A stretch of 64,000 bases of DNA, from assembly GCA_018780035.1 (NCBI GenBank), contig JADMKE010000003.1, positions 146,753 to 210,752 of the forward strand, written 5' to 3'. The position numbers were made by a program, and so were the translations under genes. The notes under the pieces were generated by a model. The model was not told the origin of the DNA, did not search any database, and was given only the letters and a program-made list of their open reading frames with translations. How positions within the stretch are numbered: the first letter of the stretch is position 1; every line of letters starts with the position of its first letter. This document shows, piece after piece, positions 1 through 64,000 of the stretch. The DNA comes from Candidatus Sericytochromatia bacterium (lineage in GTDB: Bacteria; Cyanobacteriota; Sericytochromatia; UBA7694).

Positions 1-669
1 GATTCCAAAATGGAAAAACTGGCAGACGCTGGCAATGGCAATTATGCGTACATTGACAGCCTGATGGAGGCAAAAAAAGTGCTGGTTCAGCAATTGGGTG
101 GCACTCTGTTGACCCTGGCCAAAGATGTCAAATTGCAATTGGAATTTAACCCCGCCAAAGTGGCCCAGTACCGCCTGATTGGCTACGAAAACCGCTTGTT
201 GCGCGCCGAAGATTTTGACAATGACGCCAAAGATGCAGGCGAACTTGGGGCGGGCCACAGCGTGACCGCGCTTTATGAAGTGATTCCAACCGGGGTTGGC
301 AGCGGCAATGCCAACGATCTGCGCTACCAACAGACCCAGGTCAAACAAACCGCCCAGAACAGTGATGAATTGCTGAATCTCAAGCTGCGCTACAAACAGC
401 CCAACCAAGACAAAAGCCAATTGATCGAAAAAGTGGTCAAAGATGCCAGTTTGCCCCTGAGCAAAACCAGCGATGACTTCCGCTTTTCTGCCGCTGTGGC
501 AGGATTTGGGCAGGTCTTGCGGGGTTCAGCCTTTAAAGGCGATTGGACCTTGGCCCAGACCCGCCTTTTGGCTGAAAAAGCCAAAGGCAACGACACCCAG
601 GGCTACCGCAAGGACTTCATCACCCTTGTGAGCCAGGCTGAGAAGATCAGTGCAAACAAGCCCGACTAA
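1..669 (+). CDS. vWA-domain protein, C-terminal portion (YfbK-like, DUF3520 region); 5' end outside window
   Basis: Frame 1 is open from nt 1. The motifs AQYRLIGYENRLL, DNDAKDAGELGAGH and VTALYEVIP are typical of the conserved C-terminal region that follows the vWA domain in YfbK-type proteins. Confidence 0.55.
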   Translation, partial: DSKMEKLADAGNGNYAYIDSLMEAKKVLVQQLGGTLLTLAKDVKLQLEFNPAKVAQYRLIGYENRLLRAEDFDNDAKDAGELGAGHSVTALYEVIPTGVGSGNANDLRYQQTQVKQTAQNSDELLNLKLRYKQPNQDKSQLIEKVVKDASLPLSKTSDDFRFSAAVAGFGQVLRGSAFKGDWTLAQTRLLAEKAKGNDTQGYRKDFITLVSQAEKISANKPD

Positions 670-684
670 GTCGAACCAAGCCTT

Positions 685-2181
685 TTAACTGGGCAAACGC
701 AAAAAGTACGCATCCCCCTGCAAGTCGCTCTTGCCGCTCAGACAGCGGCCCCAGAGCGAAAAAGCAGGGGTTTCCAAACGCAGATCTTCACAGGCAAGGC
801 CTGCTTGTAGTGCCGGGCTCAAGTGCAGATAAGATCGCAAGGGCACCACAAACTCCAGCCGCAGCCGCCCAGCAGGCAAATTGGTGACCCGTGTCAGGCC
901 CTGTAAATCTCCCCAAAGCGAAGCATGGCGAATTTGTACCTGAGAACCAGGCAAAAGCAAAAACTGCTCAGACGAAAGCCCCAAAACCTGTTTTGGCCGC
1001 AGATTCACATCTTCATGATTCAGTTCTAGCGCGATCAGAAAGCCATTTTGTTTTTCGAAACTGTGAGGATCTGCCGCTCTGATCTGTTTCTCGGGGAAGC
1101 GCTGGGCCAAAACCAAAGCCAATTGCGCTCCCTGTTTGGGAATATATCCGCTCCAGGTCGAGAGCATTGCCTCAATCGTCTTTTCCCTGATCCGCTTTTG
1201 CCAGTCTGGGTAGATCTGTTCGAGCAGCAAAACCTGCAAAAGCCCGGCATGGCGCAGACGCTCAATTTCGGTCAGACCCTGCTGCGAGCGGTCAAAGAGT
1301 GTGTTGAAAAGCGCGACAGGATTGCGAAAGAGGCCCAAATGTTTCAACTCTTCGGGCAATTCGCTTTGGTTCAAGCTCTCTTCCTGACGCAAACAGAGCC
1401 AGCTTTCCAGACCCAAAATCCGTTCTAAATCCGCCTCAATTTGGGAAGCCTCACTTAAATCCAAGGCCTTTTTTAAGCCCAACCGCTGGCTGCGACTCGC
1501 CAAATAGAGCTGAATCCACTCTTGGCGCAGGGACTTATCTCCGGCCTGCAAGGCACGCTCCAAAGCCATTAACTCCCGCTGCCACGTGCCTGTCTGCGCA
1601 CTGGAGAGGCCATTCAGGGCCTCTAGCGCTGCCAGTGAGACCAGACCCGTAGCATTTCCCCAAGCACGAAAGGCCGAAGCCAGGGGACGGCAAAACCCAG
1701 GCAAATCCTGCATTGAGGCTTCGAGCAAGGGCTTAAGCCGTGGTTCTGCTGCGCTTTCTAAACCTGGCTCCAGCTCAGAAAGCGGTGAAAGTGCAAACAC
1801 CCGTTTAAAATCTGGCAGAGACAGGCTATTGGCAGGGGGAGCCGCATGGGTCAAGAGCCAGTCACACTTGGAATCATTTAATTTGAGAGCCAAAGTTTCG
1901 GGGGCAAAATCCTGCCAGAGTGGCAATGGCCGGTTGAGCAACACTTGCCAGCTGAATTCTGCAATCTGCAATTCCAGGCGTTGGTTGAGGGTTAAGGGGC
2001 AATGCTGAGTGGGTTTTGTAGCTTGTGTTTGGGCCTGGGTTTGAGCCAGGGCAGGCTGAGAAAATCCCCAGCTGCCAGCCAAGATACCGGACACAATGCC
2101 TGAGAAGAAGAAGCCGGTCAGAAAAAGGAGGGTATAATACATATAATTGTATTCTAACGCGGGAAGGAAACAGTCGCGCAT
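685..2181 (-). CDS. hypothetical membrane-anchored protein (single N-terminal TM helix, Leu/Gln-rich)
   Basis: 498-aa ORF with an N-terminal hydrophobic segment YYTLLFLTGFFFSGIVSGILAG followed by AQTQAQTQ. No recognisable catalytic motif. The start is ambiguous: M1 has an SD-like aagagga, and M14 is an alternative. Confidence 0.4.
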   Translation of the reverse strand: MRDCFLPALEYNYMYYTLLFLTGFFFSGIVSGILAGSWGFSQPALAQTQAQTQATKPTQHCPLTLNQRLELQIAEFSWQVLLNRPLPLWQDFAPETLALKLNDSKCDWLLTHAAPPANSLSLPDFKRVFALSPLSELEPGLESAAEPRLKPLLEASMQDLPGFCRPLASAFRAWGNATGLVSLAALEALNGLSSAQTGTWQRELMALERALQAGDKSLRQEWIQLYLASRSQRLGLKKALDLSEASQIEADLERILGLESWLCLRQEESLNQSELPEELKHLGLFRNPVALFNTLFDRSQQGLTEIERLRHAGLLQVLLLEQIYPDWQKRIREKTIEAMLSTWSGYIPKQGAQLALVLAQRFPEKQIRAADPHSFEKQNGFLIALELNHEDVNLRPKQVLGLSSEQFLLLPGSQVQIRHASLWGDLQGLTRVTNLPAGRLRLEFVVPLRSYLHLSPALQAGLACEDLRLETPAFSLWGRCLSGKSDLQGDAYFLRLPS

Positions 2182-3022
2182 GGTTTCATCCTCTTTTCAG
2201 GAATCTGACCACGGCCCTCAACTTGGCAAAGGCACAGGAGATCTCTCTGGTTGGGACACTGCCGCCCAGGTTGCCAAACAAAAATTGCAAGAGCGGGGCA
2301 GCCTGGATTTTTTAAATGAATCGGGCCACGGTGCGCTGGAGCCTGGGGTGGTCAAATGGCTCTACTGGGCTGAAAGCCATCAGGGATCTGAAATTATCTA
2401 CAAGACTGAAACTGGCTTGGTCAAAGGTATTCCCCTCAATTCGTTTTACGATTTTCCCGAGCGTTACGAGGCCAAAATTCAGCAGGGGGCGTATATCTCC
2501 CTCGAACTTGAAGATGGCCGCTCGCTGGTGCTCTACGTGCAAAACTGCACCCGCGAAAACCTCAACGACCAAATTGCCGCGGCCAAACAAAATGTGCCCG
2601 TTACCACCGAGCGGCCTTTGCAAGATCGCATTCTCGAAAAACTCAAAGAAGACGGCCATCTCGGTTTTATGAGCAAAGAGGGCATACGCCAGCTTTCAAT
2701 CAAATTGCTTAAATACCTGGACTATGCCGTGAATATTCGCCCGGGTTCTGAGGTGATTTACCGCTCTGCCAATGGACTGGTACACGGCGATACCCTGGAA
2801 AAACTCTTGGAGCGCCCAGAACTCTTTGAAGACGTGCCCAAGCCGCTGTATTTGGCTCTGGAAGTGGGCGATTTTTCGGTTATATTTGATACCCATGATC
2901 CCCAACCGGCCACGGTTCATGCCCTGATGGAAAAGGCCCAAAAACTGGCCGAACGCAAAATCTTGCAAAACCAACAAAAACTGACCGGTCCACTTAGCGC
3001 AGGACCGCCTTTGGCGACCTAA
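2180..3022 (+). CDS. hypothetical protein
   Basis: ORF 2147..3022; the ATG at 2180 (MVSSSFQ) is preceded by ggaagga. No recognisable domain. Confidence 0.4.
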   Translation: MVSSSFQESDHGPQLGKGTGDLSGWDTAAQVAKQKLQERGSLDFLNESGHGALEPGVVKWLYWAESHQGSEIIYKTETGLVKGIPLNSFYDFPERYEAKIQQGAYISLELEDGRSLVLYVQNCTRENLNDQIAAAKQNVPVTTERPLQDRILEKLKEDGHLGFMSKEGIRQLSIKLLKYLDYAVNIRPGSEVIYRSANGLVHGDTLEKLLERPELFEDVPKPLYLALEVGDFSVIFDTHDPQPATVHALMEKAQKLAERKILQNQQKLTGPLSAGPPLAT

Positions 3023-3027
3023 GTCGC

Positions 3028-4560
3028 TTAAGGCGCCAGTTCCAAGAGTTTGAAGTAGGTTTGATTGTCGATCTTGCCGTTGGGCTCCAGGCCGTGTTGG
3101 GTCTGGAATGCTTTAACAGCCGCTTCGGTGCCTGGCCCAAATTGGCCATTGCTGCCTTTGGTGTTAAAACCCAGATGGGTCAATTTCTTTTGCAGGGCCC
3201 CGATATCCGCGTTAAAGTCACCTTTTTTAAACATAACTTCGGTGGGACGGCTGCGCTGGTGCTCCAAATAGGCGGCTTTGAGGGCTGCACGGGTGTGGGT
3301 GTCGATCGTGCTGCCGGTGGCCGGCAAATTGTGGGCCGTCTGGAAGGCTTTGACCGCAGCCGTTGTGCCCGGACCGTAAGCGCCCGTGGTGCCTTTGGTG
3401 TCGAAGCCCAAAGCGGTGAGTTGTTTTTGAATCTGACCAATTTCGTTACTGCGTTGACCTTGGCTGTGCAAGACCTTTCCGGTCTTTTTATAGCGATCAA
3501 CGGTGGCGGCATCCGTCACTGCTGCTTTGTGCATCATGGTCACATCATAGGTGCCAACCATGTCACCTTTGCCGGAGAGGCGGCCAGTTTGGGGATCGAG
3601 GCGCAGTTTGTGGGTGCCCCCTTGGGCGGGATCGTTAAAAGTGTAAAAGGTGCCGGCTTCATCTTGGCCCCGACCTGTGACCAAGACAAAGTGGTCGGTA
3701 ATCCCCTCGTTGTACTCTTTGCCGTCTTGTTTGCGGTAGCTCACACCCACAATCGCGGGGCGACCGGCGTTGAGTTCGGCATCGAGGGTATCCAACATTT
3801 TCTTGGCGTTGGTCTTGTTGACGGTGACGCGGCCTGAGGCATTTTCTTTACTTGCGACATAGGCTTCGCCTTTTTCCATGTCCCCATCGCGCACGCGGTC
3901 GCGGGCATCAAATTCGGTATAGGCGTCGGGGGTGCCGTCTTTGCCATGAATGGCGTTGTACATCATGGCCTCAGAGGCGCGGTAACAGCCGGTGCGGGTC
4001 TCCTGTTTAATGGCGGTCACGGGCACTTGTACAGGTTCTCCACGGTAAGCATCGCGCAAGGCGGCCACAGCGGCCACAGTGCCTTTGCCAAATTGGCCAT
4101 CTTTGGCTTTGATCAAGGCATTGCCCTGTCCCAGGGCTTTGAGATCGGGGTGGTTCAAGCGGCTGTCGAGGGCTTTTTGAATTTTGATAATTTCATCGGC
4201 ATTGGCGGGGTCTTGAATGCTCTGCTCGCTGATTTGCAAATGGCCCATGCCATTGCGCTGCAGCACTTGGTTGATCTCGTCAACGGTAATGCCATGTTGA
4301 TGGAGTCCAGCCCGAAAACCCGCCACAATTTCATTTTTCTGGTTTTGAGTCCATTTGGGGCCTTCGGAAATGCCCAGATCAAAACTGGCTTGGGCCGTGC
4401 CTCGGGCCGCACCCACATTGGCGGCATCGCTGGGGCGGACAGGGGGCAAAGGCACCTGGGTGGGCGCGGTCGTGGTGGGGCGGGGAACAGGACGCGGAAC
4501 CGATGTCGGGACCTGTGTCGGCACCGTCAGTCTGATCGGTTGATTGTTGGTTTGAACCAT
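3028..4560 (-). CDS. peptidoglycan-binding-domain protein with central papain-like (C39/CHAP-like) cysteine peptidase-like domain and Pro-rich N-terminus
   Basis: Three PG_binding_1-like repeats (GQFGPGTEAAVKAFQTQHGLEPNGKID, GAYGPGTTAAVKAFQTAHNLPATGSID, GQFGKGTVAAVAALRDAY). The central region has a candidate Cys (TGCYRASEAMMYN) and His (DHFVLVTG...FYTFNDP). The N-terminal 55 aa are rich in P/T/V (PTQVPTSVPRPVPRPTTTAPTQVPLPPVRP). No signal peptide. Confidence 0.5.
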   Translation of the reverse strand: MVQTNNQPIRLTVPTQVPTSVPRPVPRPTTTAPTQVPLPPVRPSDAANVGAARGTAQASFDLGISEGPKWTQNQKNEIVAGFRAGLHQHGITVDEINQVLQRNGMGHLQISEQSIQDPANADEIIKIQKALDSRLNHPDLKALGQGNALIKAKDGQFGKGTVAAVAALRDAYRGEPVQVPVTAIKQETRTGCYRASEAMMYNAIHGKDGTPDAYTEFDARDRVRDGDMEKGEAYVASKENASGRVTVNKTNAKKMLDTLDAELNAGRPAIVGVSYRKQDGKEYNEGITDHFVLVTGRGQDEAGTFYTFNDPAQGGTHKLRLDPQTGRLSGKGDMVGTYDVTMMHKAAVTDAATVDRYKKTGKVLHSQGQRSNEIGQIQKQLTALGFDTKGTTGAYGPGTTAAVKAFQTAHNLPATGSTIDTHTRAALKAAYLEHQRSRPTEVMFKKGDFNADIGALQKKLTHLGFNTKGSNGQFGPGTEAAVKAFQTQHGLEPNGKIDNQTYFKLLELAP

Positions 4561-4746
4561 GCCGCGTGTCTCCGCTTCTGAGGGTAATTTAAGTCGTTAA
4601 GAAAATTATGGCACAGCTGGCGTCTGATCTTGCGCAACCAAACACAGGATTGGTTTAAATTTAGTTTAGGCTTCGGTCTTTTTCGGCCCCAAAAAAATTC
4701 GCTGTTCTGATTTTATACCCAACTACAGGACTTTCTTAACACATGC

Positions 4747-6195
4747 TCAGCGATTGAGATCCAGCACCAATTCATGCAAAAAGTCCAAGCCCCAGAAAAA
4801 GCCTTCGACGCCCAGCCGTTCATCGTTGCCATGGGCCCGTGTGGCGGTGGCTTCGTCGACGCGGTAGGCTTCAAAGCCATAGACCTTGAGGCCCAAAGCA
4901 CGGTATAGCGAGCTGTCGGTTGAAGAGGTAAAGATGGTGGGCACCACGGGCAGGCCTGGATAGTGGCGGTGCAAGACCCGCTCCAAACTCGCAAAATATG
5001 CAGTGTCGGCGGGAGAATAAAGCGACTGATAATATTCTTCGATCTCAATTTTGACCGTCTTGTCCCCAATCACTTCGCGCAATTTTTGCAAAAAGCGCTC
5101 TTTGTCTTGCCCTGGCAAAAGTCGGCAGTCGAGGCTTAAACTGGCAGAATTGGGGATAATATTGGTTTTGTCGCTGCCACGCATGCCGGTAATTGAAATG
5201 GTGTTGCGCAACATGGCATTGATTTCAGGGTGCTCAGCCAAGGCCTTGAGAAAGGCCGGATTTTTGAGTGAGCGGGTCATGTCCTTTTGGTAGCCAGGCA
5301 AGCGGGTCACGTCACCGGGGTATTGCAGACGCAGGCTCTCAGCCAGTCCTGGCAAGACTTCAAAGGGAATTTCCTGGCTGTAGGCCAGAATTTTTTGGGC
5401 AGCACGCAGGGCCCGGTTGACGGCATTGTCAGCCATAGGCACCGAGGCATGGCCGGGTGTGCCAAAAAAGCTCAATTTGAGCCAGAGCGGGGATTTTTCA
5501 CCTATCCCGACCATGGCGTAGAGGGCTTGGCCTGTTTCGTTTTCGGTCACGGTTTTGCCTTCATCAATCAGAAATTCAGCTCCGCGAATCAGCTCAGGTT
5601 TGTTTTGAATCATCCAGCGCGAACCCGATGAATTGACCTCTTCATCGGCCACGGCCAAAAAGATCAGGTCGCGTTTGAGGGGCTGTTTTTCCCGTTTGAG
5701 CCGAATTAAGGTATAGAGATCAACGATGCCTTTGCCTTTGACATCAATCGCTCCCCGGCCATAGACAAAGCCTTTGTCGATCTGCCCCGAAAAAGGCGGA
5801 AAAGCCCAAAACTGGGGATCAGCCGGGACGACATCCATATGGTGCAAAAACACCAGGGGTTTGCGGCTGCCATCACCGCGCAAAATGGCATAAAGATTGG
5901 CCCGGTTTTTGCCATTTTCAGGACCAAGTTCAAAGAGCTGGTTTTCGATTCCCTCTTTGTCTAACAGGGCTTTGAGAAAGCGCGCAGTGGGCAATTCATT
6001 GCCCGGCGGATTGCTGGTATCCATGCGCAAATACTGCTGAAAATTGCGCAAGGCCTCTTGTTTCAAGGGGCTTGGTGGCGGCAAAGGTGAGAGTGCGCTT
6101 GCTGGCCAATTCAGGCAAAGACTGGCACACAGACCAGCGCAGAAACTGACACTCAAGCGAGTTCCAAACAACTTAAGCAACTGAGATTTGAACAT
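4747..6195 (-). CDS. M20/M25/M40 family metallopeptidase (secreted)
   Basis: Motifs HHMDVVP, GRGAIDVKG and ADEEV are the M20 metal-binding and catalytic signatures. N-terminal signal peptide. Confidence 0.8.
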   Translation of the reverse strand: MFKSQLLKLFGTRLSVSFCAGLCASLCLNWPASALSPLPPPSPLKQEALRNFQQYLRMDTSNPPGNELPTARFLKALLDKEGIENQLFELGPENGKNRANLYAILRGDGSRKPLVFLHHMDVVPADPQFWAFPPFSGQIDKGFVYGRGAIDVKGKGIVDLYTLIRLKREKQPLKRDLIFLAVADEEVNSSGSRWMIQNKPELIRGAEFLIDEGKTVTENETGQALYAMVGIGEKSPLWLKLSFFGTPGHASVPMADNAVNRALRAAQKILAYSQEIPFEVLPGLAESLRLQYPGDVTRLPGYQKDMTRSLKNPAFLKALAEHPEINAMLRNTISITGMRGSDKTNIIPNSASLSLDCRLLPGQDKERFLQKLREVIGDKTVKIEIEEYYQSLYSPADTAYFASLERVLHRHYPGLPVVPTIFTSSTDSSLYRALGLKVYGFEAYRVDEATATRAHGNDERLGVEGFFWGLDFLHELVLDLNR

Positions 6196-6313
6196 AGGGC
6201 CACTCCCGCTTTTTTCTTCAGGATACGCAAGACTGCCTCAATTGGGAAGATCCGGTGATTGAGTTCAAGACGCAGTTGCTCATCTATGTTCAGGTTTATG
6301 TACAGGTTTATGT

Positions 6314-9300
6314 TTAGGGGCGGTAATCAAATGCCACACGCAGGCGGTTATCGCTGCCCAGTGTGGGTTTAAGGGTGGTGCGTCCCGCTGCTTCTGGGCC
6401 CAAAGCCTGTGCCATCAAGGCCTGTACTGGCAGGGTGACGGTTGTTTCGCCCTTGGCGCTGGCACGGGTTATCCCCATTTTTTTCAATTGTTCGAGTACC
6501 GTGTCTCGGGCGCTGCCGCGAATAAAGTCCAGATCGAGGAAGCCAAAGAGTTTGGCCTGATCGACTTTGATTTCCACCTGATCTCCTGTTATGCGGGCAC
6601 CGATCACGATATCACTTACCACCGAGTGATCAAATTTCACTTCAATGCGGCCCTGATTGAGTGCTGTTTGGGTGGGTTTTTTGAGGGCTTCAGAGACCAA
6701 ACCATTGATCCAAGCCACCGCCATTTGATTGGGCGAAAATGTGACATTTCCACGCACGCCCTGATTGGAGGCCCGCACTTGCACATCCATGGGTCCGAGG
6801 CTGGTTTCAACCTTTTGTACGCCCAATTGCAAGTCGTAATTGACCTTGCCCTTGTCGCCAGTGATCAGGCTGCTGTCTTTGAGAGCGACCGTGACAGACT
6901 CATTGTTTAACCGGAATTGATTACCCAGCAATTTGAGAAAGGCCTGTAAATCAGGGTGATTTTTGGCCAAACGCATCAATTCATCGGATTTGATCCGAGA
7001 GGTTCCGCCCAATTGGGTGGTCTCTGAGCCCTGCAACTCACCTTCGCCAATGGCCAAATGGGTATCGCCACTGAGCTGGGTTCGGGCCTTTTCACCCCGG
7101 GTATCCAAGCTCCAATCGGCCTTTGCATCCACTGCCAGGCCGGCATCGGGGGTTGCTGCTCCCCAAATTTGCCCCTGATTCACAGTAAAATTGCCGTTTT
7201 CGGTCGTGACAGTGGCGGGGCCGAGTTGGCCCGAAGCCATGATTCGCTCTGCGCTTGCACCCAGGGTGCCTTGGTTGAATTTGACAGCGACATCTGCCCC
7301 AGGGGTATCCAGCTTGCCCTGGGCCTCAATGCCTTGAGCGGCAATCATTTCGGGAGACGCTGAAACACGGGTGGCCTCAGCACTGATCTGGCTGCTGGTG
7401 GTGCCATCGCTGCGGCGCACCTTGGCATCCGCTTCAAGCCGCACCTCACTTGCCACAGCCGCCGCGGGTAACATGCCATTTTTCTGAAAATAATCGCGCA
7501 GATAGTCCAGATAATTGGGCTGAATACCTTTGCGCTGAGAAAATGTACTTCGGGCAGCTGGTTCCATTTTGGCCAGGGCCCGCCACTCAGCATCTGTCAC
7601 CTTGGCCATGATGCCCCTCACGGTTTCATAACTCAGCCCGGTTTTCCCTGCACTGAGGCCATGGGGTGTAAGCAATTCTTTGGCCGGTTTTTGGGCCATT
7701 TCAATCCGAAACCCCATCAATTTTGCGGCAGCCTGAATCGCTGCTTCGTTGGGATTGAGTTTGACTTCAGCGGCGCTGAGTGAGGCCCCGGCTTCAGATG
7801 TAACCTGGCCATTGGCGCTGGTGCTCACACGCAGAGCTGCCTCTGGCTTTTCAAACTTGGTTTCACTGGCACTGTGGCTAAATGCTTGCAAACCAGCAGT
7901 GGCCGTGACTTTGCTCTGTTCGGGTGCATTCATGCCCTGATCTTGAAAGTATTTGCGCATATACAGCAAATAATTGGGTTGCAAGTTTTTCTCGGCAGCC
8001 AAGCTTTGCACAGACTTATCGTCGCCACTGGCCACCTTTTGCCACTCAGCAGGGGTGAGTTTGCCCAACAGGTCTTTGACCGTTTGAATCGTCAGACCCG
8101 AACGTCCAGGGGTAATCCCTTTGGGGGTGAGGTAGGCTTTGGGATTGCTGCGGCCATTCAAATCTTGGACAAAGGCCTTGAGACGGGATTCAAACGGCGA
8201 TTTAGCTTCTCGGACTGTTGCATCAAGCGCTAATTTTGCTTGACCGGTACTGATCTGGGGCGGGGCATTTTCTGCGTTGGAAAGCGCCCCACTGGCCAGT
8301 TGAGCGCTCACGCTGGCTTCTGTTTGCGTTCCTGAGGGTGTCTGGCTGCTGATTAAGGCCTTGAGATCGAGCCCTTGGAGTTGCATTAAAAGCCCTTTGC
8401 TGCTGCTCTCGAGATTGAGTCGGCCCAATTTAAACGACAAACTGCCCTGCAATTGGGTATTGCTGGCCAATGTTCCCGTTAGTTTTTGCAGATCACCCAG
8501 CAGGCCTTGCACCGGTTGTTCTTGTAAAAAAGCGACAAACTGGCCCAATTGGGTGGGATCAATGCCCAGATTGGCAGCTGTTTTGGCCAATTCACCTTGA
8601 TTGGTTGAACTGAGTAACGACTTGAGTAAATCCGTGGGCACTTGGCTGAAAATTTTCTCCAAACTGGCGCGGTCGATGCCATATTCTGCCAATTTTTTAT
8701 CTACAGCAACGAGGGCATCATCGATCTGCTTTTTCAAATTTTGAATGCGTTCGTCGGTCAAAACGCCTGCTGCTTGAATTGTGCCTTCGGCCTCGGTGAC
8801 TTCCAGTGAGGTGCTCTGGCCGTCGCTGCGAATTTCAGCCTCTGCTCTGTCGAGGGTCAGGTTATCAGGGGGAGCGTCAGCGGGTCGGGTTATGGTCATG
8901 TCAGGGACATCGGCAGCGGGGCTTTCTGGGCCCGTTCCGCCACTTAAACCCGCATTTTCACTCGCAATCCGCACCCGTCCATCGGGCAAAATCTCCAATT
9001 GGGGCTTTTCAGGGGTCAAGGTCACCCGTGAACCCTCCAAAACAGAACCTTCTCCGGCCAAATCTTTGCCATTTAAGCTTAAATTGCCGGGGTTAATATA
9101 GACCCGATTCCGCTCACTGTCCCAGTCCAAATCGATCTCACTTTGAATCCCCGAACCGGCATCCACCTGTAATTTGCCGTTTTCAAAAATCTTACGCATG
9201 TCTTCGGGTTTCAGACCCACAGCCCAGGCCAAGCCGTCTGCGGCTTTGTCACGGCTCCAATCAACGGCGCTATCCACTGTGTCTGAAATCGATTGCCTGA

Positions 9301-10057
9301 CCGCTTTGGGATCTTGTCCAATACCCGCCACTGTCGCGTCAAAAGCGTTATTGGCCTGCTCTCCAACCCAATTCCAAGCCTGAGAAAGGCCTTTTGTGAT
9401 CAGATCCGGTGTTTGATCCAAACGAGGCGCAACGAGCCCCGGCTGGGGTTGAGAACCATACTCCAAAAACAGGCGGCCTTGATCACTGCGCAAATCTGCG
9501 ATATGAAAGCCACCCACGCGAATTTGATGGTGACCAGCAACTCCTTCTTTTCCGGGGACATAGGTCACTTCTGCTTTGTGTTTGCCAAAAGGCAAGACAT
9601 CAACCACCCCCTGAGCGATCTGTTGGACAAAATCATGGGAGAGGGTGACCTCGACTTTTTTAATGGAACCTGTCAGGTCGTCAAGACTGCGCTGTTCAAA
9701 TCCGTTTTTGTCAGTGAGCTGCAGACCCTCAACCCGAACCTGAACCGGGGCTGCTTTGCCTTTGGGCGGTTCGGGAGCACTGTCTTCAAAGAAGAGCAAA
9801 ACCGACTCACTTTTACCGGATTTCAGCTGCTGCAGCGTTGCCAGGGCATCTTGACTGCCTGTTTTGCCTGTTTTGCCTGTTAGGCTATCTGCCATCCACT
9901 TTTCAAATTGGGCTTCAGTGGCTTTGGGATTTTCTTTTTGATAGGCCTGTTGGAGGGTCTGCACTTCCTGGCGGGTCAGCCGTTTATCTGCAATCAAAGT
10001 CTGGAAAGTCTGCCGAGATGACGAAATTTGAGTCACAAAATCCTCCACGGATAGCAT
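6314..10057 (-). CDS. large (1247 aa) hypothetical protein with internal ~75-aa repeats
   Basis: Long uninterrupted ORF. Internal repeats LTPKGITPGRSGLTIQTVKDLLGKLTPAEWQKVA...QPNYLLYMRKYFQDQGM and LTPHGLSAGKTGLSYETVRGIMAKVTDAEWRALA...QPNYLDYLRDYFQKNGM. No signal peptide and no known catalytic motif recognised. Confidence 0.5.
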   Translation of the reverse strand: MLSVEDFVTQISSSRQTFQTLIADKRLTRQEVQTLQQAYQKENPKATEAQFEKWMADSLTGKTGKTGSQDALATLQQLKSGKSESVLLFFEDSAPEPPKGKAAPVQVRVEGLQLTDKNGFEQRSLDDLTGSIKKVEVTLSHDFVQQIAQGVVDVLPFGKHKAEVTYVPGKEGVAGHHQIRVGGFHIADLRSDQGRLFLEYGSQPQPGLVAPRLDQTPDLITKGLSQAWNWVGEQANNAFDATVAGIGQDPKAVRQSISDTVDSAVDWSRDKAADGLAWAVGLKPEDMRKIFENGKLQVDAGSGIQSEIDLDWDSERNRVYINPGNLSLNGKDLAGEGSVLEGSRVTLTPEKPQLEILPDGRVRIASENAGLSGGTGPESPAADVPDMTITRPADAPPDNLTLDRAEAEIRSDGQSTSLEVTEAEGTIQAAGVLTDERIQNLKKQIDDALVAVDKKLAEYGIDRASLEKIFSQVPTDLLKSLLSSTNQGELAKTAANLGIDPTQLGQFVAFLQEQPVQGLLGDLQKLTGTLASNTQLQGSLSFKLGRLNLESSSKGLLMQLQGLDLKALISSQTPSGTQTEASVSAQLASGALSNAENAPPQISTGQAKLALDATVREAKSPFESRLKAFVQDLNGRSNPKAYLTPKGITPGRSGLTIQTVKDLLGKLTPAEWQKVASGDDKSVQSLAAEKNLQPNYLLYMRKYFQDQGMNAPEQSKVTATAGLQAFSHSASETKFEKPEAALRVSTSANGQVTSEAGASLSAAEVKLNPNEAAIQAAAKLMGFRIEMAQKPAKELLTPHGLSAGKTGLSYETVRGIMAKVTDAEWRALAKMEPAARSTFSQRKGIQPNYLDYLRDYFQKNGMLPAAAVASEVRLEADAKVRRSDGTTSSQISAEATRVSASPEMIAAQGIEAQGKLDTPGADVAVKFNQGTLGASAERIMASGQLGPATVTTENGNFTVNQGQIWGAATPDAGLAVDAKADWSLDTRGEKARTQLSGDTHLAIGEGELQGSETTQLGGTSRIKSDELMRLAKNHPDLQAFLKLLGNQFRLNNESVTVALKDSSLITGDKGKVNYDLQLGVQKVETSLGPMDVQVRASNQGVRGNVTFSPNQMAVAWINGLVSEALKKPTQTALNQGRIEVKFDHSVVSDIVIGARITGDQVEIKVDQAKLFGFLDLDFIRGSARDTVLEQLKKMGITRASAKGETTVTLPVQALMAQALGPEAAGRTTLKPTLGSDNRLRVAFDYRP

Positions 10058-10253
10058 ACAGGCGCAAAAATGGGGGGTCGGGATATATTATAGCTGTATG
10101 GCAGATTTTTCTGACTCCAAAAAACAAAAAGGGCCTTGAATTGCTCTAAAATCAGGGCGATTTAACATCCCCATTTGGAATACTATTTTTTAAAGTTTGT
10201 GCTACATTTTGACTACGCTCTCTGTTACAATAAGGGGTATAGCTGAAAGTTAA

Positions 10254-10562
10254 ATGAGTTTTGGACGAGTTTTGGACAAACATGGGATGACGAATATGAA
10301 CCGAAAAACCACATCTGAATTTTTTATGACACCGGAAGGGCTCCGATTTCAGATTTGCAATCGCAGCCTTCATTGGCTGGACAATATTCCTGTCTCAGAC
10401 CAGCAACCGACTTCAATCGAAATGACTGAAATGTTGTTTGGCTGGTACCTGTCTCAACGGGAACTGCCTTTGCCCCACGGTGAAGAAGGCGATCAAATTT
10501 TGGGAGAGGCTTTTGCTGAATTATTGGGTGGCCAAGCACTCAAGACAAAAGTGTCTGCTTAG
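10254..10562 (+). CDS. hypothetical small protein (weak call)
   Basis: 102-aa ORF in an otherwise non-coding gap. No SD and no recognisable domain. Confidence 0.2.
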   Translation: MSFGRVLDKHGMTNMNRKTTSEFFMTPEGLRFQICNRSLHWLDNIPVSDQQPTSIEMTEMLFGWYLSQRELPLPHGEEGDQILGEAFAELLGGQALKTKVSA

Positions 10563-10599
10563 AACCCATTCCGCAAACGGAAGCTCAAGAAAAACACCC

Positions 10600-11130
10600 A
10601 TGGATATTGCACTTTGGAGCCGAGTACTGCATTTTTCTGCCCAGAAACATGCAGGTCAATTGCGCAAAGATGGTTTAACGCCTTATATCAACCATCCCAT
10701 TGAGGTCGCCTATGTGCTTACAGAGGTAGGCAGAGTGAGCGATCCCGCTTTGGTTATGGCTGCGCTCCTGCATGACACCTTAGAAGACACCCAGACCACA
10801 ACCGCCGAACTGGCAAATGCCTTTGGTGACGAGGTTTGCAGCCTGGTTCAAGCGGTCAGCGATGACAAATCTTTGCCCAAAGCCGAACGCAAAAGATTAC
10901 AAATTGAACATGCGTCCGATTTAAACCCCAAAGCCAAGCAAATCAAGCTCGCAGACAAAATCTGCAATCTTCAAGATCTCTTGGCACAACCACCCGACGA
11001 TTGGCCCCTGTCGCGCCGATTGGCCTATTTTGACTGGGCTGAACAGGTCGGCTTGGGGTTGCGTGGTGTCAATGCGGCTCTGGAAGCCCATTTTGATCAG
11101 GTTTTAGCGCGAAGGACTGAACTGCATTGA
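10600..11130 (+). CDS. HD-domain guanosine polyphosphate pyrophosphohydrolase-like protein (SpoT/Mesh1-type HD domain)
   Basis: Motifs YINHPIEVA and LLHDTLEDT (the His-Asp signature of the RelA/SpoT hydrolase domain), plus LADKICNL. Start taken at MDIALWS; the ORF is open from 10438. Confidence 0.6.
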   Translation: MDIALWSRVLHFSAQKHAGQLRKDGLTPYINHPIEVAYVLTEVGRVSDPALVMAALLHDTLEDTQTTTAELANAFGDEVCSLVQAVSDDKSLPKAERKRLQIEHASDLNPKAKQIKLADKICNLQDLLAQPPDDWPLSRRLAYFDWAEQVGLGLRGVNAALEAHFDQVLARRTELH

Positions 11131-11632
11131 GTCCCAGATCTTTAAGCAATTGCTCTAGCCAAGCCAATCCCGACTTCAGGGCATAGGTTCTGGGAATATG
11201 TACAAAAGCTGAGGGTATCCCGCTTTCTTGGGCGTGGCGTCCCAAGATATACATTGAATAATTGCAAACATACCTACCCGCATCGTAAGAAATGCGGGTA
11301 TCACTGCGTACGGGCAATTTCCAACTTAAGTGAATGTGTTCGGGTTGAAGTGGATCAATTGCCTGATCGAGCCCCAGGCGGCGATCCCGCATCTGATTAA
11401 AGGCGCGGCGTTCCAAGCGCAATAAATCGCCCCTGGGACATTGGCCCAAACCCAAAATATAGTCTGGATTAAAGAGCTTAACAGGTTCTAAAAACAGATC
11501 TCGTTCAAATCTGACGGGCAAAACTTGGGTATTTACCCCCGGCCGCTCTGGCAAAAGATTTAACATTTCTTGGGTGATATTTTTGCGGTATTGGCGAAAG
11601 GGGCCAAAGCCATAAATCCAAATTTTGGGCAT
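11069..11632 (-). CDS. pcp: pyroglutamyl-peptidase I (peptidase C15)
   Basis: Begins MPKIWIYGFGPF (the Pcp N-terminal signature). Carries the catalytic Cys in a GRYVCNYSMY context and a conserved His (VHIP). ATG at 11630-11632. Confidence 0.7.
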   Translation of the reverse strand: MPKIWIYGFGPFRQYRKNITQEMLNLLPERPGVNTQVLPVRFERDLFLEPVKLFNPDYILGLGQCPRGDLLRLERRAFNQMRDRRLGLDQAIDPLQPEHIHLSWKLPVRSDTRISYDAGRYVCNYSMYILGRHAQESGIPSAFVHIPRTYALKSGLAWLEQLLKDLGLNAVQSFALKPDQNGLPEPH

Positions 11633-11758
11633 CTTTGATCTCTTTCTAAGTGTGCCTTTGGGGTCCATTTTTGAGGGGATTTTTAACCTCTGCGTATGAT
11701 AGTATAAAAACAGGGTAATAGTAAAATCGGGCGGGTCTCCCCCCACAAGGAGCACGGC

Positions 11759-11980
11759 ATGAATTTGGAATATGAAGCGGATGTCGCTGAAGAAGACGAA
11801 GATCATGATGAAGCCTTGGGCGAAGAGTCAGATTCTTCTGTCTCTCTGATTATGGATAGCAGCGAAGAATTTGACCTTTCCGATGCGGATTCAGACGAGA
11901 GTGAAGACGACGATTATTATGAGACTGATTCAGATTTTGATGGCGACTACGATGATTCCGGGGGCGATAGCGGATTCTGA
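11759..11980 (+). CDS. hyper-acidic small protein (73 aa, over 50% Asp/Glu, Ser-rich)
   Basis: aaggag-type SD 6 nt upstream of the ATG. Sequence MNLEYEADVAEEDEDHDEALGEESDSS...DYDDSGGDSGF. Abuts the next gene. Confidence 0.5.
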   Translation: MNLEYEADVAEEDEDHDEALGEESDSSVSLIMDSSEEFDLSDADSDESEDDDYYETDSDFDGDYDDSGGDSGF

Positions 11981-12066
11981 TTCCTGAGCAGCCCCAGGAG
12001 CTGGTACGGTTTGAAGCGGCAAAGGTCTTAGAAGGGCAGGACCCTGCAGCGGCAAAACAGGCTTAT

Positions 12067-14097
12067 TTGGCCCTGTACCAGGATTTTCCCGATCTTCCCA
12101 ATTTGGCCTTTCGCTTGGGGCTTTTGTCTCAGGAGGAAGATCCGGAAATGGCGCTGATCTATTACAAACAAGAATTGGAAACACGCCCCCATTTTTGGGC
12201 CTGTCGCAACAATTTGGCTCTGTTATTACAGGCCCAGGGCCAATTTTCAGAGGCCAAAGCACAGTTTGAATGGGCTTTGTCAGATTGTCCCGAACCCATC
12301 GCCCAAGCCCGCATCTGGGAAAGTTTGGGAGACCTGTGGCAAGCGGAATCTTCTGCTGAGGCGATACGTGAGGCCTTAAAGGCCTATCAAAAGGCCCATG
12401 AAATTTCTCCACGCACCCCTCGCATATACTGGAAAATAGCTCAAATTTGGCGGGCCAGAGGCCAATTGCACTCGGCGATACAGGTTCTGCAAAATTTGAG
12501 CTATTTGATTCCCGAGCGTGCCTCGGTCTGGTTGGCTTTGGCTGAATTGCAAACCGCCAATTTGCAATATAGATCGGCAGAAGAGAGCTTGGAAACGGCT
12601 CTCAAGCGAGAGGCCTCACCCCAAGAAAAGGCCCAGATTTGTCTGCAATTGGCCCACGTGCAAAGTGAGGCAGGAGATCTGAGTCGGGCTGAGCGCTCAT
12701 TGCAAAGGGGCCGTCACTGTTTCCCTCACGATGGATTTAAACTGGCCCAACTTTCGCTATTGCCCCCGATTTATCAAAGCCAAAGTGAATTGGAACAGAC
12801 GCGTCAAAATTGGGAAAAGGCCTTAGAGGCACTGGCTGACGAGGCTGGGCCCCTTCAGATCGCAGATCCCGTGGCCGAAGTGGGTTCTCTGCCTTTTTAT
12901 CTGCCCTATCAGGGCTATAACGACTGTCGTGCCTTGAGTTTGCTCAGCGATATTTACACCCGTTTTTTACCCCCTCAGCCCGGACTGCCGCCCTCTGCCA
13001 AGAACGGGCGCCTGAAAGTGGCAGTTGTCTCTCATTATTTTCACTCCCACTCTCTGATGCAGTGTTTTGGGGGGCTGATTGAAAATTTGGGACGCGAACG
13101 TTTTGAGTTGGGCTTTTTTTCGCTCTCACCCCTGCTGGCGGACGCAACCACCTCAAGATTGCGCCAAAGAGCAGATCATTGGTGTGAATTGCCCTCTTCA
13201 CTGGCCGAGCAAATTCAGACCCTGCTTAAATGGCAACCGGATATTGTCCTTTATACCGATTTGGGCCCCCATTTGCCCACCTGGCTCCTGGGGCAATACC
13301 GACTGGCTCCCGTACAATGGGTCTTTCCCGGCCATCCGGTCACGTCGGGTTCGGCCCAGATTGATGGCTTTATTAGCAGCTGCTGGCTCGACACCCCCGA
13401 GGGCCAATGCCACTATCGCGAAAAACTGTTGCGCCCAGAGTTCTTGCCCACCTTTGTGACTCCCCCCCTGCTTCCTCTGAAGCAAAATATGCGCGCCAAA
13501 TGGGGTTTCACTGACAAGCATAATCTCTATCTCTGCCCTGTCAGTTTGTTTAAACTGCACCCGCTGATGGATGCCCTCTTTGCCGAGATTCTCTCCCAAG
13601 ATCCACAGGGTCTCATTTTGCTGCTGGATCGCCCCCAAAGTGGCCTGGATAAATCGCTTAAAGCCCGCTTTCAAAACAGCCTGGGCAAGTTGGCTGAACG
13701 GATTTGGTTTTTGCCGTGGCTCAATCCAGATGCGTTTATGCAATTGCTGCTCAATGCCGAAGTCTATTTAGAAACCTTTCCCTTTGGCAGCGGAACCACT
13801 CTGTTTTCGGCTTTTGCCTGTGGCATTCCGGTTGTGGCCCTGGCTCCAGAATTTGCACGGGGCCGTTTTGCCGCGATGTTTTATCAGCAAATGGGACTGG
13901 GAGACCTCATCGCCTGTGATCGCTCTGATTATCTCAAAAAAGCCAAAAATTGGGCCACGGACCCCGATTTTCGGGCTGCTGTCAGTCAACGAATTTTGGC
14001 CCACAACCACCGCATTTATCGCTATCCACCCGCTTTGGCCGCTTTTGAAAATGCCCTGATTGAGGCCCATCTGAATGCCGGGGGACGCAGTCTTTGA
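12067..14097 (+). CDS. TPR-repeat protein with C-terminal GT41 (O-GlcNAc transferase/SPINDLY-like) glycosyltransferase domain
   Basis: N-terminal TPR-like helices. The C-terminal half (KVAVVSHYFHSHSL...YLETFPFGSGTTLFSAFACGIPVVALAPEFARGRF) matches the GT41 C-lobe. The frame is open from 11971 with no ATG until 12148, so a non-ATG start (TTG 12067 or CTG 11977) is likely. Confidence 0.65.
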   Translation: MALYQDFPDLPNLAFRLGLLSQEEDPEMALIYYKQELETRPHFWACRNNLALLLQAQGQFSEAKAQFEWALSDCPEPIAQARIWESLGDLWQAESSAEAIREALKAYQKAHEISPRTPRIYWKIAQIWRARGQLHSAIQVLQNLSYLIPERASVWLALAELQTANLQYRSAEESLETALKREASPQEKAQICLQLAHVQSEAGDLSRAERSLQRGRHCFPHDGFKLAQLSLLPPIYQSQSELEQTRQNWEKALEALADEAGPLQIADPVAEVGSLPFYLPYQGYNDCRALSLLSDIYTRFLPPQPGLPPSAKNGRLKVAVVSHYFHSHSLMQCFGGLIENLGRERFELGFFSLSPLLADATTSRLRQRADHWCELPSSLAEQIQTLLKWQPDIVLYTDLGPHLPTWLLGQYRLAPVQWVFPGHPVTSGSAQIDGFISSCWLDTPEGQCHYREKLLRPEFLPTFVTPPLLPLKQNMRAKWGFTDKHNLYLCPVSLFKLHPLMDALFAEILSQDPQGLILLLDRPQSGLDKSLKARFQNSLGKLAERIWFLPWLNPDAFMQLLLNAEVYLETFPFGSGTTLFSAFACGIPVVALAPEFARGRFAAMFYQQMGLGDLIACDRSDYLKKAKNWATDPDFRAAVSQRILAHNHRIYRYPPALAAFENALIEAHLNAGGRSL

Positions 14098-14163
14098 GCT
14101 TGAGAAAGAGGGCAAAAGCAAACGGCCCGGAATCACTTCCGGGCCGCTGAGTCGCGCTCAGTT

Positions 14164-15168
14164 TTAGACCTTAAATCGGGATTCTTCAATGCTCGCAGGA
14201 AATTCCAACGTGGGCAAAGTCAAGCGGAAGTAAGGTTCTTTGCTGCCTGCCTCGTTGTACATTTCCCAGAGCACAATCCCGTAGGTCTGTGGATCATAGC
14301 CAATATGCTCATGGGTCACGCGGCTGTCCATGGTATTGGTGCCGGAAGTGGTCAATTTTAGAATCTGGATCTTTTTGCCATTTAAGGTGGTCGCCCCAAT
14401 CAGCTCGGCGTCATAACCAGACGACATGCGGCGAACCACACCAAAGAAATCGGTGTCATCCAAGGGATACCCATTATTGGAGACCACGCGCTCATCTTTT
14501 TTGTCCAATTCAGTGGTGACAAAGCTCAAATTACCACCGGGGCGGATTTTGATTTTGCTGCCGACGCCCGAGTTATACAACACCTTGGCTCCAGAGGCAC
14601 CCGAAGAGGAGAAAGAAACTTCAATTTTGACCGTATTGGGTTGTTTTGTATACATGCTCAATTTATTGGTCGTGACTTTGCCCGTCTTGAGATTTTTCTC
14701 AATTTTTTCAACCGAGGCCTGAATAAAAGGGGCTGACTTGACTTTGTCGAGCAATTTTTTGAGCTCTTGAGCCCCGCGCTCTTTGGCGGTCAGCTTGGGT
14801 GGGGTTGTGGTCGCAGGTTTGGCGGGGGTCGTTGTGCCCGTTGTTGGCTTGGGGGTTGTTGTCCCTGTTGTGGGTTTTGTGGGCGTGCCTGTACTGGGTT
14901 TGGTTGGGGTGCTGGGTACGGGCAAATCGTCGTCTGCTGCACGCAATTCCAAGGCATCGATCTTTGTTTTAATATCTTCAAGACCCTCCATGATTTTGGG
15001 CAGGGTATCTAAAAGTTTTTGTGTTGTGGCATCGATCGTGCTAGATGTTTGCAACGAAGGAGAAAGGTCTGTGGGATCTTCTTTGCTGCCGCAACCCGGT
15101 AAAAGCACCGAGGCTGAGAGCATTGATGCTGTCAAAATGCGGAACAGTACAGGGCGAAGGGTCATCAT
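14164..15168 (-). CDS. lipoprotein, paralog A (Thr/Pro-rich linker plus ~200-aa C-terminal domain)
   Basis: Lipobox LLPGCGS. Linker TPTKPSTGTPTKPTTGTTTPKPTTGTTTPAKPATTTPP. The C-terminal domain is about 50% identical to the next gene. Confidence 0.6.
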   Translation of the reverse strand: MMTLRPVLFRILTASMLSASVLLPGCGSKEDPTDLSPSLQTSSTIDATTQKLLDTLPKIMEGLEDIKTKIDALELRAADDDLPVPSTPTKPSTGTPTKPTTGTTTPKPTTGTTTPAKPATTTPPKLTAKERGAQELKKLLDKVKSAPFIQASVEKIEKNLKTGKVTTNKLSMYTKQPNTVKIEVSFSSSGASGAKVLYNSGVGSKIKIRPGGNLSFVTTELDKKDERVVSNNGYPLDDTDFFGVVRRMSSGYDAELIGATTLNGKKIQILKLTTSGTNTMDSRVTHEHIGYDPQTYGIVLWEMYNEAGSKEPYFRLTLPTLEFPASIEESRFKV

Positions 15169-15283
15169 GACTTCGTCTTTTACTCCCCAGAATTATTAAT
15201 AATAGGTTATCTTAAGTTAATTATAGTTTAAGGTAATAGAAGCTTGCTTCAAATCTTGAGAAAAATTTGTAACTGCTTATATT

Positions 15284-16285
15284 CTAAAGCTTGAAGGTGC
15301 TTTCTGGCAAAGAGTCGAGGTACTCAATGCTGGGCAACACAATTCGGAAAAAGGGCTCTTTGCCACCACTTTTATCATACATCTCCATCATGCGAATGGC
15401 ATAGGTCTGGGGATCATAGCCAATATGTTCATAGGCAATTTGGGCATTTAAGCTGTGGGTGCCATTGGGCACGACCTTGAGAATATTCACTTTACTGCCA
15501 GCCACGGTGGCAGTGCCAAGCAAAGTGGCTTTATAACCCGACGACAGGCGTTTGGTGGCACCAAAGAAATCGGTGTCATCCAGCGGGAATTTATTCACAG
15601 AAATCAGGCGTTCATCCGTTTTGTCGAGGTCGGTGACGACAAAACTCAGGGCCCCTTGGGGACGGACCTTGACTTTGTTGCCCACCCCAGAGGTATAGAG
15701 AATTTTGGTTCCGGGGGGGCTTTTGCTCGATTGCAAAACTTCAATTTTGACTGTATTGGGCTGGCGGGTTGAGAGTTTGAGCTTATTGGTAACGGTGCTG
15801 CCATTTTGCAGGTGTTTTTCGATTTTTTCAATGGTACATTGAACCGCTCCCGCAGAGGTAAAGGTGCTCAGAACCTTCATCAATTCTGCTTGGCCTTTTT
15901 CAGCTGCACTGGGGGCCGCTGGTTTGGCGGGTGCTTTGGCAGGAGCGGTTGATGTTGTTGGCTTGCTGGGGGTGCGTGGCGGCGTGGTCGTCGGTTTGGT
16001 GCCTGAAGCCGCTGGGGTCACTGTGGGAGCCGAGGGTTGGGTTGTTGCTGCCACGGGTTGAACTTCCAGGGCTACAATTCGGGCCTTGATATCGTCAATC
16101 CCGGCCATAATTTTGGGCAGGCTGGCCAAAATCTGCTCGGTTTGAGCATTGTTGGCAGGGGTTAAGGCTGCAGATTGGGTTAAAGGGGCGCTTGGCAACT
16201 CTTCAGAGCCTGTGCCACAGGCACTCAAAATCAAGCTGCTTGCTAAAAAAACGGAACTGATCCGGGGCCAAATGGATGAACGCAT
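15284..16285 (-). CDS. lipoprotein, paralog B (tandem duplicate of previous gene)
   Basis: Lipobox LILSACGT. Shares with paralog A the LPKIM-GI-DIKA-I-ALE helix, a T/P/A-rich linker and the C-terminal domain (GYDPQTY, PLDDTDFFG, KEP-FR--LP). Confidence 0.6.
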   Translation of the reverse strand: MRSSIWPRISSVFLASSLILSACGTGSEELPSAPLTQSAALTPANNAQTEQILASLPKIMAGIDDIKARIVALEVQPVAATTQPSAPTVTPAASGTKPTTTPPRTPSKPTTSTAPAKAPAKPAAPSAAEKGQAELMKVLSTFTSAGAVQCTIEKIEKHLQNGSTVTNKLKLSTRQPNTVKIEVLQSSKSPPGTKILYTSGVGNKVKVRPQGALSFVVTDLDKTDERLISVNKFPLDDTDFFGATKRLSSGYKATLLGTATVAGSKVNILKVVPNGTHSLNAQIAYEHIGYDPQTYAIRMMEMYDKSGGKEPFFRIVLPSIEYLDSLPESTFKL

Positions 16286-16398
16286 ACTCTCTACTCTCCA
16301 GGGCCTGAGCTTCAGGCTTTTGATACAAGTCTTATCCCTGTTTGGGATTGCAAACTTGCAAGAGAAATATTAAATTAAATCAAAGACAAGGATAAATA

Positions 16399-17121
16399 AT
16401 GGTCAAGATAGATACATTCAGTTTTTTTCGTGTCGGTATAAATGTGTTTTTGAGTTTGATCCTGGGGCTGGTGAGCCCCTCATTGGCGTTGGCTTACACA
16501 GATGCAGACCTCTTGCCTTTGCTCAGAGAAATCATCGCTGAAACGTATCCCGAACTTAAAGACATCACACTCACAACCGGCAGTTTTTCAGAAAGTGACA
16601 GTTTTTTTCAAAGTAATTTTGAGCTACAGAGCTTGTTTTCTGAGCAGCCCATTTATCGGATTGAGGTCAATCCACGCATCTGGCGGCTTTCTCTCCCACC
16701 ATTGGCGCTTAAAGCCGTTTTGGCTCACGAATTGGCCCATACCCGCGACTATCACCTGGGCAAAAACGCTGGGGCTCACAAGCTGCAAAATGTCCTCTGT
16801 GTACTCAATCAATTGCGCCTCTACGAAAGTTTGCGCACTTACGAACATCGCACAGATCTGCAGGCCATTTTCAGGGGCTTTGGGCCGGGATTAAAGCAAT
16901 ACCGCGAATGGCTCTATCCCCTCCTCAATGCCGAAGAGTTGGCACGTAAGCAAGAAGTTTATTACACCCCTGCAGAAATAGTGGCCCTGATGCAGGCCCT
17001 CAGTCTCAGTGAAAAAGCAGGCAAAAAAAGCGAACTTTTGCATTATTGGCTGGAAAAAGTGCCGTTAAACCTGGTTGAGATCCAAATGGGAATCCGCCAA
17101 TTTGGCTTGACGGGTTCATAA
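16399..17121 (+). CDS. secreted HExxH-motif protein (putative Zn-metallopeptidase-like)
   Basis: Signal peptide (FLSLILGLVSPSLALA) and a single HEXXH in AVLAHELAHTRDYHL. About 240 aa. Confidence 0.45.
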   Translation: MVKIDTFSFFRVGINVFLSLILGLVSPSLALAYTDADLLPLLREIIAETYPELKDITLTTGSFSESDSFFQSNFELQSLFSEQPIYRIEVNPRIWRLSLPPLALKAVLAHELAHTRDYHLGKNAGAHKLQNVLCVLNQLRLYESLRTYEHRTDLQAIFRGFGPGLKQYREWLYPLLNAEELARKQEVYYTPAEIVALMQALSLSEKAGKKSELLHYWLEKVPLNLVEIQMGIRQFGLTGS

Positions 17122-17140
17122 CGTGGCCTTTTGTTGCTGC

Positions 17141-17920
17141 TTAGGGGGCTTGGGCACAGCCTTCATACGTGCTACCGCGAAAAGATATTGTGGCTTTATA
17201 GGCATAATTTTGAGCCCCATCTTGGCAGGGCTCTTTGCTTAAGGTGGCCTGCATGGCTTCGGTTTCGGGAGAGCGGTAACGAAAGGTGTACTTGGATTGA
17301 TTCCCGTTCTGTTCAGGGGCTTGCCAGATCAGGCTTTCGACAATCGGGAACTCCCCTTCCAAAGACTTAAAGTAGACCGCATTTTTGGTCAAAACCCGCA
17401 GGGTCCATTCGGGACTGTGGCCAAAAGCGACAAAATCACTTTTAAAACAGGTGCCTGAACTCAGCCATGTCTGTACGACCTTGACCGACTTTACGCTTAG
17501 GGATTTGCGATAGCCAGAGGCAAAGCCCTCTCCAGAGGTCAAAGGTGCTATGGATCCAATCAGTTCAACATAAACGGGTTCAAGGTCGATCAGGCCTTTG
17601 AGAGCGGCGTGGCGCTTGAGTAGCTCGCCGTTGGCATCTTCGACCCAGATTTCTTCTTTGCTGCCACAGGCTTTAAACAATTGTAAGCCCTCTCCGGCCA
17701 TAAATAAACCTTGAAAAACGCCGACTTCAGTAACGGGGTCTGAGGACCCAGACGCCTTGATTTTGGTGGGCTTGGCCGAAGGTGTTGGAGCAGAACTCTC
17801 TGTTGCCGTTGAGCTTGAGCCAATTGGCCCAGGAGAAGAAGTGGCTTGGGTATTCTCTTCGGTCGGAGGACAGCCGGAGAGCAGCAAACAAACGAGAAAC
17901 AAGCCCAATTTTAAACGCAT
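17141..17920 (-). CDS. lipoprotein (Ser/Thr-rich linker), function unknown
   Basis: MRLKLGLFLVCLLLSGC lipobox. The ORF is open to 17950; the start was chosen at the Met preceding the signal peptide. Confidence 0.5.
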   Translation of the reverse strand: MRLKLGLFLVCLLLSGCPPTEENTQATSSPGPIGSSSTATESSAPTPSAKPTKIKASGSSDPVTEVGVFQGLFMAGEGLQLFKACGSKEEIWVEDANGELLKRHAALKGLIDLEPVYVELIGSIAPLTSGEGFASGYRKSLSVKSVKVVQTWLSSGTCFKSDFVAFGHSPEWTLRVLTKNAVYFKSLEGEFPIVESLIWQAPEQNGNQSKYTFRYRSPETEAMQATLSKEPCQDGAQNYAYKATISFRGSTYEGCAQAP

Positions 17921-18096
17921 TTTTTTCTCCTTTTTCAGACCACCCAACACCTTTGCATACTAACTCCAATTGCCAAGGATCGCCAAGCCTGTTCTTGCGC
18001 TTCGGACCTGTATTGCGATTGTTCTGCGACAGTGGCAGACTGAAGGCACCGGGTTTTGATGCATCCACCCAGCTTAAACGAAAAAGGAAACCGCTG

Positions 18097-19272
18097 ATGG
18101 ATCTGAGCTTTGTTGTGGGTTGGTTCATTTGCGCCTTTTGGCTGGGCCTGATCTGGCGACTTTTTCAGCCTGGTTTTGAACTGGAGTCAGAGGCTTCTGC
18201 GTATCCAGAGCCGGAGATTTGGCCAAAGGTTTCGATTATTGTGCCCGCTCGCAATGAGGCTCAGGCCATTTCTGCTTGTCTGGAAAAGTTGCTGGCTTTG
18301 GACTACCCTGATTTGGAAATCATGGCCGTCAATGATCGCTCTCAAGATGCCACGGGAGAAATGATGACATCCTGGGCCAACCAAGATGGCCGCTTAAAAG
18401 TCGTTACCCTTACAGACAAACCTACAGATTGGCTGGGAAAAACCCATGCCATTTGGCAAGGCGTTCAAATGGCCACGGGTGAGTGGCTTTTGTTTATGGA
18501 TGGGGATATTTTTTTAACCCCAGACTGTCTGAAATTGGCTGTGCGTTTTGCCGAAGGACGCAAAGTGGATCAGCTCAGTTTGTTTCCCGACTTTCTCCCC
18601 GGTGGCTATTGGGAAAATCTGTTTATCTGTCATTTTGGAATCATGTTCTTTTCGGTATACGATCTTTCTGGCCTTGAGAATCCCAGGCGCAAATTCAGTT
18701 ATACGGGCATCGGTGCCTTTGGCCTTTTTAAACGGGAGAGTTATTTGGCCTGTGGCGGCCACCAAACCTTGGCTTTAGAAGTGATCGATGACGTGCAATT
18801 GGGGCATTTGCTCAAACGCGAAGGATTCAAAATTAGCGCACTCTTTGCCCGACAGCGGGTTCAATTGCGTTGGCATCAGGGAGTCAAAGGTCTGTTTAAA
18901 GGGTTGGAAAAAAATGCCTTTGCAGGGATCCGCTATTCATGGTCACTCTTGCTGCTGTTTACGGCCACTGTGGGGGTATTTTATCTTTTTCCCTATCTGG
19001 CCCTGGTGATCTGGCCAGGCCTGCAAAGCAGTGGCTATGCAATGGCTCTGCTGCTGGTCCATGGCCTCTATTTTTTCAAAGGATATGAATTCTGCAAAAA
19101 TCCCTGGATTGGACTGGCCGCCCCGCTGGGAGCCTTGCTCAATTTGGTCACGTTCTGGCATTCTGCTCTTAAAACACAGTGGCAAAAAGGGATTTATTGG
19201 CGCGAGGACTTTTACCCACTCAAGGCCCTAAAAGCCCAGATGTACCGAGGCAAGCGCTTGACAAAGCCCTGA
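18097..19272 (+). CDS. family 2 glycosyltransferase, membrane-integrated (HpnI/ceramide-glucosyltransferase-like)
   Basis: VSIIVPARNE and AVNDRSQD (the DxD region), a DGD motif and Q-xx-RW-like QRVQLRWHQG, plus multiple C-terminal TM helices. ATG at 18097 (MDLSFVVGW). Confidence 0.7.
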   Translation: MDLSFVVGWFICAFWLGLIWRLFQPGFELESEASAYPEPEIWPKVSIIVPARNEAQAISACLEKLLALDYPDLEIMAVNDRSQDATGEMMTSWANQDGRLKVVTLTDKPTDWLGKTHAIWQGVQMATGEWLLFMDGDIFLTPDCLKLAVRFAEGRKVDQLSLFPDFLPGGYWENLFICHFGIMFFSVYDLSGLENPRRKFSYTGIGAFGLFKRESYLACGGHQTLALEVIDDVQLGHLLKREGFKISALFARQRVQLRWHQGVKGLFKGLEKNAFAGIRYSWSLLLLFTATVGVFYLFPYLALVIWPGLQSSGYAMALLLVHGLYFFKGYEFCKNPWIGLAAPLGALLNLVTFWHSALKTQWQKGIYWREDFYPLKALKAQMYRGKRLTKP

Positions 19273-19344
19273 GAATCACCTATTCTCGAAACTAAATTCC
19301 AGCTAATTTTCTCGGATCCAAAAATATGCGAAAGCAGGGCCACC

Positions 19345-19686
19345 ATGGAAGTTACCAAAGAAGATAAGACTTTTAGCGCCATTGCTCACTTGGCCCCTTT
19401 GTTTGGCTATTTGATCGGTTTTGGCCAATTGCTGATTCCCCTGGCCATTTTGCTGATCAAAACAGATTCCCCGTTTATTCGCGAGCAGGCCAAGGAGTCG
19501 CTCAATTTTCAGATTTCCATGACTCTCTATTGCATTGGAGCTGGGATTCTCTGTTTGGTTCTGATTGGTTTTTTGATCCTGCCTGTGCTCATGATCTTCG
19601 GGCTGGTAACCATGATTCAGGCCACCTTAAAAGCCAATGAAGGCGAGTTCTACCGCTATCCTCTTTGCCTGCGCTTGGTCAAATAG
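19345..19686 (+). CDS. DUF4870-like small membrane protein
   Basis: 113 aa with two hydrophobic hairpins and the conserved REQAKESLNFQIS motif typical of DUF4870. Confidence 0.55.
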   Translation: MEVTKEDKTFSAIAHLAPLFGYLIGFGQLLIPLAILLIKTDSPFIREQAKESLNFQISMTLYCIGAGILCLVLIGFLILPVLMIFGLVTMIQATLKANEGEFYRYPLCLRLVK

Positions 19687-19754
19687 CATCCCTCATTGGC
19701 TGTGAGCGAATGGTATACTACTTTTCTTGAAACTCACTCACGCAACGAGGCCCT

Positions 19755-22415
19755 ATGACACGATTAAATCTGCCCACCCGCTTTGACTTTGCCGCGGTGG
19801 AAGCCAAATGGAACCAGATTTGGGATGAAAAAGGCTATTTTCATCCCGAGGTCAATCCTGAACAAAAGCCCTATACCATTGCCTTTCCTCCCCCCAATGT
19901 GACAGGTGTTTTGCACATGGGCCATGCCTGCAATGCCACTTTGCAAGACGTCTTGATTCGCAGCCGCCGCATGATGGGGTATAACACCCTGTGGATGCTC
20001 GGAACGGATCACGCAGGCATCGCCACCCAAATCATGGTCGAACGTAAGATCAAAAAAGAATTAAACAAAACCCGCCATGATCTGGGCCGCGAAGAATTTC
20101 TCAAACATGTCTGGGCCTGGAAAGAGGAAAATGGCAACGCGATTATTAATCAAATGCGTCGCTTGGGTGCCTCTGGCGATTTTGACAGGGCCCGGTTTAC
20201 GATGGACGCCGACTATTCCCGTGCGATTCGCAAGGTCTTTGTGGAATGGTACCAAAAGGGGCTGATCTACCGGGGCGAGCGCCTGGTCAACTGGGACCCC
20301 ATCGGCCAAACCGTACTTAGCGATCTCGAAATCGAACAAAAAGAAGAAAACGGCCAACTCTACCATATTCGCTACCCACTCAGTCACGATCCCAGCCAAT
20401 ATGTGGTGGTGGCGACCACCCGCCCCGAAACCCTGTTGGGTGATTTGGCTGTGGCTGTTAATCCCAAAGATGAGCGTTATACCGCGTTGCTGGGTCAAAG
20501 CTTAAACCTGCCGCTCACCCAGCGCCAAATCCCAATTCTGGCCGATGAAATGGTTGAGCGTGAGTTCGGTTCTGGGGCCGTCAAAATTACCCCCGCCCAC
20601 GATTTTAACGATTGGGAATGCGGTCAGCGCCACAATTTGGGACTTTTACAGGTCATTGGCCAAGACGCCTGTATGAATGAAAACGCCCCAGAAAAATACC
20701 AGGGATTGACCCGCGAAGAGGCCCGCAAAGCTGTTGTGGCCGATCTCGAAGCTGCCGGTCTGCTCGAAAAAGTAGAGGCCCATGTGTATATGCCCAGCCG
20801 CTCCGAGCGCAGTGGCGCGATCATTGAACCCCTGCCTCTGGTGCAGTGGTGGGTGAATATGAAACCCCTGGCGGCCCCCGCGATTGAAGCAATTCAATCT
20901 GGTAAGGTGCGTTATACCCCCGACCGCTGGTCGCGCATCACGGTCGAGTGGCTTGAAAATATTCGCGATTGGTGTATCTCTCGCCAACTTTGGTGGGGAC
21001 ACCAAATCCCCGTTTGGTATGATTCCGAGGGTCAAATTGCCTACGTTGGCATGGAAGACCCTTCAGATCAAGACCTCAGTGCCAAAGGCTGGACCCGCGA
21101 CGAAGACGTGCTCGACACCTGGTTTAGTTCGGCCCTGTGGACCTTTGCCACCCTCGGATGGCCCGACGAAACACCCGAATTAAAACAATTCCACCCCACA
21201 GCGGTCCTCTCAACTGCCCGCGAGATTCTGTATCTTTGGGTGGCCCGCATGATTTTTAGCTCCCTTCACTTTTTGGGGGAAATTCCCTTCCAAGACGTGT
21301 TGGTACACGCCACAATCTTAACCAAAGATGGTAAACGCATGAGCAAATCCAAAGGAACGGGTTTAAACCCGTTGGAAATGCTCGACAAATATGGGGCTGA
21401 TGCCTGCCGTTTCTGGCTGGCCGAAGCGGCCATGAGTGGACAAGATGTACGTTTTAGCGATGAGAAACTCGAAAACGGTCAGCATTTTGTCACAAAGATC
21501 TGGAATGCTTGCCGTTTTGCCCTGATGAATTTGGAAGATTTTGATTCCGATTACAGTTTGGATCAAAGCCGCTTGGAACTGGCCGACCGTTGGATTCTCA
21601 GTCGCTTGCGCAGCACCTTGGCTTCGGTCACGGACAGCCTTGGTAGCCACAATTTGACCCAGGCCACTAAAGATCTTTACAGCTTTGTTTGGACTGAATT
21701 TTGCGATTGGTACCTTGAAATCTGTAAGCCCCGCCTGCAGGGGGATGATCGCAAACAGGTCCAGGCGATTCTCGTGCTCTGTCTGGACTCCATTTTGCGT
21801 ATGGCTCACCCCTTTATGCCTTTTGTCAGCGAAGAACTCTGGAGTGAAGGTCTCAAGCCCATTTGTCCCCAAATGCAAGGCGAGCACCTGATTATCGCTC
21901 CCTGGCCCAGTGTCGATAGCTTGCCAGGCGCTGATCCTCAGGCAGAAAGTGAGATGGGGCTGCTGATGGAAACCATTCGCGTGATTCGCAATCTGCGCAT
22001 GGAAGTGGGTGTGCCTGCCAATAAAGAGGCGGAGAGCGTCTATTTGGTGAGCGATTCTGAATCCAGCCGAGAATTACTCAGCCAAAATCTGGGTCTGATC
22101 GGCCGCATGGGCAAGATCTCGGGTGTGTTCGTACAAGCGGAACTGACCGAGATTGACCAAGCCGCTCATGGCGTCAGTTTGGGGATTCAGGTGATTTTGC
22201 CTTTGGCAGGCCTGATTGACCTCGACAAAGAGCGTGAGCGCTTAAACAAAGAAATTCTCAAACTCGAAAAAGAAATGAAGGGGTTGCAAGCCCGACTGGA
22301 AAACCCCAATTTCCGCAGCCGAGCCCCCCAAGATGTGGTGACCGAAGTCGAGGCCCAATTGGCCAATCTGCAATTTCAAGTGCAAACTTTACAAGAAAGA
22401 GTTGCCAAGCTGTGA
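19755..22415 (+). CDS. valS: valine--tRNA ligase
   Basis: PPPNVTGVLHMGHA (HIGH motif), KMSKSKGT (KMSKS motif), editing domain and C-terminal coiled coil. 886 aa. Confidence 0.95.
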   Translation: MTRLNLPTRFDFAAVEAKWNQIWDEKGYFHPEVNPEQKPYTIAFPPPNVTGVLHMGHACNATLQDVLIRSRRMMGYNTLWMLGTDHAGIATQIMVERKIKKELNKTRHDLGREEFLKHVWAWKEENGNAIINQMRRLGASGDFDRARFTMDADYSRAIRKVFVEWYQKGLIYRGERLVNWDPIGQTVLSDLEIEQKEENGQLYHIRYPLSHDPSQYVVVATTRPETLLGDLAVAVNPKDERYTALLGQSLNLPLTQRQIPILADEMVEREFGSGAVKITPAHDFNDWECGQRHNLGLLQVIGQDACMNENAPEKYQGLTREEARKAVVADLEAAGLLEKVEAHVYMPSRSERSGAIIEPLPLVQWWVNMKPLAAPAIEAIQSGKVRYTPDRWSRITVEWLENIRDWCISRQLWWGHQIPVWYDSEGQIAYVGMEDPSDQDLSAKGWTRDEDVLDTWFSSALWTFATLGWPDETPELKQFHPTAVLSTAREILYLWVARMIFSSLHFLGEIPFQDVLVHATILTKDGKRMSKSKGTGLNPLEMLDKYGADACRFWLAEAAMSGQDVRFSDEKLENGQHFVTKIWNACRFALMNLEDFDSDYSLDQSRLELADRWILSRLRSTLASVTDSLGSHNLTQATKDLYSFVWTEFCDWYLEICKPRLQGDDRKQVQAILVLCLDSILRMAHPFMPFVSEELWSEGLKPICPQMQGEHLIIAPWPSVDSLPGADPQAESEMGLLMETIRVIRNLRMEVGVPANKEAESVYLVSDSESSRELLSQNLGLIGRMGKISGVFVQAELTEIDQAAHGVSLGIQVILPLAGLIDLDKERERLNKEILKLEKEMKGLQARLENPNFRSRAPQDVVTEVEAQLANLQFQVQTLQERVAKL

Positions 22416-22418
22416 TAC

Positions 22419-22446
22419 AAAAAGTAAATCCGTACTTTTTTTCAGC
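22419..22446 (+). terminator. rho-independent terminator downstream of valS
   Basis: The hairpin AAAAGTA-aatccg-TACTTTT is followed by a T-run (tttttttc) immediately after the valS stop. Confidence 0.55.
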
Positions 22447-22580
22447 GAATTTGCATGTCACAATGAGACCATGGGTAATTTATACATGGGCATGTTAAGC
22501 CAATTCAAGATGAAATTTGTTCAACCATGATCTCGGTCTCTCCCACTTTTGTGGATGTTTACGTGTTGGGCCATTAAATT

Positions 22581-23399
22581 ATGACAGTTTTGCTTGAAGG
22601 CGAATTGGCCTCGATTTCTCTGTTTAATTTATTGCAGTTTATTAAGCTGGAGCAAAAGAACTGTCTTTTTCGCGTAGAGGTCAAAGAGGTGGCCCAAGAG
22701 GCCTTTGTCTATTTTGACAGGGGCACAATTACCCACGGCCGCTTAAACCATTTATTGGGTGTAGACGCCCTTTATCGCTTGATAGGCTGGTGGTCTTCTG
22801 GGCATTTTCAAATGACTGGGCTGACAACTGCAGAATTGCCTTTGCCTAATATCAACGTCTCTCTCGATGCGGTGCTGATGGAAAGTGCCCGTTATATGGA
22901 CGAATTTGCCAAATTGCGTGAAAAATTACCCAACTTGACCAGTGGCTTGCGTTTTTCAGATAAAGCTTTACAAATGGCTTCTGAAGGGCGCTTGCCTGAT
23001 TTTACCAAACAATTGCCACGTTCGTTTACGGTTGCGCGTTTCTTTGAAATGTGCCCGTTTAACCAATGGGATGCCCTGCAATTTATGAGTGAGATGGTTA
23101 AACACAAGGCCTTTTTGGTGGGGGTTGCTGGCGAAGATTTGCGAGCCACAGTTGTCCTTACTCCCATCGATTCTCTGGAGAGCATTGTGATGGAATTTGT
23201 GGGGATCGAATCCAGCCACCAAATGCTGGAAGAATCGCTGGTTGAATTGGGCTTTGATCGCTTTCAGAAATTTGGTTTTAATCAATTATTGGCTGTTGCA
23301 GATAAATTGATGGACCGGATTGCCCCTATGATGAAAAGCGAAGACGAGGTTCAAGAGGCCATGTACCGTCTGCGGGCGCGCATCACCAGTTTGCTTTAG
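22581..23399 (+). CDS. DUF4388 domain protein
   Basis: The N-terminus GELASISLFNLLQFI...GTITHG matches the DUF4388 (PatA-like N-terminal) signature. Confidence 0.5.
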   Translation: MTVLLEGELASISLFNLLQFIKLEQKNCLFRVEVKEVAQEAFVYFDRGTITHGRLNHLLGVDALYRLIGWWSSGHFQMTGLTTAELPLPNINVSLDAVLMESARYMDEFAKLREKLPNLTSGLRFSDKALQMASEGRLPDFTKQLPRSFTVARFFEMCPFNQWDALQFMSEMVKHKAFLVGVAGEDLRATVVLTPIDSLESIVMEFVGIESSHQMLEESLVELGFDRFQKFGFNQLLAVADKLMDRIAPMMKSEDEVQEAMYRLRARITSLL

Positions 23400-23401
23400 C
23401 C

Positions 23402-24169
23402 ATGTTTACCTACGATATTTACGCCCCTTGGTACGATCTGCAAAATGAGATGGACGATGTCGAGTTTTATCTCGATAGCCTGAGAGAATATGGCGGCCCC
23501 GTCTTAGATGCGGGCTGCGGCACGGGCCGTCTTTTGCTGGCTTTTGCCCGTGAAGGTTATGAAACCGCTGGTTTTGATACTTCTCAAGAAATGCTTGAGC
23601 GGGCCCGCAAAAAATTTGCTGCAGAAGCCCCCGATGTGCGTGAACGCGCGGCGATTAGCTTTGGAGACATGCGTTCGTTTCAACTCGGGCGCAAATTTAA
23701 AGTCGGTCTGTTTGGCTGCAATACCTTTCAACACTTGCTCACCAACCAAGATCAAGATCAGGCCCTGCAGAGCATGTACAACCACCTTGAAGACGATGGC
23801 ATTCTCCTTTTGCAGACCACCAATGTGCGCTTCCATGAACACGATCCAGATGTACTCTATCACCGGGGCCGGGAATTTAATCCCGAAACCAATCAATGGG
23901 TGGATGGCAGCTATGTTTACCACTACCACCAACATCTGCAGATCATGCAGTTCACACTGCTTTTGGATATTATCGGCGAAGATGATCGGATCTCACGCAA
24001 ACAAATTGTGCTCAATTTGCGTTATACCTTTCCCCCTGAATTGGAACGCATCCTGGCAAGCAATGGTTTTGCCTTGGAAGCCCTTTATGGGGACTTTTCG
24101 CGCAATCCCGTAAGCCGCGACAGTCCCTGGATTATTGCCCAAGCCCGCAAACGACGCCTGAACATCTAA
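23402..24169 (+). CDS. class I SAM-dependent methyltransferase
   Basis: VLDAGCGTGRLLLAFA (motif I), then acidic and hydrophobic motifs II/III. Confidence 0.75.
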   Translation: MFTYDIYAPWYDLQNEMDDVEFYLDSLREYGGPVLDAGCGTGRLLLAFAREGYETAGFDTSQEMLERARKKFAAEAPDVRERAAISFGDMRSFQLGRKFKVGLFGCNTFQHLLTNQDQDQALQSMYNHLEDDGILLLQTTNVRFHEHDPDVLYHRGREFNPETNQWVDGSYVYHYHQHLQIMQFTLLLDIIGEDDRISRKQIVLNLRYTFPPELERILASNGFALEALYGDFSRNPVSRDSPWIIAQARKRRLNI

Positions 24170-24171
24170 AC

Positions 24172-26100
24172 ATGAAAACCCTGCCAACGTTGTTTTATCT
24201 GCTGCTTTTGGTAAGTTGCAGTGCAGAACCTCAAAGCGATTGGCAAGTGCGAACGGTCGTCAATGGGCAATTCCTCAAATTGGCGAAATCCTCCCCGACA
24301 GCAGACACGCCACGCAAAGGCTGGCAACCCGAGGGGCTTGCTGTCTCCCCTGAGGGAATGGTCTATGTTAGTGATCGCGAGAATCACCGGATTTTGCGCA
24401 TTTCCCCCACAGGCGTGGTACAAGAACATGCTGGCAATGGCGAGGCTGGAGACCTAGATGGAACCGGAGACAAAGCCCGTTTTCGTAACCCTGCGGGACT
24501 TTCCCTGGGCAGCGATGGGCAACTTTACCTGGCTGACAGTGGCAACCATGTCTTGCGCCAAATCTCTGCCATTGGAGAGGTCAAGACCGTTGCTCTCAGC
24601 CGCCAAATTGAATTTAAAACACCTTTTTCGGTTTTAGCGGGCCCAGACAAAAGCCTGTATGTGGCAGACAGTGCCAGTGGGCGAATTTTTTCACTGACAG
24701 AACAGCTCAAACAGGTTTTGCAAACGGCCCCCAACCTTTTGCCCGAAGCCTTGGCTCCATCTAGCTCTGGCCGTTTGCTTTATGCAGATCTGCAGGGTCT
24801 CTGGCGCTTGGAACTGAACGCGTCGCGCACCCTCTTGCGCCGCCACGACAGCCAATTGTTACGTGTGCGCAGCCTGATTTCGGACGGCAAAAATGGCTAT
24901 TTCCTCAGTGATCCTTATTTGCACAGGGTCTTACACTGGGTGCCCGGCGGTGCCCTGGAAGTAATTGCAGGCGGACCAGAAGCGGGCCAAAAAGACGGCA
25001 AGCCCGAAGAAGCCCGTTTTGCCTTTCCGGGCAGCTTGGCCAAAGGGCCTGCTGGAGAATTGTATTTGGCTGATACACGCAATAACCGAATTTGTAAATT
25101 GACCCCCAATGTCCAGGGTAAGTACCAGGTGAGTACTTTGGCCCGCAGTGGCTCCCAGGGCTTTGGCGAACGCCGGGCCGGTGAAGATTTGAGTTTGCCC
25201 CATGGCGTGCTCTATGACTCCCGGACCCAGACGTATATCGTCAGCGATTATCTGCACAATCGCCTTTTCAAAATCTCGCTTGAGGGCGTTGCCACTCCTT
25301 GGTTTGAACCCTCAGAGACCAACGGAGAACCCTTGGTTTTGCCCGCAGGTTTGGCCCAGGGCCCCGATGGCAGCATTTATGTCTCGGGTTCGGGCCGCCA
25401 CCGCATACACAAAATTTCTCCCGAAGGCAAAATTTCGGTGCTGGCTGGCAGTGGTCAGGTGGGTTTTAAAGATGGCAAAGGCAAAGCGGCTCAATTTTAT
25501 TTGCCGTTTGGTCTGGCTGTAGGCCCCGACAATGCCGTTTATGTTGCCGATCAGGGCAATCACGCGATTCGTAAAATTGCCAGTGATGGCAGTGTCACCA
25601 CTTTGGCGGGCAACGGCGAATCCGGTTGGCAAGATGCTGCTGGCCGCGCTGCTCGCTTTAATAAACCCTCAGGGGTCGCTTTTCACCCCGACGGCAGTCT
25701 TTGGGTGGCCGATAGCTGGAATCACCGCATTCGCAAAATAACGCTTCAGGGCCAAGTCTCAACCGCAATAGGAGAGAAAGTGCCCGGGCAGGCAGATTTT
25801 GACCCCCAAAGAGATCAGCAAAACAGCCTCTATGTGCCCGAAGGTCTGGTCATCAATGCTGCTGGCGCGGTCTTTATTGCCGACAGCTGGAACCACCGCA
25901 TTCGCAAATGGGAGCCTCAAACCTCGCGCTTGCAGAGCCTGGCGGGCAACGGCAAATACCTCAATTTTGGCGCAGGTTTTGCTGATGGGCGCGGTCAGGT
26001 TGCCCATTTTAGTCAGCCCAAAGGGGTGGCCCTGGGGCCTCAGGGACAGGTATTGGTCGCAGATACGGGCAATAACCGCATTCGGGTCATGGAACCGTGA
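24172..26100 (+). CDS. NHL-repeat beta-propeller protein (secreted)
   Basis: Signal peptide and at least 9 repeats of the ADSGNH-IRKI type (VSDRENHRILRISP, ADSGNHVLRQISA, ADQGNHAIRKIAS, ADSWNHRIRKITL, ADTGNNRIRVMEP...). Confidence 0.7.
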   Translation: MKTLPTLFYLLLLVSCSAEPQSDWQVRTVVNGQFLKLAKSSPTADTPRKGWQPEGLAVSPEGMVYVSDRENHRILRISPTGVVQEHAGNGEAGDLDGTGDKARFRNPAGLSLGSDGQLYLADSGNHVLRQISAIGEVKTVALSRQIEFKTPFSVLAGPDKSLYVADSASGRIFSLTEQLKQVLQTAPNLLPEALAPSSSGRLLYADLQGLWRLELNASRTLLRRHDSQLLRVRSLISDGKNGYFLSDPYLHRVLHWVPGGALEVIAGGPEAGQKDGKPEEARFAFPGSLAKGPAGELYLADTRNNRICKLTPNVQGKYQVSTLARSGSQGFGERRAGEDLSLPHGVLYDSRTQTYIVSDYLHNRLFKISLEGVATPWFEPSETNGEPLVLPAGLAQGPDGSIYVSGSGRHRIHKISPEGKISVLAGSGQVGFKDGKGKAAQFYLPFGLAVGPDNAVYVADQGNHAIRKIASDGSVTTLAGNGESGWQDAAGRAARFNKPSGVAFHPDGSLWVADSWNHRIRKITLQGQVSTAIGEKVPGQADFDPQRDQQNSLYVPEGLVINAAGAVFIADSWNHRIRKWEPQTSRLQSLAGNGKYLNFGAGFADGRGQVAHFSQPKGVALGPQGQVLVADTGNNRIRVMEP

Positions 26101-27809
26101 AACAATTCACATTATGGGGGCCCATTTTTGTTCTGTGTTTGAGTGCCTGTCAGTCTTTGCCAGATCTTCCCTCCCCACACACTCAGCTTCCTTTTGCACA
26201 AAGTACCAAAACGGGCCCTGCAGGTTTGCAGATTGAGCCCTTTCAATTGATGTTTAAGCAGCCCAGTGAACGCCAATTGGCATTGCTCAAACAGCGGTGG
26301 CAGGGTGAGATCCGCGATCAGATGGCAATTGGCAAACAGGCCTGGGTCCTGGTGCAATTTTCTGCTTCCGCCCTGCCCGAAAGCCTCTACACGGCTTTGC
26401 CAGAGGCCTGGCAAGAGCAAGAATACCTCGCTTTGCAGCAAGAAATGTCGCAAAATCACTGGCAAACCCTCATGCTGGCAGAAGATATTCGTCGCGAAGC
26501 GGGATTTCAGCCTGGACAAATCCAACTCAATCCTTTGGCTGAATTGCCCCAAACTTCACAAAAAACACCGTCTTTTAATGATCTGCAAACAGGTTTAGCA
26601 GGCACAGAACCTGGCTGGTGGCGCCGCGAAACCGGTGTCGAACGGGCGTGGGAATTCTCAATAGGAACAGCGGTTCGTGTCGCTTGGCTGGACGTCGGTT
26701 TTAAACGCCACCACCCCGAAGTGGAACGCCGCTTAATTTTAACGGGCGACAATAACCAAACCCTGGCCTGGAATGGCAAAGACCCTGAAAATATCACCCT
26801 GCCCGTTGGGGATCATGGGGCCGCGTCAATCATGGTGGGCTTTGCCGAAAGGCACAATGGTGTGCCCAGTGTGGGTGTGGCGCCCAATGCCCAGGTTTTG
26901 CCCTATGTGGCAGGCAGTGTCTGGGAAGCTGCCCGTGCCTTAAAAGCGGCAGCAGCTCAAAAGCCCGACGTGATCGGCATGAATTTTGCCTGGCCGATGT
27001 ACCCTGGCTGGGAAAAACTGACGGATTATTCAGAATACCTTTTGCTCAAGGCCGTGATTCAAGAATTGGGCAAAGAAACCCAACTGCCTTTGGTGATTCC
27101 CGCGCATAATTATGGCGAGCCAATCACGGGGGGCCCCCGGGAGTGGTTTCCGATCAATTTGGCTGCTACCCAAGCCAATGTCTTGGGCGTAGGTGGGGTT
27201 GAATTTAAAGATGGCAAAACATTACAGGTTTGGTTTAACCCGGATATACTCACTGGCTACAATTCACGCGGCTCGAATTATGGCGCAGGCCTGATCTGGG
27301 CTCCCTCTGTGGCGCTGGATATCGCAGGCTCAGATCCCGCTGGGGTTTTGCCGAATCAAATGAGTGGCACCAGTGCATCTGCGCCTTTTATGGCGGGTGT
27401 GATGGCCTTGCTGCGTTCTCGTTGCCCAGATTTAAGCGCTCGGCAGCTGATTGACTTGCTCTTAAACAACGGCAAAAGCCTCGATGGCAGCCAGATTTTG
27501 GGGAAACCGGGTGCCACTGTGCCCTTTGTTCAGGCCGACCTGGCTTTGGCCGCCTGTCTGCGGGCCTCGGGCAAAAATCCCACTCAATACCGGGCACAGC
27601 ACTTCAGCGGCATTTTGGAAAAGAGGGGTGATGGTGCTTGGGGCTTAAAAACAGAGACAGCCCGCTACAAACTCATGGCCACCCTGTCTGAATTGCAGCC
27701 AGGTTATCCCCAGCTCTTAGAGGGCAAAGCTGTGGCTCTGCGGGGATGGCAAAAGCTCCCCGGACACATGTCCGAGGAGCTAGAGGTTTTAGAGCTGGTT
27801 GCCGATTAA
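26097..27809 (+). CDS. S8 (subtilisin-like) serine peptidase lipoprotein
   Basis: Lipobox LCLSAC. The D, H and S regions are VAWLDVG, GDHGAASIMVG and MSGTSASAPFMAGVMALL. GTGA overlap with the upstream NHL gene. Confidence 0.6.
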   Translation: MKQFTLWGPIFVLCLSACQSLPDLPSPHTQLPFAQSTKTGPAGLQIEPFQLMFKQPSERQLALLKQRWQGEIRDQMAIGKQAWVLVQFSASALPESLYTALPEAWQEQEYLALQQEMSQNHWQTLMLAEDIRREAGFQPGQIQLNPLAELPQTSQKTPSFNDLQTGLAGTEPGWWRRETGVERAWEFSIGTAVRVAWLDVGFKRHHPEVERRLILTGDNNQTLAWNGKDPENITLPVGDHGAASIMVGFAERHNGVPSVGVAPNAQVLPYVAGSVWEAARALKAAAAQKPDVIGMNFAWPMYPGWEKLTDYSEYLLLKAVIQELGKETQLPLVIPAHNYGEPITGGPREWFPINLAATQANVLGVGGVEFKDGKTLQVWFNPDILTGYNSRGSNYGAGLIWAPSVALDIAGSDPAGVLPNQMSGTSASAPFMAGVMALLRSRCPDLSARQLIDLLLNNGKSLDGSQILGKPGATVPFVQADLALAACLRASGKNPTQYRAQHFSGILEKRGDGAWGLKTETARYKLMATLSELQPGYPQLLEGKAVALRGWQKLPGHMSEELEVLELVAD

Positions 27810-27812
27810 ATT

Positions 27813-27881
27813 TCAGTGAAAATCAGGCAAGAGCAGCACGCCAAGAATCATGACAACCAAGACAAATTCCCATCCGTTCAT
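27813..27881 (-). CDS. candidate 22-aa single-TM micro-protein (MNGWEFVLVVMILGVLLLPDFH)
   Basis: Strong SD aaaggag 9 nt upstream of the ATG. Not in the ORF track because of its size. Hydrophobic core VLVVMILGVLLL. Confidence 0.3.
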   Translation of the reverse strand: MNGWEFVLVVMILGVLLLPDFH

Positions 27882-27911
27882 ATATACTGCTCCTTTCTGA
27901 AATCAAGTGGA

Positions 27912-29345
27912 TTATTTTGCAAGACGCTCTAAGAGGCTCTGAAGTTCCCCCAAAGCCTTAGAATAGGCTTCAGAGATGCGGTATTTGCGGGTTCCGCGCC
28001 CTTCGAGCAGGTAGTTTTGACCATTCACTGTCACTTCCAGTTTTTCGATGCTGCGACACTCTTTGGTTTGGGGGGCGTCTGCGGGAATCGCTTCCAATTG
28101 CAGAAAGAGCCCTTGCAAAGCTGTGCTATTGAGCAATTTTTGGACAGACTCGATTTCGCCATTGCTCAACGTCCGGCTTTGCACCGGGGGCGGACCCGCT
28201 ACCAGGGTTTGGGCATTTTCGAGGGCCCAGGTAAATGAGCCATTTGCTTTGAGGTCATAGCGGGTAAAACTCTCCAGCCCACATTCTCCTTCGACATTGA
28301 CCTTGAGCGGCAGGGTATACAACTTTTTGCCCACATTTTGATGGCGATCAGCCAGGGTCTTTAAATGGGTGTCCAGTTTGATCAAGGCGTTGCGATAGGC
28401 CTCTGTGTGGACAAACTTTCGCCCGTTGAGATCATAGGTTTTGGTCTCATTCCCCACCCTCAGACTGAAATTTTTGATTGTTCGGCATTCCAGGGTCTGT
28501 GGCGCATCTTCGGGCACAGGTTTGGATTCAGCCCGCAGTTTTTCGAGTTTGAGTTCAGCCACTAAATTTGTCAATTCACTCAGCTCTTGGCTGGTCAATT
28601 GCCGAGTTTGCAGGCCTGTTTGGGGTCCACCTGGAGTGACGGATGCATTGGGATCGGCCTGAAAGCGAAAGAGTCCTGCAGGCAATACTTCATAGAGCAG
28701 CTGTTCACCCATATCACATTCGCCATTGCCTGTGACCTTCAAAGGAAGGGCTTCACTTAGATTGGGCTGAACAGACGGGCTTGGGCTGGGATCGGGAGTG
28801 GGGTTGTTCTTGAGAGCGTCGAGAAATTCGCGCAATTCTTTCATAGCTGCGGAATAGGCTTGGGTATGAATCAGCTTGCGACCATTGCTGTCAAAGCGGG
28901 TTGCTTTGCCATTGACGAGCAGTTCAGCGACTTCGATCGTGCGACAGTCAGCGGTCTGAGGGGAGCCCTCGGGCACAACTTTGTCTGCTTTGGCCAATTG
29001 TGCCAAGTCCAATTTTTTGAGCAGAGTTTTAAGTTTGTTTTGCTCTGTATTTGAGAGCATGCGGCTCTGTAAGGGGGGCTGGGTGGTTTCCATGCTGCCT
29101 GGGGCGGGGACTTCAGCAAAGCTAAAGGTGCCATCGGCTTTAACTTCATAACGGGTGTAACTGGGCATCTGGCACTCACCTTCGTGAATCAGCTTAAGTG
29201 GCAGGCCGTAAATACCCGAGTCTGTTTGGCCAATTTGACCTATTTGGCCCAAAGACAAACCATTGCAAGCTGTTAAAGGCAATGAAACCAGACAAAAAGT
29301 GGAGGCAATCAAAATTCCGGATTTTAATTTCTGTGTGAGTACCAT
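27912..29345 (-). CDS. lipoprotein composed of three ~140-aa tandem repeats with conserved Cys pairs
   Basis: Lipobox LTACNG. Each repeat has LPLKV--EGEC ... Y(E/D) ... APQT-ECR(T/S)I ... NGRK--HT-AY. Confidence 0.55.
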   Translation of the reverse strand: MVLTQKLKSGILIASTFCLVSLPLTACNGLSLGQIGQIGQTDSGIYGLPLKLIHEGECQMPSYTRYEVKADGTFSFAEVPAPGSMETTQPPLQSRMLSNTEQNKLKTLLKKLDLAQLAKADKVVPEGSPQTADCRTIEVAELLVNGKATRFDSNGRKLIHTQAYSAAMKELREFLDALKNNPTPDPSPSPSVQPNLSEALPLKVTGNGECDMGEQLLYEVLPAGLFRFQADPNASVTPGGPQTGLQTRQLTSQELSELTNLVAELKLEKLRAESKPVPEDAPQTLECRTIKNFSLRVGNETKTYDLNGRKFVHTEAYRNALIKLDTHLKTLADRHQNVGKKLYTLPLKVNVEGECGLESFTRYDLKANGSFTWALENAQTLVAGPPPVQSRTLSNGEIESVQKLLNSTALQGLFLQLEAIPADAPQTKECRSIEKLEVTVNGQNYLLEGRGTRKYRISEAYSKALGELQSLLERLAK

Positions 29346-29485
29346 GGGAGGCTCCTATATGACTTTGATGATAATTCCATTATCTTAGATTAGTTTACAT
29401 ATTGTCAACAAGGTTACCCGTAGTAAACTTACAATAAATTAAAATACCTTCTCAGACGAAGCCCGGGGGTTCATTTCCCGCTCGA

Positions 29486-38303: not shown

Positions 38304-39494
38304 ATGTCAACGCAGAAATCACGCAGCAAAAAAATTCTTCCAGGTCTACTCATCTTGGGGCTTTTGCTCTTACTTGGCTCACCTTTTGTTCACTGGGCTT
38401 GGCTTCCCGAAATGCCCTTGCAACTCACAATTGTCGATAAAACGGTGCCCGAACGTACGTTTCGAGAGCATGTGGCGTTGATTTGGAGTTTGAACCATTT
38501 TAAAGTGCCTCACCCCGATGGCCGTAACTGGAACAAAGAAACTGATTATCGGGGCTATACCCCCGAAGACACCGTTAGAAATAAGCCCGCCAAAGCAGAA
38601 GACTTAATGCCGGGTGATCTCAAAGGCAAAGACTTGCTGTTTGTGGCAGATACCTATGGGGTTTATAGCCAAGACAAAGCCGAGGCCCGCCGCGAAATTG
38701 CACCTGACTACAGCCGCAAAATTTATGGGGGCTTTGACGAACGCGAAGTCGGCCTGATTGAGCGTTTTGTCGGCAGTGGCAAAGCCCTGATCGCTGAATT
38801 TAATACCTTTGCCTCCCCCACCAAAGGAGCTGCCCGCGATCGCCTGGAAACACTCTTGGGATTGGACTGGACCGAATGGAGTGGCCGCTTTTTTGAAGAG
38901 CTTTCACATCCGACCGAAATTCCCGCTTGGGCCCGGCGCAATTGGAAGAAACAGACAGGCAAAGACTGGGCGTTTAAAGGTCCTGGGTTTTTGTTTGTGC
39001 ATGAAAACAGCCGGGTGGTGGTGCTGGAAGAGAACAAAGAAGTGAACCCCGAAGGCCTGCGCATGTTTAAAACTTCTACCCACCGTCTGACTAAAGGCAT
39101 GGGCACAGGGGTGGCCTTTCACTATTGGTTTGACATTCTCAAAGCTCTGCCGGGCACAGAAGTCTTGGCTGAATACCGCCTGGACTTAACCCAAAGTGGG
39201 GCTGCCCTTTTGAGCAAAGAGGGCATTCCCCATCAATTCCCGGCTGTGATTCTGAAAGAAAAACCCAGTTTGCGTTTGTATATAGCCGGCGATGCCTCAG
39301 ACAATGCCCTTGATCTGGGGAGCGAGGCTTGGTCGGGGCGCCAAGGTTGGTTTAAATACTGGCCTTTTGACAATCCCAATGCCGAGCAAATCGACTTTTT
39401 CTGGCGAATTTATGTGCCCTTATTGCGCAATGTCTTTACAGAACTCAGTCAAACCTATCATTCCACTTCGACGGGTAACCATGGCAACCCCTGA
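38304..39494 (+). CDS. hypothetical membrane-anchored protein
   Basis: N-terminal TM helix (ILPGLLILGLLLLLGSPFV). A 380-aa extracytoplasmic region with no recognised motif. Confidence 0.45.
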   Translation: MSTQKSRSKKILPGLLILGLLLLLGSPFVHWAWLPEMPLQLTIVDKTVPERTFREHVALIWSLNHFKVPHPDGRNWNKETDYRGYTPEDTVRNKPAKAEDLMPGDLKGKDLLFVADTYGVYSQDKAEARREIAPDYSRKIYGGFDEREVGLIERFVGSGKALIAEFNTFASPTKGAARDRLETLLGLDWTEWSGRFFEELSHPTEIPAWARRNWKKQTGKDWAFKGPGFLFVHENSRVVVLEENKEVNPEGLRMFKTSTHRLTKGMGTGVAFHYWFDILKALPGTEVLAEYRLDLTQSGAALLSKEGIPHQFPAVILKEKPSLRLYIAGDASDNALDLGSEAWSGRQGWFKYWPFDNPNAEQIDFFWRIYVPLLRNVFTELSQTYHSTSTGNHGNP

Positions 39495-39921
39495 TTTTAG
39501 CCAACTCGATCTAAAAGAGCTCAACACCTGGATGAAAAACACAGCCGCTGAATCGCTGGGGATTGAATGTGTGGCATCCGGACCCGATTGGATCGAAGCC
39601 CAGATGCCTGTTGACCACCGCACCCATCAACCGGCGGGGCTTTTACATGGTGGGGCCTCGGTTTTGCTGGCCGAGACCCTCGGCAGCGTGGCGGGCAGTC
39701 TCTGTGTCGACCGCAGCAGCCAAGCGGTGGTCGGGGTTGAAATCAATGCCAATCATTTGCGTGGGGTTTCAGAGGGACATGTCATTGGCCGGGTTTCGCC
39801 CTTGCATTTGGGCCGTACGACCCAGGTCTGGGAAATTCGCATTCGCGACAAGAAAGACCGACTGGTGTGTATCAGCAGACTTACCATCGCTGTGATTCAA
39901 AAGCCGACAGCCAAGGCTTAA
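39481..39921 (+). CDS. PaaI-family hotdog-fold thioesterase
   Basis: LLHGGASVLLAETLGS and the overall ~145-aa layout match PaaI/YigI thioesterases. ATG at 39481 overlaps the previous gene by 14 nt. Confidence 0.7.
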   Translation: MATPDFSQLDLKELNTWMKNTAAESLGIECVASGPDWIEAQMPVDHRTHQPAGLLHGGASVLLAETLGSVAGSLCVDRSSQAVVGVEINANHLRGVSEGHVIGRVSPLHLGRTTQVWEIRIRDKKDRLVCISRLTIAVIQKPTAKA

Positions 39922-39930
39922 AGAGCAACC

Positions 39931-40950
39931 TTGTTTAACACATTTCGCTCACTTCTGCCTGGTGTGGGGCTTTCGGCCTTGTTGGCAGCGCTTTCTCTCT
40001 GGCTTTCGCGGTTGCCAGAATTGTCCAAACAGCTGCCACTGAGTCCGCTGCTGCTGGCTATTTTTATTGGCCTTTTGCTGGGAAATTTGCGCCTTTGGCC
40101 CGCCATTTACAAACCCGGATTGACTTTTTCACTCAAAAAAATCCTGCGCCTGGGGATTATTTTGCTCGGTTTTAAAATCTCATTGAGCCAGGTTCAGAGC
40201 ATTGGTTGGCAAGGGCTGCTGCTTTTAAGTCTGACTGTCAGCAGTTCCTTTTTCTTTACCATTTGGCTGGGCAAACGCCTGGGGCTTTCGCCCAAACTCA
40301 GTATGCTCTTGGCCTCCGGCACTTCCATATGTGGGGCCTCCGCGATTGTCGCCACCGACGCTGTGATCGAAGCTGAAGAGCAGGACTGTGCCTATGCTGT
40401 GGCGACGATTACGCTGATGGGTACCCTCGCTATGAGCCTGTATCCCCTGGCTCAAATGGCCCTGCATTTTTCGCCCCAAAGTTATGGGGTCTGGGTTGGG
40501 GCCTCGATTCATGAAGTGGCCCAGGTGATCGCCGCAGGCTTTGCCCATGGAGAACAAAGTGGGCAGGTTGCCAGTTTGATCAAAATGACCCGCGTGGTCT
40601 TTTTGGTGCCGGTGATCTTTGGCTTATTGGCTTGGCATATTCGCATTCAAAGCCAGAACCAGACAAAAAAACTCAATTGGAAAGAACTTCCCCTGCCCTG
40701 GTTTGTTTTGCTGTTTGTGGGTATGATAGGGGTGAATTCACTCGGGATTTTGCCTGCGACAGTGGTGCAGGGGCTTGTGGAAATTGACTTGTTCTTAATC
40801 AGCATGGCGATGGCCGCATTGGGACTGGAAACCCGCCTGGACAAACTAAGAGCTACCGGCCTCAAGCCGCTTTGGCTGGGATTGGGTTCCTCGGTTTTTA
40901 TTTCTCTTGTCAGTCTGGGACTCTTGGCCCTCATGTATCCACTTTTTTAG
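39931..40950 (+). CDS. YeiH/UPF0324 family putative sulfate exporter
   Basis: 339 aa with about 10 TM helices. GTSICGASAIVAT is the family signature. Confidence 0.7.
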   Translation: MFNTFRSLLPGVGLSALLAALSLWLSRLPELSKQLPLSPLLLAIFIGLLLGNLRLWPAIYKPGLTFSLKKILRLGIILLGFKISLSQVQSIGWQGLLLLSLTVSSSFFFTIWLGKRLGLSPKLSMLLASGTSICGASAIVATDAVIEAEEQDCAYAVATITLMGTLAMSLYPLAQMALHFSPQSYGVWVGASIHEVAQVIAAGFAHGEQSGQVASLIKMTRVVFLVPVIFGLLAWHIRIQSQNQTKKLNWKELPLPWFVLLFVGMIGVNSLGILPATVVQGLVEIDLFLISMAMAALGLETRLDKLRATGLKPLWLGLGSSVFISLVSLGLLALMYPLF

Positions 40951-40995
40951 TCGTATTTTAACCGATAATATCATTTTTCCTGAGAAAGGACCATT

Positions 40996-42300
40996 TTGAT
41001 GGAACTGACCGAAACCCAATGGAAACGTCTTAAAACTTGGCGCACCTGGACTTTTTTGGTGATGCTCTTTGGCTATGTGGGCTATTATTTGATTCGCCAA
41101 AATCTCTCTGCCGCCTTTCCACTGATGGAAAAGGCCTTTGGCTATACCAATGCCCAATTGGGCCTGATCGCTGCCACTTCCGAAATCGCTTATGCCATTG
41201 GCAAATTTATCAACGGGCCCCTCGGAGACAAAATCGGGGGCAAAAAGATCTTTCTGCTCGGTATGGCAGGGGGGATTGTCTGTAATATCATTTTTGCCTT
41301 TGGGCGAGATTTGCTGTTTTTTGTGGTGGTCTGGTGTCTCTGTCGGTATTTTCTCTCGATGGGTTGGGGCGGTATCGCCAAGACGATTGGGGCCTGGTAC
41401 GAACCTGAAAAAAATGGCACTGTCATGGGCTGGATCAGTCTGAATTTTCAATTTGGGGGTGTTGTTGCCACACTCTTTGCGGGTTATCTCGTCAGCCAGG
41501 GCCAAACCTGGGACAAACTCTTTATTTACCCCGCTATTTTGGTCTGTGGGATCTGGGTCTGGTCCTATTTTGCCTCAAAAGAAGCACCGGGCGATGTGAT
41601 TCCCGGTGCCTCATTTGGCTCGGACAACCCCGAAAAAAAATCCCTGGCCAATTTCGAAGACCAAGTAGATCTTAAAGTCAGCCAGATTATTTTCTCGTTG
41701 TTGAAAATGCCGGTCTTTCGCCACTTGTTGGTCTATTCTTTTATCACAACCTTTTTGCGCTCGATCTTCTTTTTCTGGACACCCAAATTTTTGGTCGATA
41801 TCGGTATGAGTTCGACCACCGCCATCTTTCAATCGGCGGTCTTTCCATTTTTGGGCTGTTTGGGCACCGTGCTTTTGGGTTGGTATACAGATAAATATGC
41901 CCCCCACGGCGACCGCGCCAAAGCCATGGCCGTGATGCTGGTGGGTCTATTTTTGAGTATGTTGGGTATTACCTTGATCTCGGGCAGCGGCAGCAGTGGC
42001 CACACGATGGTGGTGATCATGCTGGGATTGAGTGGTTTTTTTCTGCTGGGGCCCTATTCCATGTCGAGCGGTTGTCTGACCTTGGACATTGCCGGTTCCA
42101 AAGGCGCGGGTTCGTGCACAGGTTTGATCGACGGCGTGGGTTATATTGGCGGGGCCTTGGCCACCTGGGGGGCCGGTTTGCTCTCTGACATCCTCGGCTG
42201 GCCGCAGGTCTTTGGGATTCTCACGGCTTTTTCACTTCTGGCAATTGGCTCAGCCATGATGATGAGTTACCATTTCCGCAAAATGCGGCAGGCAGTTTGA
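40996..42300 (+). CDS. MFS transporter, organophosphate:Pi antiporter (GlpT/UhpT-like) family
   Basis: The N-terminus W-TFLVMLFGYVGYYLIRQNLSAAFPLM...IAYAIGKFINGPLGDKIGGKKIF aligns with GlpT ([29 protein letters not shown]...[22 protein letters not shown]). 12 TM helices. Confidence 0.7.
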   Translation: MMELTETQWKRLKTWRTWTFLVMLFGYVGYYLIRQNLSAAFPLMEKAFGYTNAQLGLIAATSEIAYAIGKFINGPLGDKIGGKKIFLLGMAGGIVCNIIFAFGRDLLFFVVVWCLCRYFLSMGWGGIAKTIGAWYEPEKNGTVMGWISLNFQFGGVVATLFAGYLVSQGQTWDKLFIYPAILVCGIWVWSYFASKEAPGDVIPGASFGSDNPEKKSLANFEDQVDLKVSQIIFSLLKMPVFRHLLVYSFITTFLRSIFFFWTPKFLVDIGMSSTTAIFQSAVFPFLGCLGTVLLGWYTDKYAPHGDRAKAMAVMLVGLFLSMLGITLISGSGSSGHTMVVIMLGLSGFFLLGPYSMSSGCLTLDIAGSKGAGSCTGLIDGVGYIGGALATWGAGLLSDILGWPQVFGILTAFSLLAIGSAMMMSYHFRKMRQAV

Positions 42301-42332
42301 GTGCTTAATCAAAGCCCTCTTTTGGGTTTACG

Positions 42333-43217
42333 TTAGGGCAAAAAGATCTCGGGTTCAAAGCGGACGGTGGCAAAAAATTCACTCCAAGAGGCGCTGAAAT
42401 TGGCGCTGCCGCCGCTGCCGAGATGGAATTGCTGGCGAAAGCCGACCTCTCCACCGAGATAGGGCAAAAAGCGCCCGTACCAGCTCAGACCCAGATGAAA
42501 AATACTCATGTTGCTGGGAAAATTGGCAGTGGTGGAATCGGTTAAAACCGGAGTAAAGGGATACGCCGCCAGATTGACAAAGAGAAAGAGCGGAAAGGGC
42601 AGGGTATCGTCAAAGCGCACGGCCAATTGGGTGCCCAGCCCAAACCCCAATCGGTTTTGGTTGACATGGTAATAGACCGATTTATCGTCAATGGTTTTGT
42701 CGTTGTGATTGAATTGGGCAGACATGCCCAGATACGGTGCCAATTCAATTCGGTCTTTTAAAAGCTTGAAAAAATAGCCCACACCAGCATCGAGAAAATG
42801 GGTATAGCGCCCAAATTGATCCCCTGTGCGCTGGTTTTTGACAGGTTGAGAGAGAAAGGTATAGTCCATAAAGACATAGGCGTTTTTGAGAGTCCCCTCT
42901 TTAAAACGGTACATACCGCCAATCCGGGGCTCGTGATAGACCACCCCCCCCGCGGTAATTTCACCCAATTCGGTGCTGGGTAGCGTCAGTTTTTCGCCAA
43001 AGAGGTCAATCTGATAGCCAATCCGGCCATAGGTCCGCATCACGGGCTCATGGGATTCTTCTGCGCTGACTGGGGTGGGTTCTGGCTGGGGGGAAGACGT
43101 CGGCGAAGCACTGGGGCTGGGCTGTTCGTTGAGAGGTTCATCATACGACTCCGCCCAGACAGGCTGTGCAATGAAACCGGACAGAAGCAAGAGAGTGGCA
43201 AAAAGAGACTTGGGCAT
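42333..43217 (-). CDS. secreted protein, probable outer-membrane beta-barrel
   Basis: Signal peptide, a Pro/Ser-rich linker, then alternating aromatic/hydrophilic beta-strand-like segments and C-terminal aromatic residues. Confidence 0.4.
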   Translation of the reverse strand: MPKSLFATLLLLSGFIAQPVWAESYDEPLNEQPSPSASPTSSPQPEPTPVSAEESHEPVMRTYGRIGYQIDLFGEKLTLPSTELGEITAGGVVYHEPRIGGMYRFKEGTLKNAYVFMDYTFLSQPVKNQRTGDQFGRYTHFLDAGVGYFFKLLKDRIELAPYLGMSAQFNHNDKTIDDKSVYYHVNQNRLGFGLGTQLAVRFDDTLPFPLFLFVNLAAYPFTPVLTDSTTANFPSNMSIFHLGLSWYGRFLPYLGGEVGFRQQFHLGSGGSANFSASWSEFFATVRFEPEIFLP

Positions 43218-43366
43218 AAGACCTCATCAGCTAAATTAGTTTGGGCTCAAATTTGTATCCCTACATCGTAACCGATCCATGCCCAGAGACAAAACAAGGG
43301 GCCGAAGCCCCTGTGTTAATTAGGCCGAAGCCCCAAATAATTATAAGTAAAAACTAAATCGCAAGA

Positions 43367-43870
43367 TTATTTTGCACCCCAATAGCCACCAGCTCCACCG
43401 ACCAAGGCTGCTGGAGCTGCAAACATGGCAGCAGTTTTGATGTCTCGGGTAATTGCGAAGGCTGCTCCGCCAGCAAGTGCGCCACTGACCGCAGCGCCCA
43501 AGGCTGCACCAGAACCTTTTGAATCAGCGTAAGCGGCACCAACAGTGCCACCAATTCCGCCGCCGACAGCGGTTAACGCACCGACACCCAGCAAGGCAAT
43601 GCCTGCAAAGGTTGCTCCAAAAGCGCCCGTTCCTGTCAAAGATTTAGCTGAATGGATCAAAAGCGCGCCTGCACCGGCAATAGCACCCCCCCCTAACAGA
43701 GAGACTGCTGCGACTTTACCCGCACTTTTGCCTGAGAATTGAATGTCATCTTTGTTTAATGAGGCTGCCGAAGTGGTTTGAGCGTTGATGACGGGTTTTT
43801 CTGTTTTGGGATTTACAGGGGTAGGGGAAGTGAACAAAGGTGTTTGGTTTGAAATGGCAAAATTTGACAT
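43367..43870 (-). CDS. Gly/Ala-rich glycine-zipper membrane protein
   Basis: The C-terminal 110 aa are almost entirely G/A/L/V with a GxxxG periodicity (GGGAIAGAGALL, GVGALTAVGGGIGGTVGAAYA). An AT-rich promoter region lies upstream. Confidence 0.45.
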   Translation of the reverse strand: MSNFAISNQTPLFTSPTPVNPKTEKPVINAQTTSAASLNKDDIQFSGKSAGKVAAVSLLGGGAIAGAGALLIHSAKSLTGTGAFGATFAGIALLGVGALTAVGGGIGGTVGAAYADSKGSGAALGAAVSGALAGGAAFAITRDIKTAAMFAAPAALVGGAGGYWGAK

Positions 43871-44096
43871 TGTTTTTTCTCTCTATTTTAAGCTATTGAT
43901 CGAACTAAACTCTAAATCACAGTTATTTTATCGGAGACTGCAACAAAAATCTGGCCAAATTATGGTTAATTATAGATTAAATAAGCGTAAAAGAATGTTT
44001 AAAGATTAAATTTAGCATAAGCTTAATCCCTTTTGCCTGGAAAACCTTGTTGCCTTTCTGCTATGAATAGAATAACTCTGGTGTTCAGGACAAGGC

Positions 44097-44303
44097 ATGA
44101 CTCACATACAAGAACAGGTATTTCTGATCACTTATCAGCAAAATGGCTTACTTATGCGGGACCGTTTCTTTGAAGAAGCTGAGCCTGCCCGGCAGCATTT
44201 GACCTATCTACAGCACCTGTTTCCCGACTCCCAGGTACAATTGCATGTTTTGTCGCTGCACAAGCGATCTCCCAGCAATTTCAGTCAGAGCACGCTACTC
44301 TAA
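44097..44303 (+). CDS. hypothetical small protein (68 aa)
   Basis: ORF only; no SD or domain. Confidence 0.2.
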   Translation: MTHIQEQVFLITYQQNGLLMRDRFFEEAEPARQHLTYLQHLFPDSQVQLHVLSLHKRSPSNFSQSTLL

Positions 44304-44330
44304 CGCTCTCAAAAGCCTGTTTTTAGGGCC

Positions 44331-44359
44331 TTAGCCAAGACCTCTGGGTGTGGTATAAT
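44331..44359 (+). promoter_or_regulatory. sigma70-like promoter with extended -10
   Basis: tgGTATAAT at 44351-44359, with ttagcc 17 bp upstream, about 60 nt before the 44419 ATG. Confidence 0.45.
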
Positions 44360-44418
44360 GCCCTTGATTTTAGTGATACCTCATATGAGAGTACGTCTGA
44401 GGAGAGCCTGAGTTTTTT

Positions 44419-45837
44419 ATGAGCAGCCGCCTTGCCTATCAGTCCCCTGAATTCACCGCCGCCGCCGCGGACCCTCAGGACCTGCAAAAATGGGAAGAAG
44501 CCCAATTTGCCCTCTATCGCAAACGCACAGAAGATGCCAAATCCAGCCAGAATGATCTCTTGGCCTGTGCCGAACTGGCCATTCGCAACAAAGATGCAAG
44601 CTGTGCTCAGCGCTGTCTGGAGCGTAGCTTCAAGCTCAACGCCCAAGAAGCCGATGCGGTTTATTTACAAGCTCTTTTGGCCCTGGCCCAGAACCAAGCA
44701 GCGGCCGCTTTAGGTCAATTGGAGGCTTTGGCTCCCACTCTGCCCAGCTCTGGTGCCGATACTGCCCGGGTTTGGCGGCTCCTGGCCCAGGAGCGCCTGC
44801 GCCAAAAATCAGATTTGCAGGCGGCGGCTGCCGCATTTGCCAAGGCCTGCGAGGCTGCCCAGGCCCCAGACTTTTTACATAGCACCACCCGCTCTTCAGA
44901 TGCTGTCAGTGCAGAAATGCTCGATTTTGACTTTTTGCTCTTTGATCGTTTGTATGCTTGGGAGGGAGGAAAAGCCTCTCTGCGTTTGGTTGCCTTGGCA
45001 ACCGGCCCCCAAGATCAGCTCTATCTGCTCGACAATTATAACCGCCTGATCTTCCAATTTGATGCCAAAGGCAAATTTGAACGCGGTATCAGTGAACGTC
45101 AATTGGCCATGGGGCAATTTTTGCATCCCGAGGCCCGCTGGGAACTCTCGGATCTCTGTGTCGGACCCAATGGCCATATCTATTTGGCAGGCAATCGAGA
45201 TGCCATTGGGGTCTTCAGCCCCGATTGGAAGCTGCTCAAGACCTATCAGGCTCCCGCATCCGACCGTCCACTGCGCCCCATTTCGCTGGCTGTTGATGCC
45301 CAAAACCAGCTCTTTGTCCTCTATTTGCACCTGGAAGGCATTCACGTCTTTAATGCCGAAGGCTTTCATGAAGGGGCCTTTGGCAACAATACCACCATGC
45401 CCCAGAGCGGCAAAAATTATTATTGTGGGCTGGCCGTGGACAAAGCCAAACGGCTGTATCTCTATGATCGTGAAAAAGTCCAGGTTTATCACAGTGAAAC
45501 CCGTGAGTGGCTCAAAACCTTGGATTTGCCTGCGGGCATAAGTCTCGATGACGAGAATTACCCCTTTTGTTGGAACGGCGCAGCAATAGATGCCGAAGGT
45601 CTACTTTGGCTGGCTGATACCGCTAATAACCGGGTATTGAACCTCAAAGAGGGCGAAATCTCAGCCCCTTTGCCCAAACTGGATCCAAAATTACAGAATT
45701 TGTCCCACCCTTTTGATATAACTTTTGATAGCCAGGGCCGTTTGTATCTGGCCGATACCCAACATGCCCGCGTTTTAAAATACGAAGCGCAAAAATGGTC
45801 CCAGGTCTTTGGGCATCCCACCTTTGAAGCCGTTTAA
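44419..45837 (+). CDS. TPR-like N-terminal plus NHL/beta-propeller C-terminal protein
   Basis: N-terminal helical repeats. C-terminal repeats with LYLAD, LWLADTANNRVLNL and LYLADTQHARVLKY. Confidence 0.5.
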   Translation: MSSRLAYQSPEFTAAAADPQDLQKWEEAQFALYRKRTEDAKSSQNDLLACAELAIRNKDASCAQRCLERSFKLNAQEADAVYLQALLALAQNQAAAALGQLEALAPTLPSSGADTARVWRLLAQERLRQKSDLQAAAAAFAKACEAAQAPDFLHSTTRSSDAVSAEMLDFDFLLFDRLYAWEGGKASLRLVALATGPQDQLYLLDNYNRLIFQFDAKGKFERGISERQLAMGQFLHPEARWELSDLCVGPNGHIYLAGNRDAIGVFSPDWKLLKTYQAPASDRPLRPISLAVDAQNQLFVLYLHLEGIHVFNAEGFHEGAFGNNTTMPQSGKNYYCGLAVDKAKRLYLYDREKVQVYHSETREWLKTLDLPAGISLDDENYPFCWNGAAIDAEGLLWLADTANNRVLNLKEGEISAPLPKLDPKLQNLSHPFDITFDSQGRLYLADTQHARVLKYEAQKWSQVFGHPTFEAV

Positions 45838-45853
45838 TGCAGGAGTGAGGTAA

Positions 45854-47473
45854 TTGTATATGCGCCATTCAATCAAGTTTCTTTCAGGCCTTTTGGCCGC
45901 CGCGATCTGTCTCGGGGTACCCAATGCCCCATCGGCTCAAGCCCTGCAACGGGGAGGCGTTTTGCGGATTGTCTCTGTGGGAGAACCCACCCTGCTCAAT
46001 CCTGTCTTTGAAAACAGCGATGCGGCCCGTGAACTCTATAATTTGATCTTCAGCAGCTTGATTCGGCGCAACAGCCAGTCCCAGCTCGAACCCGATCTTT
46101 TAACTGTTGTGCCCACCTACCAAAATGGCATGATTCGCAATTTGCCCAACGGCGAAATGGAAGTGACCTATACCCTGCGGCCGCATTTGCTTTGGCATGA
46201 TGGCCACCCCCTCACCGCTGAAGATGTGCAATTCACCTGGATGGCGCATACCGATCCTCGCTTTAAATACCCCCCTACCCCTGGTTACGAGCAGATTCGC
46301 CAAGTTCAAGTGGTGGACCCCCAAACCATTCGGGTGACTTTTTTTGAAACCTACCCCGAATATTACAACCTCTTCCAACATATTCTGCCCAAACATTCGT
46401 TCCGCAGCAAATACTGGGATTTTGCCGAAGATCATCCCTGGAACAGTCATCCTGTGGGTTCTGGGCCTTTTGTTTTAAAAGACTGGAAAAAAGGGGAGAT
46501 GGCCATCTTTGATGCCAACCCACTTTACCACCGCGCCAAACCCAATTTGGATCAAATTCGCTACCAATTCAAAGAGACAGGCTACCGCGCCATTCCGGGT
46601 GTGGTTGATTGGGTTCAGGGGGCCGACATCGTTCAAGGCATGTCGATCGTTTCTTATGATTACCTCAAAGAAAACCCCGAACTGGAATTGCACCTGCGCA
46701 ATACTGGCAGAATTGAACATATCGAAATCAATATCAAGCAACCTGTATTGGCGGATTTGCGCGTGAGACGGGCCCTGGCCTACGCCATTGATCGCAAAGC
46801 GATCAGCGAACGTTTGCTTGGCTTGGCCCAACCTGCTTGGAGCGATCAGCCACAAGACTCTTGGAAGTACAACGAGCGCAGCTCCAGCTTTTATAATTTT
46901 AACCCCACCCATGCTGCCAAACTCCTCAATGAAGCCGGTTGGAGCCCCAAAGGGGCTGGCCAGCGTTATAATGAAAATGGTGAGGCCTTGACCCTGACTT
47001 TGGCGATGGTCAACGGCAATAAGTCCCACCAATTGGTAGGCAGCTATCTGCGTGATGCCTTTGCCCAAATTGGGGTCAAACTCGAACTCAAACCTGTGCC
47101 CGAAGAAATGTTGATCGGTGAATTGTTGCCCGGCGGGCATTACGAATTGGCATTGTCTTCTTGGAGCAGCCATCCCGACGAAACCTCTTTTAAGCGTTGG
47201 CATTCCAGTCAGGTGCCCCCCAAAGGCAATAATTTCACCCGTTTTGTCGATTATCAGGCCGATAGCCTGCTGCAGTCACTGGAAAATGCCAGCGATCTCA
47301 ATCAACAGCGGCGTCTCTATTTTCAATTGGCTGCGGTCTTGAGCGAGCGTTTGCCAGCCATCCCGCTTTATCACGACACGGTACTCGAAGCCAGTAAAAA
47401 AAAGGTGCATAATTATTATCCCAATCCCTTTATGGGAGCAACTTGGAATAGCGCCAATTGGTGGATTGAATAA
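45854..47473 (+). CDS. ABC transporter substrate-binding protein, family 5 (peptide/nickel type)
   Basis: Signal peptide. The length and motifs (LRRALAYAIDRKAI, NPTHAAKLLNEAGW) are typical of SBP_bac_5. Confidence 0.8.
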   Translation: MYMRHSIKFLSGLLAAAICLGVPNAPSAQALQRGGVLRIVSVGEPTLLNPVFENSDAARELYNLIFSSLIRRNSQSQLEPDLLTVVPTYQNGMIRNLPNGEMEVTYTLRPHLLWHDGHPLTAEDVQFTWMAHTDPRFKYPPTPGYEQIRQVQVVDPQTIRVTFFETYPEYYNLFQHILPKHSFRSKYWDFAEDHPWNSHPVGSGPFVLKDWKKGEMAIFDANPLYHRAKPNLDQIRYQFKETGYRAIPGVVDWVQGADIVQGMSIVSYDYLKENPELELHLRNTGRIEHIEINIKQPVLADLRVRRALAYAIDRKAISERLLGLAQPAWSDQPQDSWKYNERSSSFYNFNPTHAAKLLNEAGWSPKGAGQRYNENGEALTLTLAMVNGNKSHQLVGSYLRDAFAQIGVKLELKPVPEEMLIGELLPGGHYELALSSWSSHPDETSFKRWHSSQVPPKGNNFTRFVDYQADSLLQSLENASDLNQQRRLYFQLAAVLSERLPAIPLYHDTVLEASKKKVHNYYPNPFMGATWNSANWWIE

Positions 47474-48324
47474 TGGCCCTGCTCGATGGCAAATCCCTTG
47501 CTGCCGAGCTGGAAGCGTCCCTGAAAAACGAAGTGGAACGCCTGTCCATCCGACCTGGTTTGGCTGTGATTATGGCTGGCGATGATGCGGCTTCAAAAAT
47601 TTATGTGGGACGCAAAGAGCAGGCCTGTCAACGGGTGGGTTTTTACTCGGAAATGGTCTATTTGCCAGCAGATATCTCCCAGGAAGCACTGTTGGAACAG
47701 GTCCAGGTGCTCAATCAACGGTCAGATATTCACGGTATATTGGTGCAATTGCCTTTGCCTGCTCAGATAGATGTGACCCAGGTGCTCGAAGCTGTGGCCC
47801 CTGAAAAAGATGTGGATGGCTTTCATCCCATCAACGCCGGCCATCTCTTTAATGGCACTCCCCATTTGGTGCCCTGCACGGCTTTGGGGGTAATGCATTT
47901 GCTCAAAAGCCAGCAGATTCCCATGCTGGGTAAACAAGCTCTGGTGATTGGACGCAGCAATATTGTGGGCAAACCTATGGCTTTATTGCTTTTGCAGGAA
48001 CATGCCACCGTGACCATTGCCCATTCCCGCACACCCAATCTGGCCGAACTCTGTTTACAGGCAGATATTATTGTGGCTGCTGTTGGCAAAGCCAAATTGG
48101 TGACCGCAGAGATGGTTAAACCGGGTGCCGTTGTGATCGATGTGGGAATGAACCGCAGCGAGGGCAAACTCTGTGGAGATGTGGATTTTGAAAGTGTGGC
48201 CCCCAAAGCCAGTTGGATTACTCCCGTGCCGGGGGGGGTGGGACCGATGACCATTTCATGCCTGCTTTTAAACACCCTGCAGGCCGCATGCCAAAGCCTG
48301 GCATTATCAGGAACCCGTGGTTAA
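47473..48324 (+). CDS. folD: bifunctional methylenetetrahydrofolate dehydrogenase/cyclohydrolase
   Basis: MALLDGKSLA...VIMAGDDAASKIYV...DVDGFHPIN...GRSNIVGKPMA...PVPGGVGPMT. Confidence 0.9.
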   Translation: MALLDGKSLAAELEASLKNEVERLSIRPGLAVIMAGDDAASKIYVGRKEQACQRVGFYSEMVYLPADISQEALLEQVQVLNQRSDIHGILVQLPLPAQIDVTQVLEAVAPEKDVDGFHPINAGHLFNGTPHLVPCTALGVMHLLKSQQIPMLGKQALVIGRSNIVGKPMALLLLQEHATVTIAHSRTPNLAELCLQADIIVAAVGKAKLVTAEMVKPGAVVIDVGMNRSEGKLCGDVDFESVAPKASWITPVPGGVGPMTISCLLLNTLQAACQSLALSGTRG

Positions 48325-49081
48325 AGCCAAAAAATCTCTCCCTCCTCACATCAATGATCAAGAGTTGGATACGCTCTCTCAGCTCATGGATCAACAATTG
48401 GCCCAATTTTCGGCTTTGGCACCGATTGTGTCAGGAACTGAAGTCCCCAAACCCCGCTCCCTGCGTTTAAAAAAAGCGGTGGCAGATAAACCCTATCACC
48501 ATGGTGATTTGTATGAAGCCTTGCTTGAAGCCACCTTGGCATGTGTGACCCAAAAAGGGGTACAGGGTCTGAGTCTGAGAGCGATTGCTCAGGCTGTGGG
48601 GGTGAGCCCTGCCGCTCCCTATCGCCATTTTGCGGACAAACAGGAGATGATTGCCGCGGTCGCCGCGAGGGGCTTTGAAAAAATGTCACTGCGCTTGGCT
48701 GCTCTGCCTGAAAGCAAACCTCTGGAAAAACTCAAAGCCCAAGCCAGGGTATATTGTCAGTTTGGACTTGAATTCCCCGATTATTTTGCCTTGATGTTTG
48801 GCTCTGCGATTGAAGACAAAGCCCTCTATCCCCATTTGTCTCAGGCCACTGAAGATACCTTTTTGTATTTTGTTGAAGCGATTACAGCGGCGATCAATGC
48901 TAAGCTACTCAAAAAAGCACCCGCTGAATTGATTGCTTTGACTTTTTGGAGTCAAATTCATGGCTTTACTTCGTTATTGGTCAATAAACAATTAAAATGG
49001 GACAATTTGGGAGCGGATAAGCCTGAAGACTTACTGGAATCAACCCTGGATATGTTAATGAATGGGCTGGCGCGGCCCTAA
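48317..49081 (+). CDS. TetR/AcrR family transcriptional regulator
   Basis: HTH region LSLRAIAQAVGVSPAAPYRHFADKQEM. GTG start overlapping the folD stop. The N-terminal extension is unusually long, so the true start may be further downstream. Confidence 0.65.
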   Translation: MVKAKKSLPPHINDQELDTLSQLMDQQLAQFSALAPIVSGTEVPKPRSLRLKKAVADKPYHHGDLYEALLEATLACVTQKGVQGLSLRAIAQAVGVSPAAPYRHFADKQEMIAAVAARGFEKMSLRLAALPESKPLEKLKAQARVYCQFGLEFPDYFALMFGSAIEDKALYPHLSQATEDTFLYFVEAITAAINAKLLKKAPAELIALTFWSQIHGFTSLLVNKQLKWDNLGADKPEDLLESTLDMLMNGLARP

Positions 49082-50001
49082 AAGCCCTGTTCGATCAGAC
49101 CGTCGATCTGTTCCTGCAGGTTTTCAATCATCTCGACCAAGGTCTCGTATTGTCTTTCGAGTGAACGGATATCATGGCCTTGATCGGAAATCGAATCCAG
49201 TTGATCTGCCAGTTGATCGCAGTGGTCAAGCAGATCTTCGAGGGTATTCTGCTCAAAGTCCTGGATCGCCTCTTTGCTGCGCAAATGGGGTAAATTGACG
49301 ATGCTGTCCCTTACCCGTTCCATTTGCTTTAGCAAGGCCTGCTCCAACTTCTGAAAGTTCAAAGAGGTCTGAATCATTTTGGTCTGATGGCGCAGCAGAT
49401 CGGCAAAGCTGTTTAACAGTCCCTTCAGCGAATCAGCAGGCAAAGACAGATCCAATTCAGCCAATTCTTGCTCCAATTGTTGGTAACGCCATTGGGATTC
49501 GCCATGATCTTTGACCAAAATTTGCAATTGCGCCGTGTCCAGCATGGGTTGTTTGAGCTGAGAGGCCTTGGCTTTTTGGGTTGCAGTTTGTATGCGTTCA
49601 ACAAACTGAACGAACATTTGTTCAGACTCTTCTGTTTCGGGTTGCACGGATTTCAGTGGCAGGCCCAGGCGCTTGTGTTGGCTAAACTCCAGCAGGGATT
49701 TGGCATCAGCGTTATCTGGCGCAAATTGCAGGGCCGCCTTGAGTTGTTTTTCTGCGCCTTCAAAGTCGGAAATCAACAGAAGCAAATAGCCCAATCCAAC
49801 ATAAGATTCGGCATTGCCACGTTCTTGGCGAATTGCACGAATAAAAGCATCTGAAGCAGACTTTAGCAGAGATTTATCTTTAAACCCAGTTTGTTCTGCT
49901 CTGACCAACAAGTTATAACCTTGTTCACAGGCCTGAGCACCCAAATCTTTGCGTTTGCTGGCAACCTGTTCGTGGGTTTTTAAGAGGGCTTTGAGATCCA
50001 T
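49078..50001 (-). CDS. hypothetical TPR-like/coiled-coil protein
   Basis: 307 aa, helical, acidic C-terminus. Convergent and overlapping with the TetR stop. Confidence 0.4.
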   Translation of the reverse strand: MDLKALLKTHEQVASKRKDLGAQACEQGYNLLVRAEQTGFKDKSLLKSASDAFIRAIRQERGNAESYVGLGYLLLLISDFEGAEKQLKAALQFAPDNADAKSLLEFSQHKRLGLPLKSVQPETEESEQMFVQFVERIQTATQKAKASQLKQPMLDTAQLQILVKDHGESQWRYQQLEQELAELDLSLPADSLKGLLNSFADLLRHQTKMIQTSLNFQKLEQALLKQMERVRDSIVNLPHLRSKEAIQDFEQNTLEDLLDHCDQLADQLDSISDQGHDIRSLERQYETLVEMIENLQEQIDGLIEQGF

Positions 50002-50059
50002 GAAATTGCGTTTTCCTCAGTTGGAATTATAACAGCAGCGAACTAAAAAGGCGAAATGA

Positions 50060-51759
<1,700 letters not shown>

Positions 51760-51762
<3 letters not shown>

Positions 51763-52968
51763 TGTGGCACTCCTTTTGGCGCGGCGTTTGAGCGAGCGGG
51801 AAAGTGAAAAGCCAAATTGCAGGAGCAGGCCGAGGGTCACCAAAATACAGGAGATATAGGGAATCAACCAACTGGGGTTTTTGACTACCTGTAAGACAGT
51901 GCCCGACTCATCGGGTTTGTAAGAGGCCTGGTAAAAGGTATCTCCCCGGTAGCGCAAGGGGTGGTTCATCCAAATTTTCACTTCGCGGTCGACTTTGTGT
52001 TCGGTATCGACAATCCGCACCGTGCTTTCAAAGTTTTTGGGGATTTCCGTGCCGGGATAGCGGTCAAAGCGGAAATCTTTGAGGTAAAAGGTATAGGGTT
52101 TGTAACTGCGTTCAAAGCGCAGATTGAGAGCATATTTTTTGCCGTTGACTTCGATGTCATTGCTGCTTTTGAGCCACACCGAGGTGGTATAACTGCCCAG
52201 GGCCTTGTCGCTGCCTTTGGGAAAGAGCGTGACCAGGGCTGTGGGCATGTCGATGCCGCCTTCTGCCGATTGGGTTCCACTGATCTCGGGGGCCTGTTTG
52301 GCTTTAAATCCAGCCCCCGAGGGATCTTTTTCCAAGACAGAATTTTTGTAATAGGCATCTACCTGAATATCCACGGGCAGTTGCGGCGATTGTATCCGTT
52401 TGCCACTGCGCAATTGGCTCTCGGGCACCACCGTGACCAAATCCGTTTTGGCATCGCTGCTATCAACAAAGGCCAATTCCGGGTGACGAATGTCTTCGCT
52501 GTAGTTGGCAGAGCCGCCTTCGTCGATTGTCATATTGCTCTCGTCGGCATAAAGGCCGGTTAAACCTTCTCCCACCAAGAGGAGAATCAGGCCTGCGTGA
52601 ATCACGGAGAGACCAATTTTTTGTTTGCTGAGCTTAAAGCGCTGAGCATGGGCCACCATTAAATTGATCAAAAGCAATGAGCCCAGGGTATTTCCGCCGG
52701 GAAAAGGCAGGGCACCTGGTACGGCACGGTCGCGGGGAAAGAAAATCTGAAAATCGACCCAGACCAGCCAAGAGCGAAAATAGTCTTTGACCACGGTCCA
52801 GATACCCTGATCCATCTGGGCCAAAGTGCCAAAGAAGATCAGCAAAATACTCAGCGTCAGCAGGGTGACAGTCAGTTCGAGTGAACCAAAGAAAGCCAAC
52901 AACTGCTGCAGGGGCGTTTTGGGCTTGCGTTTTTTTTCGGCCAAGGGAGCGGCAGGTGCATCAATCAT
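51760..52968 (-). CDS. ccsB: cytochrome c biogenesis protein CcsB/ResB
   Basis: N-terminal TM segments and a large periplasmic domain. RYRGDTFYQASY is ResB-like. Adjacent to and translationally coupled with ccsA. Confidence 0.7.
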
Positions 52969-54200
52969 GTGGCTTGCCTCTGATTGGGGGAAGTGTCATG
53001 AAAGGCGAGCGACTTCACAAAGGCCAGAAAGTCGTTCTCTTGGCTTTGAATCAATTTGGCCGGGGCGACCATTTTAATGAACCAGGTTTGACCTCCCTGT
53101 TCGACCATGGCAATCAACATGCCTTGGCCCTCCATGCCACTGTAAAGCGCCATAAAATAGCCTTTGTGACCGGCAATTTGAATGTCTTTGACGGCGTTTT
53201 TGAGGCCCGCTTGATCGGTGGGCACCATTTCAAGCTGCTTGCGCCAGCGGTTGGTATTGTTGAGCAGACCGCCGCCATCACCGGCCAAACTGACGATCGA
53301 AACATCGCCAATCGCTTCGCCCTGTTTGACCTCAAACGAGGCCACACGGATATTGCCTGCAGGTTTTTCTTTCCAGCTGGCGGGCAGGGTATAGGTGAGT
53401 TTTGTGTTGGTGGCCTGGGGTTCCATTTTGGGTAAACCTGGCGCGTTCATGTCTGAATTGGGATCTGAATTGGGTGCCGAATTGGGAGCAACCGGCGGCT
53501 GACCAGGCATGGCCTGTCCCTCAGGCATTGCGGGCATTTGGGCTGAGGCACCTGCTTTAATTTTGACAGAGGCCAGAAAGGTCTCAAAGGCTTTGGCCTG
53601 GGCCTTGACCAATTCACGTGGGCCTGCCAGTTTAAAGAACCAATTGGCGCCTTCTTTTTCGACCAGCACCACGCGCATGGCTTTGTCGGGTTGGCCTTCG
53701 GGGGCATAGAGTTCGAGGGCAATGCCTTCACTGTCAGAAACTTTAAAAGCCCTGACACTTTTGGCAATCTCAGCGGGATCTTCCAGCGGAGGCAGGCCCA
53801 CTTGGCCGCGCCAGCGGTTAAGATTGCCTTTGAGATCGCCGGCATTGCCTGGCAGGGTGACCAGCGAGAAATCCCCCCCGCCTTTGAGGCTGAATGAGAG
53901 TTTGCGCATACCACCTGCGGGCATTTTTTGCCAATCGGCAGGGGCCGTATAACTCAGACCTTCCTCTGCAGAGGCATCAACTGAGGCATTTGAAAGCGCC
54001 AGGGCGGGGGCTGCTGAAACTTTTGCAACCCGGTATTGTTTGACTTCTTCGGGGGCGCAAGCGACAAAAGTGAGCAATATGAGGCCGAGAGGAAGCCAGG
54101 AAGAGCGCTGTAAAGCGTTATTCAAAGACCGCTTGAGAGAGCGCTTGGACTTAAACAAGATAATGTGCATATTTTCAATCTGTGGGCGTCTGGATTTCAA
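52965..54200 (-). CDS. lipoprotein with two ~130-aa tandem repeats (NRWR motif)
   Basis: Lipobox LLTFVACAP. Repeats LSYTAPADWQKMPAGGMRKLSF...NLNRWRGQVGLPP... and LTYTLPASWKEKPAGNIRVASF...NTNRWRKQLEMVP... Confidence 0.5.
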   Translation of the reverse strand: MKSRRPQIENMHIILFKSKRSLKRSLNNALQRSSWLPLGLILLTFVACAPEEVKQYRVAKVSAAPALALSNASVDASAEEGLSYTAPADWQKMPAGGMRKLSFSLKGGGDFSLVTLPGNAGDLKGNLNRWRGQVGLPPLEDPAEIAKSVRAFKVSDSEGIALELYAPEGQPDKAMRVVLVEKEGANWFFKLAGPRELVKAQAKAFETFLASVKIKAGASAQMPAMPEGQAMPGQPPVAPNSAPNSDPNSDMNAPGLPKMEPQATNTKLTYTLPASWKEKPAGNIRVASFEVKQGEAIGDVSIVSLAGDGGGLLNNTNRWRKQLEMVPTDQAGLKNAVKDIQIAGHKGYFMALYSGMEGQGMLIAMVEQGGQTWFIKMVAPAKLIQSQENDFLAFVKSLAFHDTSPNQRQAT

Positions 54201-54322
54201 TTCGGACAGTTGCTTCTATTGGGAATAAGCTGTCTGGAACCAGGCCCAGGGCGTACCACTACCTATGGTACCCAAGTGTATGACCTCAAGCCAAGTAGGT
54301 CAGGAGGGAGAGCCTGTCATCT

Positions 54323-55039
54323 TTACAATTTTTCAAGGGATGTGAGCCAAAGATTAAAATAATGACATTTTTCTCTGAGTGCAGATAAACCAATATCTTG
54401 GGCAATCATGGCTCCCGTAGGTTTTCTGTAGGTTTTAATTTGTTCGATGATTCTGGATGCTGGCCCGTTTTCATGATTGATTTTTTCGGGATCGCCTTGA
54501 GCAGATTGTAAGGCTTGTTCGAGCCGCTCTAATTGCAGATCGCCACACACCACCGGATAATGGAATCGGAGATAGCTGAGATCTACAAAAATCAAAGCCT
54601 CAAATTCATGTAATTGAAAATAAGGAAGTAGTCGATCTACTCTTGGGACCTCAGGCTGAAGATCTTCTTTCATTTTTTGAGCCAGAATGGTTAAGCCATT
54701 TTCAAAATGAGATGTTTTTATTTCTCTCATGGCCTCTGCATAACCAGGAAAACTTTTTTCTGGCTCAGTTGAGGATGGCATGTGATAGATGTCGAACATC
54801 GTCGTAAAAAAACAATTCGTATCCTTATGTTCATTCATCAAACGAACGAGATGTTCCCGCGCCTTTCTGTAATCAGTTAAACCACCTTTTTTGTCAGGAC
54901 CTTGTCGTAGACGTTTGGTTACAATGCATTGAACTGAGGAATTTACCGCATATTGATAGAGATGCGGTTTAATCACATCATTGGCAAATTGTTCTTCTGT
55001 GGGCCCTTCTGCCAGAATATGTAGACGTTTCCAAGTCAT
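54323..55039 (-). CDS. DUF4276/TOPRIM-like protein, partner of upstream ATPase
   Basis: 238 aa, N-terminal LHILAEGPTEEQF (Toprim-like EG-TE acidic motif). The ATG overlaps the stop of the 1738-aa gene (ATGA). Low GC like its partner. Confidence 0.5.
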   Translation of the reverse strand: MTWKRLHILAEGPTEEQFANDVIKPHLYQYAVNSSVQCIVTKRLRQGPDKKGGLTDYRKAREHLVRLMNEHKDTNCFFTTMFDIYHMPSSTEPEKSFPGYAEAMREIKTSHFENGLTILAQKMKEDLQPEVPRVDRLLPYFQLHEFEALIFVDLSYLRFHYPVVCGDLQLERLEQALQSAQGDPEKINHENGPASRIIEQIKTYRKPTGAMIAQDIGLSALREKCHYFNLWLTSLEKL

Positions 55040-58000
55040 GGCTTACCCCCCAGCACATTCTTGTTCCAGAGTTCACTGAGTGTATAGTCTTTTAACCACA
55101 GCGCCAATTCTTCAGAATTTTTACGGGTCATCACAGTAAAGGCTTTGTCTTTCATCTCATTGGCCTGTAGATCAAAACGGGTACGATCCACAATCACGAG
55201 ATCATCCGCTTCGAAATGGTCTAATAACTCACTGGATTGGGTGGCGATTAAAATTTGGCAATGTTGCGAAGCCAAACTGATCATATTGGCTAAGGTTGCC
55301 AAAGCCTTTGGGTGAAGTCCCAGTTCTGGCTCATCGAGAATTAAGATCCGTGGCAAGCGGTGAGGAGGAGACATCAAGAGTGCGGTGAGCACCATAAAAC
55401 GCAATGAGCCATCTGAAGCCTGATGGGCTCCAAAGATGTATTCAGAACCCTCTTCTCGCCATTGAAGTTGAATTTTGGCATCTTCAAAATTAGGTTCAAG
55501 CACAAATTCTTGAAATTGAGGAAAGGCATGACGAATCAGACGAATCATCTGTTTGTAATGAGTTTCCTCTTCTGGTGAATTTTTTAGGGCATAGAGAAAG
55601 GCCGCTAAATTTTTTCCATCTGAGGCCAATTGTTTATTATCATAAAGGTTAGCTTCATCTCTGAGTTTGCTGGAAAGAGATGTATCTGGGATATGAATAC
55701 GTTCCAATGAGCCTAACAATTCGCGCAACATTTTTGCCCATGGTTGTGTTGCATGGGTAAAAAGAACCGAGTCGGATTGTGGTTTCTGACTTTCATACAG
55801 AATTGAGTTTTGGTCCAATAAAGACAAAGTAATGCGTTCAGACTCAAAGTAAAAATATTTAAAATCTTCAGTTAGTTTGCATTGAAAATTGTAAGAAAGG
55901 CTTTCTTGCTCACTTTTGCTAAAAATCAAACTGCCACTCAGGGAATCGGTATTTTTAATGCCATAATAAAGAAAATCGCTAATTGAACCCTTTGTTACAT
56001 TTAAACTGTCCATTGGCCATTGAGAGAATTCTTGAACAAATTCTAAAAATTTAAAGAAGCTGCTTTTCCCTGCTCCGTTGGCACCAATCAAAACATTAAT
56101 ATCTTGTAGATCAATGCTGATACTTTGATGATTCGAAAAGGATTTAAAGCCTTGAATGGAAACTTCACTCAGAAAAAAGTCAGTAATTTGAACATTTTTT
56201 AAAAAGTCAATAACGGCAGGAAACACTTCAGGTTTGTAGGTATCTTGATAATCAAGCTTTGATAAATTTTTAACACTTTCATATTTACTTGTATTTCTCA
56301 AATTCAAAAAATAATCAATGTCAGTTGAATTTTTCTCCCAAGAGCAAAGAACCATAGAAATTTTAACCAAGGCTAACTCAATCTTTTCTATATAATCAGA
56401 GTCAGGACTATAATACGTCCTATATTTGTCTAATATTTGAGAGTAAAATTTTTGAAAAAGAGATGATTTTAAAGCTTCTTCTTGTCTGTAATACACCAAC
56501 CAGTATGACATCAACTCTAAAGAAGTATGTAAAAGTGGTTCTTGTTGAAGAAGAATTTTACTTAGAAGAGTTGACCAATAATCTGTAAAATTCTCAAAAT
56601 CGTGTTCCAACAACATCTCTCTTAAATGAGAAATACCTTCTTGGACTGTATTTGGGTTATCGGAAGTTAAATCAAAATGTCGTCCTGAAGAAGGGGCATG
56701 TTCTTGAATTCCAGCCATAATTTCCTCTTTTAAAGTTCGGTAGTCTGGATCCATTTTAAGGATATCAGCATAGTCATCTAAAAAATAATTCATTTCTTTG
56801 AGCAGTGAAAAATCAAGTCCACTCATAAAAATGAACCGAGTCGATAGTTGGGTTTGAGAAGGAGCAAAAGGGCTTTGTTTGAATTCCTGAATAGAAGCTT
56901 TTAAAGCTTGATACAACTCTAAAATCTCTGTTTGGTTGAATCGCAGTCCTTGGGGAAAGGTATATTGTTTGTATTTGTATTCATGTAATTTTAATGAACC
57001 CTCACCAAAATGATGTTTAGCCCAACCACCTTTATTTTTTTCAATCCCTGTTGACCAAATACTTCTACCATTTTCAACAATTAATTTATGTACATTTTTT
57101 CTTGCTTCAGGATAAGCAGAAGTATACAAAACCAATAAGGCAAAGGTACTTCTGAAGAAGCTAGGAAAGTCTGTGTAAAATTGAATATGAGACGCTATTT
57201 TTTCTTTGTGTAAGCTATTTAAGAACCTATCCTCAATCAATCTTAATTTTGCAAAAGCATAATAAGCTATTTTTAAATCAGATGTTTTATCCACCAAATC
57301 ATTGACTCTGGCTATTAATCGCTCATTTAAAGGAATGGATTTATAAAGGGCATTTTTAGTGATTTCATATAAAAGCTGGGGCCTTATATAATAATCCGCA
57401 TCCAAATCCCCATCTGTTTCTAATAAAACATACAAACATTCTTCGAGTTGAACGGGGTCAGTGATCCGCGATAGCGAATTTTTAATTATGAAAAAAGGAC
57501 CTTGTTTGGATTGAGAATACAGTACATTTCTATGTTCTATATGATTAAATGTAGTCCAAATATCCCAAAAAAATTCATTCCAAAATGTTTCAGGTATCTG
57601 CAGAATAAACTCAGATAACACAGCGACAATCAGCATCAACAAGCGATTATCTTCACCACGGAGGTGTTTATAAATTGAAAGAGTCAAAGAAAATATTTTC
57701 TCATTAATGCTCTCATTGTTGTAAACAAATAAACCCTTATGTAGTTGAGTTCTAACCCATTCTGCATCTATTTCATTGACAGTTAAATATCTCAAAAGAT
57801 AGAAAAAAGAGAATTGGAGATATTCCTTAAATAAATAAAGATTCACCCGATACCAGGTTTCATGAGAAATCAATTGAAGTCTAAAAACCTGTGGCATAAA
57901 TCCCAATTGAAACAATAAAAGCATTGCATTCAAGGAAGCATTGCGTCTGGTAACGTGAATATCTTGTCCGCTTAAAAAGATACGAACCTGATTGAAATAA

Positions 58001-60252
58001 GGATTATTTTTCTCGATATCTGGAATGATATTTTTTTCCAGATAAGTTTGAAATGTTTCAAACCCCTGGAGATTTAATTCTTTCTTTTTTTCTCCGCCAA
58101 TGTAGGCAATTGGATCATAATAGTGTCTGAAGGACTTTTCAATAAAATCATAGCCCTCAAAAAAGTACATTTGTTCCTGAAAAGGCCATTTATCCGCTTG
58201 GGAGAGTACTGAATCTAAAAAATCAAACCCCTCTTGATAATTTCGCTTAAACAATGTGGTATTTAAAAAGGCTTTTTTAATGCACCATTCAGCATCAATC
58301 CAGTCATCTTCTTCTGGTTTCCATTGTTCTAAGTGCTCTTTGAGTGATTCAATTTTTTGATCTAAAGCAAATTTAATAGCTTTGTAATATTGAATTTGAT
58401 TATATATCGAAGCTAATTTTTCATGTTTAATTAATGAAAGATCATTAACTGCATTTTCAACTCTTTTGATCCACTCAGAAAAAAGCGCTTCATTTTCCAA
58501 GAACAGGCTATCTTCAATTAAGAGAAAAGCAAAATAGAACCAATCTAATCTGTTTTCTGGATTAGTTTTTGACAGTTCTATTCCTTTTAAGTCATCTGAC
58601 AAACCCATGAGGTCAATTTGAGGATCTTGTTTTAAAACTTCAGACAAATGAGAAAATGAATCTTGAACAGCAAGAGCCAACATTGCCAACATTTGCAGTT
58701 TTTCATTTGCAGATTGACAATTCGGGTATTTTTTTACAAAAATCCAACGATAAAAAAAATTCGCATAATAATGGCTCACTGACGAAGGCACACGGTTAAA
58801 TGATTTGAGAGCTCTTAGCTGAAGATAATCCTGAGATAATTCTTCAATTGATAATTGTTGATTGGTTTCAGGGGTTCCCCACTTTCTCCAGATAGATTCA
58901 TAAGCATCTCGCTTGCGCAGCTCCAGTTTATAAAGATAGCTGGGGTCACGAGTCAATGTTTGTTTCAAGTCAACAATTTCTGGGGCATCACCATATTTTG
59001 CCAAATAACTTTTTAAGAAAAATGCTGCATAGAGATAAGAAAATCGCCTTTGTGCCCCTCCCTGCATCAGACAGTTGTTCTTTTCTACAGAAGACATAGT
59101 CTGGGAAATCTGATCCAAAGGTTTATTGCAAAAATTTAAGGCTGCACAGATTTGTTGAAAGTGATACTGTTTGCGTAAGTCTGCTGAAAGGCTATTTTTT
59201 GTGGCTAAAAAAGTCGTAAAAGATGAACGCAAAGCTTGAATCTTCATCAGAAGTGACAAATACTCAGATTCAAGCCCCTTTTTTTGATTCAAGTCAGACA
59301 ATTCAAAATTGCCAAGGTCACTCAGCCAGCCAAGATATTGCACCCAGTCTTTTTCTGCCTCTTGCTGGGCCAATGCAGATTGCAGCAATAAACTCACCTC
59401 AAGATAGGCCTGGTCATAAAACAAAACCTGCTTTGAAGCCGAGAGGCCTGCATCAATCAGGCAAATATCTTGGGCATTCCCATTTTTAAGCACAGCAAAA
59501 ATATTACCAGCATGAAGATCGCCGTGTATATCACCTTGATAGACCCGACTGAGTTTGAGGTTTTGGGCTTCCCGTGCATAATAATAAGGATCTGGCAAAT
59601 CAACACTTGCCCAGCGAAAGGTCGGCTTTTTCCAAGAGACTTGGAAATGGTCTTGAACAAAGGTGTAAATGCGTCCGTGTTTGGGATGCAGACGATAACC
59701 CAAAATACCTTCACAAAGGGAGGGAAAAGAAACATCTCTAAGATAAGACTGTGCATCAAGAGAAAAAGCATCTACCAGGCGTTGCCCCACACATTTTAAA
59801 GCGGCTGAAAATTCGGTTTGTGTGAGTTGATTCAGTTGCTTCATTTCATGGAGCGGTTGCTGGTCATGCGCACGTTGCCAAAAGGTGCAAGTGTAATTTT
59901 GCAATTCTCCAGTTTCGCTTGAAACCGTTAGAGTGGTGCTCCAAACCAATTTTGCAAACAGGGCTTGAATCTGGTTCAGATGTTGGTAACGCTCTTCTTC
60001 AGAAATATAATCTGGCCAAGGACTCTGGGTGCTGATTTTTAAAACAGTGCGCCCTTCGATTTTGGAAACCCCCAAAAAACTTTCAACCTCAAGTACTTCA
60101 GCGCCAGATTTGCCCTCTTGAAAGCTTTGAACGACCCGCAAATTCTCCAGGTCTTCAGAGCTGATTTCAGATTGGTTTAATAAGCGTTGAATTAATGCAG
60201 GCTTGAGTTGGTCAAATAAAGATTCCACAAAACACCCTGAGAAAAAGGTCAT
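55036..60252 (-). CDS. giant multidomain protein: N-terminal APH/protein-kinase-like phosphotransferase domain, ~1000-aa helical region, C-terminal OLD/AAA_21-type ABC ATPase
   Basis: aa 240-275 IHGDLHAGNIFAVLKNGNAQDICLIDAGLS reproduce the APH catalytic loop (HGDLHxGN) and the Mg-binding (I)DxG. The C-terminal 370 aa carry Walker A VLIGANGAGKSSF, signature-like HQASDGSLRF, Walker B/D-loop RILILDEPELGLHP and H-loop QILIATQSSE. The gene is about 36-40% GC against about 55% for the flanks. Confidence 0.7.
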   Translation of the reverse strand: MTFFSGCFVESLFDQLKPALIQRLLNQSEISSEDLENLRVVQSFQEGKSGAEVLEVESFLGVSKIEGRTVLKISTQSPWPDYISEEERYQHLNQIQALFAKLVWSTTLTVSSETGELQNYTCTFWQRAHDQQPLHEMKQLNQLTQTEFSAALKCVGQRLVDAFSLDAQSYLRDVSFPSLCEGILGYRLHPKHGRIYTFVQDHFQVSWKKPTFRWASVDLPDPYYYAREAQNLKLSRVYQGDIHGDLHAGNIFAVLKNGNAQDICLIDAGLSASKQVLFYDQAYLEVSLLLQSALAQQEAEKDWVQYLGWLSDLGNFELSDLNQKKGLESEYLSLLMKIQALRSSFTTFLATKNSLSADLRKQYHFQQICAALNFCNKPLDQISQTMSSVEKNNCLMQGGAQRRFSYLYAAFFLKSYLAKYGDAPEIVDLKQTLTRDPSYLYKLELRKRDAYESIWRKWGTPETNQQLSIEELSQDYLQLRALKSFNRVPSSVSHYYANFFYRWIFVKKYPNCQSANEKLQMLAMLALAVQDSFSHLSEVLKQDPQIDLMGLSDDLKGIELSKTNPENRLDWFYFAFLLIEDSLFLENEALFSEWIKRVENAVNDLSLIKHEKLASIYNQIQYYKAIKFALDQKIESLKEHLEQWKPEEDDWIDAEWCIKKAFLNTTLFKRNYQEGFDFLDSVLSQADKWPFQEQMYFFEGYDFIEKSFRHYYDPIAYIGGEKKKELNLQGFETFQTYLEKNIIPDIEKNNPYFNQVRIFLSGQDIHVTRRNASLNAMLLLFQLGFMPQVFRLQLISHETWYRVNLYLFKEYLQFSFFYLLRYLTVNEIDAEWVRTQLHKGLFVYNNESINEKIFSLTLSIYKHLRGEDNRLLMLIVAVLSEFILQIPETFWNEFFWDIWTTFNHIEHRNVLYSQSKQGPFFIIKNSLSRITDPVQLEECLYVLLETDGDLDADYYIRPQLLYEITKNALYKSIPLNERLIARVNDLVDKTSDLKIAYYAFAKLRLIEDRFLNSLHKEKIASHIQFYTDFPSFFRSTFALLVLYTSAYPEARKNVHKLIVENGRSIWSTGIEKNKGGWAKHHFGEGSLKLHEYKYKQYTFPQGLRFNQTEILELYQALKASIQEFKQSPFAPSQTQLSTRFIFMSGLDFSLLKEMNYFLDDYADILKMDPDYRTLKEEIMAGIQEHAPSSGRHFDLTSDNPNTVQEGISHLREMLLEHDFENFTDYWSTLLSKILLQQEPLLHTSLELMSYWLVYYRQEEALKSSLFQKFYSQILDKYRTYYSPDSDYIEKIELALVKISMVLCSWEKNSTDIDYFLNLRNTSKYESVKNLSKLDYQDTYKPEVFPAVIDFLKNVQITDFFLSEVSIQGFKSFSNHQSISIDLQDINVLIGANGAGKSSFFKFLEFVQEFSQWPMDSLNVTKGSISDFLYYGIKNTDSLSGSLIFSKSEQESLSYNFQCKLTEDFKYFYFESERITLSLLDQNSILYESQKPQSDSVLFTHATQPWAKMLRELLGSLERIHIPDTSLSSKLRDEANLYDNKQLASDGKNLAAFLYALKNSPEEETHYKQMIRLIRHAFPQFQEFVLEPNFEDAKIQLQWREEGSEYIFGAHQASDGSLRFMVLTALLMSPPHRLPRILILDEPELGLHPKALATLANMISLASQHCQILIATQSSELLDHFEADDLVIVDRTRFDLQANEMKDKAFTVMTRKNSEELALWLKDYTLSELWNKNVLGGKP

Positions 60253-60345
60253 TCAATATGCAAACAGGAATAAAATCTACACAGTTATTGTAACCCAACC
60301 TACCTAGAGCAAATGAGAAAGCCAGGCATCATTATGAGATCTGAC

Positions 60346-61968
60346 TCAAGGAGTGAGAGCCCCCCAGCCCCCGCCGCCCGGTGTCTCGACCCGCACCCGA
60401 TCCCCTGACTTCAATTCCAATTGCACCTTGCCCGGCAGGGGAGTCTCTTGGCCCCTCTGAATCAGGGTATTGACTCCCAAACCACCGGCTTCACCGCCAT
60501 TAAGACCATAAGGCGCCAAGATCCGCCGCTCAGTTAAAAGGGTCACGGAGGCCGGTGAGAGCATTTCCAACTCGCGTACCAGACCCTCGCCGCCGGGAAA
60601 TTGCCCCGCTCCACCAGAATTGCTGCGCAGGCAATAGCGCCAAACGCGAAAGGGAAAAGCCAATTCCAGAGCTTCAATCGGCGTGTTGAGGGTATTGGTC
60701 ATGTGGCTGTGCTGGCCCGAAATCCCCGCACCCAGGGGACCACCGCCGTGGCCTCCGCCCATGGTTTCGTAATAGGCAAAAGGCTGATCGCCTGCGCTGC
60801 CGCCAATGATTAAATTATTCATCGAGCCACAGCTGGCAGCGGGAATCAGCTCTGGCAAAGCCTGGGCCAGGGCCCCCAACAGGACATCCACCAGACGCTG
60901 TGAAGTTTCGACATTGCCCCCCACCACCGCTGAGGGAAAGCGGGCATTGACCAAAGATCCGAACGGGGCAATGACCTCAATCGGCTCCAGACAGCCGCTG
61001 TTGGAGGGCACTTCATTGTCGAGCAGGCATCGAAAGACATAAAAGACCGCAGAGAGGGTGACCGCCAGAATCGTGTTCACACAGCCCCGGCTTTGGGGAG
61101 CCGTGCCGCTAAAGTCCACTTTGGCATTTTCACCTTGAACAGTGAGTGTGACGGCAATGACCAAGGGGCCTGCTCCTTGCCCATCGTCTTCGAGGGCATC
61201 GGCAAAAGCATAGACCCCATCTGGGATTTTTGCAATCACGGCCCGCATCATGCGGGCGGCATAGGCCTGCAGCGCTACACCCTGTTGGCTTACCATTTCT
61301 GGGCCCACGCTTTGGCACAATGCAATCAGGCGCTTGCTGCCAATTTGGTTGGCGGCGTGTTGGGCCAGCAGATCCCCTTCGCGTTCGAGTGGGGTGCGCA
61401 CATTGTTGAGAATCAAGGCCAATAAATCTGCATCGACCTGTCCCCTTTTGCGCCACTTGAGCGGTGGAATGCGCAGCCCCTCCTGAAAGATTTCACGCGA
61501 AAGTGGCATTGAGCCCGGCGTCATTCCTCCCACATCGGCATGGTGGGCCCGGTTGGCGACATAAAAACGCGGGCTGCTTTCGCCGTCTAAAAAGACCGCT
61601 TCGACCATGGTGATATCTGGCAAGTGGGTGCCCCCTGCAAAGGGATCATTGAGCAAGACACTGTCGCCGGGTTCAAAGTGCAGGGCCTGGATCGCAGCCT
61701 GCACAGACAGAGGCATGGAGCCCAAATGTACTGGCAAATGTTCGGCCTGGGCCAATAATTGGCCTTGGGCATCAAAGAGCGCACAGGAAAAATCTTTGCG
61801 CTCTTTGATATTCGAGCTGTAGGCGCTGCGACAAAGGGCCGCGCCCATTTCCTCGGCCATGGCGCGAAAACGGTGTTTAAAGATTTCAAGTTGGACGGGA
61901 TCTACTGTGGCATTCATCGATCTTGCTCCAGACAGAGATGGCCCATGGCATGAAGACGGGCTCGCCAA
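60346..61968 (-). CDS. hyuB: hydantoinase B/oxoprolinase family protein
   Basis: 540 aa with the Hydantoinase_B architecture. Confidence 0.75.
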   Translation of the reverse strand: MASPSSCHGPSLSGARSMNATVDPVQLEIFKHRFRAMAEEMGAALCRSAYSSNIKERKDFSCALFDAQGQLLAQAEHLPVHLGSMPLSVQAAIQALHFEPGDSVLLNDPFAGGTHLPDITMVEAVFLDGESSPRFYVANRAHHADVGGMTPGSMPLSREIFQEGLRIPPLKWRKRGQVDADLLALILNNVRTPLEREGDLLAQHAANQIGSKRLIALCQSVGPEMVSQQGVALQAYAARMMRAVIAKIPDGVYAFADALEDDGQGAGPLVIAVTLTVQGENAKVDFSGTAPQSRGCVNTILAVTLSAVFYVFRCLLDNEVPSNSGCLEPIEVIAPFGSLVNARFPSAVVGGNVETSQRLVDVLLGALAQALPELIPAASCGSMNNLIIGGSAGDQPFAYYETMGGGHGGGPLGAGISGQHSHMTNTLNTPIEALELAFPFRVWRYCLRSNSGGAGQFPGGEGLVRELEMLSPASVTLLTERRILAPYGLNGGEAGGLGVNTLIQRGQETPLPGKVQLELKSGDRVRVETPGGGGWGALTP

Positions 61969-63872
61969 CCAGGAGCCACCAAGGTGGTGGCTGTGTCTTC
62001 CAGAATGATCGCCGGGCCTGTAATTTGAACGTCTGCGGGCAATTGAGACCGTTCGTAAAAGGGTGTCTCAACCAAACCTTGGGCAAAGCCCACTTTTTGA
62101 ATAAAGAGTGCGTTGAGAACTTGGCTCTGAGCCAGTGGCGGCAAGAGATCGGGCTGGGGCAATTCCCGGCTGACACGCAGGCGAAGGGTCACCAATTCAG
62201 GTGAAAGCTCTGGACGGGCAAAATGGTGTAGTTCCAAATGCAAGGCATGAAAGTCGGCCTCAGAGGCAGGAGAATAGGGCAGATTTAATTCATACGATTG
62301 CCCTGGATAGCGCAGGTCCAGGCTGGCTTGGAGCTTTAAATCCTGCCAGGTGGCCTGAAAATCCACTTCTGCCTGTGATCGCAGCCGCTCAAAAGCCAAA
62401 TCCAGGTCCTCTTTTTGCTGCCAGTGTATTTCGCCCAAAACCGTGCGGGCATAATCGCGGATTTCGGAGGCATAGAGCATACCCAAGGCCGAAAAGACCC
62501 CCGCATGGGCGGGAATGGTAATTTTGGGGATGCCCAGGGATTCGGCCAATTCGCAGGCATGTAACCCCCCTGCTCCGCCAAAACAAAAGAGATTAAATTC
62601 AGCTGGGTTCTGGCCTTTTTCGACCGATACCACGCGCAGGGCCCTTTCCATACGTGCATTGGCCACCATCAGGGCACCCAAAGCCACCGCCTGAGCAGAG
62701 ATGCCCAGTTGTTGGCCCAGATTTTCAAAGGCCGCCTGCAAGGGAGCGGTTTGCAAGGCCAGATGACCGCCGAGCTTGGATGTGGCGGGAATCCGGCCCA
62801 AAAAAACCTGCGCGTCAGTCACTGTGAGCATTTTGCCTTTGCCATAACAAAGTGGCCCCGGATCCGCACCCGCGCTTTCTGGGCCGACCCGCAGCGCTCC
62901 GCCAGCATCTACATTGATCAACGAGCCTCCGCCTGCACCCACGGTGTGAATGGCCAACATGGGCAATTTAATAGGAATACCGCTGATCACGGCTTCGGTT
63001 TGCAGGGGCAATTCTCCATTCAGCAGGGCGACATCGGTAGAGGTTCCGCCCATATCCAGAGTCAATAACTGTGTCTCACTCAGACGTTTGCCCGTTTCCC
63101 AGGCGCCAATCAGGCCCCCTGCTGGACCTGAGAGCACAGAACTGACAGGTTTGTCTGCCACTTCATTCAGGTGTAAGCTGCCCCCATTGGACTGAATCAG
63201 GCGGCAGGGCAATTCACCCAAACCCGCCACGAGTGAGGCCATATATTTTTGCATAATGGGCATCAGGCAGGCATTGGCCGTGGTGGTTGAGAAGCGTTCG
63301 TATTCGCGGTATTCAGGCAAAATTTCATGTGACGCAGAGACCCGATAGCCCTGCTTGCGCAAGGCTGCTGCCAATAATTGTTCGTGTAAGGGATTGCGAT
63401 AGCTAAACAGCAGGCAGAGCGATACCGCTTCGATCTCAGCGGGCAACGCTTCCACACAGGCTTGGATCTCTGTTTGATGCAAGGGGCGAATGATTTCTCC
63501 CTGACTGCCAATGCGCTCGTCGATTTCAAAGATGTCTTCACCCCCAACCAGAGGCGCAGGGAGTTGACTGTGTAAGGCATAGAGCATGGGCCGGTTTTGG
63601 CGGCCAATGCTGAGCAGGTCCTTGAAACCGGCGGTAATGATCAGGGCTGTGCGTGCCAATTTGCGTTCTAACAGCGCATTGGTGGCCACGGTTGTGCCAT
63701 GTACCAGCGATGTAATCGGGAGTGGGCTTTCGGTTTGCAAGGCGTTCAGGCCCATCAAGACCGCTTTGGCAGGATTGGTGGGGCAAGAAACCACTTTCTG
63801 AACGCGCAATAGGCCCTGTTCAAAACCCACGCAATCGGTAAAAGTGCCTCCCGTGTCGATGCCCGCAATCAT
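61914..63872 (-). CDS. hyuA: hydantoinase A/oxoprolinase family protein
   Basis: MIAGIDTGGTFTDCV (the ASKHA-fold N-terminal signature of Hydantoinase_A). 652 aa. Confidence 0.8.
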   Translation of the reverse strand: MIAGIDTGGTFTDCVGFEQGLLRVQKVVSCPTNPAKAVLMGLNALQTESPLPITSLVHGTTVATNALLERKLARTALIITAGFKDLLSIGRQNRPMLYALHSQLPAPLVGGEDIFEIDERIGSQGEIIRPLHQTEIQACVEALPAEIEAVSLCLLFSYRNPLHEQLLAAALRKQGYRVSASHEILPEYREYERFSTTTANACLMPIMQKYMASLVAGLGELPCRLIQSNGGSLHLNEVADKPVSSVLSGPAGGLIGAWETGKRLSETQLLTLDMGGTSTDVALLNGELPLQTEAVISGIPIKLPMLAIHTVGAGGGSLINVDAGGALRVGPESAGADPGPLCYGKGKMLTVTDAQVFLGRIPATSKLGGHLALQTAPLQAAFENLGQQLGISAQAVALGALMVANARMERALRVVSVEKGQNPAEFNLFCFGGAGGLHACELAESLGIPKITIPAHAGVFSALGMLYASEIRDYARTVLGEIHWQQKEDLDLAFERLRSQAEVDFQATWQDLKLQASLDLRYPGQSYELNLPYSPASEADFHALHLELHHFARPELSPELVTLRLRVSRELPQPDLLPPLAQSQVLNALFIQKVGFAQGLVETPFYERSQLPADVQITGPAIILEDTATTLVAPGWRARLHAMGHLCLEQDR

Positions 63873-64000
63873 TTAATTAAACAACCCGCCCAAAAGCTCA
63901 AAGAATCCGCCCACCAGATCGCCCAACCCTTCAGCCACAGCCCCTGCTCCCTCGGCGACCGCTCCAGCACCTTCGGCGAGGCCACTGACCATCGATCCGG
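63873..64000 (-). CDS. partial ORF (C-terminal end only), Gly/Ala-rich repeat AEGAGAVAEG
   Basis: In frame with and abutting the hyuA start (the TAA is revcomp of 63873-63875). The translated C-terminus is ...MVSGLAEGAGAVAEGAGAVAEGLGDLVGGFFELLGGLFN. The 5' part is outside the window. Confidence 0.25.
   Translation of the reverse strand, partial: GSMVSGLAEGAGAVAEGAGAVAEGLGDLVGGFFELLGGLFN

Follow-up and report, generated by a model that had tools for sequence, protein, structure and literature searches.

In the genome of a member of the Sericytochromatia, a non-photosynthetic sister lineage of cyanobacteria, a small gene encoding a hyper-acidic, predicted intrinsically disordered protein sits immediately upstream of a gene encoding a TPR-containing GT41 glycosyltransferase. 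From gene order and sequence conservation in the 64,000-nucleotide stretch of DNA analysed here (the window) and in related genomes, the best explanation for this arrangement appears to be a two-gene operon specific to Sericytochromatia. On balance, we favour a reading in which the two genes form a coupled operon whose first product is a dedicated ligand of the GT41 enzyme, lodged in its TPR channel as a substrate or pseudosubstrate. The broader proposition, that the acidic protein is a functional partner of the enzyme, is one that sequence comparison makes probable.

The acidic gene occupies positions 11759-11980 of the plus strand, with an ATG start at 11759 and a TGA stop at 11978-11980, and codes for a protein of 73 amino acids. 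The good Shine-Dalgarno sequence reported for it in a sequence-only reading of this DNA is AAGGAG (11747-11752, plus strand), which lies 6 nt before the ATG, and the string aaggagcacggcATG is kept in all close relatives. With 20 Asp, 13 Glu and 12 Ser residues and a complete lack of Lys, Arg and Cys, the protein has a net charge of about -33. Asp and Glu make up 45% of the entire protein and 50% of a 30-residue segment quoted in the earlier reading, which slightly overstated the case in describing the protein as more than half Asp and Glu. Elsewhere in the 64-kb window, the Asp plus Glu content of a 73-residue stretch stays at or below 26% in all six frames.

A long ORF on the opposite strand (11069-11806) seems to reach into the 5' end of the acidic gene. 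Gene calls in relatives indicate, however, that this is a 187-aa pyroglutamyl peptidase gene that ends at 11632, which therefore leaves a clean, divergent intergenic region of 126 nt before the acidic gene. Within this region a consensus scan picked out a weak candidate for a sigma-70-type promoter of the operon (TTGAGG-18-TATGAT, 11671-11700, plus strand). The divergent peptidase gene (Pcp, peptidase C15) lies upstream at this distance of 126 nt both in the window clade and in L009, and is not adjacent to the pair in L010 and L012.

An acidic orthologue of 72-79 aa was present directly 5' of the orthologous GT41 gene in every relative retrieved. These are six window-clade relatives at the species level (L001/L014, L003, L004/L005, L006/L017, L007/L008/L016 and L015), and more distant loci with GT41 identities of 60% (L009), 49% (L010/L011/L019, all from one Blackallbacteria genome) and 46% (L012), so that acidic orthologues are found across about 10 Sericytochromatia/Blackallbacteria lineages. 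In every relative in which GT41 identity is at least 46%, the acidic gene adjoins the enzyme gene, either at most 33 nt upstream or with a 4-nt overlap; the co-conservation check proposed in the earlier reading therefore gave a strongly positive answer. The pair is kept although its upstream context differs, with Pcp, a transposase or an ABC ATPase as the neighbour, and it is found in conserved chromosomal synteny near valS. Upstream of three more distant GT41 genes (L013, L020 and L021; ~32-38% identical) no acidic ORF was found, and the partner therefore belongs to one GT41 subfamily.

Pairwise Nei-Gojobori comparisons with the window yielded dN/dS values of 0.04-0.08 for the acidic ORF, at dS values from 0.35 to 1.3, as compared with 0.12-0.17 for the GT41 enzyme, making the small ORF the more constrained of the two. 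These values mark the acidic ORF as a genuine gene on which purifying selection acts very strongly. Three motifs are invariant in the protein: E-E-x-E-D-x-(D/E)-E-A-L-G, E-D-x-D-Y-Y, and (Y/F)-D-(D/E)-x-G-G-D-S-G-F, the last of which is followed by the stop codon and thus gives the protein a free GGDSGF C-terminus. The Ser-richness to which the sequence-only reading drew attention is real in the window protein but is not a family trait, being limited to the window clade, whereas conservation across the family as a whole resides in the acidic and aromatic motifs. The only invariant Ser in the family is Ser71, two residues from the C-terminus, which is an awkward position for an OGT-type acceptor and counts against a simple poly-Ser substrate. 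An AlphaFold 2 (AF2) model generated from the family alignment had a pLDDT of 62 and a pTM of 0.13, and its sole helix consisted of six residues (14-19) over the DEAL motif. The acidic protein is thereby predicted to be a disordered polyanion with conserved linear motifs. Strong constraint on a disordered chain is, in turn, a signature of linear motifs that bind a partner.

The family appears to be confined to this group of organisms. A word-indexed search with the acidic family profile returned six clusters, all from the same contigs, and an exhaustive HMMER search with the profile against 1.84 billion cluster representatives returned only three clusters, all of them Sericytochromatia and members of the same acidic family. 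Of 185,579 species-representative genomes, 4 contained the back-translated C-terminal motif, and each of these belongs to Sericytochromatia or Blackallbacteria. Among 241 million metagenome records the motif matched one known locus and one further sequence, GGDCGF, a chance match that is not acidic. Outside Sericytochromatia/Blackallbacteria no homologue was identified by HMMER, word search or DNA motif scans, and profile searches of Pfam, NCBIfam, PHROGs, PADLOC and the PDB likewise found none. By these sequence searches, the acidic protein is an orphan family. Literature searches on the motif GGDSGF, and on Sericytochromatia together with O-GlcNAc, found nothing.

These distribution data bear directly on whether the acidic protein might act alone as a polyanionic mimic (a cation buffer, a decoy that resembles the SSB acidic tail, or a DNA mimic or anti-restriction protein of the Ocr type), with its adjacency to GT41 being incidental. 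The extreme negative charge and the complete lack of basic residues would suit such a role, and Ocr and ArdA are also small and very acidic. In addition, the acidic tail ends in a Phe, a feature which we take to resemble the C-terminal tails of SSB and T7 gp2.5. Ocr and ArdA, however, are folded dimers of phages and plasmids, whereas the protein described here is predicted to be disordered (pLDDT 62, pTM 0.13, one six-residue helix), is chromosomal, occurs in one bacterial class only and is linked with a glycosyltransferase. Across the HMMER, word and DNA motif searches it was never found without this GT41 subfamily, its context is that of a syntenic chromosomal region rather than a mobile element, its translation is probably coupled to that of the enzyme, and no match was obtained in PHROGs, PADLOC, Pfam, NCBIfam or the PDB. 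We consider a stand-alone mimic most improbable, and the Ocr-like DNA mimicry raised in the sequence-only reading found no support. Other classes of small protein were also compared with the family. The acidic run and terminal Phe of an SSB-type acidic tip (D-D-D-I/L-P-F) are present, but the Pro-Phe and an OB fold are not. A RiPP or glycocin precursor was rejected, as no protease or exporter is conserved with the pair across lineages, Cys is absent, and conservation extends over the full length rather than following a leader/core pattern. A Pup- or ubiquitin-like modifier was rejected as well: the C-terminus is GGDSGF rather than GGQ or GGE, no PafA, Dop or proteasome genes are found at any of the loci, and HMM comparison revealed no similarity of the acidic protein to such modifiers.

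We then consider how the second gene is translated. As the earlier reading had recognised, the acidic stop at 11978-11980 falls inside the open GT41 frame. Being -1 relative to the acidic ORF, this frame extends from a TAG (11968-11970) as far as 14097, and in most loci its opening precedes the acidic stop by only three codons. It has no canonical start before TTG 12067 and no ATG before 12148, which lies 168 nt past 11980, in line with the ATG-free interval of about 170 nt described previously. The missing ATG has a consequence that was not drawn at the time: a non-canonical codon that overlaps the acidic stop is the most likely start of the enzyme. The proposed coupled start is CTG 11977-11979 in the GT41 frame, which overlaps the TGA to give a CTGA junction (11977-11980, plus strand) that is conserved across loci. 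The junction string, GGATTCTGATTCCTG, is invariant in 7 close-clade loci, synonymous sites included, while synonymous divergence elsewhere reaches 1.3. The CTGA overlap, with GT41 in the -1 frame, is found in the distant L012 as well, and is therefore common to the window clade and L012. The arrangement is thus a same-strand, 4-nt NTGA stop/start overlap, but one with a non-canonical CTG.

The conserved first 30 codons of GT41 (11977-12066) contain no ATG, GTG or TTG in the window clade and L012. That this segment is coding is clear from its evolution: in eight loci it is free of stops solely in the GT41 frame, the other two frames having 1-3 stops, and it accommodates in-frame indels of 3 and 9 nt, with a dN/dS of 0.14-0.5. 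Spacing between the two genes varies across lineages (-4, -4, +6 and +33 nt); in L009 the GT41 gene begins with an ATG 33 nt after the acidic TAA, and in L010 with a GTG 6 nt after the acidic TAA. In these outgroups, the N-terminal helix of the enzyme, translated from its own ATG or GTG, aligns with the residues encoded at 11980-12066 in the window. In the AF2 model of the window enzyme the 30-codon segment supplies helix 1 together with the first half of helix 2, and a start at TTG 12067 would therefore cut a TPR helix. Gene callers nevertheless put the GT41 start at a TTG or ATG 30-61 codons 3' of the CTG, and public annotations appear, from this comparison, to cut 30-61 residues from the N-terminus of the enzyme.

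Placement of the start at TTG 12067, as annotated, is the point in favour of dismissing the acidic ORF as a chance frame or the remnant of a 5' leader. Against this stand the low dN/dS of the ORF at saturated synonymous divergence and the conservation of its Shine-Dalgarno sequence and ATG, together with the properties of the TTG itself, which varies in alignment position between genomes (codon 28-33), has no Shine-Dalgarno sequence and lies inside a predicted TPR helix. Taken together, these make a chance ORF vanishingly improbable.

Changing the last sense codon of the acidic ORF synonymously from TTC to TTT would yield a canonical TTG start, yet this was never seen, which tells against the proposed reading and makes the choice of CTG one by elimination. 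Codon bias was rejected as the cause of this invariant terminal TTC, as the Asp, Tyr and Glu codons of the acidic ORF show no C-ending bias relative to those of the GT41 gene. An SD-like GGGGG (GGAGG in L007), identified by locus comparison within invariant Gly-Gly codons (11960-11964, plus strand; 12 nt 5' of the CTG), may help re-initiation at this codon. We infer that translation of GT41 begins at CTG 11977, whether through termination-reinitiation or through tightly coupled initiation; in the window clade, an ATT (11974 or 11980) would be a less likely fallback start. Hecht et al. (2017) reportedly found CTG to be a very poor initiator in E. coli, which speaks against this choice. Under the proposed mechanism, ribosomes that end the acidic ORF at its TGA would re-initiate on the overlapping CTG, and the enzyme would be made only when its acidic partner is made, probably in a much smaller amount. 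An enzyme much rarer than its partner, as the weak CTG start suggests, is compatible with a role for the latter as substrate or as regulator. In their -4 nt stop/start overlap and in the -1 frame of the downstream gene, the two genes resemble trpBA-type ATGA/TGATG coupled pairs, which use ATG, GTG or TTG, whereas here a CTG is found and the synonymous change that would make a TTG is avoided. Overlapping pairs translated by termination-reinitiation are enriched for complex subunits (PMC10666635, PMC6728339), and short gene overlaps are 4.5-8-fold enriched for interacting pairs or subunits of complexes (PMC10666635). The locus is also of interest for comparative genomics, as a case in which a CTG start would be used by way of a CTGA stop/start overlap.

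The same junction could be read as the site at which a single fusion protein is made, through a programmed -1 frameshift or, in the outgroups, through stop read-through. The GT41 frame is indeed -1 to the acidic ORF and lacks a canonical start, tRNA-Phe in L012 could slip from UUC to UUU, and in L009 and L010 GT41 is in the frame of the acidic ORF with no intervening stop. In the window clade, though, an X XXY YYZ slippery site is missing from the junction (GGA UUC UGA), and downstream of it no RNA structure with covariation was found. Moreover, all loci share the stop codon and the GGDSGF C-terminus without change, and the outgroup enzymes have an ATG or GTG of their own; the invariant stop after GGDSGF argues for two separate proteins, and we regard a fusion as very unlikely. 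The junction matched no Rfam family, and a hairpin predicted there showed no compensatory covariation, so that a frameshift-stimulating or riboswitch-like RNA structure was dropped from consideration. A sequencing error at the junction was excluded by the presence of the same junction in independent assemblies of different species.

The downstream gene (11977-14097, plus strand; ~706 codons, including the 30-codon N-terminal segment) codes for a TPR-GT41 glycosyltransferase, an assignment made in the sequence-only reading and borne out here by Pfam, PDB profile, AF2 and Foldseek analyses. The protein matches PF13844 with E = 1.4e-15 (57 bits against a cut-off of 25), and multiple Pfam TPR families match its residues ~50-290. 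In the AF2 model (pLDDT 86, pTM 0.83), 14-15 paired helices between residues 5 and 258 make up ~7 TPRs, which are followed by a GT-B domain. In a PDB profile search, the subfamily profile covered both catalytic lobes of human OGT, and also matched SPY (SPINDLY), XcOGT (over nearly its full length), TtOGT and HMW1C. Foldseek searches with the model recovered SPY (E = 5e-27), TtOGT, which matched best in structure (TM-score 0.77, normalised to the target), OGT and XcOGT.

Alignments were used to locate the catalytic residues. The Lys of LFKLHP aligns with the XcOGT Lys ('syKlnp') and, in the TtOGT K341M mutant chain, with the Met that marks the catalytic-Lys position, making it the equivalent of hOGT K842 and TtOGT K341. 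The phosphate-binding Thr-Thr of GSGTT aligns with the TT of XcOGT ('nahTT') and TtOGT ('sgcTT'), and the N-lobe His (FHSHS) with the TtOGT His. Lys, Thr-Thr and His are all invariant in the subfamily, and with its catalytic motifs intact the enzyme looks active.

The TPR channel of OGT is lined by a ladder of Asn at TPR position 6. In the GT41 subfamily associated with the acidic gene, the corresponding position of TPR1 is an invariant Arg (R46), which is mostly Asn in non-associated homologues, and in TPR4 it is Lys without exception (K153). R46, K153, R77, R149 and R552 do not vary within the associated subfamily, whereas non-associated homologues mostly have non-basic residues there. Overall, the TPR domain is acidic (pI 5.1, net charge ~ -13), so any binding of the acidic protein must rely on such local basic residues, and the Arg and Lys at the ladder positions fit the reading of the acidic protein as a TPR-channel ligand.

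In the mechanism that we propose, the acidic and aromatic C-terminal half of the partner (~45 residues) would thread the concave channel of the ~7-repeat TPR superhelix, where the invariant Arg and Lys at ladder positions occupied by Asn in OGT would meet the acidic chain, and the free GGDSGF end would serve as an anchor. The segment that follows the DEALG helix, with Ser/Thr 24-29, would then be placed at the active site of GT41, and the acidic protein would act either as an acceptor substrate or as a pseudosubstrate that gates the access of other substrates. Sequence features leave binding to the TPR channel evenly poised in our estimation. True glycosylation of the acidic protein by GT41 is a tentative suggestion that falls somewhat short of this, and a role as a non-glycosylated regulator or pseudosubstrate is possible but rather unlikely when taken by itself. 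An enzyme-substrate or regulator pair had been put forward in the sequence-only reading; co-conservation gives good support to a functional pair, which may be of either kind.

There are precedents for parts of this mechanism. The TPR region of OGT binds those segments of its substrates that follow the reactive residue on the C-terminal side (PMC6240873, PMC5493779). In human OGT acting on HCF-1 PRO-repeat or TAB1-type substrates, as in the enzyme described here, a GT41 domain with conserved catalytic Lys, His and TT follows an N-terminal TPR superhelix, and an extended, disordered substrate segment is held in the TPR channel (PMC6240873, PMC5493779), as is proposed for the acidic protein. Human OGT differs, however, in having thousands of substrates encoded elsewhere and a channel lined by Asn and Asp ladders, whereas this locus has one co-encoded and probably coupled hyper-acidic partner, and invariant Arg and Lys at ladder positions. 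TPR domains can also recognise a free carboxylate: through the carboxylate clamp, Hop and CHIP bind the EEVD-COOH of Hsp70 and Hsp90, and PEX5 binds PTS1. The combination of a TPR domain with an invariant, acidic, free C-terminus (GGDSGF-COOH) is analogous, although there is no sequence relationship and the terminal residue here is Phe rather than Asp.

Several cytoplasmic bacterial GT41 enzymes act on specific proteins, including HMW1C on the HMW1 adhesin, Synechococcus elongatus Ogt on PilA, and Thermobaculum terrenum OGT (PMC3012730, PMC9306852, PMC4683255). These systems have large exported substrates, in contrast to the 73-aa cytoplasmic polyanion found here. We know of no small ORF that is translationally coupled to HMW1C, S. 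elongatus Ogt or TtOGT.

Such systems raise the question of whether the true acceptors of this enzyme are encoded nearby. Just downstream of GT41, two paralogous Pro/Thr-rich lipoproteins are encoded convergently, at 14164-15168 and 15284-16285, and it may be that these, for instance, are glycosylated in the cytoplasm before export, as in HMW1C-HMW1, with the acidic protein serving as a regulator or assembly factor. The lipoprotein genes remain beside GT41 in all lineages, their products carry mucin-like PT linkers and are 66-69% identical where GT41 falls below 50%, making them better conserved than the enzyme, and a cyanobacterial GT41 Ogt is required for glycosylation of an exported pilin (PMC9306852). 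The weak CTG start, which would lead to far more acidic protein than enzyme, would also fit an inhibitor or gate. Extended synteny is conserved in these genomes, however, so the convergent adjacency of the lipoprotein genes and GT41 may be merely inherited, and it is the acidic ORF only, not the lipoprotein genes, that appears to be joined to GT41 in translation. We view the reading in which other proteins are the acceptors as a doubtful account of the locus, if one deserving attention.

A further possibility is suggested by the divergent peptidase gene. Human OGT transiently glycosylates a glutamate, Glu10, of the HCF-1 PRO repeat, which leads to pyroglutamate formation and cleavage of the backbone (PMC6240873). 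By analogy, GT41 might act on Glu/Asp carboxylates of its acidic partner and process it into fragments, from which Pcp would strip the N-terminal pyroglutamate. If true, this would constitute a bacterial pathway of glycosyltransferase-driven proteolytic maturation; but the argument for it is the adjacency of Pcp only, which L010 and L012 lack, and we think such processing highly improbable.

Returning to the reading of the acidic protein as a dedicated GT41 ligand, its elements (GT41 enzymes, ligand binding by TPRs and coupling through stop/start overlaps) are each known separately, and a literature search found no described counterpart of their combination, in which an OGT-type enzyme is coupled to a hyper-acidic, disordered partner via a CTGA overlap. 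Bacterial OGT/SPY-like GT41 enzymes are widespread, and their protein targets and regulation are mostly unknown. The locus represents a natural one-enzyme, one-partner pair in a sister lineage of the photosynthetic cyanobacteria, in which the disordered polyanion and a GT41 with intact catalytic residues have evolved together and are probably translated together. Were the two proteins to bind, they would offer a minimal and easily expressed system for the study of ligand selection by a TPR channel and of pseudosubstrate gating of an OGT-type enzyme. At the far end of the operon, between the convergent GT41 and lipoprotein genes, a scan for terminator-like sequences identified a GC-rich hairpin (14121-14148, minus strand), a weak candidate for a terminator.

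In the acidic ORF, the terminal Phe codon (window positions 11975-11977) was found to be TTC in 10/10 loci compared (the window itself, L001, L003, L004, L006, L007, L009, L010, L012 and L015). TTC accounts for just 3-23% of the codons for Phe in the neighbouring GT41 genes, and across eight genes of the window 29 TTC codons were counted versus 128 TTT. Other two-fold codons of the acidic ORF lack a comparable C-ending bias. A change from TTC to TTT at the end of the acidic ORF would be synonymous, and would convert the CTGA overlap with the GT41 gene into a canonical TTGA start. The terminal C is also retained in loci that possess a TAA stop together with a separate start for the enzyme.

The relative reading frame of the two genes varies across lineages. 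Both in L012 and in the window clade, the enzyme lies in the -1 frame relative to the acidic ORF; in two outgroup loci the genes share a frame with no stop between, the GT41 start being an ATG at +33 nt in L009 (3965-4003) and a GTG at +6 nt in L010 (3992-4003), so that read-through of the TAA in these two loci would fuse the acidic protein to the GT41 enzyme. In public gene calls, the enzyme starts at a TTG or ATG located 30-61 codons 3' of the likely start (window 11977-12066; database proteins P0004-P0011 and P0014), and these proteins are therefore missing the first TPR helix or helices; P0004 is further shortened by a contig end. At L013, where a GT41 homologue (35% identical) is found without an acidic partner, the upstream gene (3418-5004) encodes a 528-aa secreted TPR protein and overlaps the GT41 start via a canonical ATGA.

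Five basic residues of the enzyme, numbered from the CTG, were invariant in the 8 enzymes that have an acidic partner and mostly non-basic in 8 non-associated homologues: R46 (window 12112-12114), R77 (12205-12207), R149 (12421-12423), K153 (12433-12435) and R552 (13630-13632). Both R46 and K153 occupy TPR position 6, which is the Asn-ladder position of OGT.

Downstream of the pair are two lipoprotein genes on the reverse strand (window 14164-15168 and 15284-16285), which are oriented convergently with GT41 in every lineage. Their products are paralogues with 44% mutual identity, each possessing a signal peptide with a lipobox Cys together with mucin-like Pro/Thr-rich linkers, and neither had a match in Pfam or NCBIfam. 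In L010 and L012 the lipoproteins are 66-69% identical, as compared with less than 50% for GT41. It is possible that both lipoproteins are targets of glycosylation.

On the other side of the pair, the window clade and L009 carry a pyroglutamyl peptidase (peptidase C15) gene (window 11069-11632, reverse strand) oriented divergently to the acidic ORF, which is intriguing as OGT cleaves HCF-1 with formation of pyroglutamate. This adjacency is not retained in L010 (transposase upstream) or L012 (ABC ATPase upstream). Further upstream, the gene for a 1247-aa protein with no match in Pfam or NCBIfam (6314-10057, reverse strand) keeps its synteny in the window clade and L009 (1231-1282 aa). Genes of (p)ppGpp metabolism also flank the pair in different lineages: the window clade and L009 have a small alarmone hydrolase-like HD_4 gene on the upstream side, and in L010 the gene immediately 3' of GT41 (6173-7303) is RelA_SpoT synthetase-like. 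In the window, this HD_4 gene (RelA/SpoT-type hydrolase; 10438-11130, forward strand) converges on the peptidase C15 gene, with 62 nt shared between the two (11069-11130), and similar overlaps of 62-77 nt were seen in L001, L006 and L007.

Follow-up and report, generated by a model that had tools for sequence, protein, structure and literature searches.

HEC-01, listed by PADLOC as 'Hma-embedded candidate 01', consists of adjacent, co-directional HEC-01A and HEC-01B genes; HEC-01B and DUF4276 proteins keep the Toprim metal site (PMC12065111, bioRxiv 10.1101/2024.01.29.577857), and HEC-01 gave no protection in E. coli against the phages tested (bioRxiv 10.1101/2024.01.29.577857). In PARIS, an ABC ATPase holds a Toprim nuclease and releases it on trigger binding (PMC11464382). 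An ABC ATPase is also combined with a DUF4276 Toprim effector in MADS (Mad3/Mad4) and in the NsnB/NsnC-DUF4276 variants of Menshen (PMC12065111). The non-SIR2 region of B. subtilis DSR2 binds the phage tail tube protein and DSAD1, and binding of the tail tube protein activates the effector at the N-terminus (PMC10981675, PMC11850899). Protein kinases are effector domains in NTP-dependent conflict systems, and the vWA-MoxR-VMAP ternary systems are described in the same source (PMC7159879); a figure legend in PMC10910872 describes TCAD9 as associated with these ternary systems.

The window, a 64-kb stretch of DNA from a Candidatus Sericytochromatia lineage, was compared with contigs from relatives (L001, L002, L008 and L088–L091). 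GC content was 0.372 in positions 54201–60345 and 0.513 across the remaining window, which places the island at z = -12.9 relative to comparison windows of 6145 bp (mean 0.507, sd 0.010, minimum 0.489). In 400-bp windows, GC fell to 0.29–0.33 within 55.8–58.8 kb, with 0.50–0.59 on either side, and no comparable dip was present elsewhere within the 64 kb. The largest GC steps, at about 54100–54150 and 60340–60360, coincided with the two intergenic gaps. Codon usage agreed, GC3 being 0.32 in both island genes and 0.51–0.62 in 12 other genes of the window. The features of the locus, with coordinates and strand, are as follows.

52965–54200 (-): probable lipoprotein gene, right flank, whose signal peptide ends in a lipobox-like LTFVAC
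54201–54314 (-): ancestral hyuB–lipoprotein intergenic region kept at the right junction, matching the L088 empty site nearly base for base
54315–60345 (-): indel of ~6.03 kb, carried by the window, L001, L002 and L090/L091, with its left end in L008, and missing from L088/L089
54323–55039 (-): DUF4276 gene, 238 aa, HEC-01B, predicted Toprim-type nuclease; its start overlaps the stop of the giant gene (ATGA)
55036–60252 (-): giant gene, an intact ORF of 1738 aa, with kinase-like domain, alpha-solenoid and ABC ATPase (Pfam and PADLOC matches)
55039–56175 (-): C-terminal ABC ATPase, aa 1360–1738, a complete HEC-01A unit (PADLOC and Pfam)
55760–59200 (-): allelic replacement segment, aa ~350–1497, ~3.4 kb; type A shared by the window and L001, type B by L090 and L002
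56278–58935 (-): all-alpha solenoid module of ~880 aa, aa ~440–1325, homologous to the part of Dsr2-like proteins that follows SIR2
58963–60252 (-): N-terminal TCAD9 protein-kinase-like domain, aa ~1–430 (Pfam TCAD9)
60253–60345 (-): hyuB–giant gene intergenic region of 93 nt, presumed promoter and leader (conservation)
60346–61968 (-): hyuB (hydantoinase B/oxoprolinase), left flank (Pfam Hydantoinase_B, E 6.9e-203)

The original prediction of a low-GC island of about 6 kb, holding two genes and bounded by the intergenic gaps beside hyuB and a lipoprotein gene, was borne out by these data, and the two genes overlap by 4 nt; only its flanking GC of 55–65% was too high, the measured range being 50–59%. 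Its report of no integrase, tRNA or obvious direct repeats also held: no tRNA was found within the 64-kb window, the Pfam scan returned no integrase or transposase domain inside or adjoining the island, and no direct repeat common to the two junctions had statistical support. The lipoprotein gene, with no Pfam match and no CXXCH motif, heads a ResB/CcsA-like cluster with ResB and Cytochrom_C_asm genes downstream (Pfam). Upstream of the giant-gene ATG, about 70 nt hardly varied among the window, L001, L002 and L008, whereas the adjoining 3′-end of hyuB differed by 10–20% across the same set. This 93-nt region, which presumably serves as promoter and leader of the cassette, gave no Rfam match, no unusual RNA folding (z 0.39) and no consensus sigma-70 promoter call on the minus strand.

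The Pfam TCAD9 model matched the giant protein with 57.1 bits (cut-off 40, E 2.4e-15), and the kinase-like motifs G47/S49, L71-K72, H243-G-D-L-H-x-G-N250 and I266-D-x-G-L270 were invariant in 7–8 homologs. A weak PDB profile match (E 0.23) aligned IHGDL..N..IDxGLS to a Ser/Thr kinase. Two AF2 models were built from 7-sequence alignments and were of low to moderate confidence (pLDDT 70 and 58.6); when the kinase-domain model (pLDDT 58.6) was searched with Foldseek, each of the top 50 matches was a protein kinase or a choline kinase (best E 1.9e-3). As judged from these motifs, the TCAD9 domain looks catalytically intact. At the other end of the protein, the PADLOC model HEC-01A (PDLC04175) matched the ATPase over positions 6–362 of 363 (E 4.5e-103), with further Pfam matches to AAA_21 (E 2.8e-27), SMC_N and AAA_15. 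The Walker A (GANGxGKS), signature (QxS(D/E)GxLRF) and Walker B (LDEPE) motifs were invariant, and the catalytic motifs of both kinase and ATPase were kept across homologs of about 35% identity. The 238-aa protein matched Pfam DUF4276 (E 4.4e-36) and PADLOC HEC-01B (E 2.4e-51), with E11, E15, E16, D83, H144, E145 and E147 invariant; it is a predicted Toprim-type nuclease, the Toprim assignment being taken from the literature on the family. In 7 of 7 homologous loci, from several phyla, the DUF4276 gene lay directly downstream of the giant gene, with a 4-nt overlap or a 3-nt gap.

The solenoid aligned with the non-SIR2 part of SIR2 proteins of ~1300 aa (hhalign probability 100%, E 5.9e-77). All four scanned solenoid relatives of ~1200–1340 aa contained SIR2_2 and matched the PADLOC Dsr2 model, and protein P0132 matched that model over its full length (E 1e-35). 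The central module is all-helical, and its fold matches are solenoids. The PADLOC Dsr2 model gave no direct match on the solenoid of the window, and the solved B. subtilis DSR2 was neither retrieved by sequence nor found among the top fold matches; the putative link to the characterised DSR2 sensor runs via intermediate sequences only. Protein P0128 represents a stand-alone kinase and solenoid protein (E 3.5e-148) without the ATPase, a layout that parallels the SIR2 and solenoid architecture. Many other TCAD9 matches were proteins of 1000–1500 aa.

The cassette resembles HEC-01 in its adjacent, co-directional gene pair, and its C-terminal 378 aa correspond to a full-length HEC-01A; however, HEC-01A models span 262–464 positions, whereas here a kinase-like domain and a solenoid precede the ATPase in a protein of 1738 aa. 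With PARIS it shares an AAA_15/21-type ABC ATPase and a small Toprim-superfamily effector (PADLOC AriA on the ATPase, E 2.1e-26), but the AriB partner is a DUF4435 protein, with no AriB match here, and AriA is a protein of ~55 kDa without kinase or solenoid, the ATPase assembly itself sensing the trigger. PADLOC mad3 (E 5e-25) and NsnB (E 2e-21) matched the ATPase domain far more weakly than HEC-01A did, and the cassette, unlike MADS and Menshen, includes neither a methyltransferase nor a ParB-DUF262 protein (NsnA). With DSR2 and Dsr2-like proteins it has in common an alpha-solenoid placed C-terminal to an enzymatic domain, with homology over the whole non-SIR2 region; the cassette, in contrast, has a kinase-like domain in place of SIR2, an ABC ATPase after the module and a separate nuclease gene. 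Fusion of a kinase-like domain to an NTPase and helical repeats also occurs in TCAD9 conflict-system proteins, for example P0007 with TCAD9, STAND NTPase and TPR repeats, but these have STAND or MoxR NTPases instead of an ABC ATPase, and no vWA, MoxR or VMAP genes were found near the cassette. On the favoured reading, the cassette belongs with the PADLOC candidate HEC-01 and, by analogy, with PARIS, OLD and Gabija. The best explanation is that the ATPase subunit gained ~1350 extra N-terminal residues, a TCAD9 domain followed by the alpha-solenoid.

Full-length homologs of the giant protein are very rare: six were found among 5.8 billion proteins, and in a set of 1.84 billion representatives the full fusion accounted for four clusters at 50% identity. 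The kinase and solenoid extension on a HEC-01A-type ATPase was absent from all plasmid, phage and viral records searched. Plasmid tblastn matches were confined to the ATPase part, the targets being ATPase genes of ~360 aa; those listed came from Nostoc, Scytonema, Aeromonas and Piscirickettsia, with an annotated DUF4276 neighbour in one listed record (H2). An obvious defence island was found at one homologous locus only (L003), where the surroundings included DarT/DarG, an MmeI-type R-M enzyme, an SNF2 gene, PLD, MZB and helicase genes, and a WYL regulator. Cassette GC was 10–20 points below that of the flanks in L001–L005. Low GC is a lasting trait of the gene family, whatever the host, and does not mark recent entry.

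The cassette occupied exactly the same site in five more contigs from relatives (L001, L002, L008, L090 and L091), among them a lineage with flanking DNA only 82–86% identical, and it was low in GC in all measurable cases. In L088 the lipoprotein gene directly follows hyuB, and the same junction was present in a second sample, L089. L088:2618–2787 aligned to the right junction, from ~10–23 nt past the DUF4276 stop through the lipoprotein gene (z = 55), and divergence of this empty site from the occupied alleles starts at the hyuB stop. The right-junction intergenic region was conserved in L001 and L002 as well. On the basis of the flanks, the relationships are ((window, L001), (L090, L088)), then L002. 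Since the empty L088 is nearest to the occupied L090, loss is the simplest account of the empty site, with the cassette long established at the locus; it was probably lost in the L088/L089 lineage. The best explanation is that the shared ancestor of the Sericytochromatia lineages sampled already had the cassette here, and that one of them later lost it. Of the original prediction, the accessory, compositionally foreign character of the insert stands, while low GC is no sign of recent arrival; between the old and the non-canonical insertion that it offered, the old one is better supported. Its proposed synteny comparison gave both outcomes, hyuB and the lipoprotein gene being adjacent in L088 and L089 and separated by the cassette in the five occupied contigs, none of which showed the genes at genome-typical GC where this could be measured.

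Between the window and L090, nucleotide identity was ~0.91 down to 59267 and 0.93 again from 55704, whereas from ~59100 to ~55800 it was 0.47–0.70, apart from a single 90-nt bin with 0.40 and a few that reached 0.80. The transitions were abrupt (~100–200 nt), and GC within the island is lowest over the replaced segment. At the protein level, the window (type A) and L090 (type B) were 28% identical over aa 420–1140 and 90–92% at the ends. A centre of ~28% between ends of ~90% points to recombinational module swapping.

The reading that we favour, with a probability of about 0.62, takes the island for a two-gene immune cassette on the chromosome, belonging to the ABC-ATPase and Toprim-nuclease class, with a solenoid sensor, old at its site, lost once and with its module swapped. 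Recent horizontal acquisition by an unrecognised, non-canonical integration, the leading idea of the original prediction, would account for the strong composition contrast, the sharp borders and the empty site in close relatives. It could also draw on a marginal ~39-nt similarity of the two window junctions (64% identity, z 2.7), but L002 (z 0.3) and L090 (z 1.0) failed to show it. Between the window and L001 the cassette was closer than the flanks (0.96–0.98 and 0.84–0.93 identity), which indicates some recent lateral movement between relatives; in general, however, identities of the N-terminal and C-terminal parts and of DUF4276 track the flank relationships. The shared insertion point and junctions in the five contigs, the 82–86% lineage included, the grouping of the empty genome with an occupied one, the lack of integrase, transposase and tRNA, and searches that found no relatives in viral contigs and none beyond the ATPase domain in plasmids or phages make recent entry improbable.

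Variable presence among close relatives argues against a housekeeping role, and extreme central divergence with conserved catalytic ends, the pattern expected of an arms-race recognition surface, argues against both a selfish addiction or toxin-antitoxin-like module and a cellular role in DNA repair or stress-kinase signalling, kept by post-segregational killing or housekeeping. Such functions are suggested by the Pfam label of AAA_21 ('putative AbiEii toxin, Type IV TA system'), by the lack of phage protection by HEC-01 when tested, by the action of SMC_N/RecF-type ATPases with Toprim partners also in DNA metabolism, and by the long retention of the cassette in the lineage. We nevertheless regard them as unlikely, given that Dsr2-like defence proteins have a homologous module, that one homolog lies inside a defence island, and that the family is patchy and very rare across phyla. 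That types A and B arose by very fast divergence in place, under diversifying selection only, with low GC due to relaxed or AT-biased mutation, is highly improbable. The two types do share length, solenoid family and equally low GC, and even the window and L001 differ in patches (nucleotide identity 0.858 at 55760–56549); yet the window and L090 are ~10% apart in flanks and gene ends and 28% identical in protein over 720 aa, central nucleotide identity is near the level of unrelated sequences, and the A–B distance is as wide as that to homologs in other phyla (28–36%). The sharing of type B (82%) by L090 and L002, which is more distant, contradicts the flank relationships, and the abruptness of the transitions likewise speaks for replacement.

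On the favoured reading of an immune cassette, the predicted function is anti-phage defence, with the solenoid proposed as the trigger-binding sensor. A phage-encoded protein would be bound by the solenoid, and binding would shift the fused ABC ATPase to another ATP-dependent state; the ATPase might then release or activate the co-translated DUF4276 Toprim nuclease to cut nucleic acid, RNA or DNA. The kinase-like domain, standing in the place of the SIR2 NADase effector of Dsr2-like proteins, could be a second effector or a phospho-switch. The original prediction named neither this content of a predicted defence system nor the most informative feature of the island, which is the replacement of the central ~3.4 kb of the giant gene between close relatives. 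This replacement points to exchange of the recognition module by homologous recombination within the conserved kinase- and ATPase-coding ends, giving two deeply divergent alleles in close relatives.

The low-GC island between hyuB and the lipoprotein gene is real and has sharp edges, as the original prediction had claimed. Positions 54201-60345 have a GC percentage of 37.2, against 51.3 in the remaining window (z = -12.9 relative to 481 other 6145-bp windows, with mean 50.7%, sd 1.0 and minimum 48.9%). In 400-bp windows GC fell to 29-33% at 55.8-58.8 kb with 50-59% on both sides, and the steepest local changes, at ca. 54.10-54.15 kb and 60.34-60.36 kb, coincided with the two intergenic gaps. 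The GC3 value was 0.32 for both island genes and 0.51-0.62 for twelve other genes. The island comprises two genes:

55036-60252, minus strand: giant gene, 1738 aa
54323-55039, minus strand: DUF4276 gene, 238 aa; its ATG overlaps the TGA of the giant gene (4-nt overlap)

The small protein was identified as Pfam DUF4276 (E 4.4e-36) and as PADLOC HEC-01B (PDLC04188, E 2.4e-51), and matched nothing but DUF4276 in Pfam and HEC-01B models in PADLOC; a sequence profile search of DUF4276 against the PDB returned no significant match. The giant protein ends in a HEC-01A ABC ATPase of 378 residues (aa 1361-1738) that is complete (PDLC04175, E 4.5e-103, model positions 6-362 of 363) and also matched Pfam AAA_21 (E 2.8e-27); its Walker A, Walker B and ABC signature motifs show no variation. 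Like HEC-01, the cassette thus combines a HEC-01A-type ATPase with an adjoining HEC-01B/DUF4276 gene, whereas the ATPase of HEC-01 is a stand-alone protein of ca. 260-460 aa and the one in the cassette is extended by 1350 residues at its N-terminus, to 1738 aa. HEC-01 was found inside Hma systems and is a candidate for a defence system; its HEC-01B component has been reported to be Toprim-like and to conserve a metal site. In E. coli assays, the only published test, HEC-01 gave no protection (bioRxiv 10.1101/2024.01.29.577857). DUF4276 has been placed independently in the Toprim superfamily (PMC12065111). The AriA model matched the ATPase domain far more weakly than HEC-01A (E 2.1e-26), as is expected from the common AAA_21 core, and the partner gene differs from PARIS, in which the effector is AriB (DUF4435 Toprim); the cassette has DUF4276 and no AriB.

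The N-terminal ca. 430 residues matched Pfam TCAD9 with 57.1 bits against a cut-off of 40 (query aa 1-450), a family listed among kinase-like families (bioRxiv 10.64898/2026.09.18.752743). In a motif comparison of 7-8 homologs sharing only ca. 35-45% identity, K72 (beta3 Lys), HGDLHxGN at 243-250 (H243, D245, N250) and IDxGL at 266-270 (D267, G269) were invariant. By motif analogy these residues would correspond to the beta3 Lys, catalytic loop and metal-binding Asp of kinases, an assignment backed by a weak alignment to PDB 9x4g. For an AF2 model of low confidence (pLDDT 58.6), the top 50 Foldseek matches in the PDB were all kinases (best E 1.9e-3, TM scores below 0.3), and the kinase profile produced insignificant matches only against PDB sequences. 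No SIR2 domain was found in the giant protein in Pfam or PADLOC; where DSR2 and other defence-associated sirtuins have an N-terminal SIR2 NADase, the cassette protein has TCAD9 instead. The cassette also differs from the vWA-MoxR-VMAP ternary system, as vWA, MoxR and VMAP genes were found neither near it, where the neighbours are hyuA/hyuB and the lipoprotein/ResB/CcsA cluster, nor at the related loci.

Residues ca. 440-1325, the central alpha-solenoid module, had no direct match in Pfam or PADLOC. An exhaustive search of 1.84 billion cluster representatives with a profile of aa 160-1359, built from seven members of the family, retrieved four that are full-length (P0002, P0003, P0004, P0006). 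Dozens of proteins of ca. 1200-1340 aa matched only via the module, at their C-terminal ca. 850 aa, and all four of those scanned begin with Pfam SIR2_2 and match PADLOC Dsr2 (E 1e-26 to 1e-40); one of the four, P0132, matched Dsr2 over its entire length (E 1e-35). Alignment of the module (A1) to 17 members of the SIR2-type family gave an hhalign probability of 100% (E 5.9e-77, 818 columns). As judged from these profile comparisons, the central module is homologous to the non-catalytic helical (MID/CTD-type) region of Dsr2-like proteins as PADLOC defines them. In Bacillus subtilis DSR2, the N-terminal NADase is under the control of the non-SIR2 region, to which phage tail tube protein and also the inhibitor DSAD1 bind (PMC10981675, PMC11850899). 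Profile searches provided no direct sequence link between the module of the window and this solved protein, which was likewise missing from the 50-60 best fold matches listed for the module, and the module and SIR2-family profiles returned only SIR2-domain or insignificant matches in the PDB.

One further protein, P0128 (1290 aa, profile E 3.5e-148), has the kinase domain and the module and lacks the ATPase, and resembles a kinase-effector counterpart of the SIR2 and solenoid proteins. Its gene is located as follows:

L093:257-4129: P0128 gene, stand-alone, no ATPase or DUF4276 partner; adjoins a group II intron reverse transcriptase

Full-length relatives of the giant protein were rare. A word-indexed search of 5.8 billion proteins identified six, at 94, 55, 41, 38, 38 and 36% identity, and in all six, as well as in a seventh in L090, the DUF4276 gene follows directly downstream with a 4-nt overlap or a 3-nt gap. 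The homolog in a cyanobacterial MAG (L003) is flanked by DarT/DarG, an MmeI-type R-M enzyme, an SNF2 gene, PLD/MZB/helicase genes and a WYL regulator, which is a typical defence island. No relatives were found in a scan of viral contigs, and tblastn against phages and plasmids matched the ATPase domain only, with no N-terminal extension in any hit; the plasmid matches were ca. 360-aa genes, and in one listed record a DUF4276 gene is annotated adjacent. In the bioreactor homolog (L005:7808-10008 and L006:737-2994), a CbiA/ParA-like ATPase gene (336 aa) precedes the giant gene with an 8-nt overlap and an SLFN_AlbA_2 + HATPase_c_4 gene also lies upstream; both may be extra system components in that lineage.

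The state of the site in relatives was traced via lipoprotein-gene homologs, also labelled Sericytochromatia, since the hyuB scan of the species-representative genome set gave one close relative only (L008, an uncultured Candidatus Sericytochromatia MAG, 91%; next best 61%, in another phylum). The gene order hyuB-cassette-lipoprotein was present in L001, L002 and L090/L091, and the L008 contig stops 283 codons into the giant gene. With these five contigs occupied, two carry the empty site, so that hyuB does adjoin the lipoprotein gene elsewhere: in L088 the one directly follows the other with no trace of either cassette gene, and L089, from another sample, has the same empty-type junction at its contig start. 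The empty intergenic region and the right junction of the window align (z = 55), beginning a short distance past the DUF4276 stop. At the other end, divergence of the occupied and empty alleles begins at the hyuB stop codon; the last hyuB codons are wholly different (…GCTCTCACTCCTTGA in the occupied allele, 60346-60365, and …CAGATTTAAATCCTGA in the empty one, L088:2598-2617), which means that the indel boundary extends into the hyuB 3′-end. The more distant relative L092 was considered as a guide to the ancestral state and was uninformative, as it has no hyuAB beside the lipoprotein cluster.

The ca. 70 nt upstream of the giant-gene ATG and its first codons (60253-60345, first ca. 50 nt of the gene) are near-invariant in four lineages, in which the hyuB 3′-ends next to this leader vary by 10-20%. 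For the 93-nt leader 60253-60345 no Rfam match, consensus promoter or unusual RNA fold (z 0.39) was found. The counts from a sigma-70 and terminator scan equalled the shuffled expectation. The conserved leader may be a regulatory site or the outcome of recent homogenisation. On the other flank, the probable lipoprotein (52965-54200, minus strand) has a lipobox-like LTFVAC and two internal repeats of ca. 170 aa, with no Pfam domain and no haem-binding CXXCH; its gene heads a ResB/CcsA-like cluster, and its homologs, with 30-35% identity, are widely distributed. In L090, an additional 715-aa gene with a Pkinase domain (14196-16343, minus strand) separates the CcsA-like gene from the 307-aa gene; it is absent from the window, L001, L002 and L088, and represents a second indel in the neighbourhood.

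Of the traits of a canonical integrative island, the cassette shows deviant composition and presence/absence among close relatives, and mobility genes, a tRNA target and flanking direct repeats were not found. As had been predicted from the sequence, integrase, tRNA and flanking direct repeats are missing: the domain search detected no integrase or transposase in or beside the island, and the 64-kb window contains no tRNA and no match to an Rfam family. Exact and permissive local alignments gave no significant repeat common to both junctions (z 2.7 in the window, 0.3 in L002, 1.0 in L090), and because of these values an apparent left/right alignment obtained with MAFFT was not accepted as an att-like repeat. 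The marginal similarity in the window (60290-60330 and 54285-54325, 25/39 nt), not reproduced in L002 or L090, includes a short GGCT core just outside both cassette ends and may be a degenerate target duplication. The arms of a 21-nt inverted repeat (18/21 complementary) lie 5.85 kb apart, one around the start codon of the giant gene (60233-60253) and the other towards the 3′-end of the DUF4276 gene (54361-54381); lying in coding sequence on both sides and being no outlier among 105 inverted repeats of the AT-rich stretch, the repeat was dismissed as probably due to chance.

Low GC had been taken as a sign of arrival from outside; a recent, non-canonical insertion is disfavoured, as the same site is occupied in diverged lineages. 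Wherever both flanks of a host were available, the GC of the cassette was 10-20 points lower than that of the adjoining DNA, so genome-typical composition is not what relatives display, and low GC is therefore a property of the gene family that has not been ameliorated, and not a mark of recent entry. What stands of the insertion reading is that the cassette is foreign-looking, accessory and old. Nucleotide identity of hyuB, the lipoprotein gene, ResB and CcsA supported the flank relationships ((window, L001), (L090, L088)), then L002, with L092 outside. By flank identity (94-96%), the empty L088 is the closest relative of the occupied L090, and L002, the most distant lineage, is occupied. The N-terminal and C-terminal parts of the cassette and DUF4276 show the same order as the flanks. 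The simplest account is a single old gain and a subsequent loss, or else a presence/absence polymorphism that recombination in the flanks has moved.

The central part of the giant gene has a different history. Between the window and L090, protein identity was ca. 90% at aa 1-360 and 92% at aa 1501-1738, against 28% at aa 420-1140 and 58-60% at aa 1141-1500, while in the central part L090 shares 82% identity with L002, a more distant lineage. The two central alleles, type A (window and L001) and type B (L090, with the cassette at 3853-9849, and L002), are as distant from each other as either is from homologs in other phyla (28-36%). Nucleotide transitions are abrupt, at ca. 59.2 kb and ca. 55.76 kb, within conserved kinase-coding and ATPase-coding sequence, and the 3.4 kb replaced is the lowest-GC core of the island, type B being equally AT-rich. 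Pure in-place diversification of the segment is contradicted by these abrupt breakpoints and by a type A/B distribution that conflicts with the flank relationships, and 28% beside 90% identity is unattainable by divergence in place. Recombinational replacement is thus the best reading, with the central segment as the putative recognition module exchanged. Over 57.5-59.2 kb, identity between the window and L001 reaches 98.4%, against only 84-93% in the flanks; a second variable patch at 55760-56549 (aa ca. 1235-1497; 85.8%, with 95-98% in the rest of the gene) takes in the linker as well as the first half of the ATPase with the insert region. Together these values indicate that the cassette is still being shuffled among lineages. 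An addiction or cellular role may still apply but fits this allelic pattern poorly.

We consider the cassette to be an immune system, at a probability of roughly 0.6 for this reading with the following mechanism. The solenoid would bind a phage protein, trigger binding would, through the fused ABC ATPase, release or activate the DUF4276 nuclease, and the kinase-like domain would serve as a second effector or a switch. With the domain identities, motif conservation, gene coupling, module homology, accessory status and allele swapping established, we infer the trigger, targets and order of events from three analogies: the DSR2 sensor, the PARIS system, in which a Toprim nuclease is retained by an ABC ATPase until trigger binding sets it free (PMC11464382), and the kinases that act as effectors in NTP-dependent conflict systems (PMC7159879).

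An ABC-ATPase/Toprim defence pair is a known class; the fusion of a kinase and a Dsr2-like sensor, with a natural sensor-swap polymorphism, is unreported. Tentatively, the locus might represent an undescribed defence architecture, in which one Dsr2-type solenoid sensor would act on a kinase-like domain in cis and on a Toprim nuclease via the fused ABC ATPase. The sensor and the ATPase half next to it (N-terminal) would form an exchangeable cassette, swapped in natural populations by recombination within conserved catalytic ends, and so act as an allelic "specificity switch" similar in principle to module exchange in hsdS and polymorphic toxins; P0128 would be the kinase-effector counterpart of defence-associated sirtuins.

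A single polypeptide here joins three families so far treated apart, i.e. HEC-01/PARIS-type ATPase-Toprim pairs, Dsr2-type sensors and TCAD9 kinases, and points to the Dsr2-like helical region as a portable sensor able to drive various effectors (NADase, kinase, ATPase-gated nuclease). As HEC-01 is without a demonstrated function, a sensor-bearing version with two natural specificity alleles offers a concrete route to its triggers. The locus presents a clean natural replacement of a sensor module, with mapped breakpoints inside conserved domains and relatives' flanks 81-91% identical. For genome scanning it shows that an island of low GC with sharp edges is not necessarily a recent one, since low GC has here outlasted the divergence of the host lineages. 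Sericytochromatia are the non-photosynthetic sister group of Cyanobacteria, and this is among the few defence loci described from them.

Follow-up and report, generated by a model that had tools for sequence, protein, structure and literature searches.

A HEC-01-class ATPase and DUF4276 gene pair with a kinase-like head and an alpha-solenoid as a candidate anti-phage module in a Sericytochromatia genome

A giant three-part protein and its partner

The window analysed here (the whole stretch of DNA, 64,000 nucleotides of a Candidatus Sericytochromatia bacterium) harbors a two-gene locus in which a giant gene (positions 55036–60252, minus strand, 1738 aa, ATG start) encodes, in a single polypeptide, a kinase-like head, an alpha-solenoid and a HEC-01A-type ABC ATPase, as seen from the ORF list, its translation and profile searches. 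It is followed by a DUF4276 (HEC-01B) partner gene (positions 54323–55039, minus strand, 238 aa, ATG start; ORF list, Pfam, PADLOC). We consider, with moderate confidence, that the locus is a two-gene HEC-01-class module (ABC ATPase plus DUF4276/Toprim), most probably anti-phage and of the abortive-infection type, with the solenoid as sensor and the kinase as a second output. On inspection of the sequence, the stop of the giant and the start of the partner share ATGA (...GGT AAG CCA TGA / ATG ACT TGG), an overlap by which the partner is presumably translationally coupled to the giant gene. The real start of the latter may be a GTG at 60228 (codon 9) instead of the ATG at 60252, given that the called products of loci L001 and L002 start there. 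The preliminary description of this DNA had proposed the three-part fusion, and both ORFs are indeed present; the giant ORF is not a product of chance, as six further proteins, at 36–94% identity to it, share the full architecture. These six, recovered among 5.8 billion proteins, bring the fused family to seven members including the window giant, and a DUF4276 gene lies immediately after the fused gene in all seven loci, which bears out the suspected co-occurrence.

An ATPase and DUF4276 core of the HEC-01 class

The ATPase domain (aa 1356–1738, positions 55039–56187, minus strand; PADLOC and Pfam) matches the PADLOC HEC-01A model PDLC04175 with the C-terminal 378 aa of the giant (4.5e-103, model positions 6–362 of 363), and the Pfam family AAA_21, recognised already in the preliminary description, is found on the giant at 2.8e-27. 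All HEC-01A family motifs are kept. Walker A, GANGAGKS (aa 1390–1397, positions 56062–56085, minus strand), reads GANGAGKSS at aa 1390–1398 of the translation; G1390, A1391, N1392, G1393, G1395, K1396 and S1397 are fixed in 7/7 members while 1394 varies, and the same positions are conserved in 96–100% of 120 stand-alone relatives. The conserved Walker B and D-loop, ILILDEPELGLHP (aa 1636–1648, positions 55309–55347, minus strand), contains D1640 and E1641. There are at least 5922 relatives of this ATPase, the best 120 of which are all stand-alone proteins of 354–403 aa (query coverage 95–100%).

The partner matches Pfam DUF4276 (4.4e-36), as had been supposed, and PADLOC HEC-01B (2.4e-51), and contains HILAEGPTEEQF at aa 7–18. 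Residues E11, E15, E16, G52, G53, D83, Y85, H144, E145 and E147 are fixed in 7/7 partners and in a canonical stand-alone HEC-01 partner; the seven have D-[IL]-Y in place of a literal DxD, a departure that we count against the preferred reading. Taking the Toprim assignment from the literature, where two papers place DUF4276 in the Toprim superfamily (one of them Payne et al., bioRxiv 10.1101/2024.01.29.577857), we propose that the partner is a Toprim-type nuclease effector. The HEC-01A and HEC-01B matches, the shared 4-bp overlap and the retention of every ATPase motif thus place the core in the HEC-01 class. The pair had been presented as undescribed, which applies to one part of it: the core ATPase-DUF4276 pair is already catalogued as HEC-01, whereas the fused first ~1350 aa in front appear new.

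HEC-01, i.e., Hma-embedded candidate 01, is an ABC ATPase plus Toprim pair defined by its embedding in Hma systems (Payne et al., bioRxiv 10.1101/2024.01.29.577857). This embedding points to defence, as do locus L003, where a DISARM class-1 system encloses the pair and DarT, with DrmD/DrmMI to one side and DrmA/DrmB/DrmC to the other, and the weakening of MADS (methylation-associated defence system) by deletion of mad3 (ATPase) or mad4 (DUF4276). A HEC-01 representative tested in E. coli, the sole one, gave no protection (Payne et al.), which we count against the preferred reading.

An AT-rich island between core genes

The gene pair is the sole AT-rich dip within the 64-kb window, its GC falling to 0.32–0.43 vs 0.50–0.58 in the flanks and 0.47–0.55 in the remainder of the window, and its GC3 is 0.28–0.40 vs 0.61 in the flanks, a foreign composition that we count in favor of a defence module. 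On either side the pair is flanked by core genes, hydantoinase A/B at one end and ResB/CcsA at the other; HydB is on the same strand, 93 bp upstream, and no convincing promoter belonging to the pair was seen. The earlier picture of a horizontally acquired island is therefore upheld as to AT-richness and core flanks but less so as to acquisition: four related Sericytochromatia-like assemblies have the pair at the identical locus, with hydantoinase genes to one side and cytochrome c biogenesis genes to the other, and neither mobility genes (integrase) nor tRNA or flanking repeats were found at the island, so that it is resident and not obviously a recent arrival.

Such a fixed locus without mobility genes also fits a housekeeping or addiction role and is counted against the preferred reading. 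The pair could be a non-immune module, either resident cellular or selfish (toxin-antitoxin-like), of Sericytochromatia-like bacteria, e.g., a complex for stress signalling or for the ATP-dependent processing of nucleic acids; its constant position, the missing integrase, tRNA or repeat boundaries, its place behind HydB and the E. coli result for HEC-01 all agree with this. However, we regard this as very improbable, as the GC3 is sharply unlike that of the host, the family is patchy and extremely rare, its other members lie in quite different contexts (one inside DISARM), all three domain families are otherwise linked to conflict systems, and an internal cassette has been swapped between sister loci.

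A solenoid with a replaced or hypervariable cassette

That cassette lies in the alpha-solenoid module (aa ~435–1315, positions 56308–58950, minus strand), which is predicted to be all-helical and forms a middle region with 15.0% F+W+Y. It had been viewed as an insert, but an exhaustive profile search recovered it as a conserved ~880-aa module that occurs independently in hundreds of proteins of ~1200–1340 aa. An N-terminal, Dsr2-related SIR2 domain is present in 36 of the 38 solenoid proteins sampled; this half matches the Dsr2 models of PADLOC and NCBIfam (90–171 bits vs a Dsr2 equivalog cut-off of 1400, the match being limited to model positions 6–515), and their C-terminal region is homologous to the window solenoid (E down to 1e-55). 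The SIR2-solenoid proteins looked up are lone genes, and so is P0129, which joins the kinase-like head to the solenoid without ATPase or Toprim. In blastn comparisons the window and the sister locus L002 are collinear, with ~79% nucleotide identity on either side of a replaced or hypervariable cassette of 2.06 kb (aa ~459–1144, positions 56822–58877, minus strand), across which no identity was seen except for one 66-nt patch; protein identity in the cassette is 18–38% vs 78–94% in the kinase and 57–97% in the ATPase.

DSR2 binds the phage tail tube protein through its solenoid C-terminal domain, and the binding activates the head. Given this, the occurrence of the window solenoid in SIR2-headed Dsr2-related proteins and the replacement of its cassette between sister loci, the solenoid is the likelier sensor, and the kinase, placed where relatives bear an NADase effector (SIR2), the less likely one, by an analogy that rests on architecture and not on demonstrated homology to characterised DSR2. 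When the C-terminal parts of three SIR2-headed relatives were scanned by themselves, no PADLOC model matched, and neither sequence searches nor the top fold matches for the model of the window solenoid turned up a solved DSR2 chain; both results are counted against the preferred reading.

Each half also exists on its own, i.e., as the lone genes above and as thousands of stand-alone HEC-01A proteins (P0064, the only one looked up, has a DUF4276 partner), and embedding or fusion of defence genes is common (Payne et al.). Thus, a DSR-like kinase-solenoid and a HEC-01 pair might be two independent systems acting separately, joined by fusion within a defence locus. This seems quite unlikely to us, as the fusion is kept in seven proteins diverged down to 36–40% identity and in differing contexts, no split versions were found, and conservation runs across the solenoid/ATPase junction (aa 1101–1355, 43–51% identity). 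From the retention of the fusion over such divergence we infer functional coupling.

A kinase-like head in a probable effector position

The head is an APH/TCAD9-type protein-kinase-like domain (aa 1 to ~420, positions 58993–60252, minus strand) made up of an N-lobe, the catalytic core and a helical stretch that is conserved and extends to near AQRRFSYLYAAFFLK. Pfam TCAD9 matches the whole giant (8.9e-14, 51.9 bits) and the isolated head (57.8 bits) above its cut-off of 40 bits. The translation places the catalytic loop HGDLHAGN at aa 243–250 (positions 59503–59526, minus strand; HGDLHAGNIF at aa 243–252), with the catalytic Asp at D245, not at D246 as first numbered, and the Asn at N250, and the metal-binding "DFG-equivalent" motif IDAGL at aa 266–270 (positions 59443–59457, minus strand; D267; LIDAGLS at aa 265–271). 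G47, S49, K72, E85, H243, G244, D245, L246, H247, G249, N250, I266, D267, G269 and L270 are invariant in 7/7 members, positions 248 (A/P/S) and 268 (A/S) vary, and among 48 TCAD9 relatives the H/D/N/D and K/E residues are likewise (near-)invariant, in line with the kinase-like fold and intact catalytic motifs claimed at the outset. In Foldseek, the AF2 head model has only protein kinases among its best 50 matches, and these cover the N-lobe alone (E 3.5e-3 to 5e-2); we count against the preferred reading that the C-lobe is poorly modelled (pLDDT below 50) and that PDB sequence matches are marginal (best E 0.15).

As the same solenoid bears SIR2 in most relatives and TCAD9 domains lie N-terminal to STAND-TPR proteins, the kinase head likelier occupies an effector slot; its invariant catalytic residues and the active APH-type kinases among conflict-system effectors (Kaur et al.) argue likewise for an output, and the sensor role first assigned to it becomes less likely. 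It could instead be a regulator or sensor that gates the ATPase-Toprim pair by nucleotide or small-molecule binding, or by autophosphorylation of the giant or the partner, with Toprim as the sole effector. Intact catalytic residues would be needed for autophosphorylation too, APH-type kinases act on small molecules, kinase-fold nucleotide sensors occur in other conflict systems (e.g., the P-loop kinase of DndF, which has a different fold), and the kinase is the best-conserved part between sister alleles (86%), which fits a housekeeping regulatory role in a complex. Nevertheless, we hold such gating to be unlikely, considering the SIR2 domain at the equivalent N-terminal position in 36 of the 38 sampled relatives, the kinase-solenoid of P0129, a lone gene with neither ATPase nor Toprim for a regulator to control, and the place of TCAD9 in what NLR-like architectures suggest is the usual N-terminal effector slot of STAND-TPR relatives.

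The preferred reading, i.e., solenoid sensing with two outputs, would have arisen by gene fusion, the ATPase gaining a complete module of enzymatic head and alpha-solenoid, which is otherwise a single gene, mostly with a Dsr2-related SIR2 head and, in P0129, with the same kinase-like head. The solenoid, whose central ~690 aa form the exchangeable cassette, would bind an invader protein, and the conformational change would reach the C-terminal ABC head, which would dimerise on ATP and release or activate the co-translated DUF4276 Toprim nuclease, as modelled on AriA/AriB in PARIS. A second output would come from the APH/TCAD9-type kinase at the N-terminus, which the same event would turn on and which would phosphorylate either a small molecule or a protein of host or phage.

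Comparison with known systems

PARIS (AriA ABC ATPase plus AriB, a DUF4435 Toprim), OLD and Gabija GajA likewise combine an AAA_15/21-type ABC ATPase with a Toprim-superfamily protein, and one tree of AAA15/21-powered defence systems takes in DUF4276 along with the PARIS/OLD-like ABC-Toprim systems. The initial appeal to their ATPase-gated Toprim logic is thus a reasonable analogy, and PARIS supplies our proposed mechanism of an ATPase scaffold gating a nuclease. None of the three has the kinase head or the solenoid. The window partner is DUF4276, not DUF4435/AriB (AriB models of PADLOC gave no match at E up to 1), and the PADLOC "AriA" match of the ATPase (2.1e-26) is weaker than the best five HEC-01A model matches; unlike in OLD and GajA, ATPase and Toprim are encoded by separate genes, and the GajB helicase of Gabija is absent from the pair.

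MADS, a validated eight-gene operon, combines a kinase gene with mad3, an AAA-type ATPase related to that of the window, and the DUF4276 gene mad4, so that the claim that no related system carries a kinase was too strong. However, its kinase is a separate gene, the window ATPase scores 100.8 bits against the NCBIfam MAD3 cut-off of 420, and MADS is methylation-based whereas no methyltransferase or specificity subunit adjoins the window pair. The defence-associated sirtuin Dsr2/DSR2 resembles the first ~1315 aa of the giant in its enzymatic head followed by a long alpha-solenoid, but its head is SIR2 and not kinase-like. The kinase-like domain TCAD9 (PF19974), which belongs to the APH superfamily and occurs in NTP-dependent conflict systems, agrees with the window head in the Pfam score above gathering, the set of catalytic residues (K, E, HxDxxxxN, D) and the conserved downstream helices (LFYDxAYLE, LNFxNK); its known contexts differ, being vWA-MoxR ternary systems and STAND-TPR proteins, and our literature search found no report of its fusion to such a solenoid and an ABC ATPase.

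With HEC-01 the window locus shares the ABC ATPase family with a full-length model match, the TQS H-loop variant and the W..KN.LGG[KR]P tail, together with the DUF4276/Toprim partner, the gene order and the 4-bp overlap (canonical stand-alone pair P0064). Canonical HEC-01A, however, is a stand-alone protein of ~355–405 aa, whereas here it makes up the C-terminal fifth of a 1738-aa protein, to which the window giant adds the kinase-like head and the ~880-aa solenoid.

A giant fused protein overlapping its partner gene

The pair lies on the minus strand and consists of a giant gene (55036..60252, a 1738-aa ORF) and the gene of its DUF4276 partner (54323..55039, a 238-aa ORF), the stop codon of the first and the start codon of the second overlapping as CC-ATG-A in the sequence, i.e., the two are translationally coupled. 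Both ORFs, the ATGA overlap and every motif quoted in the preliminary description were found in place in the window. The start of the giant gene is ambiguous, as no evident Shine-Dalgarno sequence precedes the ATG at 60252 and a GTG at 60228 (codon 9) is preceded by AGGG. In the two closest loci, the sister loci L001 and L002, the called products start at the position equivalent to GTG 60228, and this GTG may be the true start.

GC content over the pair is 0.32-0.43 against 0.50-0.58 on both sides, GC3 (third codon position) is 0.28-0.40, compared with 0.61 in the genes on either side, and nowhere else in the 64-kb window does GC fall below 0.47. Together with the identity of the neighboring genes, these values bear out the earlier view of a sharply AT-rich pair set among core genes. 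Promoter and terminator scans around the pair gave chance-level results only, a repeat scan revealed no repeats at the island borders, and no tRNA genes are present anywhere in the 64-kb window. Directly downstream of the pair is a 411-aa gene (52965-54200) that overlaps the start of ResB by 4 bp; its product had no match in a Pfam search, and its identity across the sister loci (78-89%) makes it more divergent than ResB/CcsA (91-96%).

The ATPase and DUF4276 core is HEC-01

A PADLOC run on the locus matched both ends of the pair to a catalogued candidate system: aa 1361-1738 of the giant protein cover positions 6-362 of the 363 in the HEC-01A model (PDLC04175, 4.5e-103), and the partner, adjoining on the same strand, matches the HEC-01B model (PDLC04188, 2.4e-51). 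Pfam likewise recognizes AAA_21 in the giant protein and DUF4276 in the partner. The two-gene core can thus no longer be called undescribed, as had been proposed at the outset. HEC-01 (Hma-embedded candidate 01) was described by Payne et al. (bioRxiv 10.1101/2024.01.29.577857) as an "ABC ATPase plus TOPRIM" candidate, discovered embedded in Hma systems, and a representative assayed in E. coli gave no protection. The window locus agrees with HEC-01 in sequence and gene order but not in size, as HEC-01A is typically a stand-alone protein of ~355-405 aa and here it forms the C-terminus of a 1738-aa protein. A search with the ATPase domain scored at least 5922 relatives, the best 120 of which are all stand-alone (354-403 aa, query coverage 95-100%), and the one stand-alone relative examined is followed by DUF4276 with the identical 4-bp overlap.

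Across the fused family, i.e., the seven proteins with the full architecture, the ABC ATPase motifs are invariant, namely the Walker A motif GANGxGKS (1390-1397), the Q-loop residue Q1611, the signature-like S1613-D-G1615 and the Walker B D1640-E1641 with its catalytic Glu, and the fused domain retains all motifs of the HEC-01A family (Walker A, QxSDGxLRF, LDEPELGLHP, TQS and the W..KN.LGG[KR]P tail). At the H-loop position a Gln takes the place of His (A-T-Q-S; T1671-Q1672; aa 1670-1672, window 55236-55244), a substitution that is seen in 100% of the 120 stand-alone relatives and is hence characteristic of the family, not a flaw of the fused protein. All invariant residues of the partner (E11, E15/E16, G52/G53, D83-x-Y85 and H144-E145-x-E147) recur in a canonical HEC-01 partner. 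Within the fused family E11 is invariant and so is D83, but the latter lies within D-[IL]-Y, the literal DxD motif of Toprim type being absent from all seven partners; H144-E145-x-E147 forms a second invariant acidic cluster. A PDB sequence search with the DUF4276 profile found no relative. The Pfam and HEC-01B matches confirm the initial assignment of the partner to DUF4276, a family placed in the Toprim superfamily by PMC12065111 and Payne et al.

A kinase-like N-terminal domain

Taken in isolation, aa 1-345 match the Pfam family TCAD9 (PF19974) with 57.8 bits, above the cut-off of 40, and KINtaro counts TCAD9 among the protein-kinase-like families. The kinase catalytic set is complete, i.e., the beta3 Lys K72, the alphaC Glu E85, the HxDxxxxN loop (H243, D245, N250) and the metal-binding Asp D267 (the catalytic Asp of HGD, initially numbered D246, is actually D245). 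In all seven fused proteins G47 and S49 of the glycine-rich loop, K72, E85, H243-G-D245-L-H-x-G-N250 and I266-D267-x-G-L are invariant, and among 48 other TCAD9 proteins the columns corresponding to H, D, N and D show no variation either, those of K and E being at least 90% conserved. An AF2 model of the head built from the seven-sequence alignment is confident in the N-lobe, with pLDDT < 50 in the C-lobe and a mean of 53.8; its best 50 Foldseek matches in the PDB are all protein kinases, aligned on the N-lobe (E 3.5e-3 to 5e-2). A PDB sequence search with the kinase profile gave marginal kinase matches (best E 0.15), and a word-indexed profile search with the kinase-domain alignment was uninformative (0 matches, its own family included) and was superseded by an exhaustive search. 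Based on the profile, the catalytic residues and the N-lobe model, we predict that the N-terminal domain is kinase-like and probably active, in keeping with the kinase-like fold and intact catalytic motifs first ascribed to it.

A solenoid shared with SIR2-headed proteins

No Pfam or PADLOC model matched the middle region, and Pfam searches on thirds of it returned nothing significant. Its AF2 model (pLDDT 71.9) is an all-helical solenoid that, by structure comparison, resembles CAND1, transportins, importins and TPR proteins. A profile of aa 156-1355, run in an exhaustive HMMER search, produced 500 matches, 295 of them at E <= 1e-10, that fall into two classes. The first matches the kinase core, all 48 sampled members being TCAD9, and in many of these proteins the domain precedes STAND NTPases and TPR repeats (nSTAND5, nSTAND7, NB-ARC, NACHT) in the polypeptide. 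The second matches profile positions ~280-1160 (window aa ~435-1315) with the C-terminal ~850 aa of proteins ~1170-1340 aa long, and 36 of the 38 sampled carry a SIR2_2 domain at the N-terminus.

The solenoid is therefore not an "insert", as the helical middle had first been called, since the module occurs independently in the SIR2-headed proteins and in P0129, a class-two protein (1290 aa, E 1.9e-148) that combines kinase and solenoid without the ATPase and is encoded by a lone gene. Two SIR2-solenoid relatives that were examined, P0133 and P0134, look like single-gene insertions. P0133 (1201 aa; L094:8001-11606) is a lone gene between dnaX and ybaB-recR, which would otherwise be adjacent at this locus, and has the appearance of a one-gene island; P0134 lies on a short contig with no adjoining partner gene. 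In P0147 (1972 aa) the solenoid follows an extended N-terminal region that matches AAA_22 weakly, and in P0132 (1076 aa) a head without Pfam match, so the scaffold accepts several different N-terminal modules. Near the solenoid end, a strongly conserved loop motif G-I-Q-E-H-A-P-S-S-G-R-x-x-D-L ... N-T-V-x-E-G (window 56635-56712, aa 1181-1206) contains residues invariant in the seven fused proteins (H1185, P1187, G1190, D1194, N1201, T1202 and V1203).

In the class-two proteins, the SIR2 half is recognized by Dsr2 models from both PADLOC and NCBIfam; in NCBIfam the scores are far below the equivalog cut-off and the alignment is limited to model positions 6-515. For three of the SIR2-headed relatives, a separate scan of the C-terminal region matched no PADLOC model. 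We considered the solenoid as the Dsr2 sensor region and rejected this identification; since these C-terminal scans were empty and the Dsr2 match is N-terminal only, we do not claim homology to the characterized DSR2 sensor. In PDB sequence searches the solenoid profile found nothing and the SIR2-solenoid profile matched SIR2 only.

The preliminary description had the kinase as a possible sensor. A role as regulator or sensor appears unlikely to us and less favored, as the kinase occupies the slot held by SIR2 in 36 of the 38 sampled solenoid relatives and as TCAD9 domains in STAND-TPR proteins lie in the N-terminal position where effectors would usually be expected. With a kinase-like head standing where SIR2 is otherwise found on this scaffold, phosphorylation suggests itself as another kind of immune output.

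Mosaic divergence between sister loci

Although the proteins flanking the island are ~90% identical between the window and L002, identity along the pair itself is highly uneven: 86% in the kinase, 44% in aa 346-700, 25% in aa 701-1100, 48% in aa 1101-1355, 75% in the ATPase and 77% in the DUF4276 partner. In aa 701-1100, the 25% is lower than the identity to distant members of the fused family. At the DNA level, ~79% identity extends over 63895-58878 and 56821-51000, and apart from one 66-nt patch there is no alignment across 56822-58877. By contrast, two other relatives, P0005 and P0006, diverge evenly (57-66%). A non-aligning centre within a conserved frame implies that the middle of the solenoid was replaced as a cassette or diverged beyond recognition, a pattern expected of a specificity determinant, which we suggest it may be. 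Compared with L001 (93% identical), the island reaches 96-100% identity in most of the solenoid and falls to 75-91% in a ~750-bp patch across the solenoid-ATPase junction (window 55702-56452), a second sign of patchy recombination.

A rare family with constant pairing

With aa 1-1360 as the query, only six full-length relatives (36-94% identity, 1694-1729 aa) were retrieved from 5.8 billion proteins, and scans of viral-contig and metagenome-contig collections revealed no further members. All six combine TCAD9 and AAA_21 at full length, i.e., the three-part fusion is real, and DUF4276 is the next gene in all seven loci, so the pairing anticipated in the first account is kept throughout. A rival reading, that two independent systems were merely joined by fusion, has on its side the separate occurrence of HEC-01A proteins and of the kinase-solenoid protein P0129; set against this constant architecture and pairing, we consider it rather improbable.

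L001, L002 and L008 (the end of a contig from a "Candidatus Sericytochromatia" assembly) are found at the same locus as the window pair, between hydantoinase A/B and the 411-aa gene, followed by ResB and CcsA, which makes the island a resident of this clade. No empty site was found, nor could one be examined, as the nearest relative of hydantoinase B from outside the clade shares only 61% identity with it. The other members of the family are found in unrelated genomic contexts. In the cyanobacterial bin locus L003, PADLOC places the pair within a DISARM class-1 system, in the order DrmD, DrmMI / ADP-ribosyl glycohydrolase, DarT / pair / TPR gene / DrmA, DrmB, DrmC. HEC-01 itself was defined through "guilt by embedding" of this kind. 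The L003 system (L003:1-21085) also has a WYL regulator, and its DarT is accompanied by an ADP-ribosyl glycohydrolase instead of the macrodomain DarG. A non-immune resident or addiction module would be compatible with stable residence in one clade; given the DISARM embedding, we regard it as quite improbable.

In the lineage of P0006 (L005:5808-8008, L006:737-2994), an SLFN_AlbA_2/HATPase_c_4 gene and a ParA/CbiA-like ATPase gene precede the giant gene, the end of the ParA-like gene overlapping the giant-gene start by 8 bp, so that the operon of this lineage may comprise four genes. According to Kaur et al., coupling of kinase effectors to MinD/ParA domains is frequent.

Proposed working and significance

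In DSR2, the solenoid domain binds the phage tail tube protein, whereupon the N-terminal enzyme is switched on, and in PARIS a Toprim nuclease is held, then released, by an ABC ATPase. By analogy, we postulate that the solenoid would sense an invader protein and control the ABC head and, through it, the putative DUF4276 nuclease; it would also control the N-terminal kinase, which, in the effector slot, could provide a second output. Whether this whole picture of sensor solenoid, ABC-gated DUF4276 nuclease and kinase as second output is right we judge to be about evenly balanced.

Much more tentatively, and with the chances clearly against it, the fused proteins might represent a new class of immune receptor, whose single solenoid would both sense phage and drive two outputs of different chemistry simultaneously, an APH-type kinase and an ABC-ATPase-gated DUF4276 Toprim nuclease, with the kinase phosphorylating a small molecule or a target in phage or host in place of the NAD+ depletion of the SIR2-headed relatives. 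If true, such a dual output would supply the trigger logic still missing for the HEC-01 family, inactive so far, and would show that enzymatic heads (SIR2 or kinase) and ATPase-nuclease tails are exchangeable on a common sensor scaffold.

The locus is a rare chimera from uncultured bacteria that links three defence-associated modules in one protein, whose function we infer. Here the HEC-01 ATPase is joined to a solenoid that SIR2 (Dsr2-related) proteins use as well and that has its centre apparently exchanged between the sister alleles. The chimera thereby offers a testable hypothesis on sensing and gating in HEC-01 pairs, which are very common, the one pair tested having been silent in E. coli.

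Comparison with known defence systems

Several known systems resemble the pair in part. It is not PARIS, because the partner of that system is AriB, a DUF4435 Toprim protein, whereas the partner here matches only DUF4276 in Pfam and only HEC-01B in PADLOC (E up to 1). OLD and GajA carry ATPase and Toprim in one polypeptide, with the GajB helicase added in Gabija; here the Toprim-like protein is encoded by a separate gene and no UvrD-like gene adjoins the pair, which excludes both, and the PADLOC Old model reaches only 3.3e-16. Dsr2 is excluded as Pfam finds no SIR2 in the giant protein, the kinase-like domain being in that position. In MADS, Mad4 is a DUF4276 protein, the operon includes a kinase gene, and deletion of mad3 (the ATPase) or mad4 reduces defence. 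However, the NCBIfam MAD3 model (NF047739) gives 100.8 bits where 420 are required, and MADS has methyltransferase and specificity genes, whereas the window pair adjoins hydantoinase and cytochrome c biogenesis genes; it is thus not MADS.

The claim of an undescribed system hence falls for the ATPase-DUF4276 core and stands for the kinase/solenoid fusion, since the literature searched, with incomplete coverage, contained no description of HEC-01A fused to a kinase or a solenoid. Automated defence annotation would call the locus simply "HEC-01" and overlook three quarters of the giant protein. The core is that of HEC-01, and its fusion to a kinase-like head and a solenoid is, within this literature, apparently new.
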